In this document: positions 1 to 64,000 of the stretch, piece after piece
How the letters are laid out: every line of letters begins with the position of its first letter
How positions within the stretch are numbered: position 1 is the stretch's first letter
Assembly (NCBI GenBank): GCA_018434685.1
Contig: JAHDOV010000003.1
Span: 28,302 to 92,301, forward strand
From: Deltaproteobacteria bacterium
GTDB lineage: Bacteria; Desulfobacterota; Desulfomonilia; UBA1062
Direction of reading: 5' to 3'
Length of the DNA: 64,000 bases
Notes under the pieces: generated by a model
Databases searched by the model: none
What the model was told of the DNA's origin: nothing
What the model saw: the letters and a program-made list of their open reading frames with translations, nothing else
Program-made: the position numbers and the translations under genes

Positions 1-75
1 CCCGCTCATGAGACAGATCATGACCGATCTGGAAGAAGTGGATAACAGACAATTATCGGTCTAGGGGGTGAAGTA

Positions 76-999
76 TTGAAGGCAGTCCTCGTCACGGGAG
101 ATCATATCGATGAACAGATGGTGTCTGTTTTCTCCGAGGTCTTCGATTCGGTACAGGTCATCCAGGGCAGGGAGGATATCGTCTCGCTCATCTACATGGA
201 TCCGCCCGATGTTATCCTCATGGACCGTTCGTACCTGCTCGAACATGACAGCCGCGTTGTCCAGGAATTCAGGAGCAATACCATCTACGGCCACCTGCCC
301 ATAGTTGGGATCTATGCGGAAGAGGATCTCCCGGCCATAGCCCTGGGCGATGTTCCCCTCGATGATTTTATCCTCTCGACAGACAGCGATCAAGCCATCA
401 AGACGCGGCTGGGGTTTATTTCACAACGTTCGGGCAGGGAGCAGGATACCAATCCGCTCACGAGACTGCCCGGCAATGAATCCATTATCCGCACGATCCA
501 GGAGATGCTCGATGCGGGCAGCGAGATAGCCATTGCCTGGGGGGATATCGACCATTTCAAGCCGTACAACGACCGGTACGGCTTTTCACGGGGCGACGAG
601 GTGCTCCTGGCAACCGCCCGGATCATCACCAATTCGGTCAGAGAGATACAGTGCGGGGGGACCTTCGTAGGACATGTGGGGGGTGATGATTTCGTGTTTA
701 TCTGCCCCATTGGAAGCATCCGGGCACTGTGCGAGGAGATCATTTCACGCTTCGATATGGTGATCAGGAATTTTTACAATGACGAGGACCTGGAGCAGGG
801 CGGCATCATTTCCACGGGCAGAGGCGGCGAAACCAGGAAGTTCCCGGTCATGAGCATATCGCTTGCCGTGGTCTTGAATGAGGCGGGCCGCTACCGGCAC
901 TACGGGCATGCATCGCAGGATGCCTCGGAGATCAAGCGCTACGTAAAGGGAATCGAGGGCAGCAACTACATGATAGACAGAAGGGGAAAGAAGAAGTGA
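76..999 (+). CDS. Response-regulator receiver domain fused to GGDEF-family domain (variant GGDDF motif)
   Basis: The N-terminus is a REC-like fold with a phospho-acceptor-like Asp in DVILMD. The C-terminus has the GGDEF signature DIDHFKPYNDRYG...GDEVL and HVGGDDFVF (GGDDF instead of GG[DE]EF). TTG start with GGGGG upstream. Confidence 0.7.
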   Translation: MKAVLVTGDHIDEQMVSVFSEVFDSVQVIQGREDIVSLIYMDPPDVILMDRSYLLEHDSRVVQEFRSNTIYGHLPIVGIYAEEDLPAIALGDVPLDDFILSTDSDQAIKTRLGFISQRSGREQDTNPLTRLPGNESIIRTIQEMLDAGSEIAIAWGDIDHFKPYNDRYGFSRGDEVLLATARIITNSVREIQCGGTFVGHVGGDDFVFICPIGSIRALCEEIISRFDMVIRNFYNDEDLEQGGIISTGRGGETRKFPVMSISLAVVLNEAGRYRHYGHASQDASEIKRYVKGIEGSNYMIDRRGKKK

Positions 1000-2291
1000 T
1001 ATCAAGATACACCAGAAAAGAGATGGAACGGATCTGGTCCGATGAAAACAGGTACCAGAAATGGCTCGATGTCGAAGTGGCGGCCTGCGGGGCCTGGGCG
1101 CTCCTCGGCAAGATCCCGGCGGCGAGCATCGAAAATATCCGGAGGAATGCCCGGTTCACCGTGGAGCGCATCGATGAGATCGAGGCGGTAACCAGGCATG
1201 ATGTCATTGCCTTTGTCTCCTGCGTCGGCGAGTATGTGGGGGATGACGCCCGGTACATCCACATGGGCCTCACCTCCTCCGATGTGCTGGATACGGCGTA
1301 TGCCCTCCTGCTGCGGGAGAGCAGCGTCATCATCCTCGACGATATCAGGGCGCTCATGACCTCGCTCAGGGAAAAGGCGCTCCAGTACAAATACACGCCC
1401 GAGATGGGGAGATCTCACGGGATTCATGCGGAACCGATCACCTTCGGGCTGAAATTCGCGCTGTGGTATGCCGAGATGGAGCGGAACCTGAAGCGGATGG
1501 AAGACGCCATGGACGTGATCTCCTACGGCAAGATATCCGGTGCCGTGGGGACCTTTGCGAATGTCCCCCCCGAGGTGGAGGAATACGTATGCAGCACGCT
1601 CGGGCTCAAGCCTGCCCCCATCAGCACGCAGGTACTCCAGCGGGATCGGCATGCGCAATTCTTCACGACGCTGGCAATCATCGGTGCGACGCTCGAAAAG
1701 ATCGCCACCGAAGTGCGGCACCTCCAGCGCACCGAGGTGCTCGAGGCCATGGAGCCGTTCGGGAAAGGTCAGAAGGGCTCATCGGCCATGCCGCACAAGA
1801 AGAACCCCATTCTCTCGGAAAATATCACGGGCATGGCGCGGCTCCTGAGGGGCTATAGCCTCTCGGCGATGGAGAACGTGGCGCTCTGGCACGAGAGGGA
1901 TATCAGCCATTCGAGCGTCGAGCGGGTAATCGGTCCCGACGCCACGACGATCCTCGATTTTTCGCTCAAGAGAATGCAGTCAGTCATAGACGGCCTAGTC
2001 GTCTATCCCGAGAATATGGAGAGAAACATCAATCTCACCAAAGGATTGTGGCACTCCCAGGCCGTGCTCCTGGCGCTGGTAGAAAAGGGCATCGCCAGAG
2101 ACGAGGCGTATCGGTGGGTACAGCGCAATGCCCTCGAGGTATGGGAAAACAAGGGAGATTTTCAGGCCCTCCTCAAAGAAGACGAGGATGTCGTCACGGT
2201 CCTCGGCCAGGAGGGGCTTGAGAAGGTCTTTGACATCTCCCACCATCTTTCCTATGTAGACGTAATTTTTGAAAGGGTTTTTCATGAATAA
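996..2291 (+). CDS. purB: Adenylosuccinate lyase
   Basis: Full-length match to the PurB/fumarate-lyase family, including the GSSAMPHKKNP signature loop. Its 4-nt overlap with the upstream ORF suggests an operon. Confidence 0.93.
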   Translation: MISRYTRKEMERIWSDENRYQKWLDVEVAACGAWALLGKIPAASIENIRRNARFTVERIDEIEAVTRHDVIAFVSCVGEYVGDDARYIHMGLTSSDVLDTAYALLLRESSVIILDDIRALMTSLREKALQYKYTPEMGRSHGIHAEPITFGLKFALWYAEMERNLKRMEDAMDVISYGKISGAVGTFANVPPEVEEYVCSTLGLKPAPISTQVLQRDRHAQFFTTLAIIGATLEKIATEVRHLQRTEVLEAMEPFGKGQKGSSAMPHKKNPILSENITGMARLLRGYSLSAMENVALWHERDISHSSVERVIGPDATTILDFSLKRMQSVIDGLVVYPENMERNINLTKGLWHSQAVLLALVEKGIARDEAYRWVQRNALEVWENKGDFQALLKEDEDVVTVLGQEGLEKVFDISHHLSYVDVIFERVFHE

Positions 2292-2817
2292 GATCGATGA
2301 ACTCAGAGAACTTATCAAAAAGGATGCAGTAAAGCACGGTAAATTTATCCTCGCCTCGGGCCGGGAGTCGGATCTCTATGTGGACCTGCGCAAGGTGACG
2401 CTCAACCCCAAGGGGGCGTTCCTCATTGGGTCCATCATTGTTGATATGATAAAGGAACGGCCTGTGGATGCTATCGGCGGGATGTCTCTCGGTGCAGATC
2501 CCATAGCCGTTGCCTCGAGCCTGATCGCATACCAGGCAGGCCGCACCATCAACGCGTTTCTCGTACGGAAGGGCAAGAAGGACCACGGTACGAAAAACAT
2601 GATCGAAGGCCCCTTTGCTGCAGGACAGCGGGTCGTGGTCGTGGAGGATGTCATGACAACCGGCTCCAGCACCATCACGGCAATAGAGCACATCGAGGAG
2701 GCGGGCATGGTGGTCGAAATGGTCATCGGGGTTTTGGACCGGTCCGAGGGGGGGCGCGAGGCCATTGAAAGGCTCGGCTACGAGGTCCATGCCATATTAG
2801 AACGAAAAGACCTGTGA
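2269..2817 (+). CDS. pyrE: Orotate phosphoribosyltransferase
   Basis: PRTase motif VVVVEDVMTTGSS and PyrE-like overall length. The start may be the second Met at 2284. Confidence 0.9.
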   Translation: MKGFFMNKIDELRELIKKDAVKHGKFILASGRESDLYVDLRKVTLNPKGAFLIGSIIVDMIKERPVDAIGGMSLGADPIAVASSLIAYQAGRTINAFLVRKGKKDHGTKNMIEGPFAAGQRVVVVEDVMTTGSSTITAIEHIEEAGMVVEMVIGVLDRSEGGREAIERLGYEVHAILERKDL

Positions 2818-2873
2818 GGTGTGATGACCAGGCAGGGATCAGGTAACCGCACCTTCATCGAAGACATCTCCTG

Positions 2874-3572
2874 GTGGTTGCCCGTGGGGAGGCATGCATG
2901 AAGAAGCGAGAGGCGTACCAGATCATCATCATGCGACCGACCGGGGAAAGACCGGTGATGACCCTGCGGGCATTCTGGGTCAGGCTGCTCATCGGATTCA
3001 TCGCGGCCTTGTGTTTCTGCCTGGTTGCGGCTGGTGTCTGGCTCGTCGATACCCGCCTGACAGTCCGTGAGCAGGGCCGGATAATCGCCATGCAGTCAGG
3101 AGAGCTCAGGGACGCCAATATTCTCCTGACCCAGAAGGACGAGGAGATCATATCGCTGAAAACGAAGATCAGCATGACCATAACCCACAACGCCCCGCCG
3201 GTTCTCGAGACAAAGCCCGTGCCCGAGTTGCACCCGCCCATCGTGGAGATCAGCGAGGTCGCTCTGTCGGGTGGCCGCCTGACCTGCAGGATCGCGAACC
3301 TTAAGGCGCAAGACTCAGGGGTTGCGCAGGGATACTTTTTTGCGGTATTCAAGGCCGGGCAGGAGTATGCGTGTTACCCATCCGCAACGCTCAGCGAGGG
3401 GATGCCTGATGTGAAAAAAATGGGGCAGCAGTTCTCGATCAAGAACTATAAGCCCATGAGCATCGAGATTCCCTCTTCCACCAGGGACTGGAAGTCTGTG
3501 ACCTTCTATGTCTTTGACGACGAAGAGAAGATGCGGCTTGCCATGCCCGTCAGGCGCGAACAGATCCAGTAG
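2874..3572 (+). CDS. Hypothetical membrane-anchored protein (single N-terminal TM helix)
   Basis: 232-aa ORF in a coding-dense context, with the hydrophobic helix LLIGFIAALCFCLVAAGVWLV. No recognisable catalytic motifs. Confidence 0.5.
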   Translation: MVARGEACMKKREAYQIIIMRPTGERPVMTLRAFWVRLLIGFIAALCFCLVAAGVWLVDTRLTVREQGRIIAMQSGELRDANILLTQKDEEIISLKTKISMTITHNAPPVLETKPVPELHPPIVEISEVALSGGRLTCRIANLKAQDSGVAQGYFFAVFKAGQEYACYPSATLSEGMPDVKKMGQQFSIKNYKPMSIEIPSSTRDWKSVTFYVFDDEEKMRLAMPVRREQIQ

Positions 3573-3626
3573 GAGCAAAGACCAATAGCCATCAGTCCCT
3601 CCTGATTGATGTAAAGGAATGAAGGT

Positions 3627-4697
3627 ATGTATTTCCTGGCAATTGAGACCTCATGTGACGAAACGGCCGCGGCAGTGGTGACCGAGAGGGGAGAAATTCT
3701 CTCGAATGTCGTGGCGAGCCAGATCGCGGACCACGCCGTATTCGGCGGGGTGGTGCCGGAGATCGCCTCGAGGCGGCATGTCGAGCTCATAGGGCCGGTG
3801 GTGACCGAGGCCCTGGCAGAAGCGGGCATAAAGCGCCACGGCCTCGGGGGAATCGCCGTAACCCAGGGCCCCGGGCTGGTGGGGGCCCTGCTCGTGGGGA
3901 TCTCCTTTGCGAAGGCGCTCGCGTGGGGATTGAACATACCGCTGTGCGGGATAAACCACCTGGAGGGGCACCTCTGCGCCGCAACGATCGGCCACGAGGT
4001 CAGATATCCCCATATCGGCATGGTGGTATCCGGCGGACATACCTCGCTCTACCGGATCGATTCACCCGAGGAGATCGTGCAGATCGGGCAGACCCTCGAT
4101 GATGCGGCAGGAGAGGCGTTTGACAAGGTGGCCAAGCTGTTGGGGCTGGGTTATCCCGGTGGGGTTGTTATCGAGAGGATCTCCAAGGGTGTGGATCACC
4201 ATGAAATCGAACTCCCCCGTCCCATGATGAATGACGAGGGCTACGATTTCAGCTTCTCCGGGCTGAAGACCGCCGTGCTCAACCGCGTTATCAGGGAGGA
4301 GGTCTTCCCCGATATGGATCTGAGGTTTTCAGGACTGCCCGGGGGAAAGACCCCTGCTCCAGGCAAGGAAGACCTTGTTCTCAAGATCGCTGCTGCATTC
4401 CAGGAGGCAGTGGTCGACGTGCTCGTTGCCAAGGCAATAAAGGCGGTGAAGGATCACCAAAGGGACCTCCTCGTGGTGGCAGGCGGGGTGGCGAGCAATA
4501 CGGCACTGAGGACGAGGCTCCAGGCAAGGGCCGAGGAAGAGGGGATCGATCTGGTCATCCCCGAGAGGAAATACTGCACCGACAATGCAGCCATGATCGG
4601 CATGGCGAGTATCAGACACTTCCGGCAGGGCCGGTATGCGCCGCTCGACATGAACGCCCTGTCGAGGTGGTATTCGATTACAAAAAACCAGGACTGA
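3627..4697 (+). CDS. tsaD: tRNA N6-adenosine threonylcarbamoyltransferase (Kae1/TsaD family)
   Basis: N-terminus LAIETSCDETAAAV and the His-pair metal site region GINHLEGHL are typical of TsaD/Gcp. Confidence 0.92.
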   Translation: MYFLAIETSCDETAAAVVTERGEILSNVVASQIADHAVFGGVVPEIASRRHVELIGPVVTEALAEAGIKRHGLGGIAVTQGPGLVGALLVGISFAKALAWGLNIPLCGINHLEGHLCAATIGHEVRYPHIGMVVSGGHTSLYRIDSPEEIVQIGQTLDDAAGEAFDKVAKLLGLGYPGGVVIERISKGVDHHEIELPRPMMNDEGYDFSFSGLKTAVLNRVIREEVFPDMDLRFSGLPGGKTPAPGKEDLVLKIAAAFQEAVVDVLVAKAIKAVKDHQRDLLVVAGGVASNTALRTRLQARAEEEGIDLVIPERKYCTDNAAMIGMASIRHFRQGRYAPLDMNALSRWYSITKNQD

Positions 4698-4764
4698 GAA
4701 CCGAGGCATCCCCCCGGGGAACTACCCGGATACCGGGGAAAAACGGGATACGAGGAATGAGATC

Positions 4765-5562
4765 ATGATGGCAAAACGTTCGCTCGGGCAGAACTTTCTC
4801 CAGAACCCCGGCATCGTGAGGAAGATCGCCGAGTTTGCCGACCTGGTGCCGGGAGACCGTGTGCTCGAGATCGGCCCCGGGCGAGGGATCCTCACCAGGG
4901 AGATCGTCGGAACGGTGTCGAGCATGATCGCCATCGAAAAGGACGATCAGCTCTTTGATGAACTCCGGGAGATGTTTCACGATGAGGACCGGCTCACGCT
5001 CGTTCACGGGGATATCCTGGAGTACGATCTTTCCCGGCTGATCGTGCCCGGAACCAAGATCGTCGCAAACCTGCCGTACAATATCGCCTCGCAGCTGATC
5101 ATCCGCCTCACCGATTATGCCGACCGGCTCTCATCGATCGTGGTCATGGTGCAACGGGAGGTCGCTGAGAGAATCTGCTCGCGCACCGGGGAGAAGGAGT
5201 ATTCCGCCCTTTCGGTCCTGGTCTCGGCTGCCTTCGATACCATGGCGGGCTTCACCGTGGGGCCGAACAATTTCATCCCCCGTCCCAAGGTGGATTCGCA
5301 GGTGATCAAGCTGCTCCCCGCGGATGACCCTGTTCCGGGCGGACAGCGGGCCATGTTCAAAAGGGTGGTGTTCCAGGCCTTCAGCCAGCGCAGGAAGATG
5401 CTCAGAAACTCGCTGCTGGGCCTTGCCGGTATGGAGAGAGGGCTTCTGGACGATCTTGCCCGCGAGGCACAGATCGATCTGATCAAGCGTCCCCAGGATC
5501 TTTCCCCCCATGACTACCGCCGCCTGAGCATCTCCTACCAGCGATTCCAGGACCGCCGATAA
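4765..5562 (+). CDS. rsmA: 16S rRNA (adenine1518/1519-N6)-dimethyltransferase
   Basis: KsgA motifs SLGQNFL and the SAM-binding LEIGPGRGILT. Confidence 0.92.
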   Translation: MMAKRSLGQNFLQNPGIVRKIAEFADLVPGDRVLEIGPGRGILTREIVGTVSSMIAIEKDDQLFDELREMFHDEDRLTLVHGDILEYDLSRLIVPGTKIVANLPYNIASQLIIRLTDYADRLSSIVVMVQREVAERICSRTGEKEYSALSVLVSAAFDTMAGFTVGPNNFIPRPKVDSQVIKLLPADDPVPGGQRAMFKRVVFQAFSQRRKMLRNSLLGLAGMERGLLDDLAREAQIDLIKRPQDLSPHDYRRLSISYQRFQDRR

Positions 5563-5755
5563 CCGGACACGGACGGGTTACCGGAGAGTAACCAGGATTA
5601 CAAACCGATGGTAATCTCAGTTACAAGCCGGTAACCGGTGTAACCGCCGAAATTTAGTCGCCCAGCCTTTATAATTCATCAACATACTGAAAACACTTAA
5701 TAAATTATAATTTTAAGACGTGTCACATATTTGGCACCAGCCTTGCCTTATAGAC

Positions 5756-5786
5756 CCCCAGATCGGAACAACGATCTGGGGGGTAT
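5756..5786 (+). promoter_or_regulatory. 11-bp-stem hairpin overlapping the SD/GTG start of the protease gene
   Basis: CCCCCAGATCG-gaacaa-CGATCTGGGGGG lies immediately before the GTG start at 5790. Its 3' arm contains the G-rich ribosome-binding region. Confidence 0.4.
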
Positions 5787-5789
5787 AGG

Positions 5790-7151
5790 GTGAAAGACTT
5801 TAGAGCAACGCTTATCGGACTCGTGGTATTCAGTCTCGTCAGTGTACCGGCATTTCCGGCCGAGTATAAACCCGACGAGGTCATTGTGAAGTTCAAATCG
5901 GATCATCCCCTGACTGCTTCCATGGTGAGAGGTGACGAGAACCGGGCCATGACCGTTGCCGTGGACGACGCCCAGGAGGCAATCCGGACGCTCGAGACCA
6001 TGGAGGGTGTAGAGTATGTCGAGCCCAACTATGTGATCGAGGCGGAGAGCATACCCAATGACTGGCCGTATGAAAACAGCGAGTGGGAAGATACCGGTCT
6101 GCCCGGGGCCTGGGATCTCGTCGAGGAAGCCGGTCCCGGTTCCCAGGTGATTGTCGCGGTCATCGATTCCGGGGTCGATCTCGATCATCCGGAACTCGAG
6201 GACATCCTGATCTCGGGATACGATTTCGCGAACAACGATGCCGTCCCCGAGGATGACACCGGGCATGGCACCAGGGTCTGCGGCATACTCGGTGCCCTGG
6301 GAGATAATCTCTCAGGCATCGCGGGGGTCGCCTGGAACTGCGATATCGTTATCATGCCCCTGAAGTTCATGAAGAATAACGACGGCAAGACAACGGGGAG
6401 TCTCTCCGATGCCATCGACGCCATCTACTATGCCGTTGATCACGGGGCGGATGTCATAAATGCGAGCTGGGGCTTCTACTCCTACTCCGGGTCGCTGGAG
6501 GAGGCAGTCCGCTACGCCCGCGACCATGGGGTATTGTTCATTGCCTCTGCCGGCAATAAAGCCCAGGACAACGACACGAACGACCACTACCCGTCGAATT
6601 ACCCGTTGGACAACATCATCGCCGTAGCCGCCATGAACCGCTACAATGATCTCGCGTCGTTCTCGAACTATGGAGAGAACAGCGTGGATATCGCCGCACC
6701 GGGCGACGGCCTCAAAACCACGGATCTTGGGGGAGGCTATGCGAGCTGGGTATCGGGAACCTCGTTTGCGACCCCTTTTGTCACCGGGGTTGCAGCCATG
6801 ATGATCTCGCAGTTTCCGGATCTGGACTATCTTTCGGTTCGGGTTGCCCTGCTCGATGCCGCGGTGCTCGATGCGGGTTACAGCGAGAGGCTCCTTGAGA
6901 GCGGCGGGTGTGTAAATGCATACAATGCACTCCTGGCAGAGGAAGACGCGGATGTCTTTTCCAGGGCCTCGAGTGCTTCGGCCCAGTCTGATCCCACAGG
7001 GACAGGTTCTCAGGTCAGTGGCGAATCAGGAGGAGGCGGGGGCGGCTGCATGATCGAAAGCACGAGAAATGCAGGCAATGCCGCCGGTATGGTCATCTCC
7101 CTTATGTTGATAGTCTTGTTCCCCATGTTGCGCGCGAAACATCGGGAATAA
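5790..7151 (+). CDS. Secreted subtilisin-like serine protease (peptidase S8) with C-terminal Gly-rich/Cys-TM-basic tail
   Basis: Signal peptide, catalytic D (VIDSGVD), H (HGTRV) and S (GTSFATPFV) blocks. The tail is GGGGGGC followed by a hydrophobic helix and RAKHRE. Confidence 0.9.
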   Translation: MKDFRATLIGLVVFSLVSVPAFPAEYKPDEVIVKFKSDHPLTASMVRGDENRAMTVAVDDAQEAIRTLETMEGVEYVEPNYVIEAESIPNDWPYENSEWEDTGLPGAWDLVEEAGPGSQVIVAVIDSGVDLDHPELEDILISGYDFANNDAVPEDDTGHGTRVCGILGALGDNLSGIAGVAWNCDIVIMPLKFMKNNDGKTTGSLSDAIDAIYYAVDHGADVINASWGFYSYSGSLEEAVRYARDHGVLFIASAGNKAQDNDTNDHYPSNYPLDNIIAVAAMNRYNDLASFSNYGENSVDIAAPGDGLKTTDLGGGYASWVSGTSFATPFVTGVAAMMISQFPDLDYLSVRVALLDAAVLDAGYSERLLESGGCVNAYNALLAEEDADVFSRASSASAQSDPTGTGSQVSGESGGGGGGCMIESTRNAGNAAGMVISLMLIVLFPMLRAKHRE

Positions 7152-7157
7152 CCTATA

Positions 7158-7205
7158 CCCCTGCCCCCCCTTTCACCAAGGGGGGGCAAACCCCATATTT
7201 TTTTT
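7158..7205. terminator. Bidirectional intrinsic terminator between convergent genes
   Basis: GC hairpin TGCCCCCCC-tttcaccaa-GGGGGGGCA followed by a T-run (TATTTTTTTT). Confidence 0.7.
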
Positions 7206-7206
7206 A

Positions 7207-8496
7207 TCAGACAGCCTCGATCGCCATTGCCATGCCCTGACCGCCGCCTATACACAGTGTGGCAAGGCCGAGTTCGACCCCGCGTCGCTTCATCTCGTTG
7301 GCCAGTGCGACGATAATCCGTGCGCCGGAGCACCCGATGGGGTGGCCGATGGAAATGCCCGAGCCGTTCACGTTGGTGATGTCCCATGCCATACCGAGTT
7401 CCCTCATGCAGGCAATGGCCTGGGATGAAAAGGCCTCATTGAGCTCAATGAGGCCGTAATCCTTGATGCTGGTCCCGGTGATCCGGAAGAGCTTCCTCGT
7501 TGCCGGGATCGGGCCGAGACCCATATAGGCAGGATCAACTCCGCCTGATGCATAGCCCTTGATCCTTACGATCGGGGTAAGGCCGAGCTCTTTTGCCCTG
7601 TCTTCGCTCATGAGCAGGCATGCGGCAGCGGCATCGTTGATCCCCGAGGCATTTCCTGCCGTGACTGTCCCGTCTTTCTTGAAGGCGGGTTTGAGCTTCG
7701 CCATCTTTTCGATGGAGGTGTCCATGGGGCGCTCATCGGTATCGAATATGACCGGGTCGCCCTTTTTCTGGGGGATGACAACCGGGACGATCTCGTCTCT
7801 CAATATGCCTTTGCTGATGGCTGCCCGGGCACGAAGGTGACTCTCGTAGGCGAGTTTGTCCTGTTCTTCCCTCGATATGCCGTATTTCTCGGCAATATTC
7901 TCAGCAGTGATGCCCATGTGGTAACCGTAGAAGATCTCGTAGAGACCGTCGAACACCATGAGGTCCATGGTCTTGCCGAAGGGCATGTCCATGCGGTGGC
8001 CCCAGCGCGCATTGGGCAGTGCAATGGGGGCATCGCTCATGTTCTCCATGCCGCCGGCAATCACGATGTCGTTATCGCCGGCCCTGATGCTAGAGGCAGC
8101 CAGGGCAAGGGCCTTCATGCCGGATGCACAGATCTTGTTCACGGTCAGGGCGGTTGTCTCCTTGGGCAGGCCTGCCCGGATCATGGCCTGACGAGCGGAA
8201 TTCTGCCCCTGTCCTGCCTGGACAACATTTCCCATGATTACTTCATCGACGCTCACCTTCTTGAGGTCATCTTTCCAGTCATAATACTTCTCCTCAATGG
8301 GCGAGAGCCCCACGTTTTTAAAGGTGTCCGGTGCCTCAGTTCCTGCATGGGCAGGCATATCGGGACAGAGACCGCTTTTCAGCAAGGTCTCGCGAATTAC
8401 CAGTGCCCCCAGATCCTTTGCGGGTACCGATTTCAGAGATCCGCCAAATGAACCCACTGCTGTTCTTACGCTGCTTACAATAACTACGTTGGACAT
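7207..8496 (-). CDS. Acetyl-CoA C-acetyltransferase (thiolase II)
   Basis: MSNVVIVSSVRTAVGSFGG N-terminus with the active-site Cys region. C-terminal HPIGCSGARI and CIGGGQGMA are thiolase signatures. Start moved to the internal Met after a GGAGGGG RBS. Confidence 0.9.
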   Translation of the reverse strand: MSNVVIVSSVRTAVGSFGGSLKSVPAKDLGALVIRETLLKSGLCPDMPAHAGTEAPDTFKNVGLSPIEEKYYDWKDDLKKVSVDEVIMGNVVQAGQGQNSARQAMIRAGLPKETTALTVNKICASGMKALALAASSIRAGDNDIVIAGGMENMSDAPIALPNARWGHRMDMPFGKTMDLMVFDGLYEIFYGYHMGITAENIAEKYGISREEQDKLAYESHLRARAAISKGILRDEIVPVVIPQKKGDPVIFDTDERPMDTSIEKMAKLKPAFKKDGTVTAGNASGINDAAAACLLMSEDRAKELGLTPIVRIKGYASGGVDPAYMGLGPIPATRKLFRITGTSIKDYGLIELNEAFSSQAIACMRELGMAWDITNVNGSGISIGHPIGCSGARIIVALANEMKRRGVELGLATLCIGGGQGMAMAIEAV

Positions 8497-8639
8497 AGAG
8501 CCCCTCCTTCTCTGCGTAATGGTCTGTCGAATTGAGTCAGGCAACACTATTTCACAATAGAGGGGTTAAGGCAAGAATGAATCGCGCCTCATTTTTATGG
8601 ATGTTCCAAGTCCTTGATTAACCCGGCACTTCGGTGTAA

Positions 8640-9527
8640 GTGTGCACTATGGATGGATGCCTTGATTCCTTCGTGAATCGGTATAAGATGTATCTCATGG
8701 ACCAGAAAGGCCTGTCGCCCGAGACATACCGGGCATATCTGGGCGATGTCGAGAATCTGCTCGCCTTCCTCGACAGACGCGGTGTCGACATCCCCGATCG
8801 CCTTGTCGTACGCTCATACCTGTCGAACCTCCACAGCCGCTACGACAGGTCCACCATCAACCGCAAGCTGAGCGCGATCAAGGGTTTTTTCGATTTTGTC
8901 ATGACCCAGGCCGACCTCAAGGTCAACCCCTTCTCGCACGTGAGATCGCTCAAGAAGAAAGAGGCCCTGCCCACGTTCTTAACCGCTGATGAGATGGTCG
9001 ATCTCATCGAAGCCACGGCCGACCTTCGCGACCGGGCGATCCTCGAGCTCCTCTATTCCACCGGGATCAGGGTGGGGGAGGTGGAGACCATGAACTGCAT
9101 GGACATGGACGTGAGAGCAGGCTTCATCATGGTGACCGGCAAGGGGTCCAAGCAGAGAAAGGTCCCGGTGGGGGACCGTGCCGTTGACGCTGTCCTGCGC
9201 TACCTCCACACGAGGGGCATCGACGACCCCATCTACTGCCCCGAACCGCTCTTTCTGAACACGCGGGGCAAGCGGCTCACCACCAGGAGCATCCGGCGCG
9301 TGGTAGAGAGGTGGTCCCAGTTCGTTGCGGTCAGCCGGCACGTGAGCCCGCATGTCATCCGGCATACCTTTGCAACCCACATGCTCGATGCCGGTGCAGA
9401 CCTGCGGTCGATCCAGGAGATGCTCGGCCATGCGAGCCTGTCCACGACCCAGCGGTACACGCATTTAACCCTGGACAAACTGATGGATGTGTATGATAAG
9501 GCTCATCCTAAGGCAAAGGAGGAGTGA
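8640..9527 (+). CDS. xerC: Tyrosine recombinase XerC
   Basis: C-terminal catalytic region [38 protein letters not shown] (R-H-R-Y). Conserved xerC-hslV-hslU synteny. Confidence 0.9.
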
Positions 9528-10060
9528 TGGAGATACGCGGAACCACAATACTCTGTGTGCGCAAGGCAGGGCACGTGGTGATTGCCGGCGATGGTCAGGT
9601 GACCATGAACAATACCGTGCTCAAGGCGAATGCCCGCAAGGTGAGAAAGATGCATGAAGACCAGGTGCTCGCCGGATTCGCCGGTTCGACATCCGATGCC
9701 CTGACCCTGTTCGAGCGGTTTGAAGCCAAGCTCAAGGAATACCGGGGGAATCTCACCCGTGCGGCAGTGGAGATGGGCAAGGACTGGCGAACCGACCGGG
9801 TCCTGAGGAAACTCGAGGCCCTCATGATCGTTGCCGATGCCTCGAAGACCTTTCTCCTGTCCGGCACCGGCGATGTGCTGGAGCCCGACGACGATGTGTG
9901 CGGTATCGGTTCGGGCGGAGACTATGCCGTTGCGGCTGCCAAGGCGCTGATCAGGTACACGGATTTTGGTGCCCGGGACGTGGCGGAAAAGGCCATGGGG
10001 ATTGCGTCGGATATCTGCATCTATACAAACAAAGCAATCATTTATGAGGAACTGTCATGA
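9524..10060 (+). CDS. hslV: ATP-dependent protease subunit HslV
   Basis: N-terminal Thr of TTILCVRK after Met-processing is proteasome-like. Overlaps hslU. Confidence 0.93.
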
Positions 10061-11367
10061 ATGATCTCACACCGAAACAGATAGTGGCCGAGCTCGACAA
10101 GTACATTGTCGGCCAGGACAAGGCAAAGCGTGCCGTTGCCATCTCGCTGAGAAACCGCTGGCGCCGCCAGCAGGTCAGCGACGACATGCGGGAGGATATC
10201 TACCCGAAAAACATCATCCTCATCGGCCCGACCGGGGTGGGCAAGACCGAGATAGCCCGGCGACTGGCCAAACTCGCCGATGCACCGTTTATCAAGGTGG
10301 AGGCCTCGAAGTTTACCGAGGTCGGCTATGTGGGCAGGGACGTGGAATCCATTATTCGCGATCTCATGCGGCTCGGGGTCCAGATGGTGCAGAAGGAGGA
10401 GAGCGAGAAGGTCAGGGACAAGGCCCGGGACATTGCCCGTGAGCGGGTTCTCGACACCCTTCTCCCGGTTCAGAAAGATGCACAGGCCCATTCCGACAGC
10501 AGGGAGAAACTGCGGCAGATGCTCGAGGACGGGCTGCTGGACGAGCGGATCATCGAGGTGGAGTCGCGGGAGACCTCGATGCCCTCCATCGAGATCTTCT
10601 CCGGACAGGGGCTCGAGGAGATGGGCATCGACTTCAAGGAGATGTTCTCCAACATCATGCCGAAAAAGACCCGCCGGAAAAAGATGAGCGTCAAGGATGC
10701 CCTGGAATTTCTCACCAACCAGGAGGTCGGCCGCCTGATCGATATGGAAAAGGTGACCGAAGAGGCACGGGCGCGCGTGGAAAACACCGGCATCGTGTTT
10801 ATCGATGAGCTTGACAAGGTCTCTGGCAGGGAGTCGACCCATGGCCCCGATGTCTCCCGGGAGGGCGTCCAGAGAGATCTGCTGCCCATCGTCGAGGGGA
10901 CGACGGTCAACACGAAGTTCGGACCGGTGAACACCGACCACATCCTGTTCATCGGTTCCGGGGCATTCCATGTGAGCAAGCCCTCCGACCTCATCCCGGA
11001 GATGCAGGGCCGGTTCCCCATCAGGGAAGAACTGAACCCCCTGACCCGGCAGGATTTCATCAGGATCCTGGTGGAACCCAAGAATGCACTGATAAAACAG
11101 TACGAGGCACTGCTCGCAACCGAGGGCATCAAACTCGTTTTCAGGGACGAGGCCATATCCGAGATTGCCCGTATCGCCGAGTATATCAACGACCACACGG
11201 AGAATATCGGTGCGCGCAGGCTCCATACCGTGCTCGAGAAGCTCCTGGACGAGATCTCCTTCGAGGCCAACGATCTCACCGGCGAGGTCGTGGTGGATGC
11301 CGACTACGTGAACAAGAGACTGGACCCCATCATGCAGAAGGAAGACCTGAGCAGGTATATCCTCTAG
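10057..11367 (+). CDS. hslU: ATP-dependent protease ATPase subunit HslU
   Basis: Walker [16 protein letters not shown] and the AAA+ ClpX-like architecture with an I-domain. Confidence 0.95.
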
Positions 11368-11552
11368 GGTCCCCAGGGCTTCGGGATCTGAGGCACGCAC
11401 CAGGGCCCGGCTCGGGGTGCACGGCAGTGACCGAACCCTGTAAGCTCCTGAGGGAGTGCCTTGTCCTTGAACTGTCCGGACAATTGAACCGGAACGCCTT
11501 TTTCCCCTGCACAAGAATATCGGCTGTGGTAATATAGCGCCAGGGAGGGAGT

Positions 11553-12524
11553 ATGATCTCAAAAGGAAAGTTTGTGACAGAGCTGCATGACGGCGACTCC
11601 GTAGGCGCCGTATTCCTGGTCTCCGAACGGAGGGTGCTCGTCGCACGCAACGGGAAACCCTATGCAAAACTTGTGCTTACCGACAAGACCGGCGACGTGC
11701 AGGGCATGATCTGGGAAGATGCCAGGGCACAGGTCTCGGGTATCGAACCCGGGGATGTCGTGGGTGTCCGTGGCGCGGTGGAGTCTTATGAAGGCCGGCC
11801 CCAGATGAAGGTCGAGAAGATCGTGAAGCTCAAAGAGGAAGAGGTCGATATGTCGGCGCTTGTCCGCACGGTGAAAGGTGATACTGCCTCCATGAGGGAA
11901 GAGGTTGAGCAGATAATCCAGGCGCTTAAGAACAGCCACCTCAAAGAGCTTCTGGGCAGGCTGTTCCTGCGGGACGGCATCAAGGACGCCTTTGTCAAGG
12001 CACCCGCTGCCAAGGGGATACACCACAACTACATCGGCGGGCTGCTCGAGCACACCCTGACGGTACTGAAAAGCATCGAGGCCCTCTATCCTGTCTACCG
12101 GCACCTCGGCATCAACCGCGATCTGCTCATCGCAGGGGCGATCGTCCACGACATCGGCAAGATATACGAATACACCTACAGCAGGATTATCGACATGACC
12201 CCCATGGGGAGGCTCGTCGGCCATATCTACCTGTCCGCGCACATGGTGGATCAGGAGATCGCGGGGATGCAGGATTTTCCCGAAGAGCTGAGGCTCCAGC
12301 TCCTGCACCTGATCCTCGGTCACCACGGCCAGCTCGAATTCGGCTCGCCGAAACTGCCCATGACGAGAGAGGCCATGATGCTCCACATGCTCGACGATCT
12401 CGATGCGAAGCTCATAGGCTTTTCCTCGATCATCGAGTCGACCCCTGAAGAAGAGGACTTTACTACCTTTTCCAGCGTGTATAATCGCTACCTCTATACC
12501 AAGAGGTACGAAGACGAGGACTGA
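11553..12524 (+). CDS. OB-fold + HD-domain phosphohydrolase (YhaM-like 3'-5' exoribonuclease family)
   Basis: The N-terminal OB-fold is followed by the HD motif IVHDIGK and downstream His/Asp residues. Confidence 0.75.
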   Translation: MISKGKFVTELHDGDSVGAVFLVSERRVLVARNGKPYAKLVLTDKTGDVQGMIWEDARAQVSGIEPGDVVGVRGAVESYEGRPQMKVEKIVKLKEEEVDMSALVRTVKGDTASMREEVEQIIQALKNSHLKELLGRLFLRDGIKDAFVKAPAAKGIHHNYIGGLLEHTLTVLKSIEALYPVYRHLGINRDLLIAGAIVHDIGKIYEYTYSRIIDMTPMGRLVGHIYLSAHMVDQEIAGMQDFPEELRLQLLHLILGHHGQLEFGSPKLPMTREAMMLHMLDDLDAKLIGFSSIIESTPEEEDFTTFSSVYNRYLYTKRYEDED

Positions 12525-12572
12525 ATGTAGGGGGGAGTCCATGAATCCTCTGACAGTTTTTACGGAGGACCT

Positions 12573-13154
12573 ATGAAAAAATCATTCAGCAATGAACAGG
12601 GACAGGCCCTGGTAAGGCTGGCGCGGCATACCATCGAGAAACGACTGGGGCTGGGACCCCGGGAACCCGAGACTGTTTCCGGGCAGCTCGATGACGATAT
12701 CCTGAAGGAGAAGCACGGCGTTTTTGTCACGCTCAACAAGCACGGTGATCTGCGGGGATGCATCGGGTCTCTCGAGGCACGGGAATCCGTGCTGGAGGGG
12801 GTGAAGCACAATGCCCTCAATGCAGCGTTTCACGATCCCAGGTTCAGGCCGGTGGACCGCTCCGAAGTGGGTGCCCTGGAAATCGAAGTGAGTATCCTGA
12901 CCGAGCCGGAACCGCTGGAGTACCGTGACCACAAGGATCTCCTGAAAAAACTGCGTCCCGGCCTCGACGGAGTGATTATCAGATCCGGGTATGCCGGTGC
13001 CACGTTCTTGCCCCAGGTCTGGGAGCAGTTGCCGGACGAGGAGGACTTCCTGGCCCACCTCTGCGCCAAGGCAGGGCTCCCGGCAGACGCATGGAAAACG
13101 AAGAAGCTCGAGGTCTCGACCTACCAGGTTCAATGCTTTGAAGAACCCGGATGA
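12573..13154 (+). CDS. AMMECR1-domain protein
   Basis: The motif HGVFVTLNKHGDLRGCIGSL matches the AMMECR1 family core. Confidence 0.85.
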   Translation: MKKSFSNEQGQALVRLARHTIEKRLGLGPREPETVSGQLDDDILKEKHGVFVTLNKHGDLRGCIGSLEARESVLEGVKHNALNAAFHDPRFRPVDRSEVGALEIEVSILTEPEPLEYRDHKDLLKKLRPGLDGVIIRSGYAGATFLPQVWEQLPDEEDFLAHLCAKAGLPADAWKTKKLEVSTYQVQCFEEPG

Positions 13155-13281
13155 AAAGGCGATACTGCGGGTCGTCATCGCCACCGGAAGAGCCTTCATC
13201 GTCCCCCGGCCTTATACGATCCGTGAGCCTTGGGATCTTCATAGCCGGCTCATCTATGGGGTTCTATGCCATGACATAGTT

Positions 13282-13469
13282 ATGTTACTTTCTTTGCTTG
13301 CACAAGAGAAAGTAACCAAAGAAATGCACCCCACGAAGCCGCCCTTTCGGGTGCGTTCGCTCACTCGGGAAAAATCCGTTCGCAATTAAACTCGCTCCAT
13401 TTCATTCCGCTCAGACAAAATTGCTCATTTTCCGGATTTTTCCCTCCCTCGCTCACCGGCTTCGAGGGG
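13282..13469 (+). repeat. Left terminal inverted repeat (~190 bp, hairpin-rich) of cassette
   Basis: It begins ATGTTACTTTCTTT...AGAAAGTAAC (a 10-bp-stem terminal hairpin). It contains GGGAAAAATCCG-N55-CGGATTTTTCCC and ends at ...CGGCTTCGAGGGG. The reverse-complement copy at 16300-16491 is ~80% identical. Confidence 0.85.
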
Positions 13470-13637
13470 ACCCATCCCGGGTGCTGAACCGCGACTCAAC
13501 AGGAAAATATTGGAATCTGCGTGCTCTTTGCCATAAAGAAGACAACCAACCTCTTATCAACGAACTGCACATATCCATTGGAGATCTTCAAAATAATCCG
13601 TCTTGGGAAATTGAATAGTTATCGCAGTTATATTTAC

Positions 13638-14405
13638 TTAGAAGTTTGAGATGCAAGAGGAGCGCATGGACATGACACATAGTTTTTCTCGCTTAGGGTA
13701 AGGTTGATTGTGAGCTAACATTAATTTTCTATATTTCTTTACCGTTCTAGGCGTAGCGGCAATCATTATGTATCTGTGTTTTGGGGTTAAAGGTATAAAT
13801 TTTAACTTTGGGTCATATTCACGGAGCTTTGATAAATCCCTTGTTCCAAATTTTTTCCTAACTTTCCATCCGGACATTTTCTTCCCAAGAATATAATAAT
13901 TACCCTGTCCTTTGGGATCCGTAAGACCAGTATAAATAGCATTTGATGCCTGATAAATAGTGCCAATCTCATAAAATTGAGTATCAGCATAAGCGATAAT
14001 TATTGATGATCCTAACTTATTATACATTGCCCTATTGGCTCGAGCAATTAAATGAGTTGCAGTGCATATAGGAGCATTGAAAGAACAGCCACCACGACAA
14101 AGTTGGATTATGTTACATCTGAGTTCCTTGGCTAACTGACTTATCCATCCACGATTTTTAGAAAAACATGTTGTTCCATATGAAACTACACCAAGTAATT
14201 TATCATTATGTTTCAATCCCCAATGCCATACCCCTAAACCGACATCCCCTAAATGCTCATATATCCCCATGAATTCTTGAGCCTGATTTCTGGGAATATT
14301 AACAAGAGTAGTATGACTAAGCTCAGATGAAGATAACATTATATATCTTATGTAATTTTTGGTTCTTTTCCTAGAATTAAGCATCCCAATAAAACTGTAG
14401 CCCAT
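13638..14405 (-). CDS. Hypothetical protein (255 aa; unknown function; cassette cargo gene 2)
   Basis: Long ORF in AT-rich DNA, 3' to and overlapping (or abutting, if the start is the internal Met at 14339) the 344-aa ORF. Basic C-terminus. No motif I can assign; weak Rx5H near the C-terminus. Confidence 0.5.
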   Translation of the reverse strand: MGYSFIGMLNSRKRTKNYIRYIMLSSSELSHTTLVNIPRNQAQEFMGIYEHLGDVGLGVWHWGLKHNDKLLGVVSYGTTCFSKNRGWISQLAKELRCNIIQLCRGGCSFNAPICTATHLIARANRAMYNKLGSSIIIAYADTQFYEIGTIYQASNAIYTGLTDPKGQGNYYILGKKMSGWKVRKKFGTRDLSKLREYDPKLKFIPLTPKHRYIMIAATPRTVKKYRKLMLAHNQPYPKREKLCVMSMRSSCISNF

Positions 14406-15382
14406 TTTAACAGTTCAAATAGTGATGACAATGGAAAGCTTGCTAAATCTTGCAATACAATTAAGACGGCAAGGATGAGTGCTATTATAAAAGTTTTAGA
14501 AATTAACATTTGAGATGATATTTTCAATGGATATTCCAATGAATATAGTATGTTACTCTCTTGATATACAAATACTTCGATAAAAGACCGTATATCCGAT
14601 ATCTTAAATGAGCTTTTGGGCGTAAATAAATTTTTAACGCTGTTTGTTTTAGCACCCAATACTATTCTTCCTGAGCTATGGGGAAATAACGGATTGTTAA
14701 ACTTGATTAAAATTGATTTATCAACACTGCCTTTATCAGGGTCATAATATGTAATATTAAAATCATATGTATTATCAGATTCTAAAGTAATAACATTTGA
14801 TTGCACTGGTAATAGTTCTTTCCCCTTAATTGTTTCATCTTTTAAGGATATTTTCAGTAGCGGCAAATGATCTTCTGATAATTTCTTTGTCTTTGATAAA
14901 TTTTCTACAACTATAAACCAATAACTACTGTCGAAAGATAGCTCATCGGAATATTCTTTGCCTACTTGCATATAATAACCATCGTTAATGTTACAAGGAT
15001 CTTGCCCTACTAGCTCTGGTATGCCTTTAACCGATTTCTTAAGTTGATAAGTGAACTCCTCATAATTTTCAGTCTGGCAATAATCTCCAAATGAGCATTC
15101 TACATGTAGGCGATTAGCGTTAACTTCAGAGCTTAAAACTTTTGCTTTTCTGATGGGGTAATATTTATAAGAGCCTTCATTGAATCTATCTACATAAATT
15201 ATTAAACAATCCATTCCTGATAAATCTTTTCCAACCAATTCAGAGGGGACATTTTGACCTATAGTGTAGCGAAACGTTGTAGTATAATAATTTGGAAAAG
15301 ATAATATTTTAGAAATATTATTCTTGTAAAGAGGTCTTAAAGCTGAATTAAAAACATACAGTATTTCGTTCTCCATAACCAC
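14348..15382 (-). CDS. Hypothetical protein with ~270-aa soluble N-terminal domain and two C-terminal TM helices (cassette cargo gene 1)
   Basis: 344-aa ORF with an AT-rich promoter region upstream (15383-15720). The C-terminal hydrophobic segments are FIIALILAVLIVL and WATVLLGCLILG. No recognisable catalytic motif. Confidence 0.55.
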   Translation of the reverse strand: MVMENEILYVFNSALRPLYKNNISKILSFPNYYTTTFRYTIGQNVPSELVGKDLSGMDCLIIYVDRFNEGSYKYYPIRKAKVLSSEVNANRLHVECSFGDYCQTENYEEFTYQLKKSVKGIPELVGQDPCNINDGYYMQVGKEYSDELSFDSSYWFIVVENLSKTKKLSEDHLPLLKISLKDETIKGKELLPVQSNVITLESDNTYDFNITYYDPDKGSVDKSILIKFNNPLFPHSSGRIVLGAKTNSVKNLFTPKSSFKISDIRSFIEVFVYQESNILYSLEYPLKISSQMLISKTFIIALILAVLIVLQDLASFPLSSLFELLKWATVLLGCLILGKEPKIT

Positions 15383-15723
15383 CTACAAAAAATGATTTCA
15401 TTAGAAATATAATTTTATGATATTAATTGTATAACAATAATTTGAAATGATATCTATAATTATTGAATATCTAGTGAAATATCACTCTCTTTATGATTTA
15501 ATGCTTATTCCAAGTCTATCAAAATGATAGAGCACGTGCCATACTGTGTAATCAGATTTTGATTGAGATTTTGGATACATATCACAAGGAAATCTTTCAC
15601 CCATAATATGAGTCCTTTTGATCCTATCTCCATTTCGTTCCGACTTTACTCAATTGCTCTTGATTTGGTGATACATCAGATTAAATAATGAATAATGTAA
15701 TCCGATTTTTAAGGTGAAAAAAC

Positions 15724-16113
15724 ATGAAAGAGATCGAAATAGAACTAGTTATATTTCTATTAATTATTTTATGTTCATGCACAACAATTAAAACATCACA
15801 AGAAATAATACCAAAAAACAATTTAATATATTCTGCACCATACGATAAAGTGTATAACTGCTCAATTAATGCCCTCATGGCTCTTGGATGGCAAATAACG
15901 CATTCAAATAAGGATGAGGGCTTGATCCAAGCTAAGGCACCTATGTCCTTGTGGACTTGGGGAGATCTAATTACAGTACATATTATTAAGGAATTCCCTG
16001 ATAAGGTAAGAGTAGATGTGACATCAGGCTCACCACAACAGTTTGACTGGGGTAAAAACAAGAAGAATATAGAAGCATTTTACGAAGAGTTAAAAAAGCA
16101 ATTAGAAGATTAA
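15724..16113 (+). CDS. Small secreted/lipoprotein-like hypothetical protein (cassette cargo gene 3)
   Basis: N-terminal hydrophobic helix ending ...LIILCSC (a lipobox-like Cys), then a 105-aa hydrophilic domain. Divergent from the two-gene operon. Confidence 0.45.
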   Translation: MKEIEIELVIFLLIILCSCTTIKTSQEIIPKNNLIYSAPYDKVYNCSINALMALGWQITHSNKDEGLIQAKAPMSLWTWGDLITVHIIKEFPDKVRVDVTSGSPQQFDWGKNKKNIEAFYEELKKQLED

Positions 16114-16299
16114 ATATATAATTAGCCAGCCCTAAGTGCAGTTAAAGGACCGCTTAATCAGTTGTCCGATACAACAACTACATATAACGTGCCATTATCG
16201 GGATTCGCCTGATAGTGAACATAATTTTGATATGTGACATCTTCCTCTGGTTCAAAAGTGTGTGATCGTACTGGAATAACTCGGCACCAGTCCCAATCC

Positions 16300-16491
16300 C
16301 CCCTTGAAGCCGGCGAGGGAGTGCAGGAAAAATCCGAAAAACGAGCACTTTTGTCTGAGCGCAGCACAGCTGCGCGAGTTTAAGTGCGAGCGGATTTTTC
16401 CTGTGCGAGTGAGCGTACCTGCCAAAGGCAGGCGGCTTCGCGGGGTGCATTTCTTTGGTTACTTTCTTTATGCAAGTAAAGAAAGTAACAT
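16300..16491 (-). repeat. Right terminal inverted repeat (~190 bp) of cassette
   Basis: Its reverse complement aligns with 13282-13469, with the same order of hairpins and compensatory substitutions in the stems (CAGGAAAAATCCG...CGGATTTTTCCTG versus GGGAAAAATCCG...CGGATTTTTCCC). Confidence 0.85.
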
Positions 16492-16787
16492 AAGAATATT
16501 GAATTTAATCCATCTTGCAATAAATCCAGGTCGGACCAGAATAGCATCCGTCGATAATCTCCCGCCGTGCAGTGACACAGGCTGGCGGAGTCGATCGTCC
16601 TGAACTCCGGGCTTTTCCTGAGGTTTAGGCTCTCCGGGCGTGTCTGGGCGAAAGGTGGTGGCGGAGACTGTTTCTGCCCTGATAACGGTGTGGTATAGAG
16701 CAATTCAGCGTGCCTCAACAGGTTTTGCGGTGTTGATGCAACCGCCGGTTCTATGGTAACGGATCTCTCACACTAGGAGGGAAAACA

Positions 16788-18173
16788 ATGGCTAAGAAGA
16801 TGATGGCTGCTGTCCTGATCATGTCTGTATTTCTTGGGTTTGCATGCACTGCCAAAGCGCAGGATCCTGGCCCGTACGAGGGAGACTGGGTGGCAGATGT
16901 GGTGGAAGCGGTTCTTCCCTCAGTGGTGAATATCTCCTCCATGAAGACCGTGGTGTATCAGTCGCCGCTCTTTTCCGACCCGTTTTTCCGGGAGTTCTTC
17001 GGCGGCGGGCTCGCTCCCCAGGAGCGGGTGCAGCGGGCGCTCGGTTCAGGGGTCATCATATCCGAAGACGGGTACATCATTACCAATAACCACGTCGTGG
17101 GCGGCGCCGACAAGGTGGAGGTGCGGCTTTCGGACGAACGGGTCTTCGCCGCGCAGATTATCGGCACCGACCCCAAGAGTGACGTGGCCATCATCAAGAT
17201 CGATACAGGAGTGCTTCCTGCAATCAAGGTGGGAGATTCCTCAAACCTGAGGATCGGGAGCTTCGTCCTGGCCGTGGGCAATCCCTTCGGCCTCGAACAG
17301 ACCGTGACCATGGGGATCATCAGTGCGCTGGGAAGGTCGGGGCTCGGCATCACCGACTATGAGAACTTTATCCAGACCGATGCGGCCATCAACCCCGGCA
17401 ACTCGGGCGGGGCCCTGGTGAACATGAAGGGTGAGCTCATCGGGATAAACACGGCCATCCTCTCGAGGACCGGCGGCAGCGTGGGGATCGGATTTGCCAT
17501 TCCCATCAACCTGGTCATGGGAATCAAGAAGAGCATCGAGCTCTACGGCGAAGTGGTCAGGGGATGGCTCGGCGTGACCGTGCAGGAGATCACCCCCAAG
17601 ATCGCCGAGGCCCTGGCGCTGCAGACCACGAGGGGGGTCCTGATTTCCGAGGTGACAAAGGGTTCCCCTGCCGAAAAGGGCGGCATCAGGCAGGGAGATG
17701 TCATCGTCTCCCTGGACGGAAAACCGGTACACAACTCTGCTGCCATGAGGTTCCTCGTGTCGGAACACCTCCCGGGCAGTTCCATAAAGGTGGAGGTGAT
17801 AAGGGACGGCAGGCCCAAGACGCTGAGCGTGACCATCGGGGATCTTGCAAAGGCGCAGGAACCCGAGGAGAAATTGATCATCGAGGACAACAGGTTCCTC
17901 GAGGGAGCCACGGTTGCCGACATTACCCCTGCCACCCGGGAAACCCTCGAGATCGGTGAGGAAGTCGAGGGGGTGCTCGTCATTGCGGTGAGGGACAACT
18001 CCGCAGCTGCCCGGACCGGATTGCGGCCCGGTGATGTCATTGTCCAGATCAACCGGCAGAAGACCGTAGGGCTCAAGGCATTCGAGGCCGTGCTCGAGGG
18101 GCTCACCGGAAGAAAGATGAGCATCAGCCTCTACCGGCAGGGCATGGTCATGACCCTGACCATCGTGAGATAG
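16788..18173 (+). CDS. degP: Periplasmic serine endoprotease DegP/HtrA (trypsin domain + 2 PDZ)
   Basis: Signal peptide. Catalytic triad regions HVV, D (DVAIIKI) and GNSGGAL. Two PDZ-like C-terminal repeats. Confidence 0.93.
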   Translation: MAKKMMAAVLIMSVFLGFACTAKAQDPGPYEGDWVADVVEAVLPSVVNISSMKTVVYQSPLFSDPFFREFFGGGLAPQERVQRALGSGVIISEDGYIITNNHVVGGADKVEVRLSDERVFAAQIIGTDPKSDVAIIKIDTGVLPAIKVGDSSNLRIGSFVLAVGNPFGLEQTVTMGIISALGRSGLGITDYENFIQTDAAINPGNSGGALVNMKGELIGINTAILSRTGGSVGIGFAIPINLVMGIKKSIELYGEVVRGWLGVTVQEITPKIAEALALQTTRGVLISEVTKGSPAEKGGIRQGDVIVSLDGKPVHNSAAMRFLVSEHLPGSSIKVEVIRDGRPKTLSVTIGDLAKAQEPEEKLIIEDNRFLEGATVADITPATRETLEIGEEVEGVLVIAVRDNSAAARTGLRPGDVIVQINRQKTVGLKAFEAVLEGLTGRKMSISLYRQGMVMTLTIVR

Positions 18174-18218
18174 GGTCATGACAGGCGTGGCAGTCTGCAT
18201 CCTCACACGGGGAATCCC

Positions 18219-18671
18219 ATGCGGGCGGTGATACAGCGGGTCAAGGCCGCCTCTGTGGTCGTGGATGGCAGCACCTGTTCAGAGATCGGCCCGGGCCTGT
18301 GCTGCCTCATCGGGGTCGAGGCATCGGACAGCGGAGAGGATATCGAGTTCCTGGCGCGCAAGATCTGCTCGCTGCGCATATTCGAGGATGACAACGGGCT
18401 CATGAACCTCAATGTCGAACAGGTGGCCGGCGATATTCTCCTCATCTCCCAGTTTACGCTCCTGGGCGATGCGAGAAAGGGCAGGAGACCTTCCTACTCC
18501 ACGGCCGAAGAACCCGGCAGGGCCAGGCAGCTCTTCGACGAGCTGGTTGAAAGGATCAGGAACATCCACACGGGCGGCGTGGAAACAGGAAAATTTCAGG
18601 CCATGATGGACGTTAATATCGTCAATCATGGCCCGGTTACCATCCTGCTGGACAGCAGGAAGCTGTTCTAG
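18219..18671 (+). CDS. dtd: D-aminoacyl-tRNA deacylase
   Basis: MRAVIQRV start and the SQFTL motif, matching DTD-like family length and motifs. Confidence 0.9.
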   Translation: MRAVIQRVKAASVVVDGSTCSEIGPGLCCLIGVEASDSGEDIEFLARKICSLRIFEDDNGLMNLNVEQVAGDILLISQFTLLGDARKGRRPSYSTAEEPGRARQLFDELVERIRNIHTGGVETGKFQAMMDVNIVNHGPVTILLDSRKLF

Positions 18672-18692
18672 TTTCCCGATCGGTTTTCCGCC

Positions 18693-19040
18693 CTATTTGA
18701 AGGTATTAATTCGCTCCAGGAGCTTGTCCTCCGGCATGGCACCGACGACGTCCCCGACCTTGCTGCCGTCTTTGAAGACGAGCAGGTTGGGAATGGACCT
18801 GATGCCGTATTTTGAAGTGGTCTGGGGGTTTGTCTCAACATCGAGCTTTGCAAACACGATCTCGCCCTGCTTCTTCTTTGCAAGATTTTCGATGATGGGA
18901 CCGAGCATCTTGCACGGGCCGCACCATTCTGCCCAGCAGTCAACGACGATGAACGGGTACTTTGTTATAGCCTCGTCGATAGTGCTGTCAGTGACAACAA
19001 GCGCTGTATCGGGGTTATCGATGAAAGTTTCTTCTGCCAT
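18693..19040 (-). CDS. trxA: Thioredoxin
   Basis: WCGPC active site; ~110 aa. Confidence 0.95.
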   Translation of the reverse strand: MAEETFIDNPDTALVVTDSTIDEAITKYPFIVVDCWAEWCGPCKMLGPIIENLAKKKQGEIVFAKLDVETNPQTTSKYGIRSIPNLLVFKDGSKVGDVVGAMPEDKLLERINTFK

Positions 19041-19061
19041 GATAGTTCCTCCTGGATAGTT

Positions 19062-20027
19062 TTAGCCTCTCGGGGTTGTCCACGAACCGTACGAGGTCCC
19101 CTTGAGCTCGTTTATATACTGCTCTGCCGCGAATGCCGCTGTCGCTCCGTCTCCGCAGGCCGTCACCACCTGCCGCAGGAGTTTTTTCGTACAGTCTCCG
19201 CAGGCAAAGATCCCCTCGGCCGAGGTTTGCATCCACTCGTCCGCCCTGATGTAGCCGGCGTCATCGAATTCCACGATGCCGCCGAGGAATGCGGTATTGG
19301 GGATATTCCCGGTAAAGACGAACACCCCCTCGGCGTCGATGGTCTTTTTCTTTTCCGGGTCATTGGCATCCCGGATGACGATACCCCTGACCACGGTGTC
19401 GCCGATGATTTCGTCGGCCACGGCGTTCCATTCGAAACGGATCTTTTCGTTGGCGAAGGCCCGTTCCTGGAGGATGGCCGTTGCCCGCAGCCTGTCCCGG
19501 CGGTGGACGATGGTCACCGTGCGGGCGAACCGGGTGAGGAACAGTGCCTCCTGAACGGCGGTATCTCCTCCTCCCACCACGACCACGTCGCTGCCCCGGT
19601 AGAACGGCCCGTCGCACGTGGCGCAGTAGGAAACCCCCTTGCCGGTGTACTCGGTTTCCCCGGGGACGTCCAGGTGTGCATACTCGGTGCCCGTGGCAAT
19701 GATGACGGCCGATGCCCGGTAGGTGTCATCGCCTGCCGTGATCTCCCAGCCCGTGGATTTTGTCCCGGTGAGGCGTGACAGGGAGGTGACATCCTTTTCC
19801 ACGGTCTCGAGGCCGAATCTCTTTGCCTGCCGGGTGAAGAGCTCGATAAGCTCCAGGCCGGTTATTCCCTCCGGGAAGCCGGGATAGTTCTCAACCAGGT
19901 CCGTCGTGGTGATGAGGCTCGGGCTGAATGCGCTCGTGATCATGAGCGTCTTCATATTCGCCCGCGATGCGTAAATCCCTGCAGTCAGCCCCGCAGGTCC
20001 TGAACCTATGATGATGATGTCGTACAT
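19062..20027 (-). CDS. trxB: Thioredoxin-disulfide reductase
   Basis: FAD motif GSGPAG, redox CATC, and the NADPH motif GGGDTA. Confidence 0.93.
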   Translation of the reverse strand: MYDIIIIGSGPAGLTAGIYASRANMKTLMITSAFSPSLITTTDLVENYPGFPEGITGLELIELFTRQAKRFGLETVEKDVTSLSRLTGTKSTGWEITAGDDTYRASAVIIATGTEYAHLDVPGETEYTGKGVSYCATCDGPFYRGSDVVVVGGGDTAVQEALFLTRFARTVTIVHRRDRLRATAILQERAFANEKIRFEWNAVADEIIGDTVVRGIVIRDANDPEKKKTIDAEGVFVFTGNIPNTAFLGGIVEFDDAGYIRADEWMQTSAEGIFACGDCTKKLLRQVVTACGDGATAAFAAEQYINELKGTSYGSWTTPRG

Positions 20028-20031
20028 GCGC

Positions 20032-20310
20032 TTATCCTTTCTCTGATTTTTCCAGCAACTCCAGGAGTCTCTGGATCTTTTCGGGCTCCCTGAGGAAATA
20101 GCACTTCACGTTGCCCTTGCGGATGCAGTCCACGATGCCGTTGACCTTGAGAATGGAGAGGTGCTGGGACGTATTCGCCTGGCTGATGTGGAGCGATGTC
20201 TCCACCTCGCCCACGCATTTCTGGCCCGCCATGAGTTCGCGGGCGATGCGCAGTCTCACCGGGTGGCCGAGGGCCTTCAGGTACGATGCCATGGTCTCGT
20301 TCTGCGGCAT
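20032..20310 (-). CDS. ArsR/SmtB-family transcriptional regulator
   Basis: HTH region LKALGHPVRLRIARELMAGQKCVGEV...LHISQANTSQHLSIL. Confidence 0.85.
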   Translation of the reverse strand: MPQNETMASYLKALGHPVRLRIARELMAGQKCVGEVETSLHISQANTSQHLSILKVNGIVDCIRKGNVKCYFLREPEKIQRLLELLEKSEKG

Positions 20311-20446
20311 TAGGACTCCTTTTACTGCCTAGTATATAATCATATTATTATATTCTTATCGGCTTGTTGTCAAGCCTTGATTTTTCCCCCACTTCGAGTA
20401 GTATGTAATAAACAGAAAATAAAACAGTTTGCGCGGGGGTCAAGAT

Positions 20447-20986
20447 ATGAAGAGATCAATCCTTGTTGTTTTCCTGTGCATGTTCATACCGGCTCTCTGC
20501 CAGGCAGAGGGGTATGTCTTTGTCAATTACGGCATCGGGGGCGAAATCGATGAGCCGAGTCTCGGGGTAGAGATGGGCGGGATCTTCCTCTCATACCTGC
20601 ACCCAACCGGCGGTGCGCTGAGTCTCGGTATCGGGGTCAGCGTGGGGGATACCGACGAAGATCCGCCGTCGGGTTCGGTGCCCTTGACGCCTGCGCCGTC
20701 ATACACGTCGCTGAAGGACTACAATGACGGCAACGAACAGGAGGTATACCTGAGCTTCGGTGCGGAGATGACCCCGTCGTTCTTCGCCGTTGCCGGCCTG
20801 GGATATGCCAGCCAGAACACCGCCACCATCGGGGTCTTTGAAGGCCAGGCCTATGAAGTCGATACGGACAAGGACAAGAATGTCACCTGGATGCTCGGGA
20901 TGCGCTATGTTATCGAGGGACTCAATCTCGGGTTGGGATACCATTCCAGGCGGGGCATCCTGGCAGGCCTGGGCATAGCCTTTTAG
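20447..20986 (+). CDS. Small outer-membrane beta-barrel protein
   Basis: Signal peptide, alternating amphipathic beta-strands, and a C-terminal aromatic (…GLGIAF). Start chosen at the Met after the GGGGG RBS. Confidence 0.6.
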   Translation: MKRSILVVFLCMFIPALCQAEGYVFVNYGIGGEIDEPSLGVEMGGIFLSYLHPTGGALSLGIGVSVGDTDEDPPSGSVPLTPAPSYTSLKDYNDGNEQEVYLSFGAEMTPSFFAVAGLGYASQNTATIGVFEGQAYEVDTDKDKNVTWMLGMRYVIEGLNLGLGYHSRRGILAGLGIAF

Positions 20987-21120
20987 CCTGCATAGTCAGG
21001 AGAGATGAGGGTTATACGACTCATGAGGCATCCGGAAACCAGGAGCTCCCTGCTTTTCTTACGGATCGCCGCACCGCCCGAGGTGGAAAGCCCCGGTACC
21101 GCAGACGGCGACAAAATGCC

Positions 21121-22521
21121 ATGAGATGTGTCCGGCCGCTCTTGATCTCTCTGGGCATGCTGGCCTTCATGATCGCCGGCTGCGCCTCACTGAGCAGCTA
21201 CACCCGGGTGACCGAACAGGCCAGGCAGGCGATCTCCCGGGGCAGTTTTGAAGACGCGCTGAGCGTCTTTCCGGAGAAAGCGGCCAGGGGGAAAAACGAG
21301 ATACTCATCCGCCTGGAGCGGGGCGTAATTCTGCAGGCGATGGGCAGCTATGAGATGAGCGCTGCGGAATTCGAACGGGCGGCGCGCGAGATCAGGGCCT
21401 ACGAGGACCGGGCGGTCATATCCGCAACGAGAACCGCTGAACAGATGGGCTCCCTGGTGATAAACGAGCAGGTGCTGTCCTACGAAGGGGAGGATTTTGA
21501 AAAGATCCTCGTTCACGCCCTCAATGCGGTCAACTATCTCATGATGGGTAACCTGGAAGGAGCCCGGGTCGAGATCCGCAATGCATACACCAGGCAGAAG
21601 GAGTTGTACGACCGGCACGCAAAAGAACTGGAGCGGTCAAGAAAGGAAGCAGGGGGCGCGGACTGGAACCGGTCTTTCCAGGAGGCGGACAGGGAGGGAT
21701 ACAATCGTCTGAAACGCAAGGCCGACGCTGTTCAGAGCATTTATCAGAATGCCTTTGCCTACTACATCTCCGCACTCGTCTACGAGCTGAACAACGAGGA
21801 TGACGAGGCGTATATCGACGTGAAAAAGGCCATCGAGGCAGCCCCCGGGTCACGGTGCATCCAGGACGATCTGATCCGTCTCAGCCGGGAGCTCAATTTC
21901 AGAGAGGATACCGAGAAGTGGGAATCGATGTACGGAAAAGCCGGGACGAACGGGTCAGACCTGGTGGATGTGTTCGTGATATTCGGGCTCGGCCTCGCTC
22001 CGGCCCGAGAGGCGGTGAGCTTTCCCATCCCGCTGTCCGAAGGAGGGCTCGTATTCGCCTCGCTGCCGGTCTACCGGTTTATCCCTTCTGCCATTCGATA
22101 CGGAACGCTCAGCTACGACGGCCAGAGCCGGGAGACCTCCGTGCTCTCGGACACGGATGCGATCGCGGCCAGGAACCTGCTCGACAAATTCCCCATCCTC
22201 TTTGCCAAGCAGGTGGCGCGCTCCTATTTCAAGGCGCGGGCCACGAACCGGTTGTCCAGGGAATACGGCCTGATCGGTGCCCTGACCGGCACACTTGCTT
22301 CGGCGATTACGGAACAGGCAGACCTGAGGACCTGGTCTGCCATCCCCAAGGAAATCCAGGTGGCACGGGTCTTCGTGCCCGGCGACACCCGGTCCGTCTC
22401 GATTGCGGCCGTGCCGGCATCGGTGCGGCAGACCGTTGCGATCCCGGAAGGTACCAGGCATCTGATCGTGCTGTGCAGGGCCACGGATGCCGGTCTGACA
22501 ATACAAACAAGAGCATATTGA
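21121..22521 (+). CDS. Lipoprotein with N-terminal TPR-like region (conserved neighbour of YcfL/LpoB-like lipoproteins)
   Basis: Lipobox MIAGC. 466 aa. First of three consecutive lipoprotein genes. Confidence 0.55.
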   Translation: MRCVRPLLISLGMLAFMIAGCASLSSYTRVTEQARQAISRGSFEDALSVFPEKAARGKNEILIRLERGVILQAMGSYEMSAAEFERAAREIRAYEDRAVISATRTAEQMGSLVINEQVLSYEGEDFEKILVHALNAVNYLMMGNLEGARVEIRNAYTRQKELYDRHAKELERSRKEAGGADWNRSFQEADREGYNRLKRKADAVQSIYQNAFAYYISALVYELNNEDDEAYIDVKKAIEAAPGSRCIQDDLIRLSRELNFREDTEKWESMYGKAGTNGSDLVDVFVIFGLGLAPAREAVSFPIPLSEGGLVFASLPVYRFIPSAIRYGTLSYDGQSRETSVLSDTDAIAARNLLDKFPILFAKQVARSYFKARATNRLSREYGLIGALTGTLASAITEQADLRTWSAIPKEIQVARVFVPGDTRSVSIAAVPASVRQTVAIPEGTRHLIVLCRATDAGLTIQTRAY

Positions 22522-22536
22522 ACAGGAGGGCGGAGT

Positions 22537-22968
22537 ATGACAAGGCTAAAGAGCTATGTATGGTTGGTGGCACTGCTCGTGGTGGCATGTGCGGGAACAG
22601 CGCCGAATATCCTCCAGGTGCAGGCAGGTCCTGGCGGTTTGAGTTCAAAGAAGGAGGAGATCAACGACCCGTCGCTCGCGCGTCAGCTCGTCTTCGGCGA
22701 GGTGAACGTGAAGCCGCTGGACCTCGGCTCGTCCATGGAGGTCCAGGTAATGATCCAGAACATCGTCAAGCGGGACATCAAGTTCGAGTACCGGTTCATC
22801 TGGTACGATGCATCCGGTTTCGAGATATCTTCCTCCACTGCCTGGATCCCGTCATTTCTGTCGGGCAGGGAGGCCCGGGGATTCAAGTCCACCGCACCGG
22901 GACCGAATGCGGTGAGTTTCAAGGTCATGATCAGGAAGCCGCGACCCATTACCGATACGGGCTCGTAA
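22537..22968 (+). CDS. YcfL-like periplasmic lipoprotein
   Basis: Lipobox VVACAG; ~140 aa. Its position immediately upstream of the LpoB-like gene mirrors the enterobacterial ycfL-lpoB arrangement. Confidence 0.5.
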   Translation: MTRLKSYVWLVALLVVACAGTAPNILQVQAGPGGLSSKKEEINDPSLARQLVFGEVNVKPLDLGSSMEVQVMIQNIVKRDIKFEYRFIWYDASGFEISSSTAWIPSFLSGREARGFKSTAPGPNAVSFKVMIRKPRPITDTGS

Positions 22969-22991
22969 TACCCCTTTCAAGGAGGTGAAGA

Positions 22992-23594
22992 ATGGATATG
23001 AAAAGAGTGATCTATGCGATTTCAGTGAGCGTGGCCGTGCTCATCCTGGCCGGATGCGCTACCGCCCCGAAGGTCAGCTACGGAAGCCCGGAGCAGGTGG
23101 AGACGGTGACGACGGATTTCGGATCGACCGATCTGCAGGTGATAGCGGAGACCATGGTGAATTCGCTCCTGGCAACCCCGCTGTTGTCTTCCGGCCAGCG
23201 ACCTGTCCTGTATGTGCACCGGGTAAAGAACAAGACCGACGAACATATCGACACCAAGTCCATCACCGACAAGATCCGGGTAACGCTTCTGAAGTCGGGC
23301 AGGGTACGGTTCTCTGCGGTCAACGAGGTCAATGACGAGATGATCAAGCAGCTCGAATACCAGACGAGTTCCGGCATGGTGGACCCCAACACGTCGAAAT
23401 CCATCGGCCGCCAGGTGGGGGCGGACTACTTCCTCTTCGGCGAGATCACCTCCATCAAGAAGTCGGCGGGACGCGTTCAGGATGTGTACTTCAAGTTCAC
23501 CATGAACCTCGTCAACATTGAGACTGGCCTGATCGAATGGGCCGACGAAAAGGAAATCAGGAAACAGGCCAAAAAACCCCTCCTCGGCAGGTAA
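22992..23594 (+). CDS. LpoB-like penicillin-binding-protein activator lipoprotein (COG3417 family)
   Basis: Lipobox LAGCAT. Conserved FGSTDLQ...MVNSLL block and a C-terminal FLFGEI. Confidence 0.6.
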   Translation: MDMKRVIYAISVSVAVLILAGCATAPKVSYGSPEQVETVTTDFGSTDLQVIAETMVNSLLATPLLSSGQRPVLYVHRVKNKTDEHIDTKSITDKIRVTLLKSGRVRFSAVNEVNDEMIKQLEYQTSSGMVDPNTSKSIGRQVGADYFLFGEITSIKKSAGRVQDVYFKFTMNLVNIETGLIEWADEKEIRKQAKKPLLGR

Positions 23595-23824
23595 GCGTGA
23601 TCCGGCCGGGGCTTTCTCGTGCAGGGGGCTCTTGCGGGTGGGGAGGCGTTCGTACCGGGACGTGTCCTCCTGCGTCAGGCATGGATGCCCCGGCATGTCC
23701 GGGGGAGACAATGATCGTGCCTGCGCAGGGCTGTGCCGGCCGGAGATGTGGCTCCACGTTGGACTTGACTGCCCAGGGAGAAACAGATACATAGCAGGGC
23801 AAAGTAATTATTGGAGGGAAGAGC

Positions 23825-24370
23825 ATGACATGGCAAGATAAAATCGAGAAGATCACGAGCAAAACGGTACCATTATACGCAATGATAGTCCTGCTGGTGA
23901 TCTTTGCCAATCCCTCGGTGGCATCCTGCCTTGTGGGGTTCATGTTCGTTCTGGCAGGCGAGGCCCTGCGGGTCTGGGCAACAGGACATCTCAGAAAGAA
24001 TGAAGAACTTACCACCTCCGGACCCTATGCGCACCTCCAGTCACCCCTGTACCTCGGGAGTTTCATCATCGGGACGGGTATGTGCATCATGGCGAGGAAT
24101 CCGGTTATCTGGGTGCTCATGAGCATCATCTTTTTTACCTCCTACATACCGAGGAAGCAGGAGCGGGAATGGGGGAGACTGGAAAAGATGTTCGGCGAAG
24201 AATTCCTCAAGTACAAGAAGGCAGTGCGGTACTTCATGCCGACGATGGAACCGTATCCGGAAGGTGCCAAGCACCTGTGGTCCTTTGCCATGATCATCGA
24301 AAACACCGAGCACCAGACCGCCGCTGCAGTACTGTTCATCGGCTTCCTGATCGTTATCCGCCTGTTTTAA
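23825..24370 (+). CDS. Isoprenylcysteine carboxyl methyltransferase / phospholipid methyltransferase-family membrane protein
   Basis: Multi-TM protein ~180 aa. C-terminal ICMT/PEMT-like block TSGPYAHLQSPLYLG...EE..L...FGEE...Y. Confidence 0.65.
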   Translation: MTWQDKIEKITSKTVPLYAMIVLLVIFANPSVASCLVGFMFVLAGEALRVWATGHLRKNEELTTSGPYAHLQSPLYLGSFIIGTGMCIMARNPVIWVLMSIIFFTSYIPRKQEREWGRLEKMFGEEFLKYKKAVRYFMPTMEPYPEGAKHLWSFAMIIENTEHQTAAAVLFIGFLIVIRLF

Positions 24371-24597
24371 ATCCGTCTCTTCCCGGGCCTGCTGCACTAC
24401 GGGCCCGGCATCGCCGCATCGCCCGCACCAGGGATGCCGTGCGTGAAATTCCTGAGAGCCGTCCCCGAAACCGGAGGCCCGAAGAGGGCATTCATGTCGG
24501 CAGGTCTGCGTGATGCGTTGCATCTGAAGGAACTGATCGAAAAAAAGCCCGCTCCCTCCCGGCAGAAATCACAGGTGCCGCCTTCGGGTGTGGGTTC

Positions 24598-24640
24598 AGA
24601 TACTTTTACGTCCGGTCCCATGAGGACCGGACGTAAAAGT
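24598..24640. terminator. Long perfect hairpin (16-bp stem) between convergent genes
   Basis: CTTTTACGTCCGGTCC-catgag-GGACCGGACGTAAAAG lies between the ends of the methyltransferase gene (+) and ilvE (-). Confidence 0.65.
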
Positions 24641-24672
24641 GCTCGTGATCGATAGTGTGCCCCGGCCGGGGA

Positions 24673-25590
24673 TTACAGATAATCCAGCCAGTCTATGTGC
24701 TTTTTGTTGTTGCCCTTTACCACGGCAAAGAACGCATCCTGAATGGCCTTGGTGACCGGTCCGGGTTTGCCCTCGCCGATAGTCCTGTCGTCCAGCTCTC
24801 TGATCGGGGTAATTTCTGCTGCCGTTCCGGTAAAGAAGGCCTCGTCGGCAATATAGAGGGAGTCGCGCGAAAAGTGCTGTTCGCGCACTTCATAGCCCAT
24901 TTCGGACAGCAGGGTGATGACCGAGGCCCTGGTGATGCCGGGCAGCACGCTGGTCAGGGGCGGGGTGAAGACGACATTGTCTTTGACGAAAAAGATATTC
25001 TCTCCGCTGCCTTCTGCCACGTTGCCCTGGGGATCGAGCATGAGTGCCTCGTCGTAACCGACCCGGGTGACCTCCAGCTTCGAGAGGATGGAATTCACAT
25101 AATTACCGCTCACCTTCGCCTTGGTGAGCATGATGTTCGGATGGTGCCTGATGAACGAAGAGGTCTTTACCCGGATTCCCTTGCTGAGGCCGTCATCGCC
25201 GAGATATGCCCCCCATTCCCAGCAGATGATGGATACCCGGATGGGGTTTTTGCCCGGATTGACCCCCATGACCCCGTCCCCGATGAAGACGATCGGGCGA
25301 ATGTAGCACTCTTTCAGCGCGTTTGCCTTGATGGTCTGTTTGGTTGCCTCAATGATCTCATCGGTGGTGTAGGGGATGTTCATCAGGTAGATCTTTGCGG
25401 AGTCAAAGAGCCGTCTCGTGTGATCCTGGTGCCTGAATATTGCGGAGCGACCGTCGTCGCACTTGTAACATCTGACACCTTCAAAGGCAGCGACACCGTA
25501 ATGAAGGCTGTGCGTCAATATATGAACCTGAGCATCATCCCAATCGACAAGTTTTCCGTCAAGCCAGATCTTTTTCAATTTCATTACCAT
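24673..25590 (-). CDS. ilvE: Branched-chain-amino-acid aminotransferase
   Basis: Fold-type IV PLP enzyme with the typical IlvE N-terminus ([25 protein letters not shown]) and EGSGENIF...TPP. Confidence 0.92.
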
Positions 25591-25682
25591 TGCTCATTTA
25601 CCTCACAAATATATCGTTATCTTTACCAGTCGGGGCATTATTGATCATTCTCCTCATCAGGTCAATATAAAGTTAGGTCGGG

Positions 25683-25722
25683 ATAACAAAGGGATACCAA
25701 AGGGATACCAAAGGGTTGACTC
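25683..25722 (+). promoter_or_regulatory. Direct-repeat array (CAAAGGGATAC x2.5) abutting a TTGACT -35-like hexamer in divergent ilvE/cyclase promoter region
   Basis: acAAAGGGATACCAAAGGGATACCAAAGGGTTGACT read directly. Confidence 0.35.
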
Positions 25723-25757
25723 TCGCCCCGAGGCAGTTATCCTTTAATTGAGAGGAT

Positions 25758-28700
25758 TTGATGTGTGATGATGTAATTGCGTGCCCACGCTGTGGAGTGG
25801 TTGGCGGGCGTTCGGACAGATTCTGCAGACACTGCGGCGTATCCCTGGATCACGGGGGACACGTCCGTGAATATCGCCACGTAACCGCCCTGTTCTCCGA
25901 CCTGTGTGAATATACCCCCCTGACCGAGGAACTCGAACCCGAAGAACTCAAGGATATCATGGACACCCTCTTTGCGAAGTCTGCCCACATCATTGCCGCA
26001 TACGGCGGGAGTGTGGAAAAGTTTGTGGGAGACGGGGTTGTCGCCCTGTTCGGGCTGGACGATATGCACGAGCACCATGCCGTTTCGGCAATTCACGCCG
26101 CACGGGAGATTCACGGGTTTGCCCGCGAGATTGCCGGTGAGTCGTATCCCTGCCTCGGCAGGGGAATCTCCATGCATACCGGCATCAATACCGGCCTGGT
26201 GCTCGTAGATCAGCAGTGGGATGACCGCAATGCCCACGGCGCCTTGGGCACGCCGATCAACATCGCATCCAGGCTTTCAGCCCTGGCAGGCCCGGACGAT
26301 ATACTCATCGGGGAGACGGTCATGACCGATGCGGCGCGTCATTTCACCATCGAAGGCATGGGGAAAAAGCGTCTCAAGGGTGTCCGGGAACCGATGAGGG
26401 TGTTCCGGGTCCTTTCCGCCAGAGAGGTGCCGGTAGGCATCCACCGGCAAGGCGGCATCACCTCGGGCCTGATCGGCCGAAAGAAAGAGCTCGCAGCCCT
26501 TGTGCATGCCTTCGATAACCTGCTGGAGGGGAAGGGTTCGGCGGTGTGTATACACGGGGACCCGGGCGTGGGGAAAAGCAGGCTGATACACGAGTTCAGG
26601 AAACAGGTGCCTAAGCGGACCAGATGGATACATGCCCAGTGCCTGGACCATACGAAAGACACCCCCTACTGTCCGATAACCGGCCTCGCCAGGGCCCTCC
26701 TGGGGATTCGTGAGGGAAGGGACAGCAGGGAAGAGGTGGAAGAGAAGATCAGGGCGTTTTCTTCGGATATGCGGCACAGCGCCTCCCTGATATCTCTTTG
26801 CAACGCGCAGGCCTCTGCCATGCAGGTGATGCCCGGTGAATGGAAGGCCGGGATCTGCGATGCATTCTCATGGCTGATCCGCTCTGCCGGCACTGTCTCG
26901 CCTCTTGTTGTGTGCATAGAGGATATTCACTGGGCGGACCGCTCTACCCTTGACCTGCTGGAATATCTTTTCCAGGACAGGGAGGCAGCAGGCTCGTGTC
27001 TGTTCCTCATCAGCACACGGGCCGTCTCAGAGCTGATCCCGGTTAGTGCGCACATTGGGTTGAACGATCTGGACCGGACAGAAGTTGCAGCAATGCTCGG
27101 GCACATGCTCGAGGGAAATCGTATCCCGGAGGCGGCTGTAACGTATCTGTACCGGGAAACAGGGGGGAATCCGTTCTACATCGAGGAGGTGGTCAACTAT
27201 CTTTTCGAGAAGGGCATTTCCCTGTCGCAGTGTGCTCACGGGGAGATCCCGGGCGGTGTTCCCTCGACCATTCAGGGGCTCATCGCGGCTCGTCTGCTGA
27301 ACCTCGGTGCGGAACTCAAGACGCTGCTGCAGGAGGCATCGGTAATCGGCAAGGTGTTTCCGAAGACCCTCCTGGCGGCGGTAAGTACCCGGCAGACGCA
27401 GTTCGATGCCGGCCTCTGGGGTCTTCAAGAGGCCGGGTTCATCCATGAGTCCGAATCCGGTGAATACCGCTTCCGGCATGCGCTGACCCAGGAAGTGGCC
27501 TATCAGACCCAGCTGAAGCGCCACCGGATGATGATGCACAAGAAGGTGGGCCGGGCACTGGAGCGGATGGGGCGGGCTCCGGGAGATATCTGCGACATGC
27601 TCGCCTACCATTTCGATTGTGCCGGTGAAAAAGACCTCGCGATTCAGTACAGTATCATGGCCGCCCGGAAATATCAGGCCGAGGGAGCATGGGTGGAAGC
27701 TGCCGCCCACTATAGGATCGCCGAGAAATGGCTGCTCGTGACCGCTGAGGCGGACCGTGACCGGGAAGGCCTGGCAGCAGTATGGGAAGGGATCTGGTCA
27801 TGCGCCCGTATCCTCGACCCGAACCTGGCCGTTCGGGCACTGGAATCCCTCCGAGGGCATCATGCCCGCTCTGGCGCGAGCCGGGGCGAGGCCTTTGTGC
27901 TGATCCGCCTCATCAACCTCTATTCTCAAAAGGGTCTGTTCAAAGAAGCTCTCGATACCTTTGAGCAGGCCCTTGAGAGTGCAGGGGACGATGGGATCCT
28001 CCGCAGTGCTGCGCAGACCGCTGTTGCCTACACCTACACCTATCTCGGCAGGCCGGATGTTTCTCTGGGGTATCTGAACGAGGCGAGGCCGGCCCTGGGG
28101 ACGGCGGACAGATTTCTCCTTGCCGTCAACCACCTCACGACCCTTACCGCCTATGTCTGGAAGGGCGCCGTACAGGAAGCCATGGCATGGTACTCGCAGA
28201 CGAAGGACCTCTGCGGGGACTACCTGGATCTCGAACTCATGGCGGAGATCTACCTGGGATACCTTCATTACCTCAGGGGCGATTTCCCTCGGGCGCGGCA
28301 GGTATTCGAGCTGGTGCACGCCCAGGAGAGGAAACTCGGCAGTCTTGCGGGGGGATTATCGTACCTGAGAATCCAGAGCTCCATATACTTCAATGCCCGC
28401 TATACCGGAGAGCTCGACAGGGCCGGTGAAGAGCTCAGGATGTTCGAGGCGCTCGATAACGGGATGAAGGGCTTCCCGGCGCTGATAAGCCTCTATCGCG
28501 CATGGATCGCGGTGGAGAAGGGACAGTGCGAACAGGCACGGGATCTGCTCATGATGGCGCTGCCGGTTTTCGAAGAGGGGATTGCGAACAGGGTTCCCTA
28601 TGCACTCAACGTCCTTGCCGAGGCACTGGAGACCATGGGGGACACCGAGGGGGCCGAACGGGTTGCGCTCAAGGGCATTGCCTGGAATGAACTCAACGGC

Positions 28701-28997
28701 AATCAGGATCAGCTTGTCTGGGCACTGAGGATCATGGGACGGCTCTATCTTCGCCAGGAGATGTTCGATGAGACCCGTGACGCCTTGAAGAGGGCCTCGT
28801 TTCTGGCCAGGGCGTGTTCCATGCGGCCGCACACTGCATGGACCCTGGAGTCCTGGGGAGATTATTTTCGGTCGACGGGTCAGGCAAAACGGGCGGATGC
28901 CTGTTATCACAGGGCTGTGGCCCTGTGGAGAGGGATGGCTAATCCGTATCAGGCAGGCAAACTGTCTTCACGGATTATCAACACGGGGCATTCCTGA
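25758..28997 (+). CDS. Multidomain signalling protein: N-terminal Zn-ribbon, class III adenylyl/guanylyl cyclase domain, STAND/AAA+ P-loop NTPase, C-terminal TPR repeats
   Basis: CPRCG...CRHCG zinc ribbon. Cyclase core ALFSDLCEYT...KFVGDGVVALFG. Walker A GDPGVGKSRL. Long helical TPR-like C-terminus. Confidence 0.85.
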   Translation: MMCDDVIACPRCGVVGGRSDRFCRHCGVSLDHGGHVREYRHVTALFSDLCEYTPLTEELEPEELKDIMDTLFAKSAHIIAAYGGSVEKFVGDGVVALFGLDDMHEHHAVSAIHAAREIHGFAREIAGESYPCLGRGISMHTGINTGLVLVDQQWDDRNAHGALGTPINIASRLSALAGPDDILIGETVMTDAARHFTIEGMGKKRLKGVREPMRVFRVLSAREVPVGIHRQGGITSGLIGRKKELAALVHAFDNLLEGKGSAVCIHGDPGVGKSRLIHEFRKQVPKRTRWIHAQCLDHTKDTPYCPITGLARALLGIREGRDSREEVEEKIRAFSSDMRHSASLISLCNAQASAMQVMPGEWKAGICDAFSWLIRSAGTVSPLVVCIEDIHWADRSTLDLLEYLFQDREAAGSCLFLISTRAVSELIPVSAHIGLNDLDRTEVAAMLGHMLEGNRIPEAAVTYLYRETGGNPFYIEEVVNYLFEKGISLSQCAHGEIPGGVPSTIQGLIAARLLNLGAELKTLLQEASVIGKVFPKTLLAAVSTRQTQFDAGLWGLQEAGFIHESESGEYRFRHALTQEVAYQTQLKRHRMMMHKKVGRALERMGRAPGDICDMLAYHFDCAGEKDLAIQYSIMAARKYQAEGAWVEAAAHYRIAEKWLLVTAEADRDREGLAAVWEGIWSCARILDPNLAVRALESLRGHHARSGASRGEAFVLIRLINLYSQKGLFKEALDTFEQALESAGDDGILRSAAQTAVAYTYTYLGRPDVSLGYLNEARPALGTADRFLLAVNHLTTLTAYVWKGAVQEAMAWYSQTKDLCGDYLDLELMAEIYLGYLHYLRGDFPRARQVFELVHAQERKLGSLAGGLSYLRIQSSIYFNARYTGELDRAGEELRMFEALDNGMKGFPALISLYRAWIAVEKGQCEQARDLLMMALPVFEEGIANRVPYALNVLAEALETMGDTEGAERVALKGIAWNELNGNQDQLVWALRIMGRLYLRQEMFDETRDALKRASFLARACSMRPHTAWTLESWGDYFRSTGQAKRADACYHRAVALWRGMANPYQAGKLSSRIINTGHS

Positions 28998-29113
28998 GTG
29001 CAGGACGCCCCCCGCGGTGCCTCAGAGGCACCAGGATGAGGCTTCGCCCGGCCGACAGGGGCAACCCGAATAGGTATTGCACAGAAGCCGGAGGTGTATT
29101 ATTTAAAAGGGCA

Positions 29114-30121
29114 ATGCCCCAGCTTGTACTGTACCAGAAATATTCCAGGAGCGAGGTGCTCGAGATATTCTCACCCGGGACACCCTTCATCCCGCAGAGG
29201 GGTGCATGGGGGCTCCATACGATCGTGGGGCTCCATGGCCGGCCGGGTGACTGGGTCTTTTTCACGACCCAGGAGCATACAGAGGGTTCATCCGAAGAAG
29301 GGATAACGAAAGACGGGGTCTTTACCTGGAAATCAAAGGCCGGCCAGGCCCTGAAAGACCCGCAGATACGGCAGTTCATCACCCATGACGAACTGCGCAA
29401 TACGATCTATCTCTTCTGCCGGCAGAAAAAGCAGGGGAGATACACCTACCTGGGCAGGCTGAAATATCTGCGGCATGACGCGTCGCGCGAGAAGCCGGTG
29501 TATATCCAGTGGCAGATCCTTGACTGGAATATATCCCAGAAAGAGTTGAACCGGTCCGGTCTGGTCCTGCAGGACGAGAGGCAGCCGGGAGACCATGAAC
29601 GCCTCCCCTTGAGAAGCATGCTCCGGGAGACACCCCCCCCGCTGAATCTGCTTGAGGACGGTATCACAGGCGATGCCTTTCGACGCACCAGGACACCGGA
29701 TTTTTCCGCTGAAGAGGTACTGGATACAGAGCTCGTTATTGCCGGAGAAAAGATCGTGATAGCCCATGAAAAGAGAGCGCTCATCCAGGCGGGCAGGGCC
29801 GATCTCGCCCACAAGGTGCGGCATGTCGCGGCAATAGAGGGTGAGCACGCCGGCTATGATATCGAGTCGTATACCGCAGAGGGGGCGGTGAAGTATATCG
29901 AGGTGAAGACTACCAGGGGAGGTGCCGAAGCCCCGTTCTACCTGAGAACCCACGAGCTGGAATTTGCCAGACAGCATGCCGGCGAGTACTACCTCTACCG
30001 GGTGTACGAGTATGACGAGGCCTTCAATGCCGGGAAGTTATACATCGTCACCGGAGATATCGAGGAGATTTTCCGCCTCACCCCGACAGGATACCGGGCT
30101 ACCCGCTCCAGACCTTCCTGA
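29114..30121 (+). CDS. DUF3883 (NOV C-terminal, PD-(D/E)xK nuclease-like) domain protein with uncharacterised N-terminal beta-rich domain
   Basis: The C-terminus GYDIESY...VKYIEVKTT...FYLRTHELEF...YYLYRVYEY matches the DUF3883 core with a D...E-x-K arrangement. Start set at the Met after the upstream gene's stop; the ORF track begins at 29036. Confidence 0.7.
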   Translation: MPQLVLYQKYSRSEVLEIFSPGTPFIPQRGAWGLHTIVGLHGRPGDWVFFTTQEHTEGSSEEGITKDGVFTWKSKAGQALKDPQIRQFITHDELRNTIYLFCRQKKQGRYTYLGRLKYLRHDASREKPVYIQWQILDWNISQKELNRSGLVLQDERQPGDHERLPLRSMLRETPPPLNLLEDGITGDAFRRTRTPDFSAEEVLDTELVIAGEKIVIAHEKRALIQAGRADLAHKVRHVAAIEGEHAGYDIESYTAEGAVKYIEVKTTRGGAEAPFYLRTHELEFARQHAGEYYLYRVYEYDEAFNAGKLYIVTGDIEEIFRLTPTGYRATRSRPS

Positions 30122-30379
30122 GATCTTTTCTGATAACCAACCACTTCAGTCTAAAGGCTTTTTTGATTATCGATTCACCAGTCCATTTATTCGTTAATAT
30201 TTTTCCCCATCCAGGCGATACGGTCACTATACGGGCCCGGCATGAGCCCGGGCGTGTTCTTTGACAATCGAAGAAAGAGAGCCATGTGTATTCTTTGAAC
30301 CCAGAGAATAGACATGGGTAAAAGAGTGACGGGTGCATAAGGGCCGACCAGGGGCGGATAATCAACCGCCCTGCCTTTA

Positions 30380-30450
30380 GCCAAACCACAGGCGACTGTG
30401 GGACGGAAAGCCACGGGTCTGCTTTTGCAGACAGCCGGGCCGCCTCCTCA
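30380..30450 (+). promoter_or_regulatory. c-di-GMP-I (GEMM) riboswitch-type aptamer, tandem copy 1
   Basis: GCCAAACC-ACAG-GCGA-CTGT-GGGACGGAAAGCCACGGG, then the hairpin GTCTGC-TTTT-GCAGAC. It aligns with the Vc2 aptamer core GGCAAACC-[GNRA hairpin]-GGGACGCAAAGCC.CGG. Confidence 0.65.
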
Positions 30451-30518
30451 GCCAAACCAGGGGCAACTCTGGGACGGAAAGTCACGGGTCCGCTTCAGGG
30501 CGGACGGCCGGGCTGCCT
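30451..30518 (+). promoter_or_regulatory. c-di-GMP-I (GEMM) riboswitch-type aptamer, tandem copy 2
   Basis: GCCAAACC-AGGG-GCAA-CTCT-GGGACGGAAAGTCACGGG, then GTCCGC-TTCAGG-GCGGAC. Confidence 0.65.
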
Positions 30519-30548
30519 GAGAAGGTTTCAACAGCAGCAAGGATTCAC

Positions 30549-30618
30549 GCCAAACCAGGGGTAACCCTGGGACGGAAAGCCACGGGTCCGCTTCAGCGCG
30601 GACAGCCGGGTTGCCTGG
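30549..30618 (+). promoter_or_regulatory. c-di-GMP-I (GEMM) riboswitch-type aptamer, tandem copy 3 (27 nt upstream of start codon region)
   Basis: GCCAAACC-AGGG-GTAA-CCCT-GGGACGGAAAGCCACGGG, then GTCCGC-TTCAGC-GCGGAC. The GNRA loops vary between copies (GCGA/GCAA/GTAA) while the stems co-vary. Confidence 0.65.
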
Positions 30619-30644
30619 AGAAACTGATCAGAAAGGAGTACCAG

Positions 30645-31139
30645 ATGAAAAGAAAAAGCCTATTGGCTGTGTTGTGCATAATCGGACTGCTCATGCTCCC
30701 TCATGCAAGTTTTGCAAAGCTCAGCACCCTGACTGAGGATCAGCTCGGAGAGGTTGTCGGTCAGGCCGGGATAGCCTTCAGCGTGACGAATCTCGGCATC
30801 AACATGGTCATGGATACGCTCAGCTACGGGGATCTCGACGGGCTGGGCGGCGATACACAGGCAGGCTTCCTGAGCCTGTGTGATGTTACCTACCGCGCAA
30901 GCATGAATTTCCCGACCCCGATGACCCTGGACGTCGTCACGATGGCGACCCGGTTGGGCACCGAGGTCTCGAGCCTCAACTTCCATCTGAACGACATGTC
31001 CATCGATATCGATGAATTCACTATCGGTGCCATCCGGATCGGGCCCGAGCCGGGAGCGGGACCGAGCCTGGGCAGTTTCGGCATCTACGACATGCACATG
31101 GATATTACCGGAGATGTACAGATATCAACAAGACCTTGA
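30645..31139 (+). CDS. Small secreted hypothetical protein (riboswitch-controlled)
   Basis: Signal peptide MKRKSLLAVLCIIGLLMLPHASFA. Conserved-looking LTEDQLGEVVGQAG block. 164 aa, Gly/Asp-rich. Confidence 0.55.
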   Translation: MKRKSLLAVLCIIGLLMLPHASFAKLSTLTEDQLGEVVGQAGIAFSVTNLGINMVMDTLSYGDLDGLGGDTQAGFLSLCDVTYRASMNFPTPMTLDVVTMATRLGTEVSSLNFHLNDMSIDIDEFTIGAIRIGPEPGAGPSLGSFGIYDMHMDITGDVQISTRP

Positions 31140-31203
31140 CCCTGTATCCGTTGCTCTTTTACCGGCCTTTCTTGCCGCCTCTTGTTCAGCCGCCGCCTCG
31201 GGA

Positions 31204-32004
31204 TTACTGACGGATGAGCCTGCAGGGCCTGGTCTCTTCGGGGGTGATCTCCACGTTTGCACGGACAGGATTGATGTCGATGCCCCCCCTGCGGGTGAAC
31301 AGGCAGGATACCGTGAGTCGTTGTGGGCGGCAGCGCTCCATGATATGGCGGTAGATCTGTTCACAGCACTGCTCGCCGAAGCCTTCGTGGTCCCGGTAGG
31401 AACAGATGTAACTCAGCAGAGCCTCATCCCGTATCTTTCTGCCTGCATAGTCTATGATCACGCTGCCCCAGTCGGGCTGATGGGTGATGGGACAGAAGGT
31501 GCGCAGCACATGGGAATAGAGCACCTCACGGGCCTGGTGCGTCCCGGTCGCGAGCAGCATGGGGTCGGGGAGTGCCGAGTGGATCTCGATATCCAGGGAA
31601 TCGATGCAGGTGCCTTCAGGAGAGGTGTGCCAGGGTATGGATGCCATCGCGGTCTCGTCGTAGACCACGACCGACAGCCAGGGGGTCTCCAAAATGCGTT
31701 CGAGATCGGCCATCAGGAGCCGGGAAAGCTCGCCTAGCGAACCGAACCTCCTGTTCGACAGTCCGTGCAGGTAGAGCTTTAAGGACTTCGATTCGACGAT
31801 ATTCCTGCTCTGCCGGGGATAGATCAGCTCGAGGATCCCGATACACGGTTTGCCTCTGGCAGTGAGCCATGCCAGCTCATACGAGCGCCACAGGTCGAAG
31901 CCGAACATGGGCAGGGCAGGCTCCGGCCGGGCAATGGGGAACAGGATGGAAGGGTCGTACCTGCTGGGAGACGGGGTCTGTTTTCCGAGAGGGATGTCAC
32001 TCAT
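31204..32004 (-). CDS. queF: NADPH-dependent 7-cyano-7-deazaguanine reductase (two-domain YqcD type)
   Basis: QueF motif E(S)KSLKLYL and the catalytic Cys region; ~270 aa bimodular type. Confidence 0.88.
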   Translation of the reverse strand: MSDIPLGKQTPSPSRYDPSILFPIARPEPALPMFGFDLWRSYELAWLTARGKPCIGILELIYPRQSRNIVESKSLKLYLHGLSNRRFGSLGELSRLLMADLERILETPWLSVVVYDETAMASIPWHTSPEGTCIDSLDIEIHSALPDPMLLATGTHQAREVLYSHVLRTFCPITHQPDWGSVIIDYAGRKIRDEALLSYICSYRDHEGFGEQCCEQIYRHIMERCRPQRLTVSCLFTRRGGIDINPVRANVEITPEETRPCRLIRQ

Positions 32005-32663
32005 GTCATATACTCCGTAGGGTCAAGTCCCCGGTCATGGTCCAGGGCAGCCTTTCTTTCGAGGCAGGTGGCACACCTGCCGCAGTGAAGATCCAGCCCC
32101 TTGTAGCAGGACCAGGTCGTGGAAAAGTCGAATCCCAGGTCCCTGCCGATCAGGGCGATGTCTTTTTTGCCGAGAGAACCGAAGGGGGCCTCGATGGTTA
32201 CCCCCGTGAACGTCCCTTCGCCGGCCGCCTTGGACATGGCCTGAGTAAATCCGGTCGTGCAGTCGGGATAGATGAGGTGGTCACCGCCGTGGGATGCGAT
32301 GAGCACGGTCTTGATCCCGTGATTTTCCGCATAGCCTGCGGCGATGGAGAGCATGATGCCGTTTCTGAAGGGAACGACGGTAGAGGAGATATTGTCCAGT
32401 TCGTAGGGGCCCTCGGGAATGTCCCCCCCGGAGAGCAGCAGAGAAGAGGAAAAGAGGGTATTGATAAAGGGCAGATCGATCCGGGTAAAGGCGGCCTCGT
32501 AGTGTGAGGCAAGGATCTGTGCCATGGAAAACTCTTTTTCCTGGTGCTTGGAGCCATAGTCGAAATACAGGCCGTGAATCGTGTCGAACCGGGCTCGAGC
32601 CCAGGCGAGTAGCACGCCCGAGTCCATGCCCCCGGATAACAGAATGACCGCATCGTTCATCAT
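32001..32663 (-). CDS. queC: 7-cyano-7-deazaguanine synthase
   Basis: PP-loop SGGMDS and the C-terminal Zn-binding CGRCATC. Confidence 0.92.
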   Translation of the reverse strand: MMNDAVILLSGGMDSGVLLAWARARFDTIHGLYFDYGSKHQEKEFSMAQILASHYEAAFTRIDLPFINTLFSSSLLLSGGDIPEGPYELDNISSTVVPFRNGIMLSIAAGYAENHGIKTVLIASHGGDHLIYPDCTTGFTQAMSKAAGEGTFTGVTIEAPFGSLGKKDIALIGRDLGFDFSTTWSCYKGLDLHCGRCATCLERKAALDHDRGLDPTEYMT

Positions 32664-33322
32664 ACACCTCGTCTGGAATCAAAGGTCAGGACATGGAGCC
32701 TGGGTGTCATTCGATACCCGTGATCCCTGCAGAAGCAGAAGAGCGGTTCCATGTGGCGCAACTGTTCCTCCCGGGTCGTTCCCAGGGGCATGACATAGAC
32801 CCGCTCTTTCGGAAGGGCATAAAGCCCGATGAAGCCTTCCATGGCCTCGAGGGAACCGGGGTCGTGTGCCACGAATTTATAGTAATCGGCCCTGCCGCGG
32901 TTGGCCGGGTCGAATCTCCAGGTGCCGTCGATACATTTGGGGCTGCAGACTATCAGTGCGTCGGGCATCAGGGGGAAGGGCACCTTTCCGCTCGTCTCGT
33001 ACTGGATTCGATACCCGCGCAGCACGAGTGAGGCGTGAAGATCCGCCAGGCCGTGGTCCCACTGCAGGAACGGCTCACCGCCGGTGACGACCACCTGCCT
33101 GCCCGGATACCCTTCCAGGGCATCGAGGATGTCTCGGGGCGACATCCGGGTGGATTCCTCCAGGGCGTAGGGGGTGTCGCACCAGGGGCAGTACGGCTCG
33201 ACACAGCCGCCCAGGCGGAGGAAGGTAGCCGGAATACCGAGCCAGGGACCTTCTCCCTGCAGGGAGTGGAAGATCTCCGTTACGTTCAGGGTGTTCTCTT
33301 TAAGAGGGGTACTGTCTTTCAT
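32660..33322 (-). CDS. queE: 7-carboxy-7-deazaguanine synthase (radical SAM)
   Basis: Cluster-binding motif GCVEPYCPWCDTPYA (CxxxCxxC variant) and QueE length. Confidence 0.88.
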   Translation of the reverse strand: MKDSTPLKENTLNVTEIFHSLQGEGPWLGIPATFLRLGGCVEPYCPWCDTPYALEESTRMSPRDILDALEGYPGRQVVVTGGEPFLQWDHGLADLHASLVLRGYRIQYETSGKVPFPLMPDALIVCSPKCIDGTWRFDPANRGRADYYKFVAHDPGSLEAMEGFIGLYALPKERVYVMPLGTTREEQLRHMEPLFCFCRDHGYRMTPRLHVLTFDSRRGV

Positions 33323-33488
33323 TCGGGCTCCATCTGTCTTCTATAAACAAATGAGGGATAATTTATAGCGCGGGATCCCGCTCGTCCGCGTGTACGACCC
33401 CAATATACCCATTGCTGCGGTTCGTCAAGCCCTGTGGGATTGCCAGGGCACCAGGTAGTCGGGCATGCAGAGATAGCCGTTTTCTTTA

Positions 33489-34220
33489 TTGGCCATTTCT
33501 GTTAAGGAACTAGAAACAATACGCTCCGGAGGGGTTGTTATGAAGATCATAGACGATGCCATGAAAAGAGGGGAAAAGACGCTCAGCGAATATGAATCGA
33601 AAAAGGTGCTGGATGCGTATTCCATACCGGTCACGAGGGAACTGGTAACAAAAGACCTGGCCGAGGCGATCCGGTTTGCCAATGAGATCGGGTATCCCGT
33701 GGCGCTGAAAGGGTCCTCGAGTACCTTGACGCACAAGACGGAACTGAACCTGATCGAACTCAACATAAAGGATGATGCAGGGCTTGAAAGGGCGTACAGG
33801 GCCCTGGAGGAACGGGGAGGAGACCAGCTCGACGGCATCCTCGTCCAGCAGATGATCAAGGGGGACAGAGAATTCGTTGCCGGGCTCATCCGTGACCCCC
33901 AGTTCGGTCCGTGCGTCATGTTCGGCCTGGGCGGGATCTTTACCGAGGTCCTCAAAGACGTGACCTTCCGGGTTGCTCCCCTGGAGAAGCGGGATGCCCT
34001 GGAGATGATGGACGAGATCAAGGCAAAAAAACTCCTGGACGAATTCAGGGGCAAGCCGGCCGTTAACCGGGATATCCTGGCAAATGCCCTCATCAATCTT
34101 GGCAGGATAGGGCTCGAGATCGACGAGGTCGCTGAAATCGATATCAATCCGCTCATTGTTCAGGGCGACACCCCCATTGCAGTGGATGCCCTGGTCGTGT
34201 TGAGGGATCGGCACAAGTAA
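33489..34220 (+). CDS. ATP-grasp domain protein (NDP-forming acyl-CoA synthetase beta-subunit-like)
   Basis: YPVALKG...ELNLIEL...ILVQQMI...EFVAGLIRDPQFGPCVMFGLGGIFTE matches ATP-grasp. The likely true start is the Met at 33540 after GGAGGGG. Confidence 0.7.
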   Translation: MAISVKELETIRSGGVVMKIIDDAMKRGEKTLSEYESKKVLDAYSIPVTRELVTKDLAEAIRFANEIGYPVALKGSSSTLTHKTELNLIELNIKDDAGLERAYRALEERGGDQLDGILVQQMIKGDREFVAGLIRDPQFGPCVMFGLGGIFTEVLKDVTFRVAPLEKRDALEMMDEIKAKKLLDEFRGKPAVNRDILANALINLGRIGLEIDEVAEIDINPLIVQGDTPIAVDALVVLRDRHK

Positions 34221-34223
34221 GCC

Positions 34224-35177
34224 TTGATGCTCAATCTGCCAACACCCGTGCTCGTCATGGCGCCCATGGTGGACCTGAGCCATGTGGCGTACCGGGAACT
34301 CATACGCAGCTTCGGCGGATGCGACCTCTTCTATTCCGAGATGCTCAATTCCCGGATTGTGCCCGTGGAAAACCCTGAAACATCGGTATACCTGAGGTGG
34401 GCGCACACCAACGACCTGATATTCCAGATCCTCGGCAGCGATCCTGAGAAGATGGAGCAGGCAGCCAGCAGGCTCGATACCTTTGATCCCTTCGGCATCG
34501 ACGTGAACATGGGGTGCTGGCTGAAAAAGGTCACGGTGCACGGCTGGGGGGCTGCCCTCATGAAGGATATGGACCGGGCAGGGCAGGTGATCTCGGCGGT
34601 GAGGAGGGCCACCGGGAGGCCGGTTTCCGTGAAGATGAGGATCGGCTACGCCCCGGACAGGCAGTATATGCTGGAGTTCGCCGGCATGCTTCAGGAGGCG
34701 GGGGCGGATTTCCTCGTGCTCCACGCACGGACCGTCCCGGACGGCTTGTCGAGAAAGGCCCGGTGGGAGTATATCGCCTCCCTCAAGGAGCATGTCTCGA
34801 TACCGGTTGTCGGCAACGGCGATGTCATGTGTGCGCAGGATGCCTGTGACATGGTGCGGCAGACCGGCTGTGACGGGGTGATGATCGGCAGGCAGGCGCT
34901 CATACATCCCTGGATCTTCCGCGATGTCAGGGCACTCATGGCAGGTCAGCCCCAGGGAGAAGCCCCGGGGCTCCAAGAGGTGCTCCATGCCCTGCTCGCT
35001 CTGCTGGAAACACATTTCCCCGCCGATGTGGCACTCAAGAGGTTCAAGACGGCACTGTTCTGGCTCGCGCAGAACCTCACCTTCGGGCATTACCTGACAA
35101 AGCTCGCCGGCAGGGCGCAGAGCATGGATGAGGTGAAGAAGAGCATAAAGGCTTGTTTTGAAAGTGGTATCTCATGA
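34224..35177 (+). CDS. tRNA-dihydrouridine synthase
   Basis: VLVMAPMVDLSHVAYRELIRSFG N-terminus, FMN TIM-barrel signatures (VSVKMRIG) and the catalytic Cys region. Confidence 0.88.
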   Translation: MMLNLPTPVLVMAPMVDLSHVAYRELIRSFGGCDLFYSEMLNSRIVPVENPETSVYLRWAHTNDLIFQILGSDPEKMEQAASRLDTFDPFGIDVNMGCWLKKVTVHGWGAALMKDMDRAGQVISAVRRATGRPVSVKMRIGYAPDRQYMLEFAGMLQEAGADFLVLHARTVPDGLSRKARWEYIASLKEHVSIPVVGNGDVMCAQDACDMVRQTGCDGVMIGRQALIHPWIFRDVRALMAGQPQGEAPGLQEVLHALLALLETHFPADVALKRFKTALFWLAQNLTFGHYLTKLAGRAQSMDEVKKSIKACFESGIS

Positions 35178-35282
35178 TAGTGGCTTGAACTTTTCAGCCG
35201 GAGACGGTATAGTGCGGAGGTCTGTATCTGATACGGACCCTGTAATGCTGTCTCGCGGAGAAGAACCCACAAGGAGCAAGGC

Positions 35283-36488
35283 ATGAAACAGATTGATCTC
35301 ATGAAGGAATTGCATGTTTCCTCGGATAAAAAGATTGTCCTCCTGGTCCTCGACGGACTGGGCGGTCTTCCCGGCAGCGAGGGAAAAACCGAGCTGGAGG
35401 CTGCCCGAACCCCGAATATGGACCGGCTGTCTCAGGACTCCATACTCGGGCTGTCGACCCCGATCGCGCCGGGGATTACCCCGGGAAGCGGCCCCGGTCA
35501 CCTCGGCCTCTTCGGGTATGACCCCCTCGAGTATCAGATCGGCAGGGGCGTTCTCGAGGCCCTGGGCATCGGATTGGAGCTGAACCCCAGGAGTCTGGCT
35601 GCGCGGGGCAATTTCTGCACGCTGGACCCGGCTACCGGCGTGATCACCGACCGGAGGGCTGGCCGTATCCCCACGGAGCAGTGTGCATCCCTGGTGGAAA
35701 AGCTCTCGGTCATTGAGATCCCCGGGGTGAATATCATCATCCGGCCGGTAAAAGACTACCGGTTCGCGCTGGTCCTCGAGGCCGACGGTCTCTTTGACGG
35801 ACTCACCGAGACCGACCCCCAGAAAACAGGGGTGAAGCCGCTTGCCGTCAAGGCGTTGAGCAGCGAGGCGGAAAAGAGCGCCGGTCTGCTCAACCAGTGG
35901 CTCGCCAAGGCCTTTGCAATCCTCAAGGATGAGCGGCCTGCCAACGGCTGCACCCTTCGGGGCATTGCCAAGGACCCCGGGCTGCCCTCCTATCGCGAGG
36001 TATACGGGCTCAATGCCTGTGCCATCGCGACGTATCCCATGTACAAGGGGCTCTCCCGCCTGGTGGGTATGGATGTCCTCAAGGCCGGCGACACGGTTGC
36101 CTCCGAGGTCGAGACCCTCAAGGCGAACTGGGGCAGCTACGACTTTTTCTTCTTCCATGTCAAGAAGACGGATTCTGCCGGAGAGGACGGGAATTTCGAG
36201 GCAAAGGTGAAGGTCATCGAAGAGACCGACGCCCTGCTCCCGCAGATCATGGCCCTCGATCCCGATGTGTTGATCATCTCGGGCGACCACTCCACCCCCT
36301 CGGTGATGAAAGGCCACTCCTGGCACGAGCTGCCGATCCTCCTGTATGCGAAGAACATCCGCAAGGACACGGTGACGAGCTTCGGCGAGGTCGCGTGCAT
36401 GCAGGGCGGGCTCGGGCATATACGGCACCTCGACATCATGCCCCTGGCCCTGGCCCATGCGGACAAGCTGACCAAGTACGGGGCATAG
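35283..36488 (+). CDS. apgM: 2,3-bisphosphoglycerate-independent phosphoglycerate mutase, archaeal type
   Basis: Metalloenzyme domain with VLLVLDGLGG N-terminal and ISGDHSTPS C-terminal motifs, characteristic of the ApgM family. Confidence 0.88.
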   Translation: MKQIDLMKELHVSSDKKIVLLVLDGLGGLPGSEGKTELEAARTPNMDRLSQDSILGLSTPIAPGITPGSGPGHLGLFGYDPLEYQIGRGVLEALGIGLELNPRSLAARGNFCTLDPATGVITDRRAGRIPTEQCASLVEKLSVIEIPGVNIIIRPVKDYRFALVLEADGLFDGLTETDPQKTGVKPLAVKALSSEAEKSAGLLNQWLAKAFAILKDERPANGCTLRGIAKDPGLPSYREVYGLNACAIATYPMYKGLSRLVGMDVLKAGDTVASEVETLKANWGSYDFFFFHVKKTDSAGEDGNFEAKVKVIEETDALLPQIMALDPDVLIISGDHSTPSVMKGHSWHELPILLYAKNIRKDTVTSFGEVACMQGGLGHIRHLDIMPLALAHADKLTKYGA

Positions 36489-36499
36489 AAGAGGAGAGC

Positions 36500-36721
36500 G
36501 TGAAGAGAGGGATTATCTCGGACTCCCAAGATATCAATGACTATAGCGATCCCTCGTGCGTGGATCTGCTGGTCTACGGTCATACCCACAGGAAACATGC
36601 CGAGGTTCGTGGTGGCATGCTCGTCCTCAATTCGGGAACGCCCTCGGGAATCCTCTCCGATGGCAGAACCTTTGCCATGTATGACACTGAAACTAGAAAG
36701 GCGGTAATCAGTGAACTCTAG
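36500..36721 (+). pseudogene. C-terminal remnant (~73 aa) of a YfcE-like calcineurin-type metallophosphoesterase
   Basis: DLLVYGHTHRKHAEVRGGMLVLNSGTP matches the MPP GHTH...GNPGS C-terminal blocks. The N-terminal metal-binding motifs (DxH, GDxxD, GNH[DE]) are absent. GTG after GAGGAG. Confidence 0.5.
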
Positions 36722-37817
36722 ACAAAAGGTTGCAATCATCTTTGGCGGGGTATCGGCCGAGCACGATGTGTCTGTTGTCTCTGCCTCTTCGGTGGCCAGG
36801 CACATCGATACCGACCGGTTCGAACCGGTCTATGTGGGCATCGACAAACAGGGACGGTGGTTTCTCGGGACCGGTACGTTCGATCTCCTCAGGGGCGGGA
36901 GCATGCATGACGTGAAGCGGGTGATCCTCTCGATCGATCCTGAAAAGAGGGGGTTCCTTCCCATCGAAGGCGGAGATGTCATCCGGGTCGATGCCATTTT
37001 CCCCGTGCTTCACGGGCCCCGGGGTGAGGACGGCACCATTCAGGGGCTGTTCGAAATCGCAGGGATACCCTTTGTGGGTTGCGATACCATGTCCTCTGCC
37101 ATTGCCATGGATAAGGACATGACCAAGAGAGTGCTCGCACAGCGGGGGATACCGGTGGTGAAGGGAACCTGCGTCACGAGCTGGATGTGGAAAACCGACC
37201 GGGAGGAAATCCTGGATGAGATATCCGACTCTCTGACCCTGCCGGTGTTCATCAAGCCGGCCACCATGGGGTCCAGTATCGGCATTACCCGGGCAGGTGA
37301 TATCGATGCGGTCATAGGGGGTATCGAGAAGGCGCTGGCCCTTTCACCCAAGGTGGTTATCGAGAACGCCGTGGAGAATCCCCTGGAGATCGAGGTCGCC
37401 GTGCTCGGGAACAACGAGCCGAGGGCGTCCATAGCCGGACAGATCATCCCGGGCAATGATTTTTATGATTTTGACGCCAAGTACGTGGACGGAACCACTG
37501 AACTCGTCATCCCTGCCAGGATCGGCAAGTCCCTGATGGAAGATATCCAGTTTACCGCGGTGGACGCCTTTGTGGCCATCGGTGGTACCGGCATGGCGCG
37601 GGTGGATTTTCTCGTCTCTCCCGATGCCTATTACCTCAACGAGATCAACACCATCCCGGGGTTTACGAGCATCTCCATGTATCCGAAACTCTGGGAGGCG
37701 AGCGGTATCCCCTATTCAATGCTCATCTCGACGCTCATCGATCTCGCATTCAGACGTCATGCCGAGGGTGAAGGACTGACAAAGGTCATAGCCCTGGAAA
37801 AGCAACTCGGGGTCTGA
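36711..37817 (+). CDS. ddl: D-alanine--D-alanine ligase
   Basis: VAIIFGGVSAEHDVS N-terminus, ATP-grasp with FIKPATMGSSIGI, and C-terminal NEINTIPGFT. Confidence 0.93.
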   Translation: MNSRQKVAIIFGGVSAEHDVSVVSASSVARHIDTDRFEPVYVGIDKQGRWFLGTGTFDLLRGGSMHDVKRVILSIDPEKRGFLPIEGGDVIRVDAIFPVLHGPRGEDGTIQGLFEIAGIPFVGCDTMSSAIAMDKDMTKRVLAQRGIPVVKGTCVTSWMWKTDREEILDEISDSLTLPVFIKPATMGSSIGITRAGDIDAVIGGIEKALALSPKVVIENAVENPLEIEVAVLGNNEPRASIAGQIIPGNDFYDFDAKYVDGTTELVIPARIGKSLMEDIQFTAVDAFVAIGGTGMARVDFLVSPDAYYLNEINTIPGFTSISMYPKLWEASGIPYSMLISTLIDLAFRRHAEGEGLTKVIALEKQLGV

Positions 37818-37853
37818 GGGGAGGACCGTCTCTGCCGGGACGGACCCTTCGTC

Positions 37854-38183
37854 CTACTCGAGGGGGATGGACATCCGGATGCCGTAGACGTGTTCGTGGC
37901 TGCCTGACGGAGAGCGGGAAGACTCGTACGTGGGAGAGATGATCCCGTACAGTCCCAGGGAAAACCCGCACAGGAAACCGATACCGGCACTGTAGGCGAC
38001 ACGGTCGCCGTGATCGCCGGGATTGTTCATGAATGCCATGGTCGTTGCCCCGATCAGGAGCCCGATACTTGTCCCCAGAAGAGAGGTCGAAACCAGGGAC
38101 CCGATGCCGGAAGCGGCATCGGCAGGTGGTGATACCAGAACGAAGGCCAGTATCAGTGCCGTTGAAATGAAGAGTCTCTTCAT
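37854..38183 (-). CDS. Small secreted glycine-zipper protein (paralog 1)
   Basis: Signal peptide. GxxxG-rich segment LLGTSIGLLIGATTMAFMNNPGDH. C-terminus ...VYGIRMSIPLE. Confidence 0.6.
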   Translation of the reverse strand: MKRLFISTALILAFVLVSPPADAASGIGSLVSTSLLGTSIGLLIGATTMAFMNNPGDHGDRVAYSAGIGFLCGFSLGLYGIISPTYESSRSPSGSHEHVYGIRMSIPLE

Positions 38184-38281
38184 CTATCCCTCCATGAAGA
38201 ACAGGATTATCGCCGGCAGGTATGCGCTCTAGAAGGGGCAGGTTCGACTGCCCCCCGGGCGCATGGCACACGGTGTATCTA

Positions 38282-38608
38282 CTATTGTAATGGGGCCGTC
38301 AGCCGAAGTCCATAGACCCGCTCTTTTTCCCCCGACGGGGTTGTCGTGGTGTAGAACATTGGCGAGATCTCATAGACCCCGAAGCCCAGGCCGCAGATCA
38401 GGCCAATGCTGGCTCCCTGGGCGATCCGCTCGAGGTGGTCGCCCGGATTGTTCATGAAGGCAAGCGTTGCAGTCCCCACGAGCGCGCCCATGCCGGCACC
38501 CATGAGGGAATCCCAGAACACGATCTCGAGCGATGATGCCGCCTGTGATTGTGCAGGAAGTACGAACAGGGACAGTACCAATGCAATAGAAACAAGGATT
38601 CTCTTCAT
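38282..38608 (-). CDS. Small secreted glycine-zipper protein (paralog 2)
   Basis: Same architecture as 37854-38183: LMGAGMGALVGTATLAFMNNPGDH ... VYGLRLTAPLQ. Start at MKRILVS; the upstream portion of the ORF-track frame is tkt-overlapping noise. Confidence 0.6.
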   Translation of the reverse strand: MKRILVSIALVLSLFVLPAQSQAASSLEIVFWDSLMGAGMGALVGTATLAFMNNPGDHLERIAQGASIGLICGLGFGVYEISPMFYTTTTPSGEKERVYGLRLTAPLQ

Positions 38609-40482
38609 ACGATTTTCTTTAACCTCCCTCTGATATTCTTTGCAAGATCTTCGGGCCGAAGATCGAAACATCCCAGGCAGACATCCGAAGGTCCTGACGG
38701 GGGAAATCCCTTTATGCCCATAGGGATCAACTCGATCGCCAGGTTGTTTGTCGCTGCCTGGTAGGCTATCAGGGACGCCAGACCGGATACACTCAGGTGA
38801 TCCTCCACGACGAAAACAGGCCCTCTTGCCGCAGCATCGGCGATCTCCCGAACATCTATGGCAAACGGACACGAGATCCCGACGACCTCTATATCGATGC
38901 CGTCCTGGTCGAGGATCTCCCATGCCCTGATCGCTTCGGCGCTCATTGCGCCAAGGGCGAACAGGGTTGCCCGGGAACCCTTTCTCAGGTGATGGGCCTG
39001 TCCGTAGACAAAGCCCTGTGCGGAGAAGAATTCTGCCCCCCCGGGAACGGTTATGACCGGAAGCTTGGATCTTCCCACCCCGATCATGCAATTGCCCGGC
39101 TGGCTCAAAGCCCAGCGGGTGGCCCGGTCGGTTTCATTGGGGTCCAGCGGGATGATGACGGAGAAGCCGTCGAGGTTTCTCATCAGTCCGAGATAATCGA
39201 TGCACTGATGGGTCTTGCCATCTTCGCCCACATCGACCCCGAGGTGCGTGCAGAGCAGTTTCAGATGAGCCTCGTTGATGGCGTTGAGGCGCTGCTGGTT
39301 GTAGGTCTCGTCGATGCCGAACATGCCGAAGTCGGCAAACACGCTCACCACGCCCTGGGATGATGCGGCGCCTGCCATGGCTGCCGTGTTGTGCTCCATG
39401 ATTCCCGCCTGGAAAAAACTCTCGGGAAAGGCCTTGGCAAAACCCGCGGTCTTCACCGAGCCTGCCAGATCGCAGTCGAATACCGCAAAGGGCGTGCCCG
39501 GATTGGCTGTTGCAACATCGACAAGCGCGGTGCCCATGGCAGACCTGTTGTCGGTCTTCACGCTTTTTTCATAGAGGCGGGCCTCTCCACGGGACAGGGA
39601 CGGAAACGGCCATGAAGACCTGACGATTTCCTCATCGATGGGTTCGTTCCTCAGCGTCCTGAGATCCTCGAGGGGCCACTGGAGATCGATCTCGGCCAGG
39701 GCCTTTCCCATCTCGTCGTTGTTGAGCGGGCTGCCGTGATACTTCTCCCTGTTCTCCATGAAGCTTACGCCCTTGCCCATGGTGGTATGTGCGATGATGG
39801 CATAGGGTGAGCGGGTATCGGCTGAAGCCTGCTTGACCGCAGCGTATATCTGGGCGAAGTCGTGTCCGTCGATCTCCAGCACGGTGAATCCTGCCGATTC
39901 GTACTCGGCACGGAGGTTCTGTGGCATCACGTCGTTCCTGTTGCCCGATATCTGGAGCATGTTGTTGTCGATAATGACCGTGATGTTGTTCAGGTCGTAC
40001 TTCCGGATGAATCTCCTGGCCTCGCTGATCTGTCCCTTCTGCTGTTCGCCGTCACCCATGACCACGAAACAGTCCAGGGCATATCCCTTGAGCCTGCCGG
40101 CAATAGCCAGTCCGCATGCCACCGACAGACCCTGCCCGAGGTTCCCGGTTCCCCAGGGCACACCCGGGACCGTGGGTTCCACGTGTCCTTCGAAGATGCT
40201 GCCCACCCGCCTGAAGCCCTTGATGACTTCCTTCGGGGAGAAGAGACCCCTGCGGGCGAGAGCGGAATACACGGCAGGAGAGGTGTGTCCGTGAGAGACC
40301 ACAACCCTGTCCGTTTCCAGGTCTATTGTATGGTACAGCAATGTATAGATGTCTATGGACGAGAGCGAGCCACCGGGATGGCCGCTGCCCGCAAGATAGG
40401 TCATAGCGAGGATATCGGCCCTGGAATAGCGGGATTTTTCTGCCAGTTCTTCAAGTTTCTCGGGTGTACAATCATTAATCAC
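38605..40482 (-). CDS. tkt: Transketolase
   Basis: TPP-binding GSGHPGGSLS, GDG...E, the pyrimidine-binding domain, and a C-terminal domain. 625 aa. Confidence 0.93.
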   Translation of the reverse strand: MINDCTPEKLEELAEKSRYSRADILAMTYLAGSGHPGGSLSSIDIYTLLYHTIDLETDRVVVSHGHTSPAVYSALARRGLFSPKEVIKGFRRVGSIFEGHVEPTVPGVPWGTGNLGQGLSVACGLAIAGRLKGYALDCFVVMGDGEQQKGQISEARRFIRKYDLNNITVIIDNNMLQISGNRNDVMPQNLRAEYESAGFTVLEIDGHDFAQIYAAVKQASADTRSPYAIIAHTTMGKGVSFMENREKYHGSPLNNDEMGKALAEIDLQWPLEDLRTLRNEPIDEEIVRSSWPFPSLSRGEARLYEKSVKTDNRSAMGTALVDVATANPGTPFAVFDCDLAGSVKTAGFAKAFPESFFQAGIMEHNTAAMAGAASSQGVVSVFADFGMFGIDETYNQQRLNAINEAHLKLLCTHLGVDVGEDGKTHQCIDYLGLMRNLDGFSVIIPLDPNETDRATRWALSQPGNCMIGVGRSKLPVITVPGGAEFFSAQGFVYGQAHHLRKGSRATLFALGAMSAEAIRAWEILDQDGIDIEVVGISCPFAIDVREIADAAARGPVFVVEDHLSVSGLASLIAYQAATNNLAIELIPMGIKGFPPSGPSDVCLGCFDLRPEDLAKNIRGRLKKIV

Positions 40483-41678
40483 AACAAGCTCCTTTTCTTT
40501 GTTTGTGCATTCTTAAGTGATTCCAGGATGATCTGTGACGGATCTTCTCCCGCCACACCGCTTAAGGTGCCGAGCTGCATCCGGCATGCCCCGCAGTCCG
40601 ATACAAAGGCATCCACCTCGAGATCACGTATGGCATCCGAGGCGATCTTTCCCAGGTTTACTGCCGTGGCCTGGTTTTTCTTCTTGAATCCGTAGCTTCC
40701 GGCGAGCCCGCAGCAGTTATCTTCCAGGATGTGGACGTCGAGCGACGGGATCTTTTCGAAGATGCTCGCGGCGGGATAACCGATGTCCAGGGCCCTCAGG
40801 TGGCAGGGTATGTGGTAGGCGATCTTCTTGTTCACCTCACCGAATTCTACCTGGGCATAGCCTTCTTCAATGAGGTTGAGGATATACTCGTGAACGTTAT
40901 AGGTGTTCTCGGCGATCCGTTTGCCTTCAGGGATCTTCAGGAGTTCGGGATACTCGTGAATCAGGGTGAGGCCGCAGGAGGTGCAGGCATAGACGACCGC
41001 GTACCCCTTGTTGATGTACTCGGTCAGCATGGCTGCATTCTTCCTGGCGAAACGCCGTGCGATCTCCACATCCCCGTTGCCGAGGGCAGGCAGCCCGCAG
41101 CACATCTGATGCGGCATGACCACCCGGCATCCGAGCGACACGAGGAGGTCTCTGATCCCCCTGCCGATATCCGGGCGGTTGTAGTTGAGGTAGCATCCGT
41201 AGAAAAACACCACCTTGCGTGCACCGCGTCCCTTGCGGCGCCGAGACCTGCTCAGCGTCCGGAACCGGTATTCGGGCATGGGGAGATAGGTGGACACCCC
41301 GAGCAGGTTCAGGATGGTCTTGGTCAGCGAAAGCGATGTAACCCTGTTGGTAATGGGCGCAGCGAGCGAGGCCAGTTCCCCCAGGTAATGGGTATTGGCA
41401 AAGAGGTGCGCGGCAAAGGGGCTGAAGTGCTCCGAGCTGTATTTCAGCTGCGCATTGAGGATGATGTCCGCCACGGCGACCCCGTACGGACAGGAAACCT
41501 CACAGCGTCTGCACTGGCAGCACAGCCGCACCCATTCGTCCACGGATGCCTCGCCATCGAGGCGGAAGCGCTGTGCATCCGGGCCCGACTGTTTGGGTCC
41601 GGGGAACTTTGGCTGAACCTTGAATATAGGGCAGTTTTCCACACACACGGTACACCGGACACAGTGCTCGAAACTCAT
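40479..41678 (-). CDS. glpC: Anaerobic glycerol-3-phosphate dehydrogenase subunit C (Fe-S, CCG domains)
   Basis: Two 4Fe-4S ferredoxin motifs (CVRCTVCVENCP; CCQCRRCEVSCP) and cysteine-rich CCG regions. Start set at the MSFEHC Met, giving an ATGA overlap with glpB. Confidence 0.85.
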   Translation of the reverse strand: MSFEHCVRCTVCVENCPIFKVQPKFPGPKQSGPDAQRFRLDGEASVDEWVRLCCQCRRCEVSCPYGVAVADIILNAQLKYSSEHFSPFAAHLFANTHYLGELASLAAPITNRVTSLSLTKTILNLLGVSTYLPMPEYRFRTLSRSRRRKGRGARKVVFFYGCYLNYNRPDIGRGIRDLLVSLGCRVVMPHQMCCGLPALGNGDVEIARRFARKNAAMLTEYINKGYAVVYACTSCGLTLIHEYPELLKIPEGKRIAENTYNVHEYILNLIEEGYAQVEFGEVNKKIAYHIPCHLRALDIGYPAASIFEKIPSLDVHILEDNCCGLAGSYGFKKKNQATAVNLGKIASDAIRDLEVDAFVSDCGACRMQLGTLSGVAGEDPSQIILESLKNAQTKKRSLL

Positions 41679-42871
41679 GACAGCTCCTTGTCGCATGCGT
41701 TTGCAGCAGCACAGCCGGTTGCGATGGCCAGTCCGTGGCCGCAGTGGTTTTTCATGATCTCGCTGTGGGCGATGATGCTGCCGCATACGAACAGGTTTTC
41801 GAGGTCCGATTCCCTGGGTCTGAAGGAGGGGCCGATGAGGATGCCGGCCTTCTCGATGGCGTGTCCCGGGGTGAAGAAATCGTGGTTGAACCAGTCGGTT
41901 CGGGGGCCCGGGACAAAGACCGGCAGGTCGAACACGGTTTCCTGTACGGAAGTCCTTGATGCAAAGAGGCCGCCGCTCACAAACGACCCCGAGGCGAGGA
42001 TGAAGGCCCTGCCATACACCCGAGAGGGTCTGCCCGATGTGGCCAGCGTTACTGCCTCGATACGGGATCCCCTGCGCTCTACGCTCGAGACCGGCTTTCC
42101 CCAGTACACGTGGCCGCCGGCCTGCTGCAGGGTCGACTTCAGCGCCCTGAAGAGCCGCATCCCCGGTATGGAGGGTGGCAGGGTCGGGATCTCGAAGATG
42201 ACCCTCCCTGTCTTTGACGACAGTTCTTCCAGGACTGCCATGGGTTTGCGCATACCGAGAACCGCGGGCAGTGCAATTGTGCCGAACGGGGTATCGAGAT
42301 CCTGAATCCAGGAGATGAATTCATCGAGGAACGGCTTTTCTTCGAAGCGGGTGGCTATGCTCAGGGTCGAGGTCACCTTGGCATCGAACAGGGAGAATGA
42401 GGAGTTGGCGATGCGCGAGGTGATGTAGCTCGGGTAAAAGTCCTTGAGCCCCTTGAAGGAAACGACATGGATATAGTCACCCGCATCACCCTGGGCATGG
42501 GCCATGGTCCTGGGGACCAGGCACGTTGTCTTGGTGGTGCCGACCGGGGTGAGGATTTCCCTGTTTTCTCGGGGATCTCCGGTATAGGGTATGGCCGTTT
42601 TGTCCATGATCTGAGAGAAAAACTGTAGCGCCTCCTCCACAGCCTTCTCCCCGACCAGGCGGTAGGGGTGATCATCCGGGAGCTCCCGGATGCCCGACAG
42701 GGGGTCTTTTGACCGGGACAGGACGTCGATGCACCCGGTGGAGAGACTGCATACCGGGTCGCCCTGGGAGATGAGGGCCGTTTTGTAGCCCTTTCTGGAA
42801 AGGGTGTGCGATGCCATGAATCCGGACATCCCGCCGCCTATGACAACGACATCATACTCGCGGGCAATCAT
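41675..42871 (-). CDS. glpB: Anaerobic glycerol-3-phosphate dehydrogenase subunit B
   Basis: FAD-binding YDVVVIGGGMSG. glpACB order. Start at MIAREY; the ORF-track upstream extension is rejected. Confidence 0.85.
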   Translation of the reverse strand: MIAREYDVVVIGGGMSGFMASHTLSRKGYKTALISQGDPVCSLSTGCIDVLSRSKDPLSGIRELPDDHPYRLVGEKAVEEALQFFSQIMDKTAIPYTGDPRENREILTPVGTTKTTCLVPRTMAHAQGDAGDYIHVVSFKGLKDFYPSYITSRIANSSFSLFDAKVTSTLSIATRFEEKPFLDEFISWIQDLDTPFGTIALPAVLGMRKPMAVLEELSSKTGRVIFEIPTLPPSIPGMRLFRALKSTLQQAGGHVYWGKPVSSVERRGSRIEAVTLATSGRPSRVYGRAFILASGSFVSGGLFASRTSVQETVFDLPVFVPGPRTDWFNHDFFTPGHAIEKAGILIGPSFRPRESDLENLFVCGSIIAHSEIMKNHCGHGLAIATGCAAANACDKELS

Positions 42872-44370
42872 TGGTGTTGCTCCATGTTGAGGATGCCCAG
42901 GTAAATGCTCTCCACCAGCTGCTCTTCCCGGAGCTGGTCTCCCCAGAGCGCCGGCCGGATTCCCCTGAACCTGCGCTGGAGGAATTCCCTGAGGATGTGC
43001 ATGGATTCCTCCGGGCTCACCCTGCCGATTTCCTGCATGATCCCCAGGGCCCGGTACGTGCAGAACCCCCCCTGGCAGGGGCCCATGCCGAGGCGTGTCC
43101 GGTGCTGGATGTCGCCGATATGCTTCGTGCCGATGCTGTTGATGACCCCTTCCACATCGTCTCTCGTGACGAGCTCGCACTCACAGACGATGTTGTCCAT
43201 TTCCTTGAGCCTCTTGGAGAGCGGATAGCCGCTCAGCTCCTCCTGGCCTTCGAGGGGGACATCCGCCGTCGTGCACGACACCTTCACACCGAAATGCCCG
43301 ACGATCGCATCCACCATCTTTTCCGCCATGAGCCGGTAGGTGCTGAGCTTTCCCCCGAGGATGCTGAACATGCCGTTGTTGTGGTCGATGATCTGGAATC
43401 CCCGGGAGATATTCCTGCTGTCGCCGGAGGGTGCCTTCAACAGCGGCCTGACCCCGGTGTATGCCCTGATGAGCCTGGTGGTGCCGAACTTGGGAATGAG
43501 CTGCTCTGCCTGGGTGGCGACGATATCCACCTCGCGCGGGTCGACCTCGATGGCATCAGGATCGGTTACGGGCACGGAAGTGGTCCCGGCAAGGCAGACC
43601 GCCTCGTTCGGGACGATGATGTCGCCGTCGGACGGAGGCCTGAGCCGGTTGATCACCATGTTGGTGAGGCGGTGATTGGAGATGATGAGACTACCCTTGG
43701 ACAGGGTCATGGGTGCCTCGCTGCCGGACAGGTGGGCGATCTGGTCTCCCCAGGCGCCGGTGGCGTTGATGATGATCTTGGCTCTGATTTCCTTGACCTG
43801 TGAGCTAAAACGGTCCTGCGCCTTTACCCCGATACACCTGCCCTTTTCCTTTACGATTTCGATGACCTTGTGGTGGATGAGGACCCCGCCGCCGCGGTGC
43901 CGGGAGGTGAAGGCGTTGAGCATGCACAGCCGAAACGGGTCGATGGAACAGTCCGGGACCCTGATGGCCTCTTCCATCGCGGGGTTCAGGTTCTCCACCA
44001 GGTCGAGCGCCCGCGAGGGTGAGAGGACCTCGGTGGGTATGCCGACGTCTTCGCAGCTCTTGAGAAAGGTATCCCGGAATCGCCTGGAATCGCCGGGCAG
44101 GCGGACAAAGAGACCGCCGGTCACCTCGACGCACTTCTTGGCGATCTTCCTGAGGATGATATTTTCCGTGATGCATTCGTGGGCCGCTTCAGGGTCATTG
44201 GTCACATAGCGTGCGCCGCTGTGGAGCAGACCGTGGCATGCACCGGTGGCGCCGTTTGCAAAGTCTCCCTTTTCCACGAGGTAGTGATGGATGCCCCGCA
44301 GGGTAAGATCTCTGGCAATGCCGCAGCCTGTCGCACCGCCCCCGATGATGACCACGTCAGTCTTGATCAT
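42868..44370 (-). CDS. glpA: Anaerobic glycerol-3-phosphate dehydrogenase subunit A
   Basis: FAD motif DVVIIGGGATGCGIARDL and a C-terminal BFD-like [2Fe-2S] Cys cluster (CECE...C). Confidence 0.9.
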   Translation of the reverse strand: MIKTDVVIIGGGATGCGIARDLTLRGIHHYLVEKGDFANGATGACHGLLHSGARYVTNDPEAAHECITENIILRKIAKKCVEVTGGLFVRLPGDSRRFRDTFLKSCEDVGIPTEVLSPSRALDLVENLNPAMEEAIRVPDCSIDPFRLCMLNAFTSRHRGGGVLIHHKVIEIVKEKGRCIGVKAQDRFSSQVKEIRAKIIINATGAWGDQIAHLSGSEAPMTLSKGSLIISNHRLTNMVINRLRPPSDGDIIVPNEAVCLAGTTSVPVTDPDAIEVDPREVDIVATQAEQLIPKFGTTRLIRAYTGVRPLLKAPSGDSRNISRGFQIIDHNNGMFSILGGKLSTYRLMAEKMVDAIVGHFGVKVSCTTADVPLEGQEELSGYPLSKRLKEMDNIVCECELVTRDDVEGVINSIGTKHIGDIQHRTRLGMGPCQGGFCTYRALGIMQEIGRVSPEESMHILREFLQRRFRGIRPALWGDQLREEQLVESIYLGILNMEQHQ

Positions 44371-44479
44371 GTACTCGTATTCCTCATATCCCTGAAATCA
44401 TGAAATCGAGATCACCATATACATGGACCGCCCGCTTGGTCAAGAGATCTTGTCCGCCCCGGTGCAATCGTTTTTCGAA

Positions 44480-45328
44480 TCAGGAGACATCCTCGAGGAT
44501 ACGAACTACAGCCTCGTTCCAGCCGGCCGGCCCTGCCGCCAGGGGCCGTATGACCTCCTGGAGCGGCGGCGGTGCGTAATCCATGGAGGTGCCGTCATGC
44601 CGCCTGATGATGACCGCAACATCCGCAGTTCTCAGCAGCGGGATGTCGTTCTCACTGTCGCCCAGGGCGAGGGTCTTCCAGGAGGTGCGGGGGTGGCTGC
44701 GCCGGTAGATGTCCACCACCCTGCCGGCGGCGAGGCCCTTGTCTGTCCTGCCGAGTGCATGGTGGAATCTGCCGCCCCGGACGCACGTGAGGTCTCTGCG
44801 GTCCAGGGCCCGGGCCAGGCACTCCAGTTCCTGCGCGGTCCCCTCGAAGAGGAACGGCTCTGAAAATTCGCGCATCGCGGCACGCCCGGCAGCTTCCAGG
44901 TCGAGCCCGGTGAACCGGGCAAGCTCGGGGGTGCTCATGTCGGAAAAGCCCCGTATCCGCAGACCGCACTCCTGAACAGCCTGCCGCAGCCCTTCAAGCA
45001 CCTGTTCATAGGTCGTGCCGAGAATGAGGGCGTCGAAGCGGCCGCTCACCGTGGAGGCCTCCCCGAGGTCCAGGGCTAGAGCCTGGTCAAAGAAGACAGC
45101 ACTCCCGTTTTCCGTGATGAAGATCTGCGCCATGCAGGGGAGGTCGAGCAGGGGCTCGATCTCGGCCCTGGTCTTGCTGGAGACGATGACGAGCGGGATG
45201 CCGAGCTCTTCGATCTTTTTCAATGCGGGAAGTGCAGCCTCTTTCGAATAGGTGTGATAGTCGAGCAGGGTGCCGTCCAGATCGGTAAAAATGAGCAGCT
45301 TTGTCTGCGTGGACATTGCGCCGATCAT
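44480..45328 (-). CDS. HAD-IIB hydrolase (mannosyl-3-phosphoglycerate phosphatase-related)
   Basis: DLDGTLL motif I, S/T motif II (VSSKT), and K...GDSxND motif (ALGDSENDIPLL). Confidence 0.8.
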   Translation of the reverse strand: MIGAMSTQTKLLIFTDLDGTLLDYHTYSKEAALPALKKIEELGIPLVIVSSKTRAEIEPLLDLPCMAQIFITENGSAVFFDQALALDLGEASTVSGRFDALILGTTYEQVLEGLRQAVQECGLRIRGFSDMSTPELARFTGLDLEAAGRAAMREFSEPFLFEGTAQELECLARALDRRDLTCVRGGRFHHALGRTDKGLAAGRVVDIYRRSHPRTSWKTLALGDSENDIPLLRTADVAVIIRRHDGTSMDYAPPPLQEVIRPLAAGPAGWNEAVVRILEDVS

Positions 45329-45424
45329 AACATGGGCCGGGGATGTTGTCCAGGCAGGAGCACGGAGAACCGGACCCTGGATCGCCGGTGTTCTTGAATA
45401 TGGCCGCAGATGTGACTATTGTAA

Positions 45425-45985
45425 ATGAAAGAGTTGTTGCTGTCAGCCATCAGCACCAAGAAAAATGTGAAAGGGGACAACGAACGTATGACAAAATCCA
45501 AGGAATTTCTCAAAGAGGCCTTTACCGGAGAATCTCAGGCGCACGAGCAGTATGAGGCATTTGCCGACCGTGCCCTGCAGGACGGGTATCCGCAGGCTGC
45601 ACGTCTGTTCAGGGCGGCTGCCGCGGCAGAGACCGTGCACGCGAAAAATCACCTCAAGGCCCTGGGTGCACTCGAAGACACGAGTGATAATCTGCGCAAG
45701 GCCATCAGCGGTGAAACCCATGAATTCGAACACATGTACCCGGAGATGCTCGAGGCTGCCAAAGAGGAGAAAGACAAACCGGCCGAGAAGAGTTTCCGGT
45801 ATGCCCTGGAGGTGGAGAAGGTGCATGCGGCGCTCTACGCAAAGATGCTGGAGACCCTTGGCGCCGATCAGGAGGAATATCCCTACTATGTCTGTCCGGT
45901 GTGCGGCTACACGGCGGAGAAGAAGGCCCCGGGGCAGTGTCCGGTCTGCGGCGCGCTTGGCAGCAAGTTTCAGAAGGTCGAGTAG
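45425..45985 (+). CDS. Rubrerythrin
   Basis: Di-iron ferritin-like domain (E...E..H pairs) plus C-terminal rubredoxin-like CPVCG...CPVCG. The start is possibly the Met at 45488. Confidence 0.88.
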   Translation: MKELLLSAISTKKNVKGDNERMTKSKEFLKEAFTGESQAHEQYEAFADRALQDGYPQAARLFRAAAAAETVHAKNHLKALGALEDTSDNLRKAISGETHEFEHMYPEMLEAAKEEKDKPAEKSFRYALEVEKVHAALYAKMLETLGADQEEYPYYVCPVCGYTAEKKAPGQCPVCGALGSKFQKVE

Positions 45986-46104
45986 CGGTCGTACGGGCAC
46001 GCCAGGCATAAAAAGAGTCGATCAGGGCCTGCTCATGTTCGTGGGCGGGCCCTTGAATCCGTTGAAATTCAATGAGGCACGCCGGCAGCAGCCCTGCGCC
46101 GGCC

Positions 46105-46887
46105 TCAGAAGACATTGAAGATGTCGTGAACCAGGAAGAACACGATCTCCACGGCGATCAGGACGATGATGATCCATTCCAGCGTGGATGAGTGCTTGTG
46201 GTACTGTTCCGCGGCGAGCATGCTGAAGAGTTCGTGTATCACCTCGAGCTTCTGGTTGAGGATCTCGATGCGCGGGGCAACATCCAGGTATCGCGCCATC
46301 ATCTCATAAGCCCGTTCCACTTCGGGGTATTCCCAGAAGAATTCAGGGGTGTCCAGGAGCTGGTAGCGCAAATTGATGTCGCTCTTTACCAGGAACAGGT
46401 TCCCCCGCATCCTGGCGATCTGCCTGCGGGACAGGTGGGTCCTCCCTGAGGTGGCGATATTCAGGGGGATCTGGGCGGTCTCGGCGATGGTCCTCTCCGC
46501 ACTGATTTCGAACTCCTCGAGCTTGACCGACTGGGCGATGCCGTGGGAAATGGCGAGCTTCTCCAGAATACCCTCTGTGGCCAGGCTGATGTGGTCGTCT
46601 TCTATGCGGGTGAGTCTCTCGACGGAAAAGGTGAACTTGTCAAAGAAGTGCTCTGAAAAGGAGTCCTGCTCAAAGGGCCTGATCTCATCGAGGAACTTCT
46701 TGAGAGATTCCGGATTCATGCCCCAGGCAACGAGCGCGCCGTACTGGAAGATGAACACATCGCCCGTATCCTGGACTACGTGGAGCACATCGCGATACGC
46801 AGTGCACGGGTAGTGACTCGAGAGATGCTCCTTTAACGGAACAAAGGAAAAATTTTTGGCCACACACAAGGCCGTACAGGGATTCAC
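46105..46887 (-). CDS. RMD1/DUF155 family protein with C-terminal TM helix
   Basis: Length and the conserved DUF155-like central region. Terminal hydrophobic helix WIIIVLIAVEIVFFLV. Confidence 0.6.
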   Translation of the reverse strand: MNPCTALCVAKNFSFVPLKEHLSSHYPCTAYRDVLHVVQDTGDVFIFQYGALVAWGMNPESLKKFLDEIRPFEQDSFSEHFFDKFTFSVERLTRIEDDHISLATEGILEKLAISHGIAQSVKLEEFEISAERTIAETAQIPLNIATSGRTHLSRRQIARMRGNLFLVKSDINLRYQLLDTPEFFWEYPEVERAYEMMARYLDVAPRIEILNQKLEVIHELFSMLAAEQYHKHSSTLEWIIIVLIAVEIVFFLVHDIFNVF

Positions 46888-47144
46888 AAATAAAATTCCT
46901 TTCTGTATACAATATAATATGCACCGGATGACTATGCAACATGCGGATGCTGCGTCAGGTCGTGACTTCCGGCCGGCAAGGCGATCCCCCGGGCATGCCC
47001 CGGATATAGTCCAGGGGGATTTCTTGTGGAGGGTGTATTGCCTCTGCCTGCAGAGTGCTTATATATAGGGAGACCGGAAACGGCTTTTTCGCTCAGGAGC
47101 AGGGTCTGGTGGGATGGAATGGCAGTGGAACCCCGGGGGGGAGC

Positions 47145-47933
47145 ATGAGCAGGACAGGAATCAGCCTGATGTGTCTGGTTATTATGGCCTTTTTCTCCGA
47201 TGCATACCCGGGGAATGAGCAGGTGCTGTTCCGGGAGGAGTTCCAGGATCTCGCCAAGTGGAAAGAGGAGTTTTTCCCGAAGATTCCCAGGCACACCACC
47301 TACAGCATCGGGAACCAGGGTGACCGGTCTTATCTGAAGACGCAGAGCGGGTCTTCCGCATCCCTGCTCATCTATACCGAGACCTTCGATGTCTATGCCT
47401 TTCCCCGGGTGAGATGGAGCTGGAAGATAGACGGCATCATTGAAAACGGCGATGCAAAGACCAGGCAGGGCGATGATTACCCCATCAGGGTATACATTGC
47501 CTTTGAATACGATCCGGACAGGGCGGGTTTCCTCGACCGTACCCGGTATGGGGTCATGAAGGCGCTGTACGGGCAATACCCTCCGCACAGTTCCCTGAAC
47601 TATATCTGGGCGAACCTCCAGCACAAGGAGGATGTCCTGGACAGTCCCTATACCGACAGGAGCCGGATGATCCTCCTGGAAAAGGGTGGGCGTCTCGCCG
47701 GGGTCTGGGTGCAGGAAGACATCGATATCATCAGGGACTATGAGCGGGCATTCGGTGAAAAACCACCTGCACGGGCCACCATCGGCATCATGAACGACTC
47801 GGACAACACCGGCGGAAGCGCAACGTCGTATATCGACTACCTCATGGTGTACCGCGCTTCGGGCGATCTCGACACCCCGGGGGCTGCCTTGGCCTCCCCG
47901 CAGGGGTCCATCCCGGTGCACAGCGAGAATTGA
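47145..47933 (+). CDS. Secreted DUF3047-family protein
   Basis: Signal peptide (start set at MSRTGISLMCLVIMAFF) and the conserved DUF3047-like blocks WSWKI...YPIRVYIAFEYD...LNYIWAN. Confidence 0.6.
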   Translation: MSRTGISLMCLVIMAFFSDAYPGNEQVLFREEFQDLAKWKEEFFPKIPRHTTYSIGNQGDRSYLKTQSGSSASLLIYTETFDVYAFPRVRWSWKIDGIIENGDAKTRQGDDYPIRVYIAFEYDPDRAGFLDRTRYGVMKALYGQYPPHSSLNYIWANLQHKEDVLDSPYTDRSRMILLEKGGRLAGVWVQEDIDIIRDYERAFGEKPPARATIGIMNDSDNTGGSATSYIDYLMVYRASGDLDTPGAALASPQGSIPVHSEN

Positions 47934-48010
47934 AAATGCAATCTTCGTTTGTTGCCTAAGCCCATTAAGTGTGTTAATTCAGAAAAACACAAGGAACAAG
48001 GAGGACAAAA

Positions 48011-48211
48011 ATGTTTGGTCTCGGCCCTACAGAACTGATCATAATTCTGGTAATCGTGCTCGTTATCTTCGGGGCGGGCAAGTTGCCGGAGATAGGCGGT
48101 GCCTTGGGAAAGGGCATCAAGAACTTCAAATCATCCATGACTGACTCATCGGCAGAGGATAAGTCCGTAAAGGGAGATATCGAGGATAAGAGCAAGAAAG
48201 AAGAAAAATAA
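48011..48211 (+). CDS. tatA: Twin-arginine translocase subunit TatA/E
   Basis: N-terminus [29 protein letters not shown] is the canonical TatA TM plus hinge motif. Confidence 0.95.
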
Positions 48212-48333
48212 GACGAACTGATGTCAGGGCGCACAGCAGTGCGCCGAGGCATTGGAACCCATCACGTTAACCATTCCCGTTAATAAAAAGATAAAAACTA
48301 TACTGTTATTAACAGGCGTCAGAGAACGGAAAA

Positions 48334-48366
48334 GCCCCCCTCATGGCCATGAGGGGGGCTTTTAGT
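48334..48366. terminator. Bidirectional intrinsic terminator between tatA and ptsN
   Basis: AAAAGCCCCCCTCATGG-CCATGAGGGGGGCTTTT: a perfect GC stem flanked by A-run and T-run. Confidence 0.8.
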
Positions 48367-48371
48367 CATTT

Positions 48372-48836
48372 CTATTCATCCAGGTGTTTATCGTATTCCA
48401 GCAGGACATCGTAGAGTTCCTGCGGAGAATTCGTATGCATGAGGCTTTCCCGCAGGGCAGGGTTTTTCAGGAGCATGGAGGCCCGTGCCAGCGCCTTTAA
48501 GTGACCGCTTACCGAGTTGCTCGGTGCCACCAGGAGAAAGAATATGTGGCACGGCTTCCCGTCGAGGGCGTCGAACTTGAGCCCCTGGATGTTCTTGCCC
48601 ACTGCAGCCGCTATGTTCTTGAGCCCGGCTATCTTGCCGTGGGGTATTGCAACTCCTTCACCGATGCCGGTCGACCCGAGCTTTTCTCTGTTCAGCAGGA
48701 CACTGACCATGTCTTCGAGATTCACGTCATATGCCTGGGCAATGGGCCGAGCCATCTCCGTCAGGATATCCTTCTTTGTCTGGGCCTGAATGTCGGAGAT
48801 GACACAGTCGGGGGTGAGTATGTCTCCGATCTTCAT
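48372..48836 (-). CDS. ptsN: PTS IIA-like nitrogen-regulatory protein (EIIA-Ntr)
   Basis: EIIA-2 fold with the phospho-His region GEGVAIPHGK. Located 3' of rpoN-hpf as in the canonical cluster. Confidence 0.9.
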   Translation of the reverse strand: MKIGDILTPDCVISDIQAQTKKDILTEMARPIAQAYDVNLEDMVSVLLNREKLGSTGIGEGVAIPHGKIAGLKNIAAAVGKNIQGLKFDALDGKPCHIFFLLVAPSNSVSGHLKALARASMLLKNPALRESLMHTNSPQELYDVLLEYDKHLDE

Positions 48837-49357
48837 ATCAGTGGCTCAACCAATCCGAGGTCCCCGTCCTGTCTCTTGTAAATGAGGTTGATCTGGTTTG
48901 AGGTGGTGTTCTGGAAGATGATAAAGTCATGGGGGGTCATCTCCATCTGCAGAACGGCCTCTTCCACGCTCATGGGCTTCACGAAGTAATCCCGCTCATA
49001 CACGATCCGCGGCTGGCCGGCCTCAACGCCCTCGGTACCTTCACCTTCGAAGATCGCCTTGGTCTGCCCCTTCTTGCCCTGGAGCTTCTCCTTGTGCTTT
49101 TTGATCTGGCGTTCCAGTTTGTCTATGACCATATCGATGGCCGAATACATGTCTTCAGTTATTTCAACGGCATTTATGAGCACCCCATCGGCGTTCACGG
49201 TGACATCTGCCTTGTGTCGGCGCTTCTCCACCGAAAGAACCACATGAACCTCGGTGGGCCTGTCCAGGTATTTGTCGAGTTTGGATAACCTTTTTGACGA
49301 ATAATCCCTCAAGGCATCTGAAGAATCTATGTTTTTAAAGGTAATGTCTGTCTGCAT
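48833..49357 (-). CDS. hpf: Ribosome hibernation-promoting factor (long form)
   Basis: N-terminal YfiA domain MQTDITFKN...ALRDY plus a C-terminal dimerisation domain. Confidence 0.9.
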   Translation of the reverse strand: MQTDITFKNIDSSDALRDYSSKRLSKLDKYLDRPTEVHVVLSVEKRRHKADVTVNADGVLINAVEITEDMYSAIDMVIDKLERQIKKHKEKLQGKKGQTKAIFEGEGTEGVEAGQPRIVYERDYFVKPMSVEEAVLQMEMTPHDFIIFQNTTSNQINLIYKRQDGDLGLVEPLI

Positions 49358-49381
49358 AAAGCCTCCTCTCTTGATTAAGGG

Positions 49382-50764
49382 TCAATAGTGTTTTTTCCTT
49401 CTGTTGGAAGGAACTATACCGAGGATCTCCCTGTACTTCGCCACGGTTCGCCGTGCTATTTTCACCCCTTTACTCTTGAGTTTGTGAGCAATTGCCTGAT
49501 CGCTGAGCGGGTGTTTCGGATCTTCCGACTTGATAATGCCTTCAATCTCATTCTTGACGCTCTGTGATGCCACGAAACTCCCGTCACTCTTGGATATGCC
49601 GCTGTTAAAAAAGTACTTGAGCTCGAATGTGCCCTGGGGAGTGTGAACATACTTATTAGATGTAACGCGGCTTATGGTGGATTCATGCATGCCGACATCG
49701 TCTGCCACATCCCTGAGGACAAGGGGTTTCAGGTGGGTTATCCCGTGCCTGAAAAAATCCGTCTGGAACTTCACGATACTCTCGGTCACCTTGCACAGGG
49801 TGTTCTGGCGCTGCTGGATGCTTTTCAGCAGCCAGTGGGCATTTTTCAGACAGTCGGACAGGTAGTCCTTTGCAATCTTGCCCGTCGCGCTGCCGCTCAT
49901 CATGGTCTGGTATTCCTTGTTGAGCTGCAGGATAGGGAGATCCTCTTCATTGAGGAGCACGACAAATTCTCCCTCCATGTTCACGACATAGATATCCGGT
50001 ACGACATATTGGGGTGGTTCATCACTGTAGTCCCGCGCAGGCCGCGGTTCCATGTTGACGATGATCCGGGATGCCTGGGACACATCGTCCACGGAGACGT
50101 CCAGTTCGTGGGCGATCTTGTCGAAGTTCTTTGTCTGGAGGTCTTCGAGGTGGGTATCGATTATTCTCCACACCAGGGTATCCTCGAGATCGAGGAGTCT
50201 GGCCTGGATTCGGAGACAATCCTTGAGATCCTTTGCAGCGATTCCCGTGGGATCGAACTGCTGTATCTTGCCCAGGGTGCATTCCACCACCGGCTGGGGA
50301 TAGCCCGTGGCCTCGCAGATGGTATCGGTCGTCACGCCGAGGTAGCCGCTGTGGTCCAGGTTCCCGATGATGAAGATCCCCACCTCCCGCTCTTCTTCGC
50401 TGAAGTCGTTCATCCGGATCTGCCAGAGGAGGTGCTCCACGAGCCCTTCCTGCCTGGTGGCAGTCGCTTCCAGGGTGGGCCGCTCGTCGTCTTCATAGTA
50501 CGGGACATTATCCTGCCCGTAGGTTTCGAGGTATGCGTCCCATTTCCACTTGAGCTGCTCCTGGGCCTGTGGATCCTGCTGTGCCGGGGCATCACGCAGT
50601 GTCGAGGCATCGACGTCGAGCAGGGGGTTTGACTGGAGTTCTTCGGTGATGTACTCTTTGAGCTCGAGCCTCGAGAGCTGAAGGAGCTTGATGGCCTGCT
50701 GGAGTTGAGGGGTCATGATAAGCTGTTGAGACAGCTTCAGATGTTGTTTAAGCTCCAATGCCAT
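49382..50764 (-). CDS. rpoN: RNA polymerase sigma-54 factor
   Basis: N-terminal Gln/Leu-rich region I and the C-terminal RpoN box ARRTVAKYRE. Confidence 0.95.
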   Translation of the reverse strand: MALELKQHLKLSQQLIMTPQLQQAIKLLQLSRLELKEYITEELQSNPLLDVDASTLRDAPAQQDPQAQEQLKWKWDAYLETYGQDNVPYYEDDERPTLEATATRQEGLVEHLLWQIRMNDFSEEEREVGIFIIGNLDHSGYLGVTTDTICEATGYPQPVVECTLGKIQQFDPTGIAAKDLKDCLRIQARLLDLEDTLVWRIIDTHLEDLQTKNFDKIAHELDVSVDDVSQASRIIVNMEPRPARDYSDEPPQYVVPDIYVVNMEGEFVVLLNEEDLPILQLNKEYQTMMSGSATGKIAKDYLSDCLKNAHWLLKSIQQRQNTLCKVTESIVKFQTDFFRHGITHLKPLVLRDVADDVGMHESTISRVTSNKYVHTPQGTFELKYFFNSGISKSDGSFVASQSVKNEIEGIIKSEDPKHPLSDQAIAHKLKSKGVKIARRTVAKYREILGIVPSNRRKKHY

Positions 50765-50776
50765 GGCCTGCTCCTC

Positions 50777-51508
50777 TTAGTTTAGAACGAAATCTTTTCC
50801 CACGTATATTCGTTTCACCTGATCGTTCGCAATCACCTTTTCGGGTGTTCCTTCCTCTATGACGACGCCCTGGTGGATGATATATGCCCGGTCACATATC
50901 TTCAGGGTTTCTTTCACATTATGATCGGTAATAATGACACCAATTTCCTTTTTTTTCAAGTTCACGATCATGTCCTGGATATCTTTCACTGTTATGGGGT
51001 CGATGCCGGCAAAAGGCTCATCGAGGAGTAAATACAGGGGATTGAGCGCCATTGCCCGCGCGATTTCAACCCTGCGCCGTTCCCCGCCCGACAGCGATAC
51101 CCCCTTGTTCTTCCTCACGTGTTCGAGCCCGAATCCGGCTATGATCTCATCGAGCTCCAGGGCGAGGTCGCGGCCCCTGAGCCCCTTTGCCTCGAGCGGA
51201 ACGGAGATGTTCTCCTCCACGCTCAATCCGCGGAAGACAGAAGGCTCCTGCGGAAGATAACTGATACCCCTGGTGGCCCTGCCGGCGAGGTCCAGGTCGG
51301 TGATATCCTCCTGGCCGAGGGATACCGTGCCCCTGTCGGGCCGGATAAGGCCGACAATGATATAGAACGTGGTGGTCTTGCCCGCGCCGTTCGGGCCCAA
51401 GAGCCCGATGATCTCTCCCTGAGAGCATGCGAGATCGAGGCCCTTTATGATGCGGGCCTTTCCGAAGCTCTTCTCGAGGCCGATGGCGGTGAGTCTCACT
51501 TCTCCCAT
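50777..51508 (-). CDS. lptB: LPS export ABC transporter ATP-binding protein
   Basis: Walker A GPNGAGKTT, signature LSGGERRR and Walker B LLLDEP. Start set at MGEVRL; the ORF-track extension overlaps lptA. Confidence 0.92.
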   Translation of the reverse strand: MGEVRLTAIGLEKSFGKARIIKGLDLACSQGEIIGLLGPNGAGKTTTFYIIVGLIRPDRGTVSLGQEDITDLDLAGRATRGISYLPQEPSVFRGLSVEENISVPLEAKGLRGRDLALELDEIIAGFGLEHVRKNKGVSLSGGERRRVEIARAMALNPLYLLLDEPFAGIDPITVKDIQDMIVNLKKKEIGVIITDHNVKETLKICDRAYIIHQGVVIEEGTPEKVIANDQVKRIYVGKDFVLN

Positions 51509-52002
51509 TGCAGGATTCCCGATTCCTCTTGCGTATTCACCCGGATCTTGACCCGGCCGCCCTGTCCTTCCACCACCTGCCGGTCCGAGGCCATATCTAT
51601 GGTGACCTTCTGTCCGGAGAGCCTTTCCTGGCCTTTCGTTATGACGACGTCTCCCATGAGTTCCATGAGGTTGCGGTCGAGCCGGTAGACCGCCTTGTTG
51701 CACGAGGCCTCCTTGTCCTGCCAGAGGACGTACACGTTTTTCTCGGCAATCAAGGAGGTCACCTTCTGGGTCTTGTTGTCATAGAAGAGGGTGAGGGTCT
51801 CGCCCTTGACGAGGATGTCTCCTCTCGTGGCCTTCACATTCCCCTGAAATACCGCCTGCCCGTCGATCGTGCTCACATCCAGTCTGTCAGCCTCTATTTC
51901 AACCATATCGGACAGGCCGGTGAGGTCCTTGAGCTGCTCCCCGTAGCCATACGACGGGGCAAGCAGGCTAATTATAAAGAATATCTTGAGTAATCTTCGC
52001 AT
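51496..52002 (-). CDS. lptA: LPS transport periplasmic protein LptA (OstA-N family)
   Basis: Signal peptide, beta-jellyroll OstA-like repeats, in the lptC-lptA-lptB order. Confidence 0.85.
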   Translation of the reverse strand: MRRLLKIFFIISLLAPSYGYGEQLKDLTGLSDMVEIEADRLDVSTIDGQAVFQGNVKATRGDILVKGETLTLFYDNKTQKVTSLIAEKNVYVLWQDKEASCNKAVYRLDRNLMELMGDVVITKGQERLSGQKVTIDMASDRQVVEGQGGRVKIRVNTQEESGILQWEK

Positions 52003-52492
52003 GTACGCCGCCTAGAAACCGTATCCGGGTAAAGTCGTCGTGAAATTCGGCCCGGTCTGCCCTGATGGTTCCCTCGATTCCCTCCACCACGACGGGATTG
52101 TCCGTGGTCGCTACCTGTGACTGACGGTCCCAGACAAGTCCGTTCAGCAGGGCCTTTCTTCCGTCTTTTGTATCGATGGTAACCGGTCCCGTTACCGTGA
52201 GGATGGAGCTGTCGGTATCATACCTGGCCTGATTGCCTGACACGAGCAGGCCGTCTGACTGGGAGATCCTGAAGTCGTCGAGGGAGATGAGCCTGTCCGT
52301 ATGCTCGACAATGCTCTGGGCCTGGATGCGCGTTGAAACGTCCGAATCGGGTTTTTGTTCGAACATGGTGATCTGCCGTGCAGATCGAAGGATTGGTTCA
52401 GCCTGTGTCGTTTCTGCCGTATCCTCCCTCTCTGTAAATATAATACCCAGGAGAACGATAATGACAATAGGCACGAGCCACTTAACCCACAT
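51968..52492 (-). CDS. lptC: LPS export protein LptC
   Basis: N-terminal TM anchor plus a periplasmic domain, immediately downstream of kdsC. Confidence 0.8.
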   Translation of the reverse strand: MWVKWLVPIVIIVLLGIIFTEREDTAETTQAEPILRSARQITMFEQKPDSDVSTRIQAQSIVEHTDRLISLDDFRISQSDGLLVSGNQARYDTDSSILTVTGPVTIDTKDGRKALLNGLVWDRQSQVATTDNPVVVEGIEGTIRADRAEFHDDFTRIRFLGGVHAKITQDILYN

Positions 52493-52985
52493 AGCGTTCC
52501 ATGACCGTGTCGAACAGGCCGAGGCGTTTCAGGATGATCTCCACGGCCTCCCGTACCGCACCGTGGCCTCCGGGAAGCTTCGTCACCACGTCAGCCTTCT
52601 GTTGTACCAGTTCCATGGCGTCGGCAGGGGCAATCCGCATGCCGCACAGGGCCATGGGGGGGAGGTCGACCACGTCGTCGCCCATGTAGGCCATCTCCCC
52701 GGGATCGATCCCGATGGTTCGGGCAAGCTCGAGCAGGGCCGACTTCTTGTCCTTTGCGCCCTGAATGACATGCTCGATGCCCAGGTCCTTCACCCGGTGT
52801 TCAAGGGCCCGGGAGAATCTCCCCGTTATGATGGCCACCGTGATCCCGGCGCGCATGAGGAGTTTCAAGCCATGACCGTCTTTGCTGTTGAATGCCTTCA
52901 TCTCCTGGCCATCGTCGGTAAAATAGATCCTCGAGTCGGTGAGAACGCCGTCCACATCGAGCACCAGGCATTTTATGTCTTTCAT
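52482..52985 (-). CDS. kdsC: 3-deoxy-D-manno-octulosonate 8-phosphate phosphatase
   Basis: HAD motif LVLDVDGVLTD and KdsC-like length. Confidence 0.9.
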   Translation of the reverse strand: MKDIKCLVLDVDGVLTDSRIYFTDDGQEMKAFNSKDGHGLKLLMRAGITVAIITGRFSRALEHRVKDLGIEHVIQGAKDKKSALLELARTIGIDPGEMAYMGDDVVDLPPMALCGMRIAPADAMELVQQKADVVTKLPGGHGAVREAVEIILKRLGLFDTVMERYVG

Positions 52986-53797
52986 ACGATCGCCTTGTGA
53001 ATCTGCAGCACCTGCTTCAGCAGCGGTTCCAGATCGCCAAGAGGCAGGGAATTCGGCCCGTCGCTCTTGGCCTGCTCTGGGTGATCATGGACCTCCAGGA
53101 AGAGAACGTCCACGCCGAAGGCCACCCCTGCGCGTGCCAGGGGGGCGATAAACTCCCTGTTCCCACTCGAAGAGGTGCCCTTGCCGCCAGGCAGCTGGAG
53201 GGAGTGGGTCACATCGAGAACGACCGGTTTGTTCAGGCCCCGGAGGAACCCGAGGCTTCTCAGATCGCAGACCAGGTTGTTGTATCCGAACGAGGACCCG
53301 CGCTCGGTGAGCAGGATCCTGGTATTGCCGGTTGTCTCGATCTTCCTGACGGCATGCGCCATATCCCAGGGCGCCAGGAACTGTCCTTTCTTGACATTGA
53401 CCGGCTTTCCGGTCTCCCCTGCCGCCACGAGAAGGTCTGTCTGCCGGCACAGGAAGGCCGGGATCTGGATGATGTCCACGACCTGTGCGGCTTTGGAGGC
53501 CTGACGGGGCTCGTGGATGTCGGTGGTCACCGCTATGCCGAGATCCTGTTTTATCTCTGAGAGGATATCGAGCCCCTCTTCGATTCCCGGGCCCCGGTAT
53601 GATTCCACCGAAGTGCGGTTTGCCTTGTCGAAGGAGGCCTTGAAGATCAAGGGGATACCTGTTCTCCTGGTGATCTCCGCAAGGCTTCTGGCCATGAACC
53701 GGGTATGATCCCTGGACTCTATGACGCACGGACCTGCGATCAGAACAAGATCACCGTCCCCGATGGTGATATTCCCGACATGTACTGGATCCATCAT
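52982..53797 (-). CDS. kdsA: 2-dehydro-3-deoxyphosphooctonate aldolase (KDO8P synthase)
   Basis: LIAGPCVIES and KASFDKANRTS are KdsA signatures. Confidence 0.93.
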   Translation of the reverse strand: MMDPVHVGNITIGDGDLVLIAGPCVIESRDHTRFMARSLAEITRRTGIPLIFKASFDKANRTSVESYRGPGIEEGLDILSEIKQDLGIAVTTDIHEPRQASKAAQVVDIIQIPAFLCRQTDLLVAAGETGKPVNVKKGQFLAPWDMAHAVRKIETTGNTRILLTERGSSFGYNNLVCDLRSLGFLRGLNKPVVLDVTHSLQLPGGKGTSSSGNREFIAPLARAGVAFGVDVLFLEVHDHPEQAKSDGPNSLPLGDLEPLLKQVLQIHKAIV

Positions 53798-54136
53798 TCC
53801 CCACCGTTCAGCCCTCGCAGCTGGTAGTTTTCAAAAAAACCGTCCCGGATGACGGCAGCGTGCCGCTGGGGCACCAATCATTCATGGTTCTGCCTGTGAA
53901 TTATCCTTAGCCCATGCCGGATAGGGGTGTCAAGCAGGTATACCGGTGGGAAGCCTGCTGTGTGCACAGAGGAAATACCCGGGGTGTCTTCGGGCACACC
54001 TGCCGGAACCCGCCTGCCTAACTCTCTGTGGCGACACATCCTTTTTTCAGGAAGGCAGCGGGTCCCTGCGACGATCTCAGCGCTTGACTTATGAGTAAAA
54101 AGCGGGTTAGTTCTCATAAAAATGGAGGAGGTCTCT

Positions 54137-54571
54137 ATGGCGGGATCAGTAAACAAGGTTATCTTAATCGGTCGGCTAGGGAAAGATCCTGAGATGAGAT
54201 TCACCCCAAACGGCAAGGCAGTGACAAATTTCACCATGGCCACCAACGAGATCTGGTCGGATCAGAGCGGCGAGCGGCAGGAACGCACGGAGTGGCACAG
54301 AGTCGTCGCATGGGGAAAGCTCGCAGAGAATTGCGCCAAGCTGCTTTCCAAGGGGAAACAGGTGTATGTCGAGGGAAGGATACAGACCCGCTCGTGGGAT
54401 GACCGGGACGGAAACAAGCGGTACACCACCGAGATCGTGGCGAACACCATGCAGCTTCTCACCCCGTCCGAGGGTAATGCGGGTCGGTTCTCGGACAGCC
54501 CGGAAGACCCCGGATACCCACAGAACGACAACAACCCCGAAGCCCAGGGATTTGACGATATCCCCTTCTAG
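54137..54571 (+). CDS. ssb: Single-stranded DNA-binding protein
   Basis: OB fold [16 protein letters not shown]...[14 protein letters not shown] and the acidic C-terminal tail DDIPF. Start after the GGAGG RBS. Confidence 0.95.
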
Positions 54572-54581
54572 GTAAACCGGT

Positions 54582-55742
54582 TCAGGCGGAGATTTCCGAC
54601 ATGACCCGGAGCAATCCGGGTTCACACGCCTGGATGCTCCGCTCGTCTATGCAGTAGGCAAACCGCACATACCCCGCATAGCCGAACCCCCTTCCCGGGA
54701 CAGCCAGGATCTTTTCCTTGACCAGGGCGGTGCAGAATGCCACGTCGTCGGGCAGGGGCGATTTCACGAAGAGGTAGAAGGTGCCCTCGGGGGGGACGTA
54801 GGAAAGGCCCGCCCGGTCGAGGATGCCCATGAGAAGGTCCCGTTTCCGCTTATAGGCGGCTATGTCGACGCACCGGTCAATGCACCTCGCGAACACCTTC
54901 TGCATCAGTGCGGGCGCATTCACGAAACCGAGGATCCTCGTTGCCAGGACGAGGGCCCCGCACAGCTCCTTTTTGCCCGGTATGCCGGGGTTTACGGCGA
55001 TGTAGCCGATTCTCTGGCCCGCAAGGGAGAGCTCCTTCGATGCAGAGGTAACCACGACGGAATTGGGGATGATCTTCAACACCGAGGGCACCTCGACCCC
55101 GTCATACACGAGCCTCCGGTAGGGTTCATCCGAGATCACGAGAATCCCGGGGTGGTCCTTGAGCACGTCGCGCAGCATGGCGAGGGTCTTTTCGGGATAC
55201 ACCCTGCCCGTGGGATTGTTCGGGGAATTGATGATGATGGCCTTGGTGCGGCTCGTGATGGCGCGGCGCAGGCTCTGTTCATCCGGGAGAAAGTCCTCGC
55301 CGCAGGGTGCGGTCACCAGGGTTCCCCCGTGATTGCCCACGTAGAACCCGTATTCCACAAAGTAGGGAGGGATCGCGATGATCTCGTCGCCCGGGTCTAA
55401 GATGGCCTTGAGCACCACATTGAGACCGCCCCCGGCGCCGCAGGACATGATGATGTCGTCTGCGCCGAGATCGACCTCGTAGGTTCCGGACCCGTGCGAT
55501 GCTATGGTTTCGCGGACATCTGTGTAGCCGGCATTGGGCATGTAGCCATGATTCATGCTCAGGCAGAGCTCGGACATGGTCTCCAGGACATCCTCTGGCG
55601 GCGGGATGTCGGGGTTTCCGAGGCTGAAGTCAAATACGTTGTCAGCCCCGTAGAGGGCCTTGAGCCTGGCACCCTCTTCGAACATCCTGCGAATCCACGA
55701 AGAAGTCTCCATGTACCGGGTCATTCTCTCTGAAACGATCAT
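54582..55742 (-). CDS. Class I/II PLP-dependent aminotransferase (AlaA/AspC-like)
   Basis: PLP-Lys region SASKELSLAGQRIGY, the N-terminal substrate-binding region FSLGNP, and ~380 aa. Confidence 0.85.
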   Translation of the reverse strand: MIVSERMTRYMETSSWIRRMFEEGARLKALYGADNVFDFSLGNPDIPPPEDVLETMSELCLSMNHGYMPNAGYTDVRETIASHGSGTYEVDLGADDIIMSCGAGGGLNVVLKAILDPGDEIIAIPPYFVEYGFYVGNHGGTLVTAPCGEDFLPDEQSLRRAITSRTKAIIINSPNNPTGRVYPEKTLAMLRDVLKDHPGILVISDEPYRRLVYDGVEVPSVLKIIPNSVVVTSASKELSLAGQRIGYIAVNPGIPGKKELCGALVLATRILGFVNAPALMQKVFARCIDRCVDIAAYKRKRDLLMGILDRAGLSYVPPEGTFYLFVKSPLPDDVAFCTALVKEKILAVPGRGFGYAGYVRFAYCIDERSIQACEPGLLRVMSEISA

Positions 55743-56047
55743 TCGTGCCTCCCATGCTGTCGGTGGTCCGCACTATAGCAACGGGGCATGCTTTTGTACA
55801 GAAAATCTCATGCACCGAAAAGGGAATACCGATGGGGAGGGTATGCGCGAACAGAGCCGGAAAGGACCGGGGGCAGCGGTGCGGCGGCAGGTCGCCGGCT
55901 CGGCGTTGCGTGCGGGTCATCTCCCGACGCGCAGGGCCATTTTGTTCGTTGTGAGGTCCCTCATAAGATGGTAACGTGCCGGCACAGGAAACAGGCACCA
56001 TGGTCCAACCAAGGACGGCAGCGATAATTTCGGAAGGATAAGTCAGG

Positions 56048-57916
56048 ATGGAACAGAAGAAAAGCATGTATGGTCTCTTTGCTGTCCTCCTCGTCGTGCT
56101 CATTTTCGGGGTATATTTCAACATCCTCGACAACGAGCCCACGAACTGGGACGACCCGGCGCTCTTCCTGCGCACGGCGATTCACGAGATCAGCCTCGAT
56201 AACCTGAAGAAGGTCATGGCCTTCAGCAGTGGCTCGACCTACCAGCCGGTCCGGGATCTCTCCTACATGATCGATTTTGAACTCTGGGGCAGCGGTGTCG
56301 TCCTGGGCATGCACCTGCACGGGCTGATCCTGTATGCACTCATGATCCTGGCCTGCTGGCTCTTTCTCCTCGAGCTCTTCAAGGCATTCTCCGACGACCA
56401 CGCGCTCTGTTTCATCTGGGCGAGCCTTTCAGCCGTGATCTTTGCCGTACACCCGGTGCACGTGGAGAGTGTCACCTGGCTCTATGCGAGAAAGGAGCCG
56501 CTGCTGGGCCTGTTCACCTTCGTGAGCCTCTGGGCCTTTGTCCTGGGCAGGACGCATCACTGGAAATACTATGTCCTGAGCGTAGTCGGCCTCGTGCTTG
56601 CGGTCCTGTCAAAACCCACGGCAGTCATGATCCCCGGGGTCATGATCGCGTTGGATCTCGCGATTCAGGCACACCGGAGGGAGCCGTCATTCTGGAAGAA
56701 GAGGCTCTTTGTCTATATCCCCATGTTCGTGGTGGCAGTGCCCATGGTCATCCGGCTGCTGAGCGTCATGTACCAGGTGGGCGGGGTAAAGCCGTATCAT
56801 GGCGGAAGCTTCTGGACCAATCTCCTGGCCGTATCCCAGATCATGATGGGGTATGTGTCGCTCATCGGCTTCACGATCAACTATGCGGCCGACTATCCCA
56901 TAGAGCTCTACGCACACGCCCATGCATGGCAGGCGTGGGTGTTCGTGGCATTGAATGTCCTGCTCCTGGCGAGTGCCGTGGCAGCCTCTGTCAGGAAGCA
57001 CTACCTGTATGCATTCTTTGTGGCCTGGTACTACCTCTTTCTCCTGCCGGTATCCCACATCTTCCCCATCTCTCAGGTCATGGCCGACCGGTATGCCTTC
57101 CTCCCGTCGCTGAGCTGGTGCGTTCTGGTAGGATTTCTCCTGGCGAAACTCTGGCACCTGAAGCTGAATTCGAAGATGTTTTCACCCGAGTTCCCCAGGC
57201 TCATCGCCGTGGCGTTGTTTTCCGTGCTGGTGCTGTCGTACTCATACATGACCCACCGGCAGAACGATATCTGGCAGAACTCGCAGGTGCTCTGGGAGGA
57301 TACCCTGGCGAAATACCCCGATTCCTCCCCGGCAAACGTGAACCTCTCCGCGATCTATCTCAGGCAGGGGAGGTTCAAGGAGGTCCAGGATCTCTGCATC
57401 ACCGCCATCAAGGCCAAACCGTATGATTATCTCGCCATCAGCAACCTGGCACTGGCCCAGATGATGATGAAGCAGTACGAGCACGCCAGGCACAACTACC
57501 TGCAGGCCCTCAAGCTCAAACCAGATCTGCCCAAGGCCGAAATGGGCCTTGCCAATACCTACTGGGAGACCGGCGAGTATGAAAAGGCCCATGGGCTGTA
57601 TACAAAGCTCTTCCGGGAAGGCAATGTCATCAATCCCTACCATGCCGCGCAGTACACCTGCCGGCTCGGCTATTCATCGTGGAAAATGGGCAGGAAGGAC
57701 GAGGCCTATGAATTCCTGGGCAGGGCCGGGCTTTTGTCCCGGGACAAACCCCTGCTCCTGAAAGAGCTCGGCATGGTCTATACCAGTATGGGCGATGTCC
57801 CCAGGGCGCTCGAGACCTTTCATGAGGCCATCCCGCTGTTGAAGGACGAGGAGCTCAAGGGGAAACTGCTCCGCCTTCTCGATCTGCTGGAGAAACAGAC
57901 CGCTCAAGCCTACTGA
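56048..57916 (+). CDS. Polytopic membrane protein with C-terminal TPR repeats (TMTC/PMT-like, DUF1736-type)
   Basis: ~11 predicted TM helices over the first ~400 aa, then TPR-like repeats (…AIYLRQGRFKEVQDLC…, …ANTYWETGEYEKA…). Confidence 0.65.
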   Translation: MEQKKSMYGLFAVLLVVLIFGVYFNILDNEPTNWDDPALFLRTAIHEISLDNLKKVMAFSSGSTYQPVRDLSYMIDFELWGSGVVLGMHLHGLILYALMILACWLFLLELFKAFSDDHALCFIWASLSAVIFAVHPVHVESVTWLYARKEPLLGLFTFVSLWAFVLGRTHHWKYYVLSVVGLVLAVLSKPTAVMIPGVMIALDLAIQAHRREPSFWKKRLFVYIPMFVVAVPMVIRLLSVMYQVGGVKPYHGGSFWTNLLAVSQIMMGYVSLIGFTINYAADYPIELYAHAHAWQAWVFVALNVLLLASAVAASVRKHYLYAFFVAWYYLFLLPVSHIFPISQVMADRYAFLPSLSWCVLVGFLLAKLWHLKLNSKMFSPEFPRLIAVALFSVLVLSYSYMTHRQNDIWQNSQVLWEDTLAKYPDSSPANVNLSAIYLRQGRFKEVQDLCITAIKAKPYDYLAISNLALAQMMMKQYEHARHNYLQALKLKPDLPKAEMGLANTYWETGEYEKAHGLYTKLFREGNVINPYHAAQYTCRLGYSSWKMGRKDEAYEFLGRAGLLSRDKPLLLKELGMVYTSMGDVPRALETFHEAIPLLKDEELKGKLLRLLDLLEKQTAQAY

Positions 57917-59448
57917 GTCAGTTCCAGCGGCGAGAGCCTGATGAGGGCGTACGTCTCGTGATCCTCGAACGAGGAGATGAGGCTCGTGTACATGCGCGAG
58001 TTGAGCCCTTCGATGAGGTCGTCGAGATCATCCGTGCTGGCGGCAAGGTAAACGCTCTCGCCTATGGGAACAATCTCCCTGTTCACGACGATGGGCTGTA
58101 CCCCTGCATACTCTATGTACCCCCTCATCACGAGGTCGTCGCGGTAGACGATCAGCGGCGAGTAGGTGGACATCTCCTCGATCGAAGAGATGGGCGCGGA
58201 TGCCTTGGCCGGAAGCTGCAACAGGGCCACTGACCAGGTCAGGACAGACACGGCCGCGACACACAGGGCGATCATGGCGGAATAGGAGCGCCTCTTGACG
58301 AGCCAGAAAAAGACCAGGGCGGCCACGAGAAAAAAGCCGAGGCCGGCTGCGCTGCCCATGTCCAGGCTGAGGCTCGATATCGGATCGAGAGACAGCATGA
58401 CCAGGGCCGGGGCAATGATGACGGCACCGGTCAGTGCCAGACAGATGCCCCGGATGAACTCCACCTTTAATGGTGAACCGAAGCCGTGTGCGACCCAGTA
58501 GCCCGCGAGCATGGCGCCGAAGGGGACGCATACAACGGCAAGCCCGGGGCTGTAACGGGGGGCAAACAGGATGATCGCCAGACCGACGGCAAAGGCGGTC
58601 TTTACCGGAAGCAGAGATCTCCAGGCATCCCTTGCCTCGTCGACCTCGGTATGGATCCATGCCGGAAGTACGAGGGGGAGCCAGGGCAGCGTGTAGAGCG
58701 TGAAGGCCTTGAGTCGGGAGAACAGCCCCGCGCTTTCGCCCTGGGAGAACACGGCCGTGACAAAGGCAGACCCTGCCGCGATTCTATAGGTGAGGTATGC
58801 AGCACCCAGAACGCCTATCGCCAGGAGTATCCCCCACGGTGCCCGGATTTCCAGGAGCCTTCCCGGGGAGAGATCGAACAGGATGAGCAGCAGGATGCCG
58901 AAGGCGAAAAATGCCAGCATGGGCCATCCGCCCGTGATGGTGGACAGGCAGACCAGCACGTACGCCGGGATATACCACCAGGAGTTGTAGTTTTTTATGT
59001 ATATCAGGGAAAAGAGCAGGAACGAGAGGATGCACATGCTAGCCGGGATGACTGCGACGTTGAGCGTGCCGAAGGTCAGGATGAATCCGAGACTCGTCAG
59101 GGTGAGCAGCGCTGAGATCGCCGCCGACTTCATGTCCCACAGCAGCAGGGCGTAGATGCCTGTGCCGGCAGCCACCGCGCACCCCAGCAGGATGCTCGCC
59201 AGCCGCAGCGAGACGATATCCGAGAAGGGGACGAGCGAAAACAGCAGGACGGCTATGGGATTCTGGCCGGTCAGGGGCAGCCCGTTGAGCGTCGGCACGA
59301 GATGGAGGCCTGCGTGCATGTCCCGGATGGCCTGAAACAGCCAGATCTCCCTGCTGCCCGGCACGGGCCCCAGGGCCAGCGGAGAGAGGAGGATGATGCC
59401 ACACACGACAACCCCCAGGACAAAAAAAAGAGCCCGAAAGAATTTCAC
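57910..59448 (-). CDS. Polytopic membrane glycosyltransferase-like protein (ArnT/PMT GT-C fold family)
   Basis: ~12 TM helices, a C-terminal soluble domain, and GT-C-like N-terminal loop residues. Convergent with the TPR membrane protein. Confidence 0.55.
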   Translation of the reverse strand: MKFFRALFFVLGVVVCGIILLSPLALGPVPGSREIWLFQAIRDMHAGLHLVPTLNGLPLTGQNPIAVLLFSLVPFSDIVSLRLASILLGCAVAAGTGIYALLLWDMKSAAISALLTLTSLGFILTFGTLNVAVIPASMCILSFLLFSLIYIKNYNSWWYIPAYVLVCLSTITGGWPMLAFFAFGILLLILFDLSPGRLLEIRAPWGILLAIGVLGAAYLTYRIAAGSAFVTAVFSQGESAGLFSRLKAFTLYTLPWLPLVLPAWIHTEVDEARDAWRSLLPVKTAFAVGLAIILFAPRYSPGLAVVCVPFGAMLAGYWVAHGFGSPLKVEFIRGICLALTGAVIIAPALVMLSLDPISSLSLDMGSAAGLGFFLVAALVFFWLVKRRSYSAMIALCVAAVSVLTWSVALLQLPAKASAPISSIEEMSTYSPLIVYRDDLVMRGYIEYAGVQPIVVNREIVPIGESVYLAASTDDLDDLIEGLNSRMYTSLISSFEDHETYALIRLSPLELTQ

Positions 59449-59677
59449 AGTGTTGACCTCCGAATTATTATGGAGATTTACCTGAGTAACCTAAAAGGTG
59501 TCAAGCATCTAATGGGGTGGAGAAATACCAGGGGTATCGAATCCCTGCACGGAAGTGCCCGGCTGGATCGGTGATTTTTCCCCGGGGCCCTTGGCGGGCC
59601 GTTGTGCATGCGCCTGCGATTATGCCTTAAGGAGTTGACTTTAGCAACGGCTCCCCGTAGTATGGCCCACACTAAAA

Positions 59678-60469
59678 ATGAACGGAGTACCCATGGCTTC
59701 CATCGAGGAACTGCTGAAAGACAAAGGAATCACCAAGCCCAAGCTAATGAGACGCGCAGACCAGAGAAGACCCGACCAGATACGCAACGTGAAGATATCG
59801 CGCGGATACTGCAAGCACGCCCTTGGTTCGTGCCTGATCGAAATCGGGGACACCCGGGTGATCTGCGCCGCGAACATGGAGAACAAGGTGCCGCCGCACC
59901 TCAAGAACAGCGGCACGGGATGGATAACCGCCGAGTACGGCATGCTTCCCTCCTCCACCAATACGAGATCCGTACGGGAATCTTCCCGCGGCCGTACGCA
60001 GGGGAGGACCCACGAGATTCAGAGGCTCATCGGCAGATCGCTGCGCGCCGCGGTGAATCTGGGGCATGTGGGGGAGCGGACCATCTGGCTCGACTGCGAT
60101 GTCATACAGGCCGACGGCGGGACCAGGACCGCATCCATCACGGGTGCCTATGTGGCGCTCAAGGATGCAGTGGATGCCCTGGTGCGGCAGCAGATCATCG
60201 CGAGAAACCCCATCGTTCAGCAGGTGGCTGCCGTATCGGTCGGGATAATCGATGATGAGATCCTGCTGGACCTGAACTATGAGGAAGACTCCCGGGCCGA
60301 TGTGGACATGAACGTGATCATGACCGGCTCGGGCAGCATCATCGAAATCCAGGGTACTGCCGAGGGGGCCCCCTTTACCAAGGAGCAGATGATCTCGCTG
60401 GTGAATTTCGCCCAGAAGGGTATCGGGCAGCTCATGGAGATCCAGAATCAGGCCCTGAGCATGCGATGA
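59678..60469 (+). CDS. rph: Ribonuclease PH
   Basis: The region from [21 protein letters not shown]...[11 protein letters not shown]...[11 protein letters not shown] aligns with the RNase PH family. The likely real start is the internal Met near 59747. Confidence 0.9.
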
Positions 60470-61065
60470 ACATCCTCGTCGCCACGACGAATCCTGGAAA
60501 GATCAGAGAAATCAAGGATATTTTAGCCCTCCCCGGGGTTTCCATCATCACCCCGGCCGATCTGCAGCTCCGGCTCGAGGTGGATGAGGACGGGCTCACC
60601 TTCGCGGAAAATGCAGCAAAGAAGGCCCGGTCCTGGAGCGAGGCCTCGGGTCTGCCCGCCCTGGCGGACGATTCGGGCCTCTGTGTCGAGGCGCTGGGCG
60701 GACGTCCGGGTGTACACTCTGCACGGTTCGCAGGCGCGGGTGCCACGGATGAAGCCAATTATTCACTGCTGCTGGAGTGCCTGCGCGGGGTGAAAGACCG
60801 CTCTGCCCGGTTCGTCTGCGCCGTTGCGCTCTCGTTCCCTGGAGGCGACATGGTCGTGGCCGAGGGGGAGTGCGAGGGGCGGATCCTCGAAGAGCCCATG
60901 GGTGATGCCGGCTTCGGTTATGATCCGGTGTTTTCCGATCCCGCATCGGGAAGATCCTTTGCCCAGCTCACGCCGCAGGAGAAGAACGACCGGAGCCACC
61001 GGAAAAAGGCGCTCATGGCCTTGAGAGAAAAGCTCCGCCAGGCCGGGTATCTCGGGGCACCCTAG
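60466..61065 (+). CDS. rdgB: dITP/XTP pyrophosphatase (Ham1/RdgB)
   Basis: [16 protein letters not shown]-terminus and the FGYDPVF motif. Conserved rph-rdgB pair. Confidence 0.92.
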
Positions 61066-61249
61066 CCGGACACGCTCGACTGTCCGGGACCGCCGTCTCC
61101 TTATCGCAATACCGCCACCTCTGAGGTGCCCGCTGCGGGGCACACCTCGAACAGGTTTCCTGCCTCGCCCCGGTATCGTGCGGGGATGCATGACATCCAC
61201 GATCAATTGGTGTACAGTGGAGCAACGAAAGCTGAAGAGGCTGCAGCCA

Positions 61250-61651
61250 ATGACATACCGCTTTATCGATCATACCGCAGACATCGGGATACGGGTTGCC
61301 TCGGCAGATATCAGGGGACTGTTCGAAGAGGCTGCGCGGGCACTCGTCGAGATCATGGGCGCCAGGTCCAGCGGCGGATCCAGGCAGGAAAGGATATCCG
61401 TCCACGGGCTCGATCAGGTGGATATCCTGGTGCGCTGGCTCCAGGAACTCCTCTACCTCATCGAGGTGAGGGATCTGCGGATCACGCAGGTGGAGATCGT
61501 AGAGATTGGCGAAACCGACCTGGAGGCCCTCGTCACCGGAACCGTTTCCCCGACACCGCTCAAGGCAGAGATCAAGGCCGTCACGTACCACAATCTCGAG
61601 ATACAGGAGGTTGACAACAACCTCGAGGCCACCATTATATTCGATACGTGA
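61250..61651 (+). CDS. Archease (RtcB activator)
   Basis: N-terminal archease signature Y.F.DHTADIG; ~134 aa from the internal Met. Immediately precedes rtcB. Confidence 0.8.
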   Translation: MTYRFIDHTADIGIRVASADIRGLFEEAARALVEIMGARSSGGSRQERISVHGLDQVDILVRWLQELLYLIEVRDLRITQVEIVEIGETDLEALVTGTVSPTPLKAEIKAVTYHNLEIQEVDNNLEATIIFDT

Positions 61652-61661
61652 GGGACGACGT

Positions 61662-63107
61662 ATGATGGAAGGACTCAGGATCAGACGGATAGATCCCTTT
61701 CGCCTGGAGATCGAGCGGAAACCGCCCATGCGAACCAGGGGGATTGTGTATGCAAATTCGAAGATAGAGCGGTCGCTGGAAAAAGACATTGTCCTGCAGC
61801 AGGTGGCCAATGTTGCCTGCCTGCCCGGGATCGTCGGGCCTTCCCTCGCAATGCCTGATATCCACTGGGGTTACGGGTTTCCCATAGGCGGCGTTGCCGC
61901 GTTCTCTGCCCGGGATGGGATAATCTCCCCGGGCGGGGTGGGATACGATATCAACTGCGGCATCCGCTGCATCTCGACCAGGCTCGGCCTTGACGAGGTG
62001 AAGCCGGTGCTCGACGAGCTCCTGACCGGCCTGTTCCGGAACGTCCCTGCCGGGGTCGGATCGATTAACAAGGGGTTTCAGGTGGGGAAAAAGGAATTCA
62101 GGGAGGTGCTCACCAAAGGGGCCCTCTGGGCGGTGAAAAAGGGCTTTGCAGACAGGGACGACCTCGATGCCCATGAAGAGAGCGGATGCATCGAAGGGGC
62201 CGATCCGGACATGGTATCTGAGAGGGCCGTTGAACGCGGCCTTCCCCAGCTTGGAACGCTCGGCTCGGGAAACCACTTTCTCGAGCTCGATGTGGTGGAC
62301 GACATCATGGACGAGGAGACAGCAAACCGGTTCGGCCTGTTCGCCGGACAGGTCGTGGTGCTCGTTCACACCGGTTCCCGCGGGCTGGGGCACCAGGTGT
62401 GCGACGATTATGTACACTCCATGCTGGTCTCCCTGCGCCGGTTCGGGATCGAGCTGCCCGACCGGCAGCTCGCCTGCGCCCCGGTGGGGAGCCCGGAAGG
62501 GAAGGCATACCTTGGGGCCATGGCTGCAGCTGCAAACTTTGCCTTTGCGAACAGGGACTTGATCACCCTTGTTGTAAGAGAGACCTTCGAGCGGCAGTTC
62601 AACAGGAGCTCCGAGCGGCTGGGGATGCGGCTCCTCTACGATTGCTGCCACAACATCGCCAAGATGGAAAAGGTGACCCATGAGGGTTCGCCCATCACGG
62701 TGTGCATTCACCGCAAGGGTGCGACCAGGGCCTTTCCACCGGGTGATCCCCGGCTGCCTGAGCGGTACCGGCAGACTGGTCAGCCGGTACTCGTCCCGGG
62801 CGACATGGGGCGGATGTCATATATCCTGGCGGGGCAGGCCGGTTCGCGGGAGACGTTTTACAGTGCCTGTCATGGGGCGGGCCGCCTGCTCTCGAGGCGC
62901 CAGGCGACAAAGATCTCCCGGGGGAGATCCATCCTCGACGAATTGAGGAAAAAGGACATCCACGCCATGGCGGCATCGAGATCCACCCTCGCCGAGGAGA
63001 TCCCCGAGGCGTACAAAGACGTCTCCGATGTGGTCGACACGATCACCGGGGCGGGCATCGCCCGGCCTGTTGCCAGGCTCAGGCCCGTGGCCATGATGAA
63101 GGGTTAG
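61662..63107 (+). CDS. rtcB: RNA-splicing ligase RtcB (3'-phosphate/5'-hydroxyl RNA ligase)
   Basis: Metal-binding and GTP-binding regions PDIHWGYGFPIGGV and GYDINCG, plus downstream His motifs. Start after a GAGGGA RBS. Confidence 0.92.
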   Translation: MMEGLRIRRIDPFRLEIERKPPMRTRGIVYANSKIERSLEKDIVLQQVANVACLPGIVGPSLAMPDIHWGYGFPIGGVAAFSARDGIISPGGVGYDINCGIRCISTRLGLDEVKPVLDELLTGLFRNVPAGVGSINKGFQVGKKEFREVLTKGALWAVKKGFADRDDLDAHEESGCIEGADPDMVSERAVERGLPQLGTLGSGNHFLELDVVDDIMDEETANRFGLFAGQVVVLVHTGSRGLGHQVCDDYVHSMLVSLRRFGIELPDRQLACAPVGSPEGKAYLGAMAAAANFAFANRDLITLVVRETFERQFNRSSERLGMRLLYDCCHNIAKMEKVTHEGSPITVCIHRKGATRAFPPGDPRLPERYRQTGQPVLVPGDMGRMSYILAGQAGSRETFYSACHGAGRLLSRRQATKISRGRSILDELRKKDIHAMAASRSTLAEEIPEAYKDVSDVVDTITGAGIARPVARLRPVAMMKG

Positions 63108-63108
63108 C

Positions 63109-63726
63109 TTATTCTGCCTGGCCCTCAGGGGCTCCTTCGGGGGCTTCAACCTCGACCTTCTTCGTCGGTACAAAGGTGGCGATGACCTTGTCCTCGCTTA
63201 CCCCATGACCCAGGCTGGCGCCTTCCGGCAACTTGAGGCCGGAGGCAAGGATGGCGTCGTGTTTGTCCCTGATGGAAGAGACATCCACCTGGATCTCGGT
63301 GGGGATGTTTGACGGCGTGCACTTGATGCTGATGCTCGTTGCCTCATGGCCGATGGTGCCGGTCCCTTCTTCCTCGGCAGGGGAAGTGCCCACAAAAACC
63401 AGGGGAATATCGACGGTTACGTCCCGTTTGAGGTCGACCTTGAGAAAATCGATATGGACGACGGTTTGAGACAGCTGGTCTCTCTGAACGTTGTGAATGA
63501 GGACATTGGTCGGTTTTCCCTCGATTACGGCATCGATGATGAGGGTTCCATGGGATTTTCTGTACACGTTCTCGAACTGCTTTGCCTTAACCTGGACGGG
63601 CATGGTTTCGAAGCCTTTGCCATAGACTACGCCCGGGATTATGCCCTCCCTGCGGAGTGCGCGCACCTTTTTCTTCTGCACCGAACGTGGTTCCAACTCT
63701 AATTTGAGTGATTCTTTTGTTTCCAT
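63109..63726 (-). CDS. rplY: 50S ribosomal protein L25 / general stress protein Ctc
   Basis: L25 N-terminal beta-barrel (…RREGIIPGVVYGKG…) with the long Ctc-type C-terminal extension. Confidence 0.88.
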   Translation of the reverse strand: METKESLKLELEPRSVQKKKVRALRREGIIPGVVYGKGFETMPVQVKAKQFENVYRKSHGTLIIDAVIEGKPTNVLIHNVQRDQLSQTVVHIDFLKVDLKRDVTVDIPLVFVGTSPAEEEGTGTIGHEATSISIKCTPSNIPTEIQVDVSSIRDKHDAILASGLKLPEGASLGHGVSEDKVIATFVPTKKVEVEAPEGAPEGQAE

Positions 63727-64000
63727 TGTACTTCCTCCGATCTGGAGAGATGCTTCGCCTGAAGAGACGAGCCCTCTTTTCTGATACTATAATACGGCAT
63801 ACCTTATCACCTGACAACCTATATAGACCATGATGCCATGCGTTTACAACCAGGTATTTGGGATTCGGAAACGCTCCCCGGGCATTCTCTTCTTGACATA
63901 TTTGTTTCATATGTTAGTTTCTAGTGGCGATACTGGTAGTTCCTACCGGTATCTTTTTTGTTTTTCAGGTGGAGACTGACATGAAGAGAAACCCCATAAC

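Follow-up and report, generated by a model that had tools for sequence, protein, structure and literature searches.

Gene B, which lies downstream of the large cyclase-ATPase gene A in the window (the whole 64,000 nt stretch of DNA analysed), probably encodes a stand-alone Type IV restriction nuclease of the McaZI group that is present as a single-gene indel and does not have gene A as a functional partner. Its product should be annotated as a DUF3427-DUF3883 (McaZI-type) Type IV restriction enzyme candidate, rather than as a protein with a novel domain, and a false 'cyclase-STAND plus nuclease' defence system hypothesis is removed; the practical value of these corrections is modest. The features discussed below are listed in Table 1.

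Table 1. Positions of genes, domains and predicted functional residues within the window
Feature	Position	Strand	Description
Gene A	25761-28997	+	1078 aa; Zn-ribbon, class III nucleotidyl cyclase, AAA_16 STAND ATPase, TPR array
~1.2-kb segment (gene B and short flanks)	28998-30190	+	Present in the window/L001-L004 clade; absent at syntenic L086 and L087 (DNA alignment, gene tables)
Gene B	29114-30121	+	335 aa and stop; DUF3427-DUF3883, candidate McaZI-group Type IV modification-dependent restriction nuclease
SRA-fold DUF3427 domain	29114-29563	+	Gene B residues 1-150; putative flipped-base reader
Clade-specific stretch TT--QEHTEGSS...TWKSKA	29264-29341	+	Gene B residues 51-76; aligns with SauUSI 848-854 loop and residues just past the stacking Trp
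E62 of gene B	29297-29299	+	Aligns with SauUSI D858
W72 of gene B	29327-29329	+	Aligns with SauUSI W868
Linker of gene B	29564-29728	+	Residues 151-205; pLDDT 59-66, below 50 at residues 159-165; variable, gapped alignment columns
DUF3883/NOV_C PD-(D/E)xK nuclease domain	29729-30118	+	Gene B residues 206-335
Predicted catalytic residues of gene B	D249 29858-29860; E263 29900-29902; K265 29906-29908	+

Domain composition and conservation of gene B

The coordinates in the preliminary description of gene B are correct, although the stop codon had been counted in its length of 336 aa; the start codon is favoured over an upstream ATG at 29036 by around 120 homologues of approximately 335 aa. Only two Pfam families were matched, with no helicase, PUA/EVE or other additional domain found in the 335 aa: NOV_C/DUF3883 (PF13020) at residues 211-302, with an E value of 7.1e-18 that is above the gathering cut-off, and DUF3427 (PF11907) at residues 68-133, with an E value of 3.6e-9 and a score of 36.7 bits against a gathering cut-off of 27.7. 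The former agrees with the original assignment of the C-terminus to DUF3883/NOV-C, and the motifs that were quoted are present (WG at residues 32-33, YTYLGR at 110-115, GYDIES at 247-252, IEVK at 262-265 and YYLYRVYEY at 292-300). The N-terminus, which had been thought novel and unassigned, instead contains a known domain that is general to the family: PF11907 was detected in all but one of the 120 homologues listed, and PF13020 in every one of them. The search found 521 homologues, mostly around 335 aa in length and having the same two domains among the matches listed. Relatives from reference genomes share no more than 47% identity with gene B, and the nearest with names, identified through a plasmid tblastn search, are Bacillus/Priestia plasmid proteins of 39-40% identity over 97-98% of the length. 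A phage collection yielded six matches, all of them partial.

When 40 sequences were aligned, D249, E263 and K265 were invariant, such that the catalytic triad, the loss of which had been raised as evidence against a nuclease, is intact. Also invariant in this alignment were the N-terminal residues W32, W72, H91, R103, W133 and W138, and E212 is shared by 90% or more of the sequences. Both domains are under purifying selection, with dN/dS values of 0.09-0.16 in comparisons with L002 and L004, synonymous sites being saturated among the relatives that retain the gene.

Predicted structure and mechanism

A search of the PDB with the single gene B sequence returned no match, and a profile of 40 homologues had the target recognition domain (TRD) of SauUSI as its only sequence match. 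The AlphaFold2 model (pLDDT 89.3) has an N-terminal region with an SRA/PUA-like fold, the top structural matches of which are the SauUSI TRD, AbaSI, SUVH5, UHRF1 and LpnPI, and a C-terminal domain matching PD-(D/E)xK folds. Hence the model and the conserved triad bear out the initial prediction of a PD-(D/E)xK-type nuclease, and the fold and SauUSI match favour the accompanying guess that the N-terminus is a modified base reader.

By analogy with characterised relatives, the DUF3427 domain would bind duplex DNA and flip a modified cytosine, which is 5mC or 5hmC in the case of tested members, into its pocket, where the base may stack on the invariant W72 and hydrogen bond to the conserved acidic residue E62. 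The PD-(D/E)xK domain would cut or nick the DNA nearby, or the protein might merely clamp modified DNA tightly, with the putative outcome that phages or other incoming DNA bearing the modification are blocked.

Comparison with characterised modification-dependent enzymes

The combination of DUF3427 and DUF3883 in a protein of around 335 aa is already described as the McaZI group, of which McaZI (338 aa), BwiMMI (336 aa) and EfaL9I (323 aa) have been studied experimentally (Lutz et al. 2019, NAR 47:9761; PMC6765204). These enzymes, labelled as 'McrB2-4' variants in REBASE, bind DNA containing 5mC or 5hmC; they restrict T4gt, though neither T4 nor lambda, and prove toxic to Dcm+ E. coli (PMC6765204). 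Even for this family the term 'nuclease' is weakly established, because the tested members bind tightly but cleave poorly or not at all in vitro (PMC6765204). A 'stand-alone restriction gene' is one of three typical contexts for McaZI-type genes, and a possible need for an NTPase partner has been put forward as speculation by the same authors (PMC6765204).

Gene B was set beside these three enzymes (WP_064610770, WP_000732259 and WP_010818586) on the basis of architecture and size, not sequence identity. It shares with them a DUF3427 N-terminus followed by a DUF3883 domain with an intact D...ExK triad, the absence of a helicase or other domain, a length (335 aa against 323-338 aa) within the approximately 320-340 aa of the group and a stand-alone context. 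By contrast with the characterised members, it has no GATC C5-methyltransferase or DUF2075 NTPase next to it, is found in a vertically inherited housekeeping neighbourhood and belongs to a subclade in which the predicted base-pocket loop is remodelled.

Other known enzymes resemble gene B only in part. SauUSI, an ATP-dependent Type IV enzyme from S. aureus (PDB 7clg), contains a PLD nuclease together with an SF2 translocase ATPase; neither domain was detected in gene B by Pfam and the TRD alone aligns, so membership of this family was rejected. The Type IIM/IV enzymes MspJI, AspBHI and LpnPI similarly pair an N-terminal SRA-like reader with a C-terminal PD-(D/E)xK domain, but gene B has no detectable membership of their sequence families and its nuclease is of a different subfamily (NOV_C/DUF3883). 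PADLOC models for PDC-S36 (1.3e-43), PD-T4-1 (5e-14) and Tiamat TmtA (3e-12) were matched through the DUF3883 half alone, the N-terminal parts of these proteins being other domains. Identity with PDC-S36 was rejected since the match is not full-length, joining positions 118-278 of the 280 in the profile to gene B residues 167-330.

Gene A is a member of a large signalling protein family

The gene A ORF extends to 28997 from either a TTG at 25758 or an ATG at 25761, with the latter supported as the start by a database protein of 1078 aa that is 100% identical; the ORF first reported is confirmed. The cyclase, STAND NTPase and TPR composition originally proposed was recovered by Pfam, as Guanylate_cyc at residues 36-215 (8.5e-16; 58.5 bits against a cut-off of 21.9), AAA_16 at residues 237-415 (1.3e-25), with a Walker A motif at 266-273, and a TPR_12/TPR_MalT array at approximately 632-1062. 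A Zn-ribbon at residues 6-27 was weakly matched and has two CxxC motifs. Residues D47, K87, D91, N167 and R171, placed by motif, supply the metal-binding Asp pair, substrate Lys and transition-state Asn and Arg of a class III cyclase; by inspection, Gly160 rather than Asp seems to occupy the second substrate-specifying position, making the nucleotide specificity uncertain. Over 3,463 relatives were found at E values of 1e-30 or below, and gene A is unexceptional within this huge family of signalling proteins, which combine a Zn-ribbon, class III cyclase, AAA_16 and TPRs.

No Avs/AVAST or STAND defence model in PADLOC matched gene A, the only hits being to PycC models (1e-14 to 1e-4), spanning just the generic class III cyclase fold, and a marginal one to SngB (E value 0.008). 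The earlier Avs-like interpretation is consequently unsupported, and was rejected on the PADLOC and Pfam results; gene A also lies in the same flanking block in every relative examined. The order of class III cyclase, AAA_16/MalT-type STAND ATPase and helical repeats is shared with the TOMM kinase/cyclase fusion (TIGR03903), although gene A is not a member of that family, scoring 281.5 bits against an NCBIfam cut-off of 705.75 over profile positions 283-934 alone. A similar arrangement of class III cyclase, STAND ATPase and helical repeats is presumably present in Rv0386, Rv1358 and Rv2488c of M. tuberculosis. Unlike the TOMM fusion and these Rv proteins, gene A begins with a Zn-ribbon and ends in TPRs, and lacks both a LuxR HTH and a kinase.

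Gene B is a single-gene indel beside gene A

Gene B sits between gene A, on the same strand and separated by 116 nt, and a riboswitch-controlled DUF6160 gene. A scan of 28800-30700 found no sigma-70-like promoter, with terminator-like sites solely inside gene A or in the DUF6160 leader; as neither was predicted in the gap between genes A and B, the two could still be co-transcribed. The pair is kept in all four relatives carrying gene B at 65-67% identity, but synteny in these extends to the genes on either side, such that adjacency within the clade adds no information. More telling are L086 and L087, where gene A orthologues of 45-47% identity occupy the same locus, in the gene order PEMT, aminotransferase, gene A, DUF6160 and queF-C-E, without gene B. 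As synteny is kept in these two genomes, gene B constitutes an indel of ~1.2 kb, which would have been gained, or lost elsewhere, as a single gene. Outside the immediate clade, an orthologue of gene A was nearby in 0/25 full-length gene B homologues; similarly, no gene A homologue was found within 10 kb of 23 full-length gene B homologues in other phyla, and no recurrent partner family was evident among 129 proteins neighbouring gene B homologues. The pairing of the two genes hypothesised in the preliminary description thus fails the conservation test it had set, and gene A is an unrelated, vertically inherited neighbour of gene B, not its partner.

These data largely refute the idea of a two-gene defence system, in which the STAND/TPR sensor of gene A would detect infection and activate the gene B nuclease via a cyclic nucleotide or NTPase activity, in a manner likened to that of McaZI with an adjacent DUF2075 NTPase, Pycsar or Avs. 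Such a system would be in keeping with the close, co-oriented arrangement of the genes and with the NTPase partner suggested by Lutz et al. (PMC6765204). There are also two similar loci: in L090, which has a more distant gene B homologue, a cyclase-NB-ARC-TPR gene is 2.1 kb away, and in L069 a DUF3883-only protein adjoins a cyclase-domain gene. However, the L090 cyclase protein shows no detectable homology to gene A and is separated from the gene B homologue by two opposite-strand genes, and chance adjacency is to be expected because the gene A family has thousands of members. Together with the lack of any cNMP-binding, CARF or SAVED domain in gene B, as assessed by Pfam and PADLOC, and of an Avs/AVAST match for gene A, this makes a two-gene system highly improbable. 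A Pycsar system in particular was rejected, given that gene B has no cNMP-binding domain and that the PycC matches of gene A reflect a generic fold.

Remodelling of the predicted pocket in the deltaproteobacterial subclade

In every or almost every sequence of the five-member clade including gene B, substitutions occur at 19 positions that the 35 other members conserve at 85-100%. Most are in the N-terminal domain, involving G36, a 2 aa deletion, Q55, H58, F60, L70, Q73, Q75, L102, T104 and F131; within residues 51-76, the changes are the 2 aa deletion, Q55H, H58G, F60S, L70F, Q73K and Q75K. As several conserved residues at the predicted pocket are replaced, specificity for 5mC or 5hmC may not hold for gene B.

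The McaZI-type fold might accordingly be retained by a subclade that reads another DNA modification through a rebuilt base-pocket loop, with candidate ligands including other cytosine or purine adducts or a 7-deazaguanine-type base. According to the HMM alignment, the substituted positions would surround the SauUSI 848-854 loop and Y856/W868, the predicted contacts of the flipped base, in a domain still under purifying selection. Against this, both the stacking W72 and E62 are retained, the residue mapping depends on a weak profile alignment (E value ~1e-4) and a modelled, rather than solved, SauUSI-DNA complex, and the proximity of queF/queC/queE reflects conserved core synteny also found without gene B. 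A change of ligand is, on balance, unlikely. A functional link between gene B and this downstream 7-deazaguanine cluster was itself rejected, the cluster being part of the conserved flanking block. There is only a slim chance of a more elaborate scenario for the subclade (the window, P0001, P0002, P0004, P0006 and P0010), in which the SRA-like pocket would have been re-tooled through the 2 aa deletion and substitutions at ~10 N-terminal positions that are elsewhere near-invariant for a ligand other than 5mC or 5hmC, and the gene fixed on the chromosome by vertical inheritance immediately downstream of a STAND NTPase-cyclase acting as the possible missing NTPase partner.

SRA-type modification-dependent enzymes such as MspJI, AbaSI and PvuRts1I are already in use as reagents for epigenetic mapping, and the gene B enzyme could also serve this purpose if its remodelled pocket confers a new modification specificity.

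Genomic context and likely role of gene B

The family is patchily distributed across phyla, and the neighbours of gene B homologues often include integrases, IS elements, Dnd/Dpt, GmrSD, PLD nucleases, Cap4 nucleases and CRISPR genes, in accordance with the previous statement that DUF3883 proteins occur in defence neighbourhoods. Around gene B itself, a search for mobile element signatures found only short chance repeats, with neither mobility genes nor flanking repeats. This non-mobile, non-defence setting, together with stable retention under strong purifying selection and the tight binding but poor cleavage of tested McaZI-group members (PMC6765204), would suit a nuclease or DNA-binding protein domesticated for a housekeeping role, for instance in repair or the epigenetic read-out of host methylation. 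However, the distribution of the family and its frequent proximity to mobile and defence genes argue for a role in defence, as does the restriction of phage by tested McaZI-group members (PMC6765204), while gene B must be dispensable because the close host relatives L086 and L087 lack it; domestication consequently appears very improbable, and a McaZI-type restriction enzyme is the favoured interpretation. A scan of the window for C5- and N6-methyltransferase motifs identified no convincing methyltransferase gene, although 64 kb says little of the whole genome.

Gene B is vertically retained among housekeeping genes and not within a defence island, which is atypical of defence genes, though such a situation has been described by Lutz et al. 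(PMC6765204).

A candidate modification-dependent restriction enzyme

Gene B, the DUF3427-DUF3883 gene, begins at 29114, since homologues start at the equivalent position and an upstream ATG at 29036 is unsupported. The preliminary description had correctly recognised this ORF, and every motif quoted for it was found on inspection, although the N-terminus of the product, described there as novel and unassigned, contains a DUF3427 domain scoring above the Pfam cut-off (see table), and the whole protein has an architecture already described as the 'McaZI group' (Lutz et al. 2019, PMC6765204). This set of helicase-less fusions of DUF3427 and DUF3883 comprises 439 proteins in UniProt, is labelled as McrB variants in REBASE, and includes McaZI (338 aa; WP_064610770), BwiMMI (336 aa; WP_000732259) and EfaL9I (323 aa; WP_010818586), which bind tightly to DNA containing 5mC or 5hmC; cleavage by McaZI is weak, in Mn2+, and otherwise undetectable among the three (PMC6765204). 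All three attenuate T4gt, with minimal effect on T4 or lambda, and are toxic or mildly toxic in Dcm+ E. coli; of three reported gene contexts, one is 'stand-alone' and another is beside a DUF2075 NTPase (PMC6765204). The architecture of gene B is exactly alike, and its sequence indicates a new, moderately divergent member of this group of Type IV modification-dependent restriction enzymes, a known kind that has been characterised by experiment.

A database search found 521 homologues of B at E<=1e-3. Among the 120 listed, PF13020 is present in all and PF11907 in all but one, most are around 335 aa in length, and sources include Deltaproteobacteria, Methylotenera, Advenella, Halorhodospira and Thermosipho. 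The putative catalytic residues proposed from the sequence were retained on alignment of 40 homologues, in which the PD-(D/E)xK triad, D249...E263-V-K265, is invariant, with E212 kept in 90% or more of the sequences. Also invariant, towards the N-terminus, are W32, G33, W72, Q78, H91, R103, Y110, H121, D122, W133 and W138; B holds every family-invariant residue. Comparison with two relatives' loci, L002 and L004, gave dN/dS values of 0.09-0.16 across both domains, with synonymous sites saturated.

Some homologues differ in form. Those of 424-535 aa (proteins P0013, P0017, P0024 and P0078, and those of loci L020, L021 and L027) carry an extra N-terminal 90-190 aa or so ahead of DUF3427, an uncharacterised third domain found in a subset of the family, which was matchless in a Pfam scan but has a precomputed PF26345 match in some cases. 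The homologue in Geodermatophilus dictyosporus (L016, 10001-11026) is broken into ORFs of 171 aa and 147 aa, possibly a pseudogene or an assembly error. The DUF3883 nuclease domain also occurs alone, with another, shorter N-terminus, in proteins of ~277-283 aa resembling PADLOC PDC-S36 (plasmids collection; L029-L085); these matched 1,138 plasmid records, overall conjugative in the main, with Enterobacteriaceae or Acinetobacter as the predominant sources, and are common in Alphaproteobacteria chromosomes too.

Features of the region (gene A, cyclase-STAND-TPR gene; gene B, DUF3427-DUF3883 gene)
Feature	Position	Strand	Evidence or remark
Mom-family protein (phage Mu DNA-modification family)	e.g. 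13638-14405	-	Pfam 2.5e-16; in low-GC island
Gene A	25758(TTG)/25761(ATG)-28997	+	ORF confirmed
A zinc ribbon	residues 6-27		Pfam, weak
A Guanylate_cyc	residues 36-215		Pfam 8.5e-16
A AAA_16	residues 237-415		Pfam 1.3e-25
A Walker A	residues 266-273		motif inspection
A Walker B	residues ~385-389		motif inspection
A TPR_12/TPR_MalT	reaching ~residue 1062		Pfam
Gene B	29114-30121	+	335 aa plus stop
B DUF3427	residues 68-133		Pfam 36.7 bits, cut-off 27.7
B NOV_C/DUF3883	residues 211-302		Pfam 7.1e-18
Conserved non-coding block	~30254-30330	+	ahead of riboswitch array; nearly invariant in five loci
c-di-GMP-I-type riboswitch aptamers, three in tandem	30371-30448, 30450-30516, 30540-30619	+	upstream of DUF6160 gene
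DUF6160 gene	30645-31139	+
queF, queC, radical-SAM (queE-like) cluster	31204-33322	-	~1 kb downstream of B; 7-deazaguanine/queuosine precursor synthesis

The predicted reader domain

The only solved structure matched by the 40-homologue profile was the C-terminal target-recognition domain of SauUSI (7clg residues 803-923, E 8.8e-5), whose DUF3427 has an SRA fold (PMC7913695). SauUSI also ranked first when an AlphaFold2 model of B (pLDDT 89.3, pTM 0.83) was searched with Foldseek, followed by AspBHI, SUVH5 SRA, ScoMcrA SRA and AbaSI; a linker at ~151-170 had pLDDT <70. Together, the Pfam, profile and modelling results point to an SRA-fold reader, a disordered linker and a predicted PD-(D/E)xK nuclease domain, in keeping with the earlier suggestion that the N-terminus might read modified bases. 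In SauUSI, the flipped 5mC is predicted to stack on W868 and hydrogen-bond with D858, with loop 848-854 closing over the base (PMC7913695); by HMM alignment, these two residues would correspond to the invariant W72 and near-invariant E62 of B.

The five-member clade containing B differs from the 35 other aligned members at 19 positions, each 85-100% conserved elsewhere. These changes cluster in the reader domain (G36T, deletion of an 'FG' dipeptide, Q55H, H58G, F60S, L70F, L102C, T104Q, F131I and conversion of the WQSQ motif to WKSK through Q73K and Q75K), several being in the stretch aligned with the SauUSI 848-854 loop and Y856. Speculatively, the clade's modification specificity may have shifted; this remodelling is the sole aspect of B with some potential for novelty.

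Relationship to the upstream cyclase gene

Genes A and B had been proposed to form a functional pair. Gene A does lie directly upstream of B in the four relatives' loci in which B is 65-67% identical (L001-L004), but these also retain the called neighbours on both sides (DUF1425, LpoB, PEMT, an aminotransferase and DUF6160, with queF, Dus and Ddl likewise kept in the three long loci), and the adjacency there therefore reflects shared ancestry. Two further loci, L086 and L087, have A orthologues of 45-47% identity in the same gene order with B absent. In these A lies ~550 nt from DUF6160; DNA alignment showed ~1.2 kb of the window, from 28998 to ~30190, to be missing, with the match resuming at the conserved DUF6160 promoter/leader. 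No repeats or mobility genes were found flanking this indel.

In other phyla, phmmer with A found no match across 23 full-length B-homologue loci (L006-L028), and a Pfam scan revealed no recurrent partner among their 129 nearest neighbours. Defence or mobility genes are instead scattered among them (Cap4 nuclease, ResIII, SLFN/DUF2075 helicase, GmrSD, MrcB_N, CRISPR DevR and integrases), and two more out-of-clade loci adjoin AAA_15/21, SNase, DUF3987, PLD/NgoFVII-like and GmrSD genes. In the out-of-clade locus L090, a Guanylate_cyc-NB-ARC-TPR gene lies 2.1 kb from the B homologue, separated by two opposite-strand genes; its product is too divergent to score as a homologue of A, and the proximity was treated as chance given how common proteins of this type are (a database search at E<=1e-30 gave >3,463 relatives of A). 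Pfam and PADLOC detected no cyclic-nucleotide-binding, CARF or SAVED domain in B. Scanning of the A-B interval predicted neither a sigma-70-like promoter nor a terminator, so co-transcription is possible but uninformative. The A-B pair is thus not meaningful.

The A ORF itself is real, the ATG being the favoured start as it yields the 1078 aa of a database protein 100% identical to it. Motif inspection identified two CxxC pairs and the cyclase residues D47/K87/D91/N167/R171. The suggested likeness to Avs was not borne out by PADLOC, which matched only PycC cyclase-domain models and none for Avs; A is a vertically inherited signalling protein unrelated to B. A score far under the model's cut-off also discounted a TOMM kinase/cyclase. 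The cyclase domain retains the metal-binding Asp pair, Lys and Asn/Arg; by eye, from motif spacing, the second substrate-specifying position (residue ~160, N-7 from the catalytic Asn) holds Gly in place of Asp, which leaves doubt over the nucleotide used by this very large cyclase-STAND-TPR family. In L001, a single MAG, the cyclase-STAND gene (4562-7785) is broken into ORFs of 574 aa and 496 aa, possibly through pseudogenisation or an assembly error.

Other features of the neighbourhood

The triple riboswitch array preceding the DUF6160 gene is shared by five related loci, among them the ones without B, where it lies directly 3' of the cyclase-STAND gene. With 65.6 and 54.6 bits, two of the three aptamers exceeded the RF01051 gathering score; the best model for all three was the variant RF03167 'c-di-GMP-I-GGC', where scores of 58, 56 and 49 bits just missed the cut-off of 59. 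Within the conserved block, GTTCTTTGACAAT...CATGTGTATTCTTTGA..CCAGAGAATAGACATGGGTAAAAGAGT, lie an element resembling TTGACA and an inverted repeat (CATGTGTATTCT / AGAATAGACATG); the block probably serves the DUF6160 gene as its promoter/operator. A link between the que cluster and B was rejected, as the cluster belongs to the conserved flanking block and is also present in loci without the restriction gene.

Upstream of A, the longest ORF at 24655-25644 (+; 329 aa, without a Pfam match) overlaps 24673-25590 (-); by synteny, the former is probably spurious and the real gene a 305-aa minus-strand class IV aminotransferase. Further upstream, GC content falls to 0.32 at 14001-16000, compared to ~0.58 elsewhere, within an island at ~13000-16000 in which the Mom-family gene adjoins ORFs without Pfam matches; this is likely to be a horizontally acquired element.

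Follow-up and report, generated by a model that had tools for sequence, protein, structure and literature searches.

Decisions taken through c-di-GMP are binary lifestyle switches, and it is assumed that arranging riboswitches in tandem makes the response sharper. Tandems of the c-di-GMP-I class are the most frequent known, with 347 doublets and 12 triplets (PMC9481103); a preliminary description of the locus studied here, which had called triple tandems rare, was right in that they are uncommon, but they are already catalogued and one of them has been characterised (PMC4759541). Contiguous c-di-GMP riboswitches are enriched in Thermodesulfobacteriota (PMC12452182), and the surveys class the tandem c-di-GMP-I riboswitches as multiple platforms that behave pseudo-cooperatively (PMC9481103, PMC12452182). 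In the characterised triplet, Bc3-5 of Bacillus thuringiensis, each of Bc3, Bc4 and Bc5 is a complete riboswitch with its own terminator, and the system is a transcriptional ON switch (PMC4759541). A different arrangement is found in the tandem glycine riboswitch, where two adjacent homologous aptamers for the same ligand stand before one platform. The GEMM-Ib riboswitches of Geobacter share the overall aptamer fold but bind 3'3'-cGAMP and, to our knowledge, the known examples act through terminators.

The locus described here resembles Bc3-5 in having three c-di-GMP-I aptamers in one 5' UTR before the gene of a surface or secreted protein; it differs in the host phylum, in the absence of terminators, in the spacers of 6 and 31 nt and, as predicted, in the presence of one platform close to the Shine-Dalgarno (SD) sequence. 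Like the tandem glycine riboswitch it has conserved linkers and adjacent homologous aptamers, predicted to share one ligand, and a single platform is predicted in silico; fold and ligand are others, however, and the aptamers are three instead of two. The spacing below 20 nt of glycine-type adjacent aptamers is seen between aptamers 1 and 2 (6 nt), whereas 31 nt free of any terminator separate aptamers 2 and 3. Each unit is a member of the known class RF01051; what may be new is that three abutting aptamers share linker strands and one SD platform, and that this is conserved over a class-level clade. We estimate at about 60% the probability that the leader is one riboswitch, made of three fused canonical c-di-GMP-I aptamers with a single translational platform, and not three complete riboswitches in series.

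The window, i.e., the whole stretch of 64,000 nt that was analysed, contains three copies of a 69-nt direct repeat, identified by a repeat search, which start at 30380, 30451 and 30549 (spacing of 71 and 98 nt). Each copy consists of GCCAAACC, a GNRA-capped hairpin, GGGACGGAAAG(C/U)CACGGG and a second hairpin, and the loop of the first hairpin is GCGA in aptamer 1, GCAA in aptamer 2 and GUAA in aptamer 3. The preliminary description had recognised in these repeats three tandem GEMM (c-di-GMP-I) aptamers and had indicated the Rfam covariance model RF01051 and the conserved fold as the way to check it. As reported in Table 1, all three units scored well above the gathering score of this model (35 bits), and when the RF01051 structure was threaded on the three copies (21 pairs each) all the model pairs formed except for one of the 63, a non-standard A.C in aptamer 1. 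The stems vary between the copies in the way that had been quoted (CACAG/CUGUG, CAGGG/CUCUG and CAGGG/CCCUG); the start at 30380 that had been given lies inside aptamer 1, where it is the G20, but the Rfam match begins 10 nt earlier. In the scan of the whole window at gathering thresholds, aptamers 1 and 3 were matched and aptamer 2 was absent, to be recovered when searched alone, most likely because the flank of the model overlaps aptamer 1 by 7 nt; the same scan, over the full 64 kb, revealed no family besides c-di-GMP-I.

Table 1. Elements of the leader and the gene downstream, numbered from the first nucleotide of the window.
Feature	Positions	Strand	Sequence and remarks
Terminator-like hairpin	30235-30253	+	G+C-rich, followed by GUGUUCUUUG; sole such site in 30000-31400
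Invariant box	30258-30267	+	TCTTTGACAA, contains TTGACA; from the orthologue alignment
Conserved hairpin HP2	30282-30317	+	CCAUGUGUAUUCU...AGAAUAGACAUGG; 14 pairs, 4 compensatory across 9 loci
Element E0	30316-30330	+	GGGUAAAAGAGUGAC; first 11 nt GGGUAAAAGAG (30316-30326) invariant where orthologues contain the region
Insert hairpin, lineage-specific, in the linker before aptamer 1	30339-30378	+	AAGGGC...GCCUUU enclosing GGGGCGG...CCGCCCU
c-di-GMP-I aptamer 1	30370-30447	+	RF01051, 54.6 bits; G20 = 30380, A47 = 30407, C92 = 30443
Linker J12	30442-30451	+	GCCUCCUCAG; CUCCU 30444-30448 complementary to SD
c-di-GMP-I aptamer 2	30441-30520	+	RF01051, 57.2 bits; G20 = 30451, A47 = 30478, C92 = 30516
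Linker J23	30515-30534	+	GCCUGAGAAGGUUUCAACAG; CUGA 30517-30520 (T3), GGUUUC 30524-30529 (T2), CAG 30532-30534 (T1)
c-di-GMP-I aptamer 3	30539-30618	+	RF01051, 65.6 bits; G20 = 30549, A47 = 30576, C92 = 30614
Tail	30615-30631	+	CUG-GA-GAAACU-GA-UCAG; T1 30615-30617, T2 30620-30625, T3 30628-30631
Shine-Dalgarno	30634-30638	+	AGGAG, 6 nt before AUG; predicted partner J12 CUCCU (helix T4)
DUF6160 gene	30645-31139	+	164 aa, N-terminal signal peptide; Pfam 33 bits vs cut-off 27

Compared with Vc2 of Vibrio cholerae, the type example of RF01051, each unit shows the P2 hairpin with its GNRA loop, the P3 hairpin, the junction sequence and the bases G20, A47 and C92. On the other hand, beside G20 the junction is closed by a C-G pair where Vc2 has G-C, the loops of P3 are short, and aptamer 2 has no room for the canonical J1/2 linker or for a separate 5' strand of P1. 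The aptamers and the gene that follows them share one strand, and the last aptamer of the 5' leader ends 27 nt before the AUG at 30645. There are, in short, three genuine c-di-GMP-I (GEMM-I) aptamers in a single 5' leader, and we are strongly confident in predicting that they form a genuine triple c-di-GMP sensor controlling the DUF6160 gene.

The ligand can be predicted from the bases that contact it. In this class G20 and C92 make the contacts that set specificity, the cGAMP aptamers have an A at position 20, and the wild-type G20 discriminates strongly against cGAMP (10 µM compared to a picomolar affinity for c-di-GMP) (PMC6140456). Since the Rfam alignments show the canonical G20, A47 and C92 in each of the three copies, c-di-GMP is the predicted ligand of all of them. 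The identity of the ligand had previously been left open for each copy, with cGAMP as a possibility suggested by Geobacter-like bacteria. The specificity position is instead a G in all three (30380, 30451 and 30549), accompanied by A47 and C92, and the relatives of this locus are MAGs of Desulfomonilia (Thermodesulfobacteriota) and not Geobacter, so that the host is taken to be a Desulfomonilia-type bacterium; with the Geobacter riboswitches the locus has in common the overall aptamer fold and the host superphylum. The GEMM-Ib (3'3'-cGAMP) subclass, which needs an A at the equivalent of Vc2 G20, was rejected for all three copies.

A multi-input gate, in which at least one copy senses 3'3'-cGAMP or another dinucleotide, is very improbable. 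Variants of GEMM-I with changed specificity do occur in the same phylum (PMC9481103, PMC6140456) and, in a scan at relaxed E-value in which only the best match of the clan is shown, the GGC variant RF03167 replaced RF01051 as the listed model for 3/3 copies. The scores for RF03167 (58.2, 56 and 49.2 bits) are, however, below its threshold of 59, and the G47 that defines this variant is absent, A47 being present in all the copies; moreover, the three bases read above are those of c-di-GMP aptamers, and G20 disfavours cGAMP by the margin just cited. The c-di-GMP-I-UAU variant (RF03168), with U at both 20 and 92, was also discarded, as the copies have G20 and C92; the names of these variants stand for positions 20/47/92, as we verified on the consensus lines of RF03167 and RF03168.

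The same leader recurs in syntenic loci, about 20 in number, of metagenomes and Desulfomonilia-type MAGs, where the protein encoded downstream is 38–74% identical. A genome scan with 17-mers gave mostly chance matches, about 10 of the 111 loci being relevant. The synteny consists of a cyclase-AAA-TPR gene, the DUF6160 gene and queF/queC/queE, and the homologues of DUF6160 come from metagenomes and from MAGs labelled Desulfomonilia, Deltaproteobacteria, Thermodesulfobacteriota, Syntrophaceae UBA1062 and the phosphite oxidiser Phox-21. The leaders can be aligned through to the start codon, beginning some 130 nt before the first aptamer. Three intact aptamers are present in 14 of the 20 distinct leaders; the first one is degenerate in L107, L128 and L109 and missing in L001, and two further leaders (L049 and L136) are cut by the end of the contig.

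The copies group mostly by position and not by genome. Copy 3 is the best conserved between genomes (mean identity of 85%, compared to 77–78% for copies 1 and 2), while in the window aptamers 2 and 3 are 91% identical, suggesting some homogenisation between copies in this clade. Among 18 aligned aptamer copies, 97.6% of the cells pair and five pairs are compensatory, having changed on both sides; the covariation score exceeded that of 500 out of 500 shuffles and of all the slid controls. The syntenic loci, with protein identity down to 38%, and the compensatory changes indicate that the array is old and under selection. This agrees with the proposal of the preliminary description that the copies are functional paralogues and not an artefact of recent duplication, which is supported by the Rfam scores as well and is qualified by the similarity of aptamers 2 and 3.

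Some of the relatives deserve a separate mention. In L107 (3198-3280, in coordinates of the minus strand), L128 and L109 the core of the first aptamer is lost, GGGACGGAAAG being changed to GGAACUCCAAGG or GGGACAAGAAAG, with J12 intact, a condition reminiscent of the "ghost" aptamers of glycine riboswitches. In L001 (2735-2763) aptamer 1 and J12 are wholly absent. As the core is lost in three relatives and the entire aptamer in a fourth, aptamer 1 seems dispensable. In aptamers 2 and 3 of L007, L136 and L133, CAAACC becomes CACACC or CACUCC together with a change of GGGACGG to GGGCCGG or GGGUCGG within the same aptamers; these joint changes may represent a covarying tertiary contact of the GEMM-I junction. 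In L132 (1-75), a more distant DUF6160 locus, the usual tail is replaced by GAAGAAAGAUUUCUUUCUUCUGAAAGGAG; there the alternatives are an SD-sequestering hairpin of −12.3 kcal/mol or a hairpin between GAAGAAAG and CUUUCUUC, in a fragment whose contig ends 45 nt upstream of the AUG and which is too short to interpret.

Upstream of aptamer 1 the orthologues carry, at the place of the terminator-like hairpin of 30235-30253, a hairpin of different sequence. The upstream module that follows (the box, HP2 and E0; 30258-30330) matched no family when compared with Rfam, and it is present in the orthologous loci that reach that far upstream. This conserved module indicates that the transcript starts upstream of 30282, and HP2 probably belongs to the transcribed leader. 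The TTGACA at 30261 was considered as a −35 element and rejected: it has no −10 at a constant distance (14 to 20 nt separate it from the conserved element that comes next), and with such a promoter the start site would fall inside the covarying HP2. The consensus of E0 across the orthologues, GGGUAAAAGAGUrAC, resembles the SD region (AAAGGAGUA), and its GAG could, judging from the sequence, pair with C93-U94-C95 of aptamer 1. The insert hairpin is missing from the orthologues with a short leader.

The linkers are more conserved than the stems of the aptamers. Among the 19 leaders with a J12, 14 have GCCUCCUCAG, two have ACC for GCC and three have UCCUUCA(AA/G)G; the consensus of J23 is RCCUGAGAAGGUUUC-NN-CAG and that of the tail, extended to the SD, is NCCUG-RW-GAAMCU-NA-UCRG-AA-AGGAG. 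From C93 of aptamer 1 to G20 of aptamer 2 there are 6 nt (GCC-UCCUCA-G), and aptamer 3 ends 18 nt before the SD. A search for terminator-like sites in 30254-31400 gave none, so that none is present between or after the aptamers.

This bears on whether the three units could be independent riboswitches, pseudo-cooperative like Bc3-5 and acting on elongation, on Rho access or on mRNA stability. Such an architecture is the one reported for the known c-di-GMP-I tandems (PMC9481103, PMC4759541, PMC12452182), and each aptamer passes the family model alone. No aptamer, however, is followed by a terminator-like hairpin with a U-tract, and the 6 nt between aptamers 1 and 2 are too few for a platform, 20 nt being the minimum considered in PMC12452182. 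We regard it as improbable, though less so than the multi-input gate.

The linkers themselves would fit one riboswitch with a common platform. According to the folding models, the tail is predicted to prolong P1 of aptamer 3, of which it would supply the 3' strand by pairing along J23: T1 (CAG:CUG) is the canonical start of aptamer 3 P1 at its C93, and it is followed by T2 (GGUUUC:GAAACU) and by T3 (CUGA:UCAG), which departs from C93 of aptamer 2. Alternatively, the stretch 30517-30525 of J23 can pair with J12. The J23:tail duplex was calculated at −12.6 to −16.2 kcal/mol in nine loci; in the window the value is −13.7 kcal/mol, and 2 of 2000 shuffles were as good. With shuffled tails as a control, 0–7 of 2000 equalled the natural duplex in eight of the nine loci, and 25 of 2000 in L109. 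The bases that vary between loci fall in two predicted internal loops of this duplex. At one position of T2 six loci have U-A, L136 has A-U and L109 has G-C, and 11 of the 20 loci have a mismatch there; in T3, one pair is replaced by a wobble in L072 and L049. Because the linker helices are almost invariant, covariation support for them is thin. Two other candidate elements were rejected: a hairpin or dimer site formed by the palindrome CUGAUCAG, whose third base varies uncompensated and which falls in a predicted internal loop, and a hairpin that would enclose the SD locally (in the window, CUGG...CCAG), which is not conserved in the orthologues.

From these pairings we infer that the linkers of the leader can adopt two mutually exclusive folds. 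In fold A the tail would zip onto J23 as the extended P1 of aptamer 3 and, directly beyond T3, the CUCCU of J12 would pair with the AGGAG of the SD, forming T4; every helix would start exactly at the C93 of an aptamer, and the three pockets would remain free. In unconstrained folding the CUCCU:SD pairing, which joins segments about 185 nt apart, is in the MFE or is substantially probable in most orthologues. In fold B, J12 would pair with J23 (GCCUCCUCAG with CUGAGAAGGU), the SD would be freed, and two ligand-contact bases would be buried, G20 in aptamer 2 and C92 in aptamer 1. The J12:J23 helix, which is the one selected by RNAalifold, was calculated at −6.8 to −8.8 kcal/mol, with 24–344 of 2000 shuffles as good; in the clade of the window it joins the G20 and the C93 of aptamer 2 to each other and the C92 of aptamer 1 to G30525, bases needed by the ligand or by P1 of aptamer 3, and it also takes up two bases of T2. 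When the two folds were forced, their total energies were 0.4–2.7 kcal/mol apart in 15 out of 15 leaders tested, a small gap that fits what a switch needs, in a nearest-neighbour model that leaves out tertiary contacts, the energy of the ligand and co-transcriptional kinetics.

On the basis of these models, a single SD-based platform shared by the three aptamers appears rather probable. The points against it are that the complementarity of J12 to J23 alone could explain the conservation of J12, and that the SD would be conserved in any case, the match of CUCCU to AGGAG being therefore possibly coincidental; moreover, L001 is without aptamer 1 and J12, and in L072 and L107 the anti-SD helix hardly forms in silico.

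The direction of the switch is less clear than the existence of the platform. Binding of the ligand needs G20 and C92 free and, in this family, stabilises the helix that begins after C92, and for this reason c-di-GMP is predicted to favour fold A, in which translation is OFF. Up to three ligands would then act on one stack of helices, and the response could be steep. We approximated the bound state by keeping G20, A47 and C92 of each copy unpaired and enforcing only two junction pairs. With this proxy the probability of the anti-SD:SD pairing rose from about 0.01–0.61 to about 0.79–0.96 in 13 of 16 orthologues, and that of J12:J23 fell to 0. The models would therefore suggest that c-di-GMP represses translation, a prediction to which we assign even odds. 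Against it, most loci have the SD-sequestered fold as their MFE even with no ligand, from which the usual reasoning would lead to an ON switch, and the invariant GGGUAAAAGAG is like an SD mimic placed where the 5' strand of aptamer 1 P1 belongs, which also fits ON.

The same triple aptamer with the same single platform could thus work in the opposite sense, c-di-GMP turning translation ON by locking CUCCU into helices of P1 type (the GAG of E0 with C93-U94-C95 for aptamer 1, J12:J23 for aptamer 2) and releasing the SD. The SD:anti-SD fold would then be the usual apo state of an ON switch, and the invariant E0 element AAAAGAGUA, which mimics the SD, stands at the canonical 5' position of aptamer 1 P1 with a linker to this aptamer of about 15 nt, like that of aptamer 3; RNAalifold, as mentioned, chooses J12:J23 for aptamer 2. 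Also in favour of this direction, c-di-GMP commonly induces secreted adhesin or matrix proteins. On the other hand, J12:J23 leaves aptamer 2 without a J1/2 linker and, in the clade of the window, occupies by pairing C92 of aptamer 1 as well as G20 of aptamer 2, which are bases that the ligand needs free (PMC6140456). Moreover, the best-conserved aptamer 3 would have no role or an opposing one, and E0 is intact where aptamer 1 has decayed (L107, L128 and L109). On balance we hold an ON switch unlikely.

Within the OFF reading, the helices that sequester the ribosome binding site could be the aptamers' own P1 helices, making of the leader a nested device and a cooperative, ultrasensitive translational OFF switch. 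The J23:tail helix would have the pocket of aptamer 3 at one end and that of aptamer 2 at the other, and the SD:anti-SD helix would begin at C93 of aptamer 1, so that as many as three molecules of c-di-GMP would hold together one continuous stack of helices. We propose this nested arrangement tentatively, as a doubtful refinement; if true, it would be a design not described for any cyclic-dinucleotide riboswitch.

The broader reading of one riboswitch with a single platform has implications of its own. Whereas the sole characterised triple tandem consists of three independent transcriptional units, here three sensors with shared linker strands are predicted to converge on one SD platform; if true, the leader would be a natural test case to distinguish real cooperativity from pseudo-cooperativity in a second-messenger riboswitch, as well as a compact component for building ultrasensitive synthetic reporters of c-di-GMP. 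The leader also links DUF6160, an uncharacterised secreted family, with the c-di-GMP signalling of Desulfomonilia; this group is uncultured and comprises phosphite-oxidising relatives that are common in anaerobic digesters.

The AUG of the DUF6160 gene is preceded by AAAGGAG, and the gene is monocistronic, as queF/queC/queE follow it on the opposite strand. Among the NCBIfam models its product weakly matched FilA, a putative pilus protein (E = 2.7e-4, well short of the cut-off); a sequence search of the PDB found no relative, the AlphaFold model was unusable (mean pLDDT of 39), and a literature search on DUF6160 found nothing informative. Upstream lie the cyclase-AAA-TPR gene and a NOV_C/DUF3427 gene. 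The former (25758-28997) encodes a large protein with zinc-ribbon, class III nucleotidyl cyclase, AAA_16 and TPR regions, and is directly upstream of the riboswitch-controlled gene in all the syntenic loci. The NOV_C/DUF3427 gene (29036-30121) is present in the window, L001, L009 and L010 and is missing from other syntenic loci (L002-L008); it looks like a lineage-specific insertion beside the leader.

The window also contains, at 76-999, what the preliminary description had called a REC-GGDEF protein. The GGDDF motif and the GGDEF domain are real, Pfam covering residues 128-212 only (E = 1e-12), but no REC domain was assigned, as the receiver-like N-terminal region gave no Pfam match at E ≤ 1e-3; this region may be a degenerate pseudo-receiver. 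Finally, in L010 (1028-1804) and in the database proteins P0002, P0004 and P0007, the DUF6160 ORF has been called too long, upstream through the leader, giving products of 258 and 208 aa compared to 164 aa; the DUF6160 database entries therefore include N-terminal artefacts translated from aptamer RNA.

Follow-up and report, generated by a model that had tools for sequence, protein, structure and literature searches.

The small gene beside queF in the window (the whole 64-kb stretch of DNA that was analysed) encodes a 164-aa protein of the DUF6160 family, and the reading we favour, with a rough probability of 0.6, is that its product is a subunit of an extracellular fibre of the Fil type (DUF6160), made from an orphan gene under c-di-GMP control. 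We directly observed the family membership, the c-di-GMP-I aptamers in front of the gene together with their conservation, and the co-occurrence of the family with Fil machinery at other loci. The gene joins two known categories, namely a c-di-GMP riboswitch over a surface-filament subunit and a DUF6160 protein. A seemingly anonymous gene is thereby given a function-level reading, that of a c-di-GMP-gated surface-fibre subunit. The features of the locus are listed in Table 1.

Table 1. Features of the DUF6160 gene, its 5' leader and the neighbouring queF gene (positions in the window).
Feature	Position	Strand	Basis or remark
Conserved upstream box: TTGACA, hairpin (CCAUGUGUAUUCU...AGAAUAGACAUGG), then GGGUAAAAGAGUGAC	30261..30333	+	
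c-di-GMP-I (GEMM-I) aptamer 1	30370-30447	+	RF01051, 54.6 bits vs gathering 35, E = 6.5e-8
CUCCU in aptamer 1-2 linker (CCUCCUCAG)	30444..30448	+	5' strand of putative aptamer-2 P1; candidate anti-Shine-Dalgarno
c-di-GMP-I aptamer 2 (core)	30450-30516	+	RF03167, 49.2 bits, E = 3.3e-10, model positions 9-75; below curated thresholds (RF03167 gathering 59), from a permissive scan of 29900-31300 (1.4 kb)
Purine-rich segment CUGAGAAGGUUUCAACAG	30517..30534	+	Predicted folds
c-di-GMP-I aptamer 3	30539-30618	+	RF01051, 65.6 bits, E = 1.3e-10
Aptamer-3 closing helix, 3' strand (CUGGAGAAACUGAUCAG)	30614..30631	+	Ends 3 nt before Shine-Dalgarno
Shine-Dalgarno AGGAG	30634..30638	+	6 nt before ATG; invariant in aligned leaders
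DUF6160 ORF	30645..31139	+	ATG start, 164 aa
Predicted Sec-type signal peptide, residues 1-24 (MKRKSLLAVLCIIGLLMLPHASFA)	30645..30716	+	Sequence features; pattern conserved
Putative double-glycine-type leader motif ending G-Q, residues 25-40 (KLSTLTEDQLGEVVGQ)	30717..30764	+	225-member residue table
Predicted mature all-beta fibre-subunit domain, two hairpin repeats, residues 41-164 + stop	30765..31139	+	
queF	31204..32004	-	Next gene downstream, convergent; queC and queE beyond

The reading frame was found as a preliminary description of this DNA had given it, and the claim that the gene is monocistronic also held. The convergent queF gene lies directly downstream on the opposite strand, 64 nt beyond the DUF6160 ORF, so the latter is monocistronic, and there is no further ORF of any standing between the aptamers and the gene. 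The single terminator-like hairpin in 30000-31300 was located at 30235-30253, upstream of the leader, and probably belongs to the end of the preceding ORF. No terminator-like site was found from 30254 to 31300, an interval that covers the aptamer spacers, the ORF, the gap before queF and the first ~100 nt of queF. The protein had been called Gly/Asp-rich, which is true only mildly: with 11.0% G, 7.9% D and a pI of 4.1-4.4, the composition bias is weak.

The distribution of the gene was analysed by protein and genome searches. A search of 5.8 billion proteins returned 20 homologues, all of which carried Pfam PF19657; those with a named source belonged to MAGs of Desulfomonilia or "Deltaproteobacteria". 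With a profile search we obtained 92 homologues, and the precomputed PF19657 domain was present on all homologues bar a few short or distant matches. A genome scan with one genome per species yielded 26 loci. Conservation in relatives, on which the preliminary description had made its claim depend, was evident: ~30 independent loci share the ORF, the aptamers and the gene order, at protein identities down to 36%, and comparison of the window gene with two orthologues (~70% identity) gave a dN/dS of 0.17-0.18, indicating purifying selection. Down to 36% identity, the length, the signal peptide, the N-terminal block and the C-terminal block were kept. In every locus with called genes listed, the gene order was constant: a gene for a ~1070-aa class III cyclase-AAA16-TPR protein, a gap of ~600 nt, the DUF6160 gene and then convergent queF-queC-queE. 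In the window and in one other locus (L011), an extra ORF (DUF3427/NOV_C) was inserted behind the cyclase gene.

Aptamers were sought at these loci in three ways, namely with Rfam, with a covariance model trained on 11 of these aptamers and by a pattern count. With the three methods combined, aptamers were found immediately upstream of every orthologue not truncated by a contig end. Most orthologous loci carry three, at about -275, -195 and -95, and the orthologous locus on a complete Smithellaceae chromosome (L034) carries four according to our own covariance model, three of them confirmed by Rfam. The homologue check proposed earlier, whether GEMM association occurs elsewhere, was therefore positive for the 160-aa subfamily, but it did not extend to larger DUF6160 proteins. 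In the wider family, our model detected no GEMM aptamer in 80 metagenome loci of larger proteins, and Rfam detected none in the 12 longest of them. The riboswitch link was restricted to the 160-aa subfamily and one Geobacteraceae gene in a Fil-like cluster (L035), which has one aptamer. The hosts are uncultured syntrophs of anaerobic digesters and sediments (Desulfomonilia and Smithella-type MAGs), in which aggregation is likely to matter.

The family assignment rests on the Pfam model DUF6160 (PF19657), which matched residues 5-86, largely the signal peptide and leader, with 33 bits against a gathering threshold of 27 (E = 7.3e-8). The earlier statement that the protein had no annotation and no known function does not hold as worded, and orthologues are already named 'DUF6160 family protein' by NCBI. 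The NCBIfam model NF050077 (putative pilus system protein FilA) scored 20.4 bits (E = 2.7e-4) against a cut-off of 220 bits, which makes the protein a distant relative of FilA and not an orthologue. FilA has been cited as the subunit of the Fil pilus in Acinetobacter sp. Tol 5 (PMC11784438) and, under the locus name A1S_0690, as a predicted pilus subunit of A. baumannii (PMC5757984). The literature on DUF6160 yielded one irrelevant mention, and that on Fil pili yielded passing mentions only. A profile search of 1.84 billion representatives collected 410 relatives, many of ~160 aa and others of 300-770 aa with 2-5 repeats. All of them have a signal peptide, behind which comes x-S-D-x-x-L-x-x-V-T-G-Q-A-G-(V/I)-S-I, and when eight wider-family members were scanned, the N-terminus of each matched FilA (1e-12 to 1e-6). 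No DUF6160 paralogue was found in the 64-kb window.

The AlphaFold2 model, built with 36 homologues, consisted of all-beta long hairpins with a mean pLDDT of 76.5 and low confidence for residues 22-40; the C-terminal GPSLGSFGIYDMH block was conserved. A Foldseek search of the PDB gave nothing significant (best E = 0.023), and matches to gasdermin and perforin hairpin folds, with TM below 0.2, were dropped as shape noise. By sequence, a profile of 62 small family members found a sole PDB match among 177,635 sequences, 9xfv_A (E = 7.8e-4). The entry 9XFV is a 'pilus-like-alpha' helical cryo-EM filament from karst-cave water with a rise of 11.7 A and a twist of 283.86 degrees (PMC12956863); it contains 25 chains of a 173-residue protein. 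The 9XFV chain, rebuilt from the printed alignment, itself passed Pfam DUF6160 with 38.8 bits (E = 1.1e-9). The match was obtained with the broader 62-sequence profile alone; the narrower subfamily profile had no match among the PDB sequences, and its hhalign comparison with the 9XFV chain was weak (probability 6.8%, 24 columns). The C-terminal repeat of the subfamily also aligned to 9XFV. These sequence matches suggest that DUF6160 is a FilA-like family of putative pilus subunits with one member solved as an extracellular filament. By homology to 9XFV and FilA, we infer that the 164-aa protein would polymerise into a fibre. The description of the product as a second-messenger-controlled secreted factor can be kept as far as the secreted look and the c-di-GMP-I aptamers go, but its kinship with FilA and 9XFV makes a fibre or pilus-like subunit the better reading.

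The secreted look was confirmed in the sequence features. MKRK forms a basic n-region at the N-terminus, SLLAVLCIIGLLMLP a hydrophobic core and ASFA/K a small-residue site, and A24 is invariant in 36 homologues, which is consistent with a Sec-type signal peptide. The N-terminal block that had been described as conserved-looking, LTEDQLGEVVGQAGIAF, proved to be the most conserved segment of the protein, with Q40 and G42 fully invariant and L34, V37, G39 and A41 almost so. In the window protein, this leader reads L29-T-E-D-Q33-L34-G-E-V37-V-G39-Q40 / A41-G42. We tabulated the residues of 225 members around the G-Q, a table in which the search pattern partly dictated positions -7, -4, -2 and -1 and left the others free: -12 is L/M/I/V in 94%, -11 S/T in 69%, -10 D/E in 83%, -8 E/Q/D in 75%, -7 L/M in 92%, -4 V/I/L in 90%, -2 G/A and -1 Q in 86%, and past the G-Q, +1 is A/S in 81% and +2 is G in 86%. 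The consensus of double-glycine leaders is L-S-x-x-E-L-x-x-I-x-G-G. The putative DUF6160 leader matches the double-glycine spacing, with Q replacing the last G. A Sec signal followed by a double-glycine-type leader is a variant feature that deserves attention.

The filament structure bears on this leader as well. In the alignment, residue 2 of the 9XFV chain corresponds to G42 and residue 1 to Pfam profile position 40, so the modelled subunit appears to start exactly at the predicted leader cut, though this start may instead be the first ordered residue. Because the chain start may reflect disorder, leader cleavage is a step that we infer. The pattern offers a testable cleavage rule for periplasmic C39 peptidases, namely a cut after G-Q in L-S-D-x-E-L-x-x-V-x-G-Q/A-G.

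The Fil pilus system of Acinetobacter is represented by the NCBIfam models NF050077-NF050080. In the DUF6160 family, a recurring operon order was found, in which 2-3 DUF6160 genes are followed by FilB, FilC, FilD and a gene for a PD40 beta-propeller protein. Such a Fil-like operon was seen in the Geobacteraceae locus mentioned above, in a distant-homologue locus from the genome scan (L036) and, for the wider family, in many of the 80 metagenome loci examined. FilB is a stand-alone C39 peptidase with an N-terminal hydrophobic segment, which matches NCBIfam FilB and, more weakly, FapD; FilC is an outer-membrane barrel matching the FapF model, and FilD is a barrel of the FadL/OmpP1 type. [quoted passage not shown] No FilB, FilC, FilD or PD40 gene was found in the 64-kb window, and no Fil machinery gene was found beside any orthologue of the 160-aa subfamily, which is always orphan. 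The complete Smithellaceae chromosome (OY821638) carries both arrangements: the riboswitch-linked orthologue lies at 5.09 Mb, closely preceded by two larger DUF6160 genes that the riboswitch does not cover, and a full Fil-like operon (L118), in which no GEMM aptamer was found, lies at 2.38-2.40 Mb, 2.7 Mb away. A comparison of protein accessions did not place C39 peptidases and orthologues in common assemblies.

The unlinked position of the subfamily allows a different role in the same fibre. As the main rival to our reading, the protein might be an accessory part of a Fil-type fibre, such as a nucleator, tip, cap or anchor (cf. CsgB and FapB/FapE), and c-di-GMP would then gate whether or how fibres form and would not supply a building block. 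The protein is half the size of the operon-encoded FilA-like proteins (~320-350 aa, two repeats), keeps the family leader and is always unlinked from the machinery, and the two larger DUF6160 genes next to the Smithellaceae orthologue escape the riboswitch; all of this would fit an accessory part. However, the 9XFV filament is made up of a similarly small subunit, which makes bulk polymerisation compatible with small size, and we consider an accessory role unlikely. The same orphan position might also mean that the product is a secreted or envelope protein that has the DUF6160 leader only and uses no Fil machinery, for instance a beta-sheet protein of the surface or outer membrane or a matrix component. 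The lack of Fil genes in the window and beside any orthologue, the weak similarity past the N-terminal ~86 residues, and long AlphaFold2 beta hairpins whose fold matches, apart from 9XFV, are of low significance agree with it. Against it, the positions of the C39-type site are invariant or nearly so, which is hard to explain without a peptidase, the C-terminal repeat aligns to 9XFV, and a related complete genome carries a Fil operon. We therefore rate it as distinctly improbable.

The regulatory half of the fibre-subunit reading rests on the aptamers. Three GEMM aptamers had been placed directly upstream of the gene, and all three were recovered, two at Rfam gathering thresholds and the middle one by the permissive scan; an equivalent of aptamer 2 is present in orthologous loci. 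In the alignments of all three, the CC/GC pair is directly preceded by an unpaired G, and GACGG is followed by AAA. We take the G and the A to correspond to Vc2 G20 and A47. A G or an A at one ligand-contacting position separates c-di-GMP binders from c-AMP-GMP binders (PMC9481103). With the canonical G and A at the presumed ligand contacts, the ligand should be c-di-GMP and not cGAMP, and specificity of the cGAMP or GGC-variant type was ruled out on the same grounds. The aptamers scored 58.2, 56.0 and 49.2 bits with RF03167 (c-di-GMP-I-GGC), all below its gathering threshold of 59. The RF03167 consensus has GCGAA, with G first after GACGC, versus GCAAA; since the window aptamers have A and not G there, the higher rank of RF03167 was read as a lineage effect and not as a change of ligand.

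Tandem c-di-GMP-I riboswitches comprise 347 doublets and 12 triplets and are classed under 'multiple expression platforms' (PMC9481103). Tandem complete riboswitches, which act pseudo-cooperatively, have one platform per aptamer, such as a terminator, whereas here the spacers measure 2 nt between aptamers 1 and 2 and 22 nt between aptamers 2 and 3, and the leader holds no terminator. With no room and no terminator between the aptamers, separate expression platforms do not fit. The three aptamers (four on the Smithellaceae chromosome) appear to share one platform at the ribosome-binding site, and the missing terminators make it most likely that control acts on translation initiation.

Several segments of the leader RNA were conserved around the aptamers. 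Of 22 loci checked, 21 had GGGTAAAAGAGT upstream of the aptamers, and a pattern match recovered the full box in seven. Its hairpin shows a change from A-U to G-C between the window and L001. The box is possibly a promoter with a 5' leader hairpin; a sigma-70 promoter scan found no -10 element. Three segments are near-invariant: CCUCCU(C/UC)A.. in the linker from aptamer 1 to aptamer 2, CCUGAGAAGG(U/A)UUC..CAG in the spacer from aptamer 2 to aptamer 3, and CCUG(G/A)AGAA.CU.AUCAGAAAGGAG past aptamer 3. CCUCCU occurs in every three-aptamer locus with a readable linker, and AUCAGAAAGGAG varies little or not at all across 18 aligned leaders.

In the predicted folds, the purine-rich segment pairs alternatively with the linker, which closes aptamer 2, or with 30614-30631, which forms a long closing helix of aptamer 3. 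The latter is the strongest helix, with a duplex energy of -14.4 to -18.0 kcal/mol in all nine loci tested, and one of its pairs is U-A in the window and A-U in L033. The duplex of the putative aptamer-2 P1 ranged from -8.3 to -12.6 kcal/mol and clearly beat shuffles in most loci; in the window, the CUCCU linker and the CUGAGAAGG segment gave -12.1 kcal/mol versus -4.9 +/- 1.8 when shuffled. The predicted paired probability of the Shine-Dalgarno sequence in 19 ligand-free orthologous leaders was 0.54-0.99. The full-leader MFE structure pairs CUCCU with AGGAG, which adds to this probability. The duplex between CUCCU and the Shine-Dalgarno sequence (-7.0 kcal/mol) was no stronger than with shuffled linkers, and covariation cannot test this pairing because its partners never vary. 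As the closing helix and the aptamer-2 P1 compete for one purine-rich segment, we conclude only that translation is probably controlled via alternative pairings. Thermodynamics do not decide the direction of switching. We somewhat favour ON at high c-di-GMP, since the candidate anti-Shine-Dalgarno sequence would be sequestered once aptamer 2 closes, and adhesins are usually induced by c-di-GMP.

The same leader could serve an RNA output, in which an unterminated transcript runs antisense into queF-queC-queE and couples c-di-GMP to queuosine synthesis. The interval past the ORF up to 31300 has no terminator-like site, and the convergent queF is kept in every locus of the lineage with called genes listed, as such an output would predict. 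Nevertheless, the synteny comes from one lineage and may be mere inheritance, and the ORF clearly shows purifying selection and encodes a member of a protein family, which leaves this explanation very little probability. A bacteriocin-like product was rejected as hardly credible, for although the leader resembles class II bacteriocin leaders and FilB homologues bear the JGI name 'predicted double-glycine peptidase', the leader comes behind a Sec signal peptide, the 124 residues of the mature part form an acidic beta domain with homology to a filament subunit, the associated peptidases stand alone with an N-terminal hydrophobic segment and are not ABC-transporter domains, and no immunity or transporter gene lies nearby.

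For the favoured reading, a c-di-GMP-gated fibre subunit, we propose the following course. The three adjacent c-di-GMP-I aptamers in the 5' leader would set the level of synthesis through translation, and the presence of several aptamers would make the response steep. The precursor would cross the inner membrane via Sec by means of the signal peptide (residues 1-24), and a periplasmic FilB/FapD-type C39 peptidase would remove the leader with a cut after G39-Q40. Fil-type outer-membrane machinery encoded elsewhere in the genome (the FilC and FilD barrels) would then export the mature domain of ~124 residues, and this small acidic all-beta domain would polymerise or join a fibre for attachment or aggregation. 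The aptamer array probably ties production of the protein to the decision of the cell to attach or aggregate.

A more specific proposal joins two elements, a single multi-ligand aptamer sensor with one translational platform and a G-Q leader cut by a C39 peptidase of the FilB/FapD class. In it, the linker CCUCCU may double as a strand of the aptamer-2 P1 and as a long-range anti-Shine-Dalgarno sequence. We hold this combination tentatively and regard it as doubtful when taken as a whole. Such a single-platform architecture has not been described for c-di-GMP-I among the tandems reviewed (PMC9481103). If the combination were true, it would provide a substrate rule for an uncharacterised C39 class and a maturation step of a distinct Fap-like pilus pathway, and c-di-GMP would gate only an orphan subunit that alters the composition of the fibre. 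The analysis also connects three things that were previously separate in the sources searched, namely DUF6160 with the NCBI Fil models, the orphan filament 9XFV and the Fap machinery for amyloid secretion. The closely spaced set of 3-4 c-di-GMP aptamers without internal terminators is a second variant feature that deserves attention, and as a compact natural array it should be useful for work on riboswitch cooperativity and for sensor design.

The pilA1 gene of Clostridioides difficile has a c-di-GMP-II riboswitch upstream and encodes a type IV pilus subunit, with a single aptamer and a terminator-based mechanism. As in the window, a c-di-GMP-sensing leader RNA gates the gene of a surface-filament subunit, but the two systems differ in riboswitch class, pilus type, aptamer number and the use of a terminator. 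In Bacillus thuringiensis, the triplet Bc3-5 controls a collagen-adhesion gene. It is the characterised c-di-GMP-I triplet (PMC4759541), and like the window leader it places three class-I aptamers in one 5' leader, an arrangement read as sharpening the response.

Compared with 9XFV, the window protein shows ~16% identity and lacks the insert of ~55 residues that 9XFV has between the repeats. Acinetobacter Fil belongs to the same Pfam family and shares the signal peptide followed by x-S-D-x-x-L-x-x-V-x-G-Q-A-G, and relatives of the window protein adjoin FilB (C39), FilC (FapF-like) and FilD (FadL-like). Acinetobacter FilA, however, has 279 aa against ~164 aa with a single repeat unit here, and the window gene is an orphan under riboswitch control from Desulfomonilia-type anaerobes and not from Gammaproteobacteria. 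In Pseudomonas Fap, the substrates likewise travel via Sec, and their export depends on a periplasmic C39 protease (PMC5557850). The DUF6160 subunits are unrelated to FapC and have no Asn/Gln-rich amyloid repeats, and the Fil operon has a FadL-type barrel and a PD40 protein as extra components. Whereas the substrate of FapD is not established in Fap, the candidate cleavage motif of the DUF6160 proteins is explicit.

The results indicated that the upstream neighbour of the DUF6160 gene, a cyclase-AAA_16-TPR protein, was conserved at all of the listed loci with called genes. This neighbour is a cAMP/cGMP-type cyclase and not a GGDEF enzyme; the Guanylate_cyc Pfam match was absent from the cyclase-type neighbour at the homologous loci L006 and L007. 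The DUF3427/NOV_C ORF looks like an insertion when the gene orders are compared, because most of the orthologous loci lack it, although L011 has it.

Within the conserved box 5' of aptamer 1, the core GGGTAAAAGAGT occurred in all but one of 22 loci examined (21 of 22), L034 (Smithellaceae) being the sole exception. A single pair of the box hairpin differed between loci, A-U being replaced by G-C. Searches with the box (30261-30333) gave no match to an Rfam family and no sigma-70 -10 element. According to the E-values, the c-di-GMP-I-GGC model (RF03167) ranked above the standard Rfam model for the window aptamers (30370-30618) and the orthologous ones. The threshold of RF03167 itself was passed in L001/L003 and L034, and at the position that distinguishes the RF03167 consensus from the standard one, the window aptamers carried A, not G.

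Four tandem aptamers were detected in L034 using our own model, three of which were confirmed by Rfam. A local UCUCCU-GAA-AGGAG hairpin near the orthologue could sequester the ribosome-binding site, and a pair of longer DUF6160 genes, encoding 355 and 323 aa, was located just upstream, outside the riboswitch. The only riboswitch link seen beyond the 160-aa subfamily was that of L035, whose 196-aa gene sits within a Fil-like cluster that also encodes a FilB-type C39 peptidase and a PD40 protein alongside DUF6160 paralogues. At the 3' end of the window gene, no terminator-like site was found in the gap before queF, and transcripts from the two sides may overlap.

Coordinates of the features (window positions unless another source is named)
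Feature	Position	Strand	Description
Cyclase protein, 1079 aa	25758-28997	+	zinc-ribbon, class III nucleotidyl cyclase, AAA_16, TPR domains
ORF, 361 aa	29036-30121	+	DUF3427 + NOV_C; between cyclase gene and riboswitch leader
Terminator-like hairpin	30235-30253		3' of the 361-aa ORF
Conserved box	30261-30333		TTGACA, hairpin, GGGUAAAAGAGUAAC, in this order
Intergenic gap	31140-31203		64 nt, DUF6160 stop codon to end of convergent queF
Tandem GEMM-I aptamers	L034 5656-5966		chromosome OY821638; upstream of orthologue
Single GEMM-I aptamer	L035 5762-5856		Geobacteraceae MAG; before 196-aa DUF6160 gene
Beta-hairpin repeats	PDB 9xfv_A residues 17-44, 138-165
Beta-hairpin repeats	window protein residues about 52-87, 122-157

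The window protein and the 9xfv_A filament subunit shared a two-fold internal beta-hairpin repeat with the pattern x-I-G-S-x-K-x-x-x-x-x-A-S-x-G-S-V-x-x-N-x-I, which fits larger DUF6160 members being multiples of this unit.
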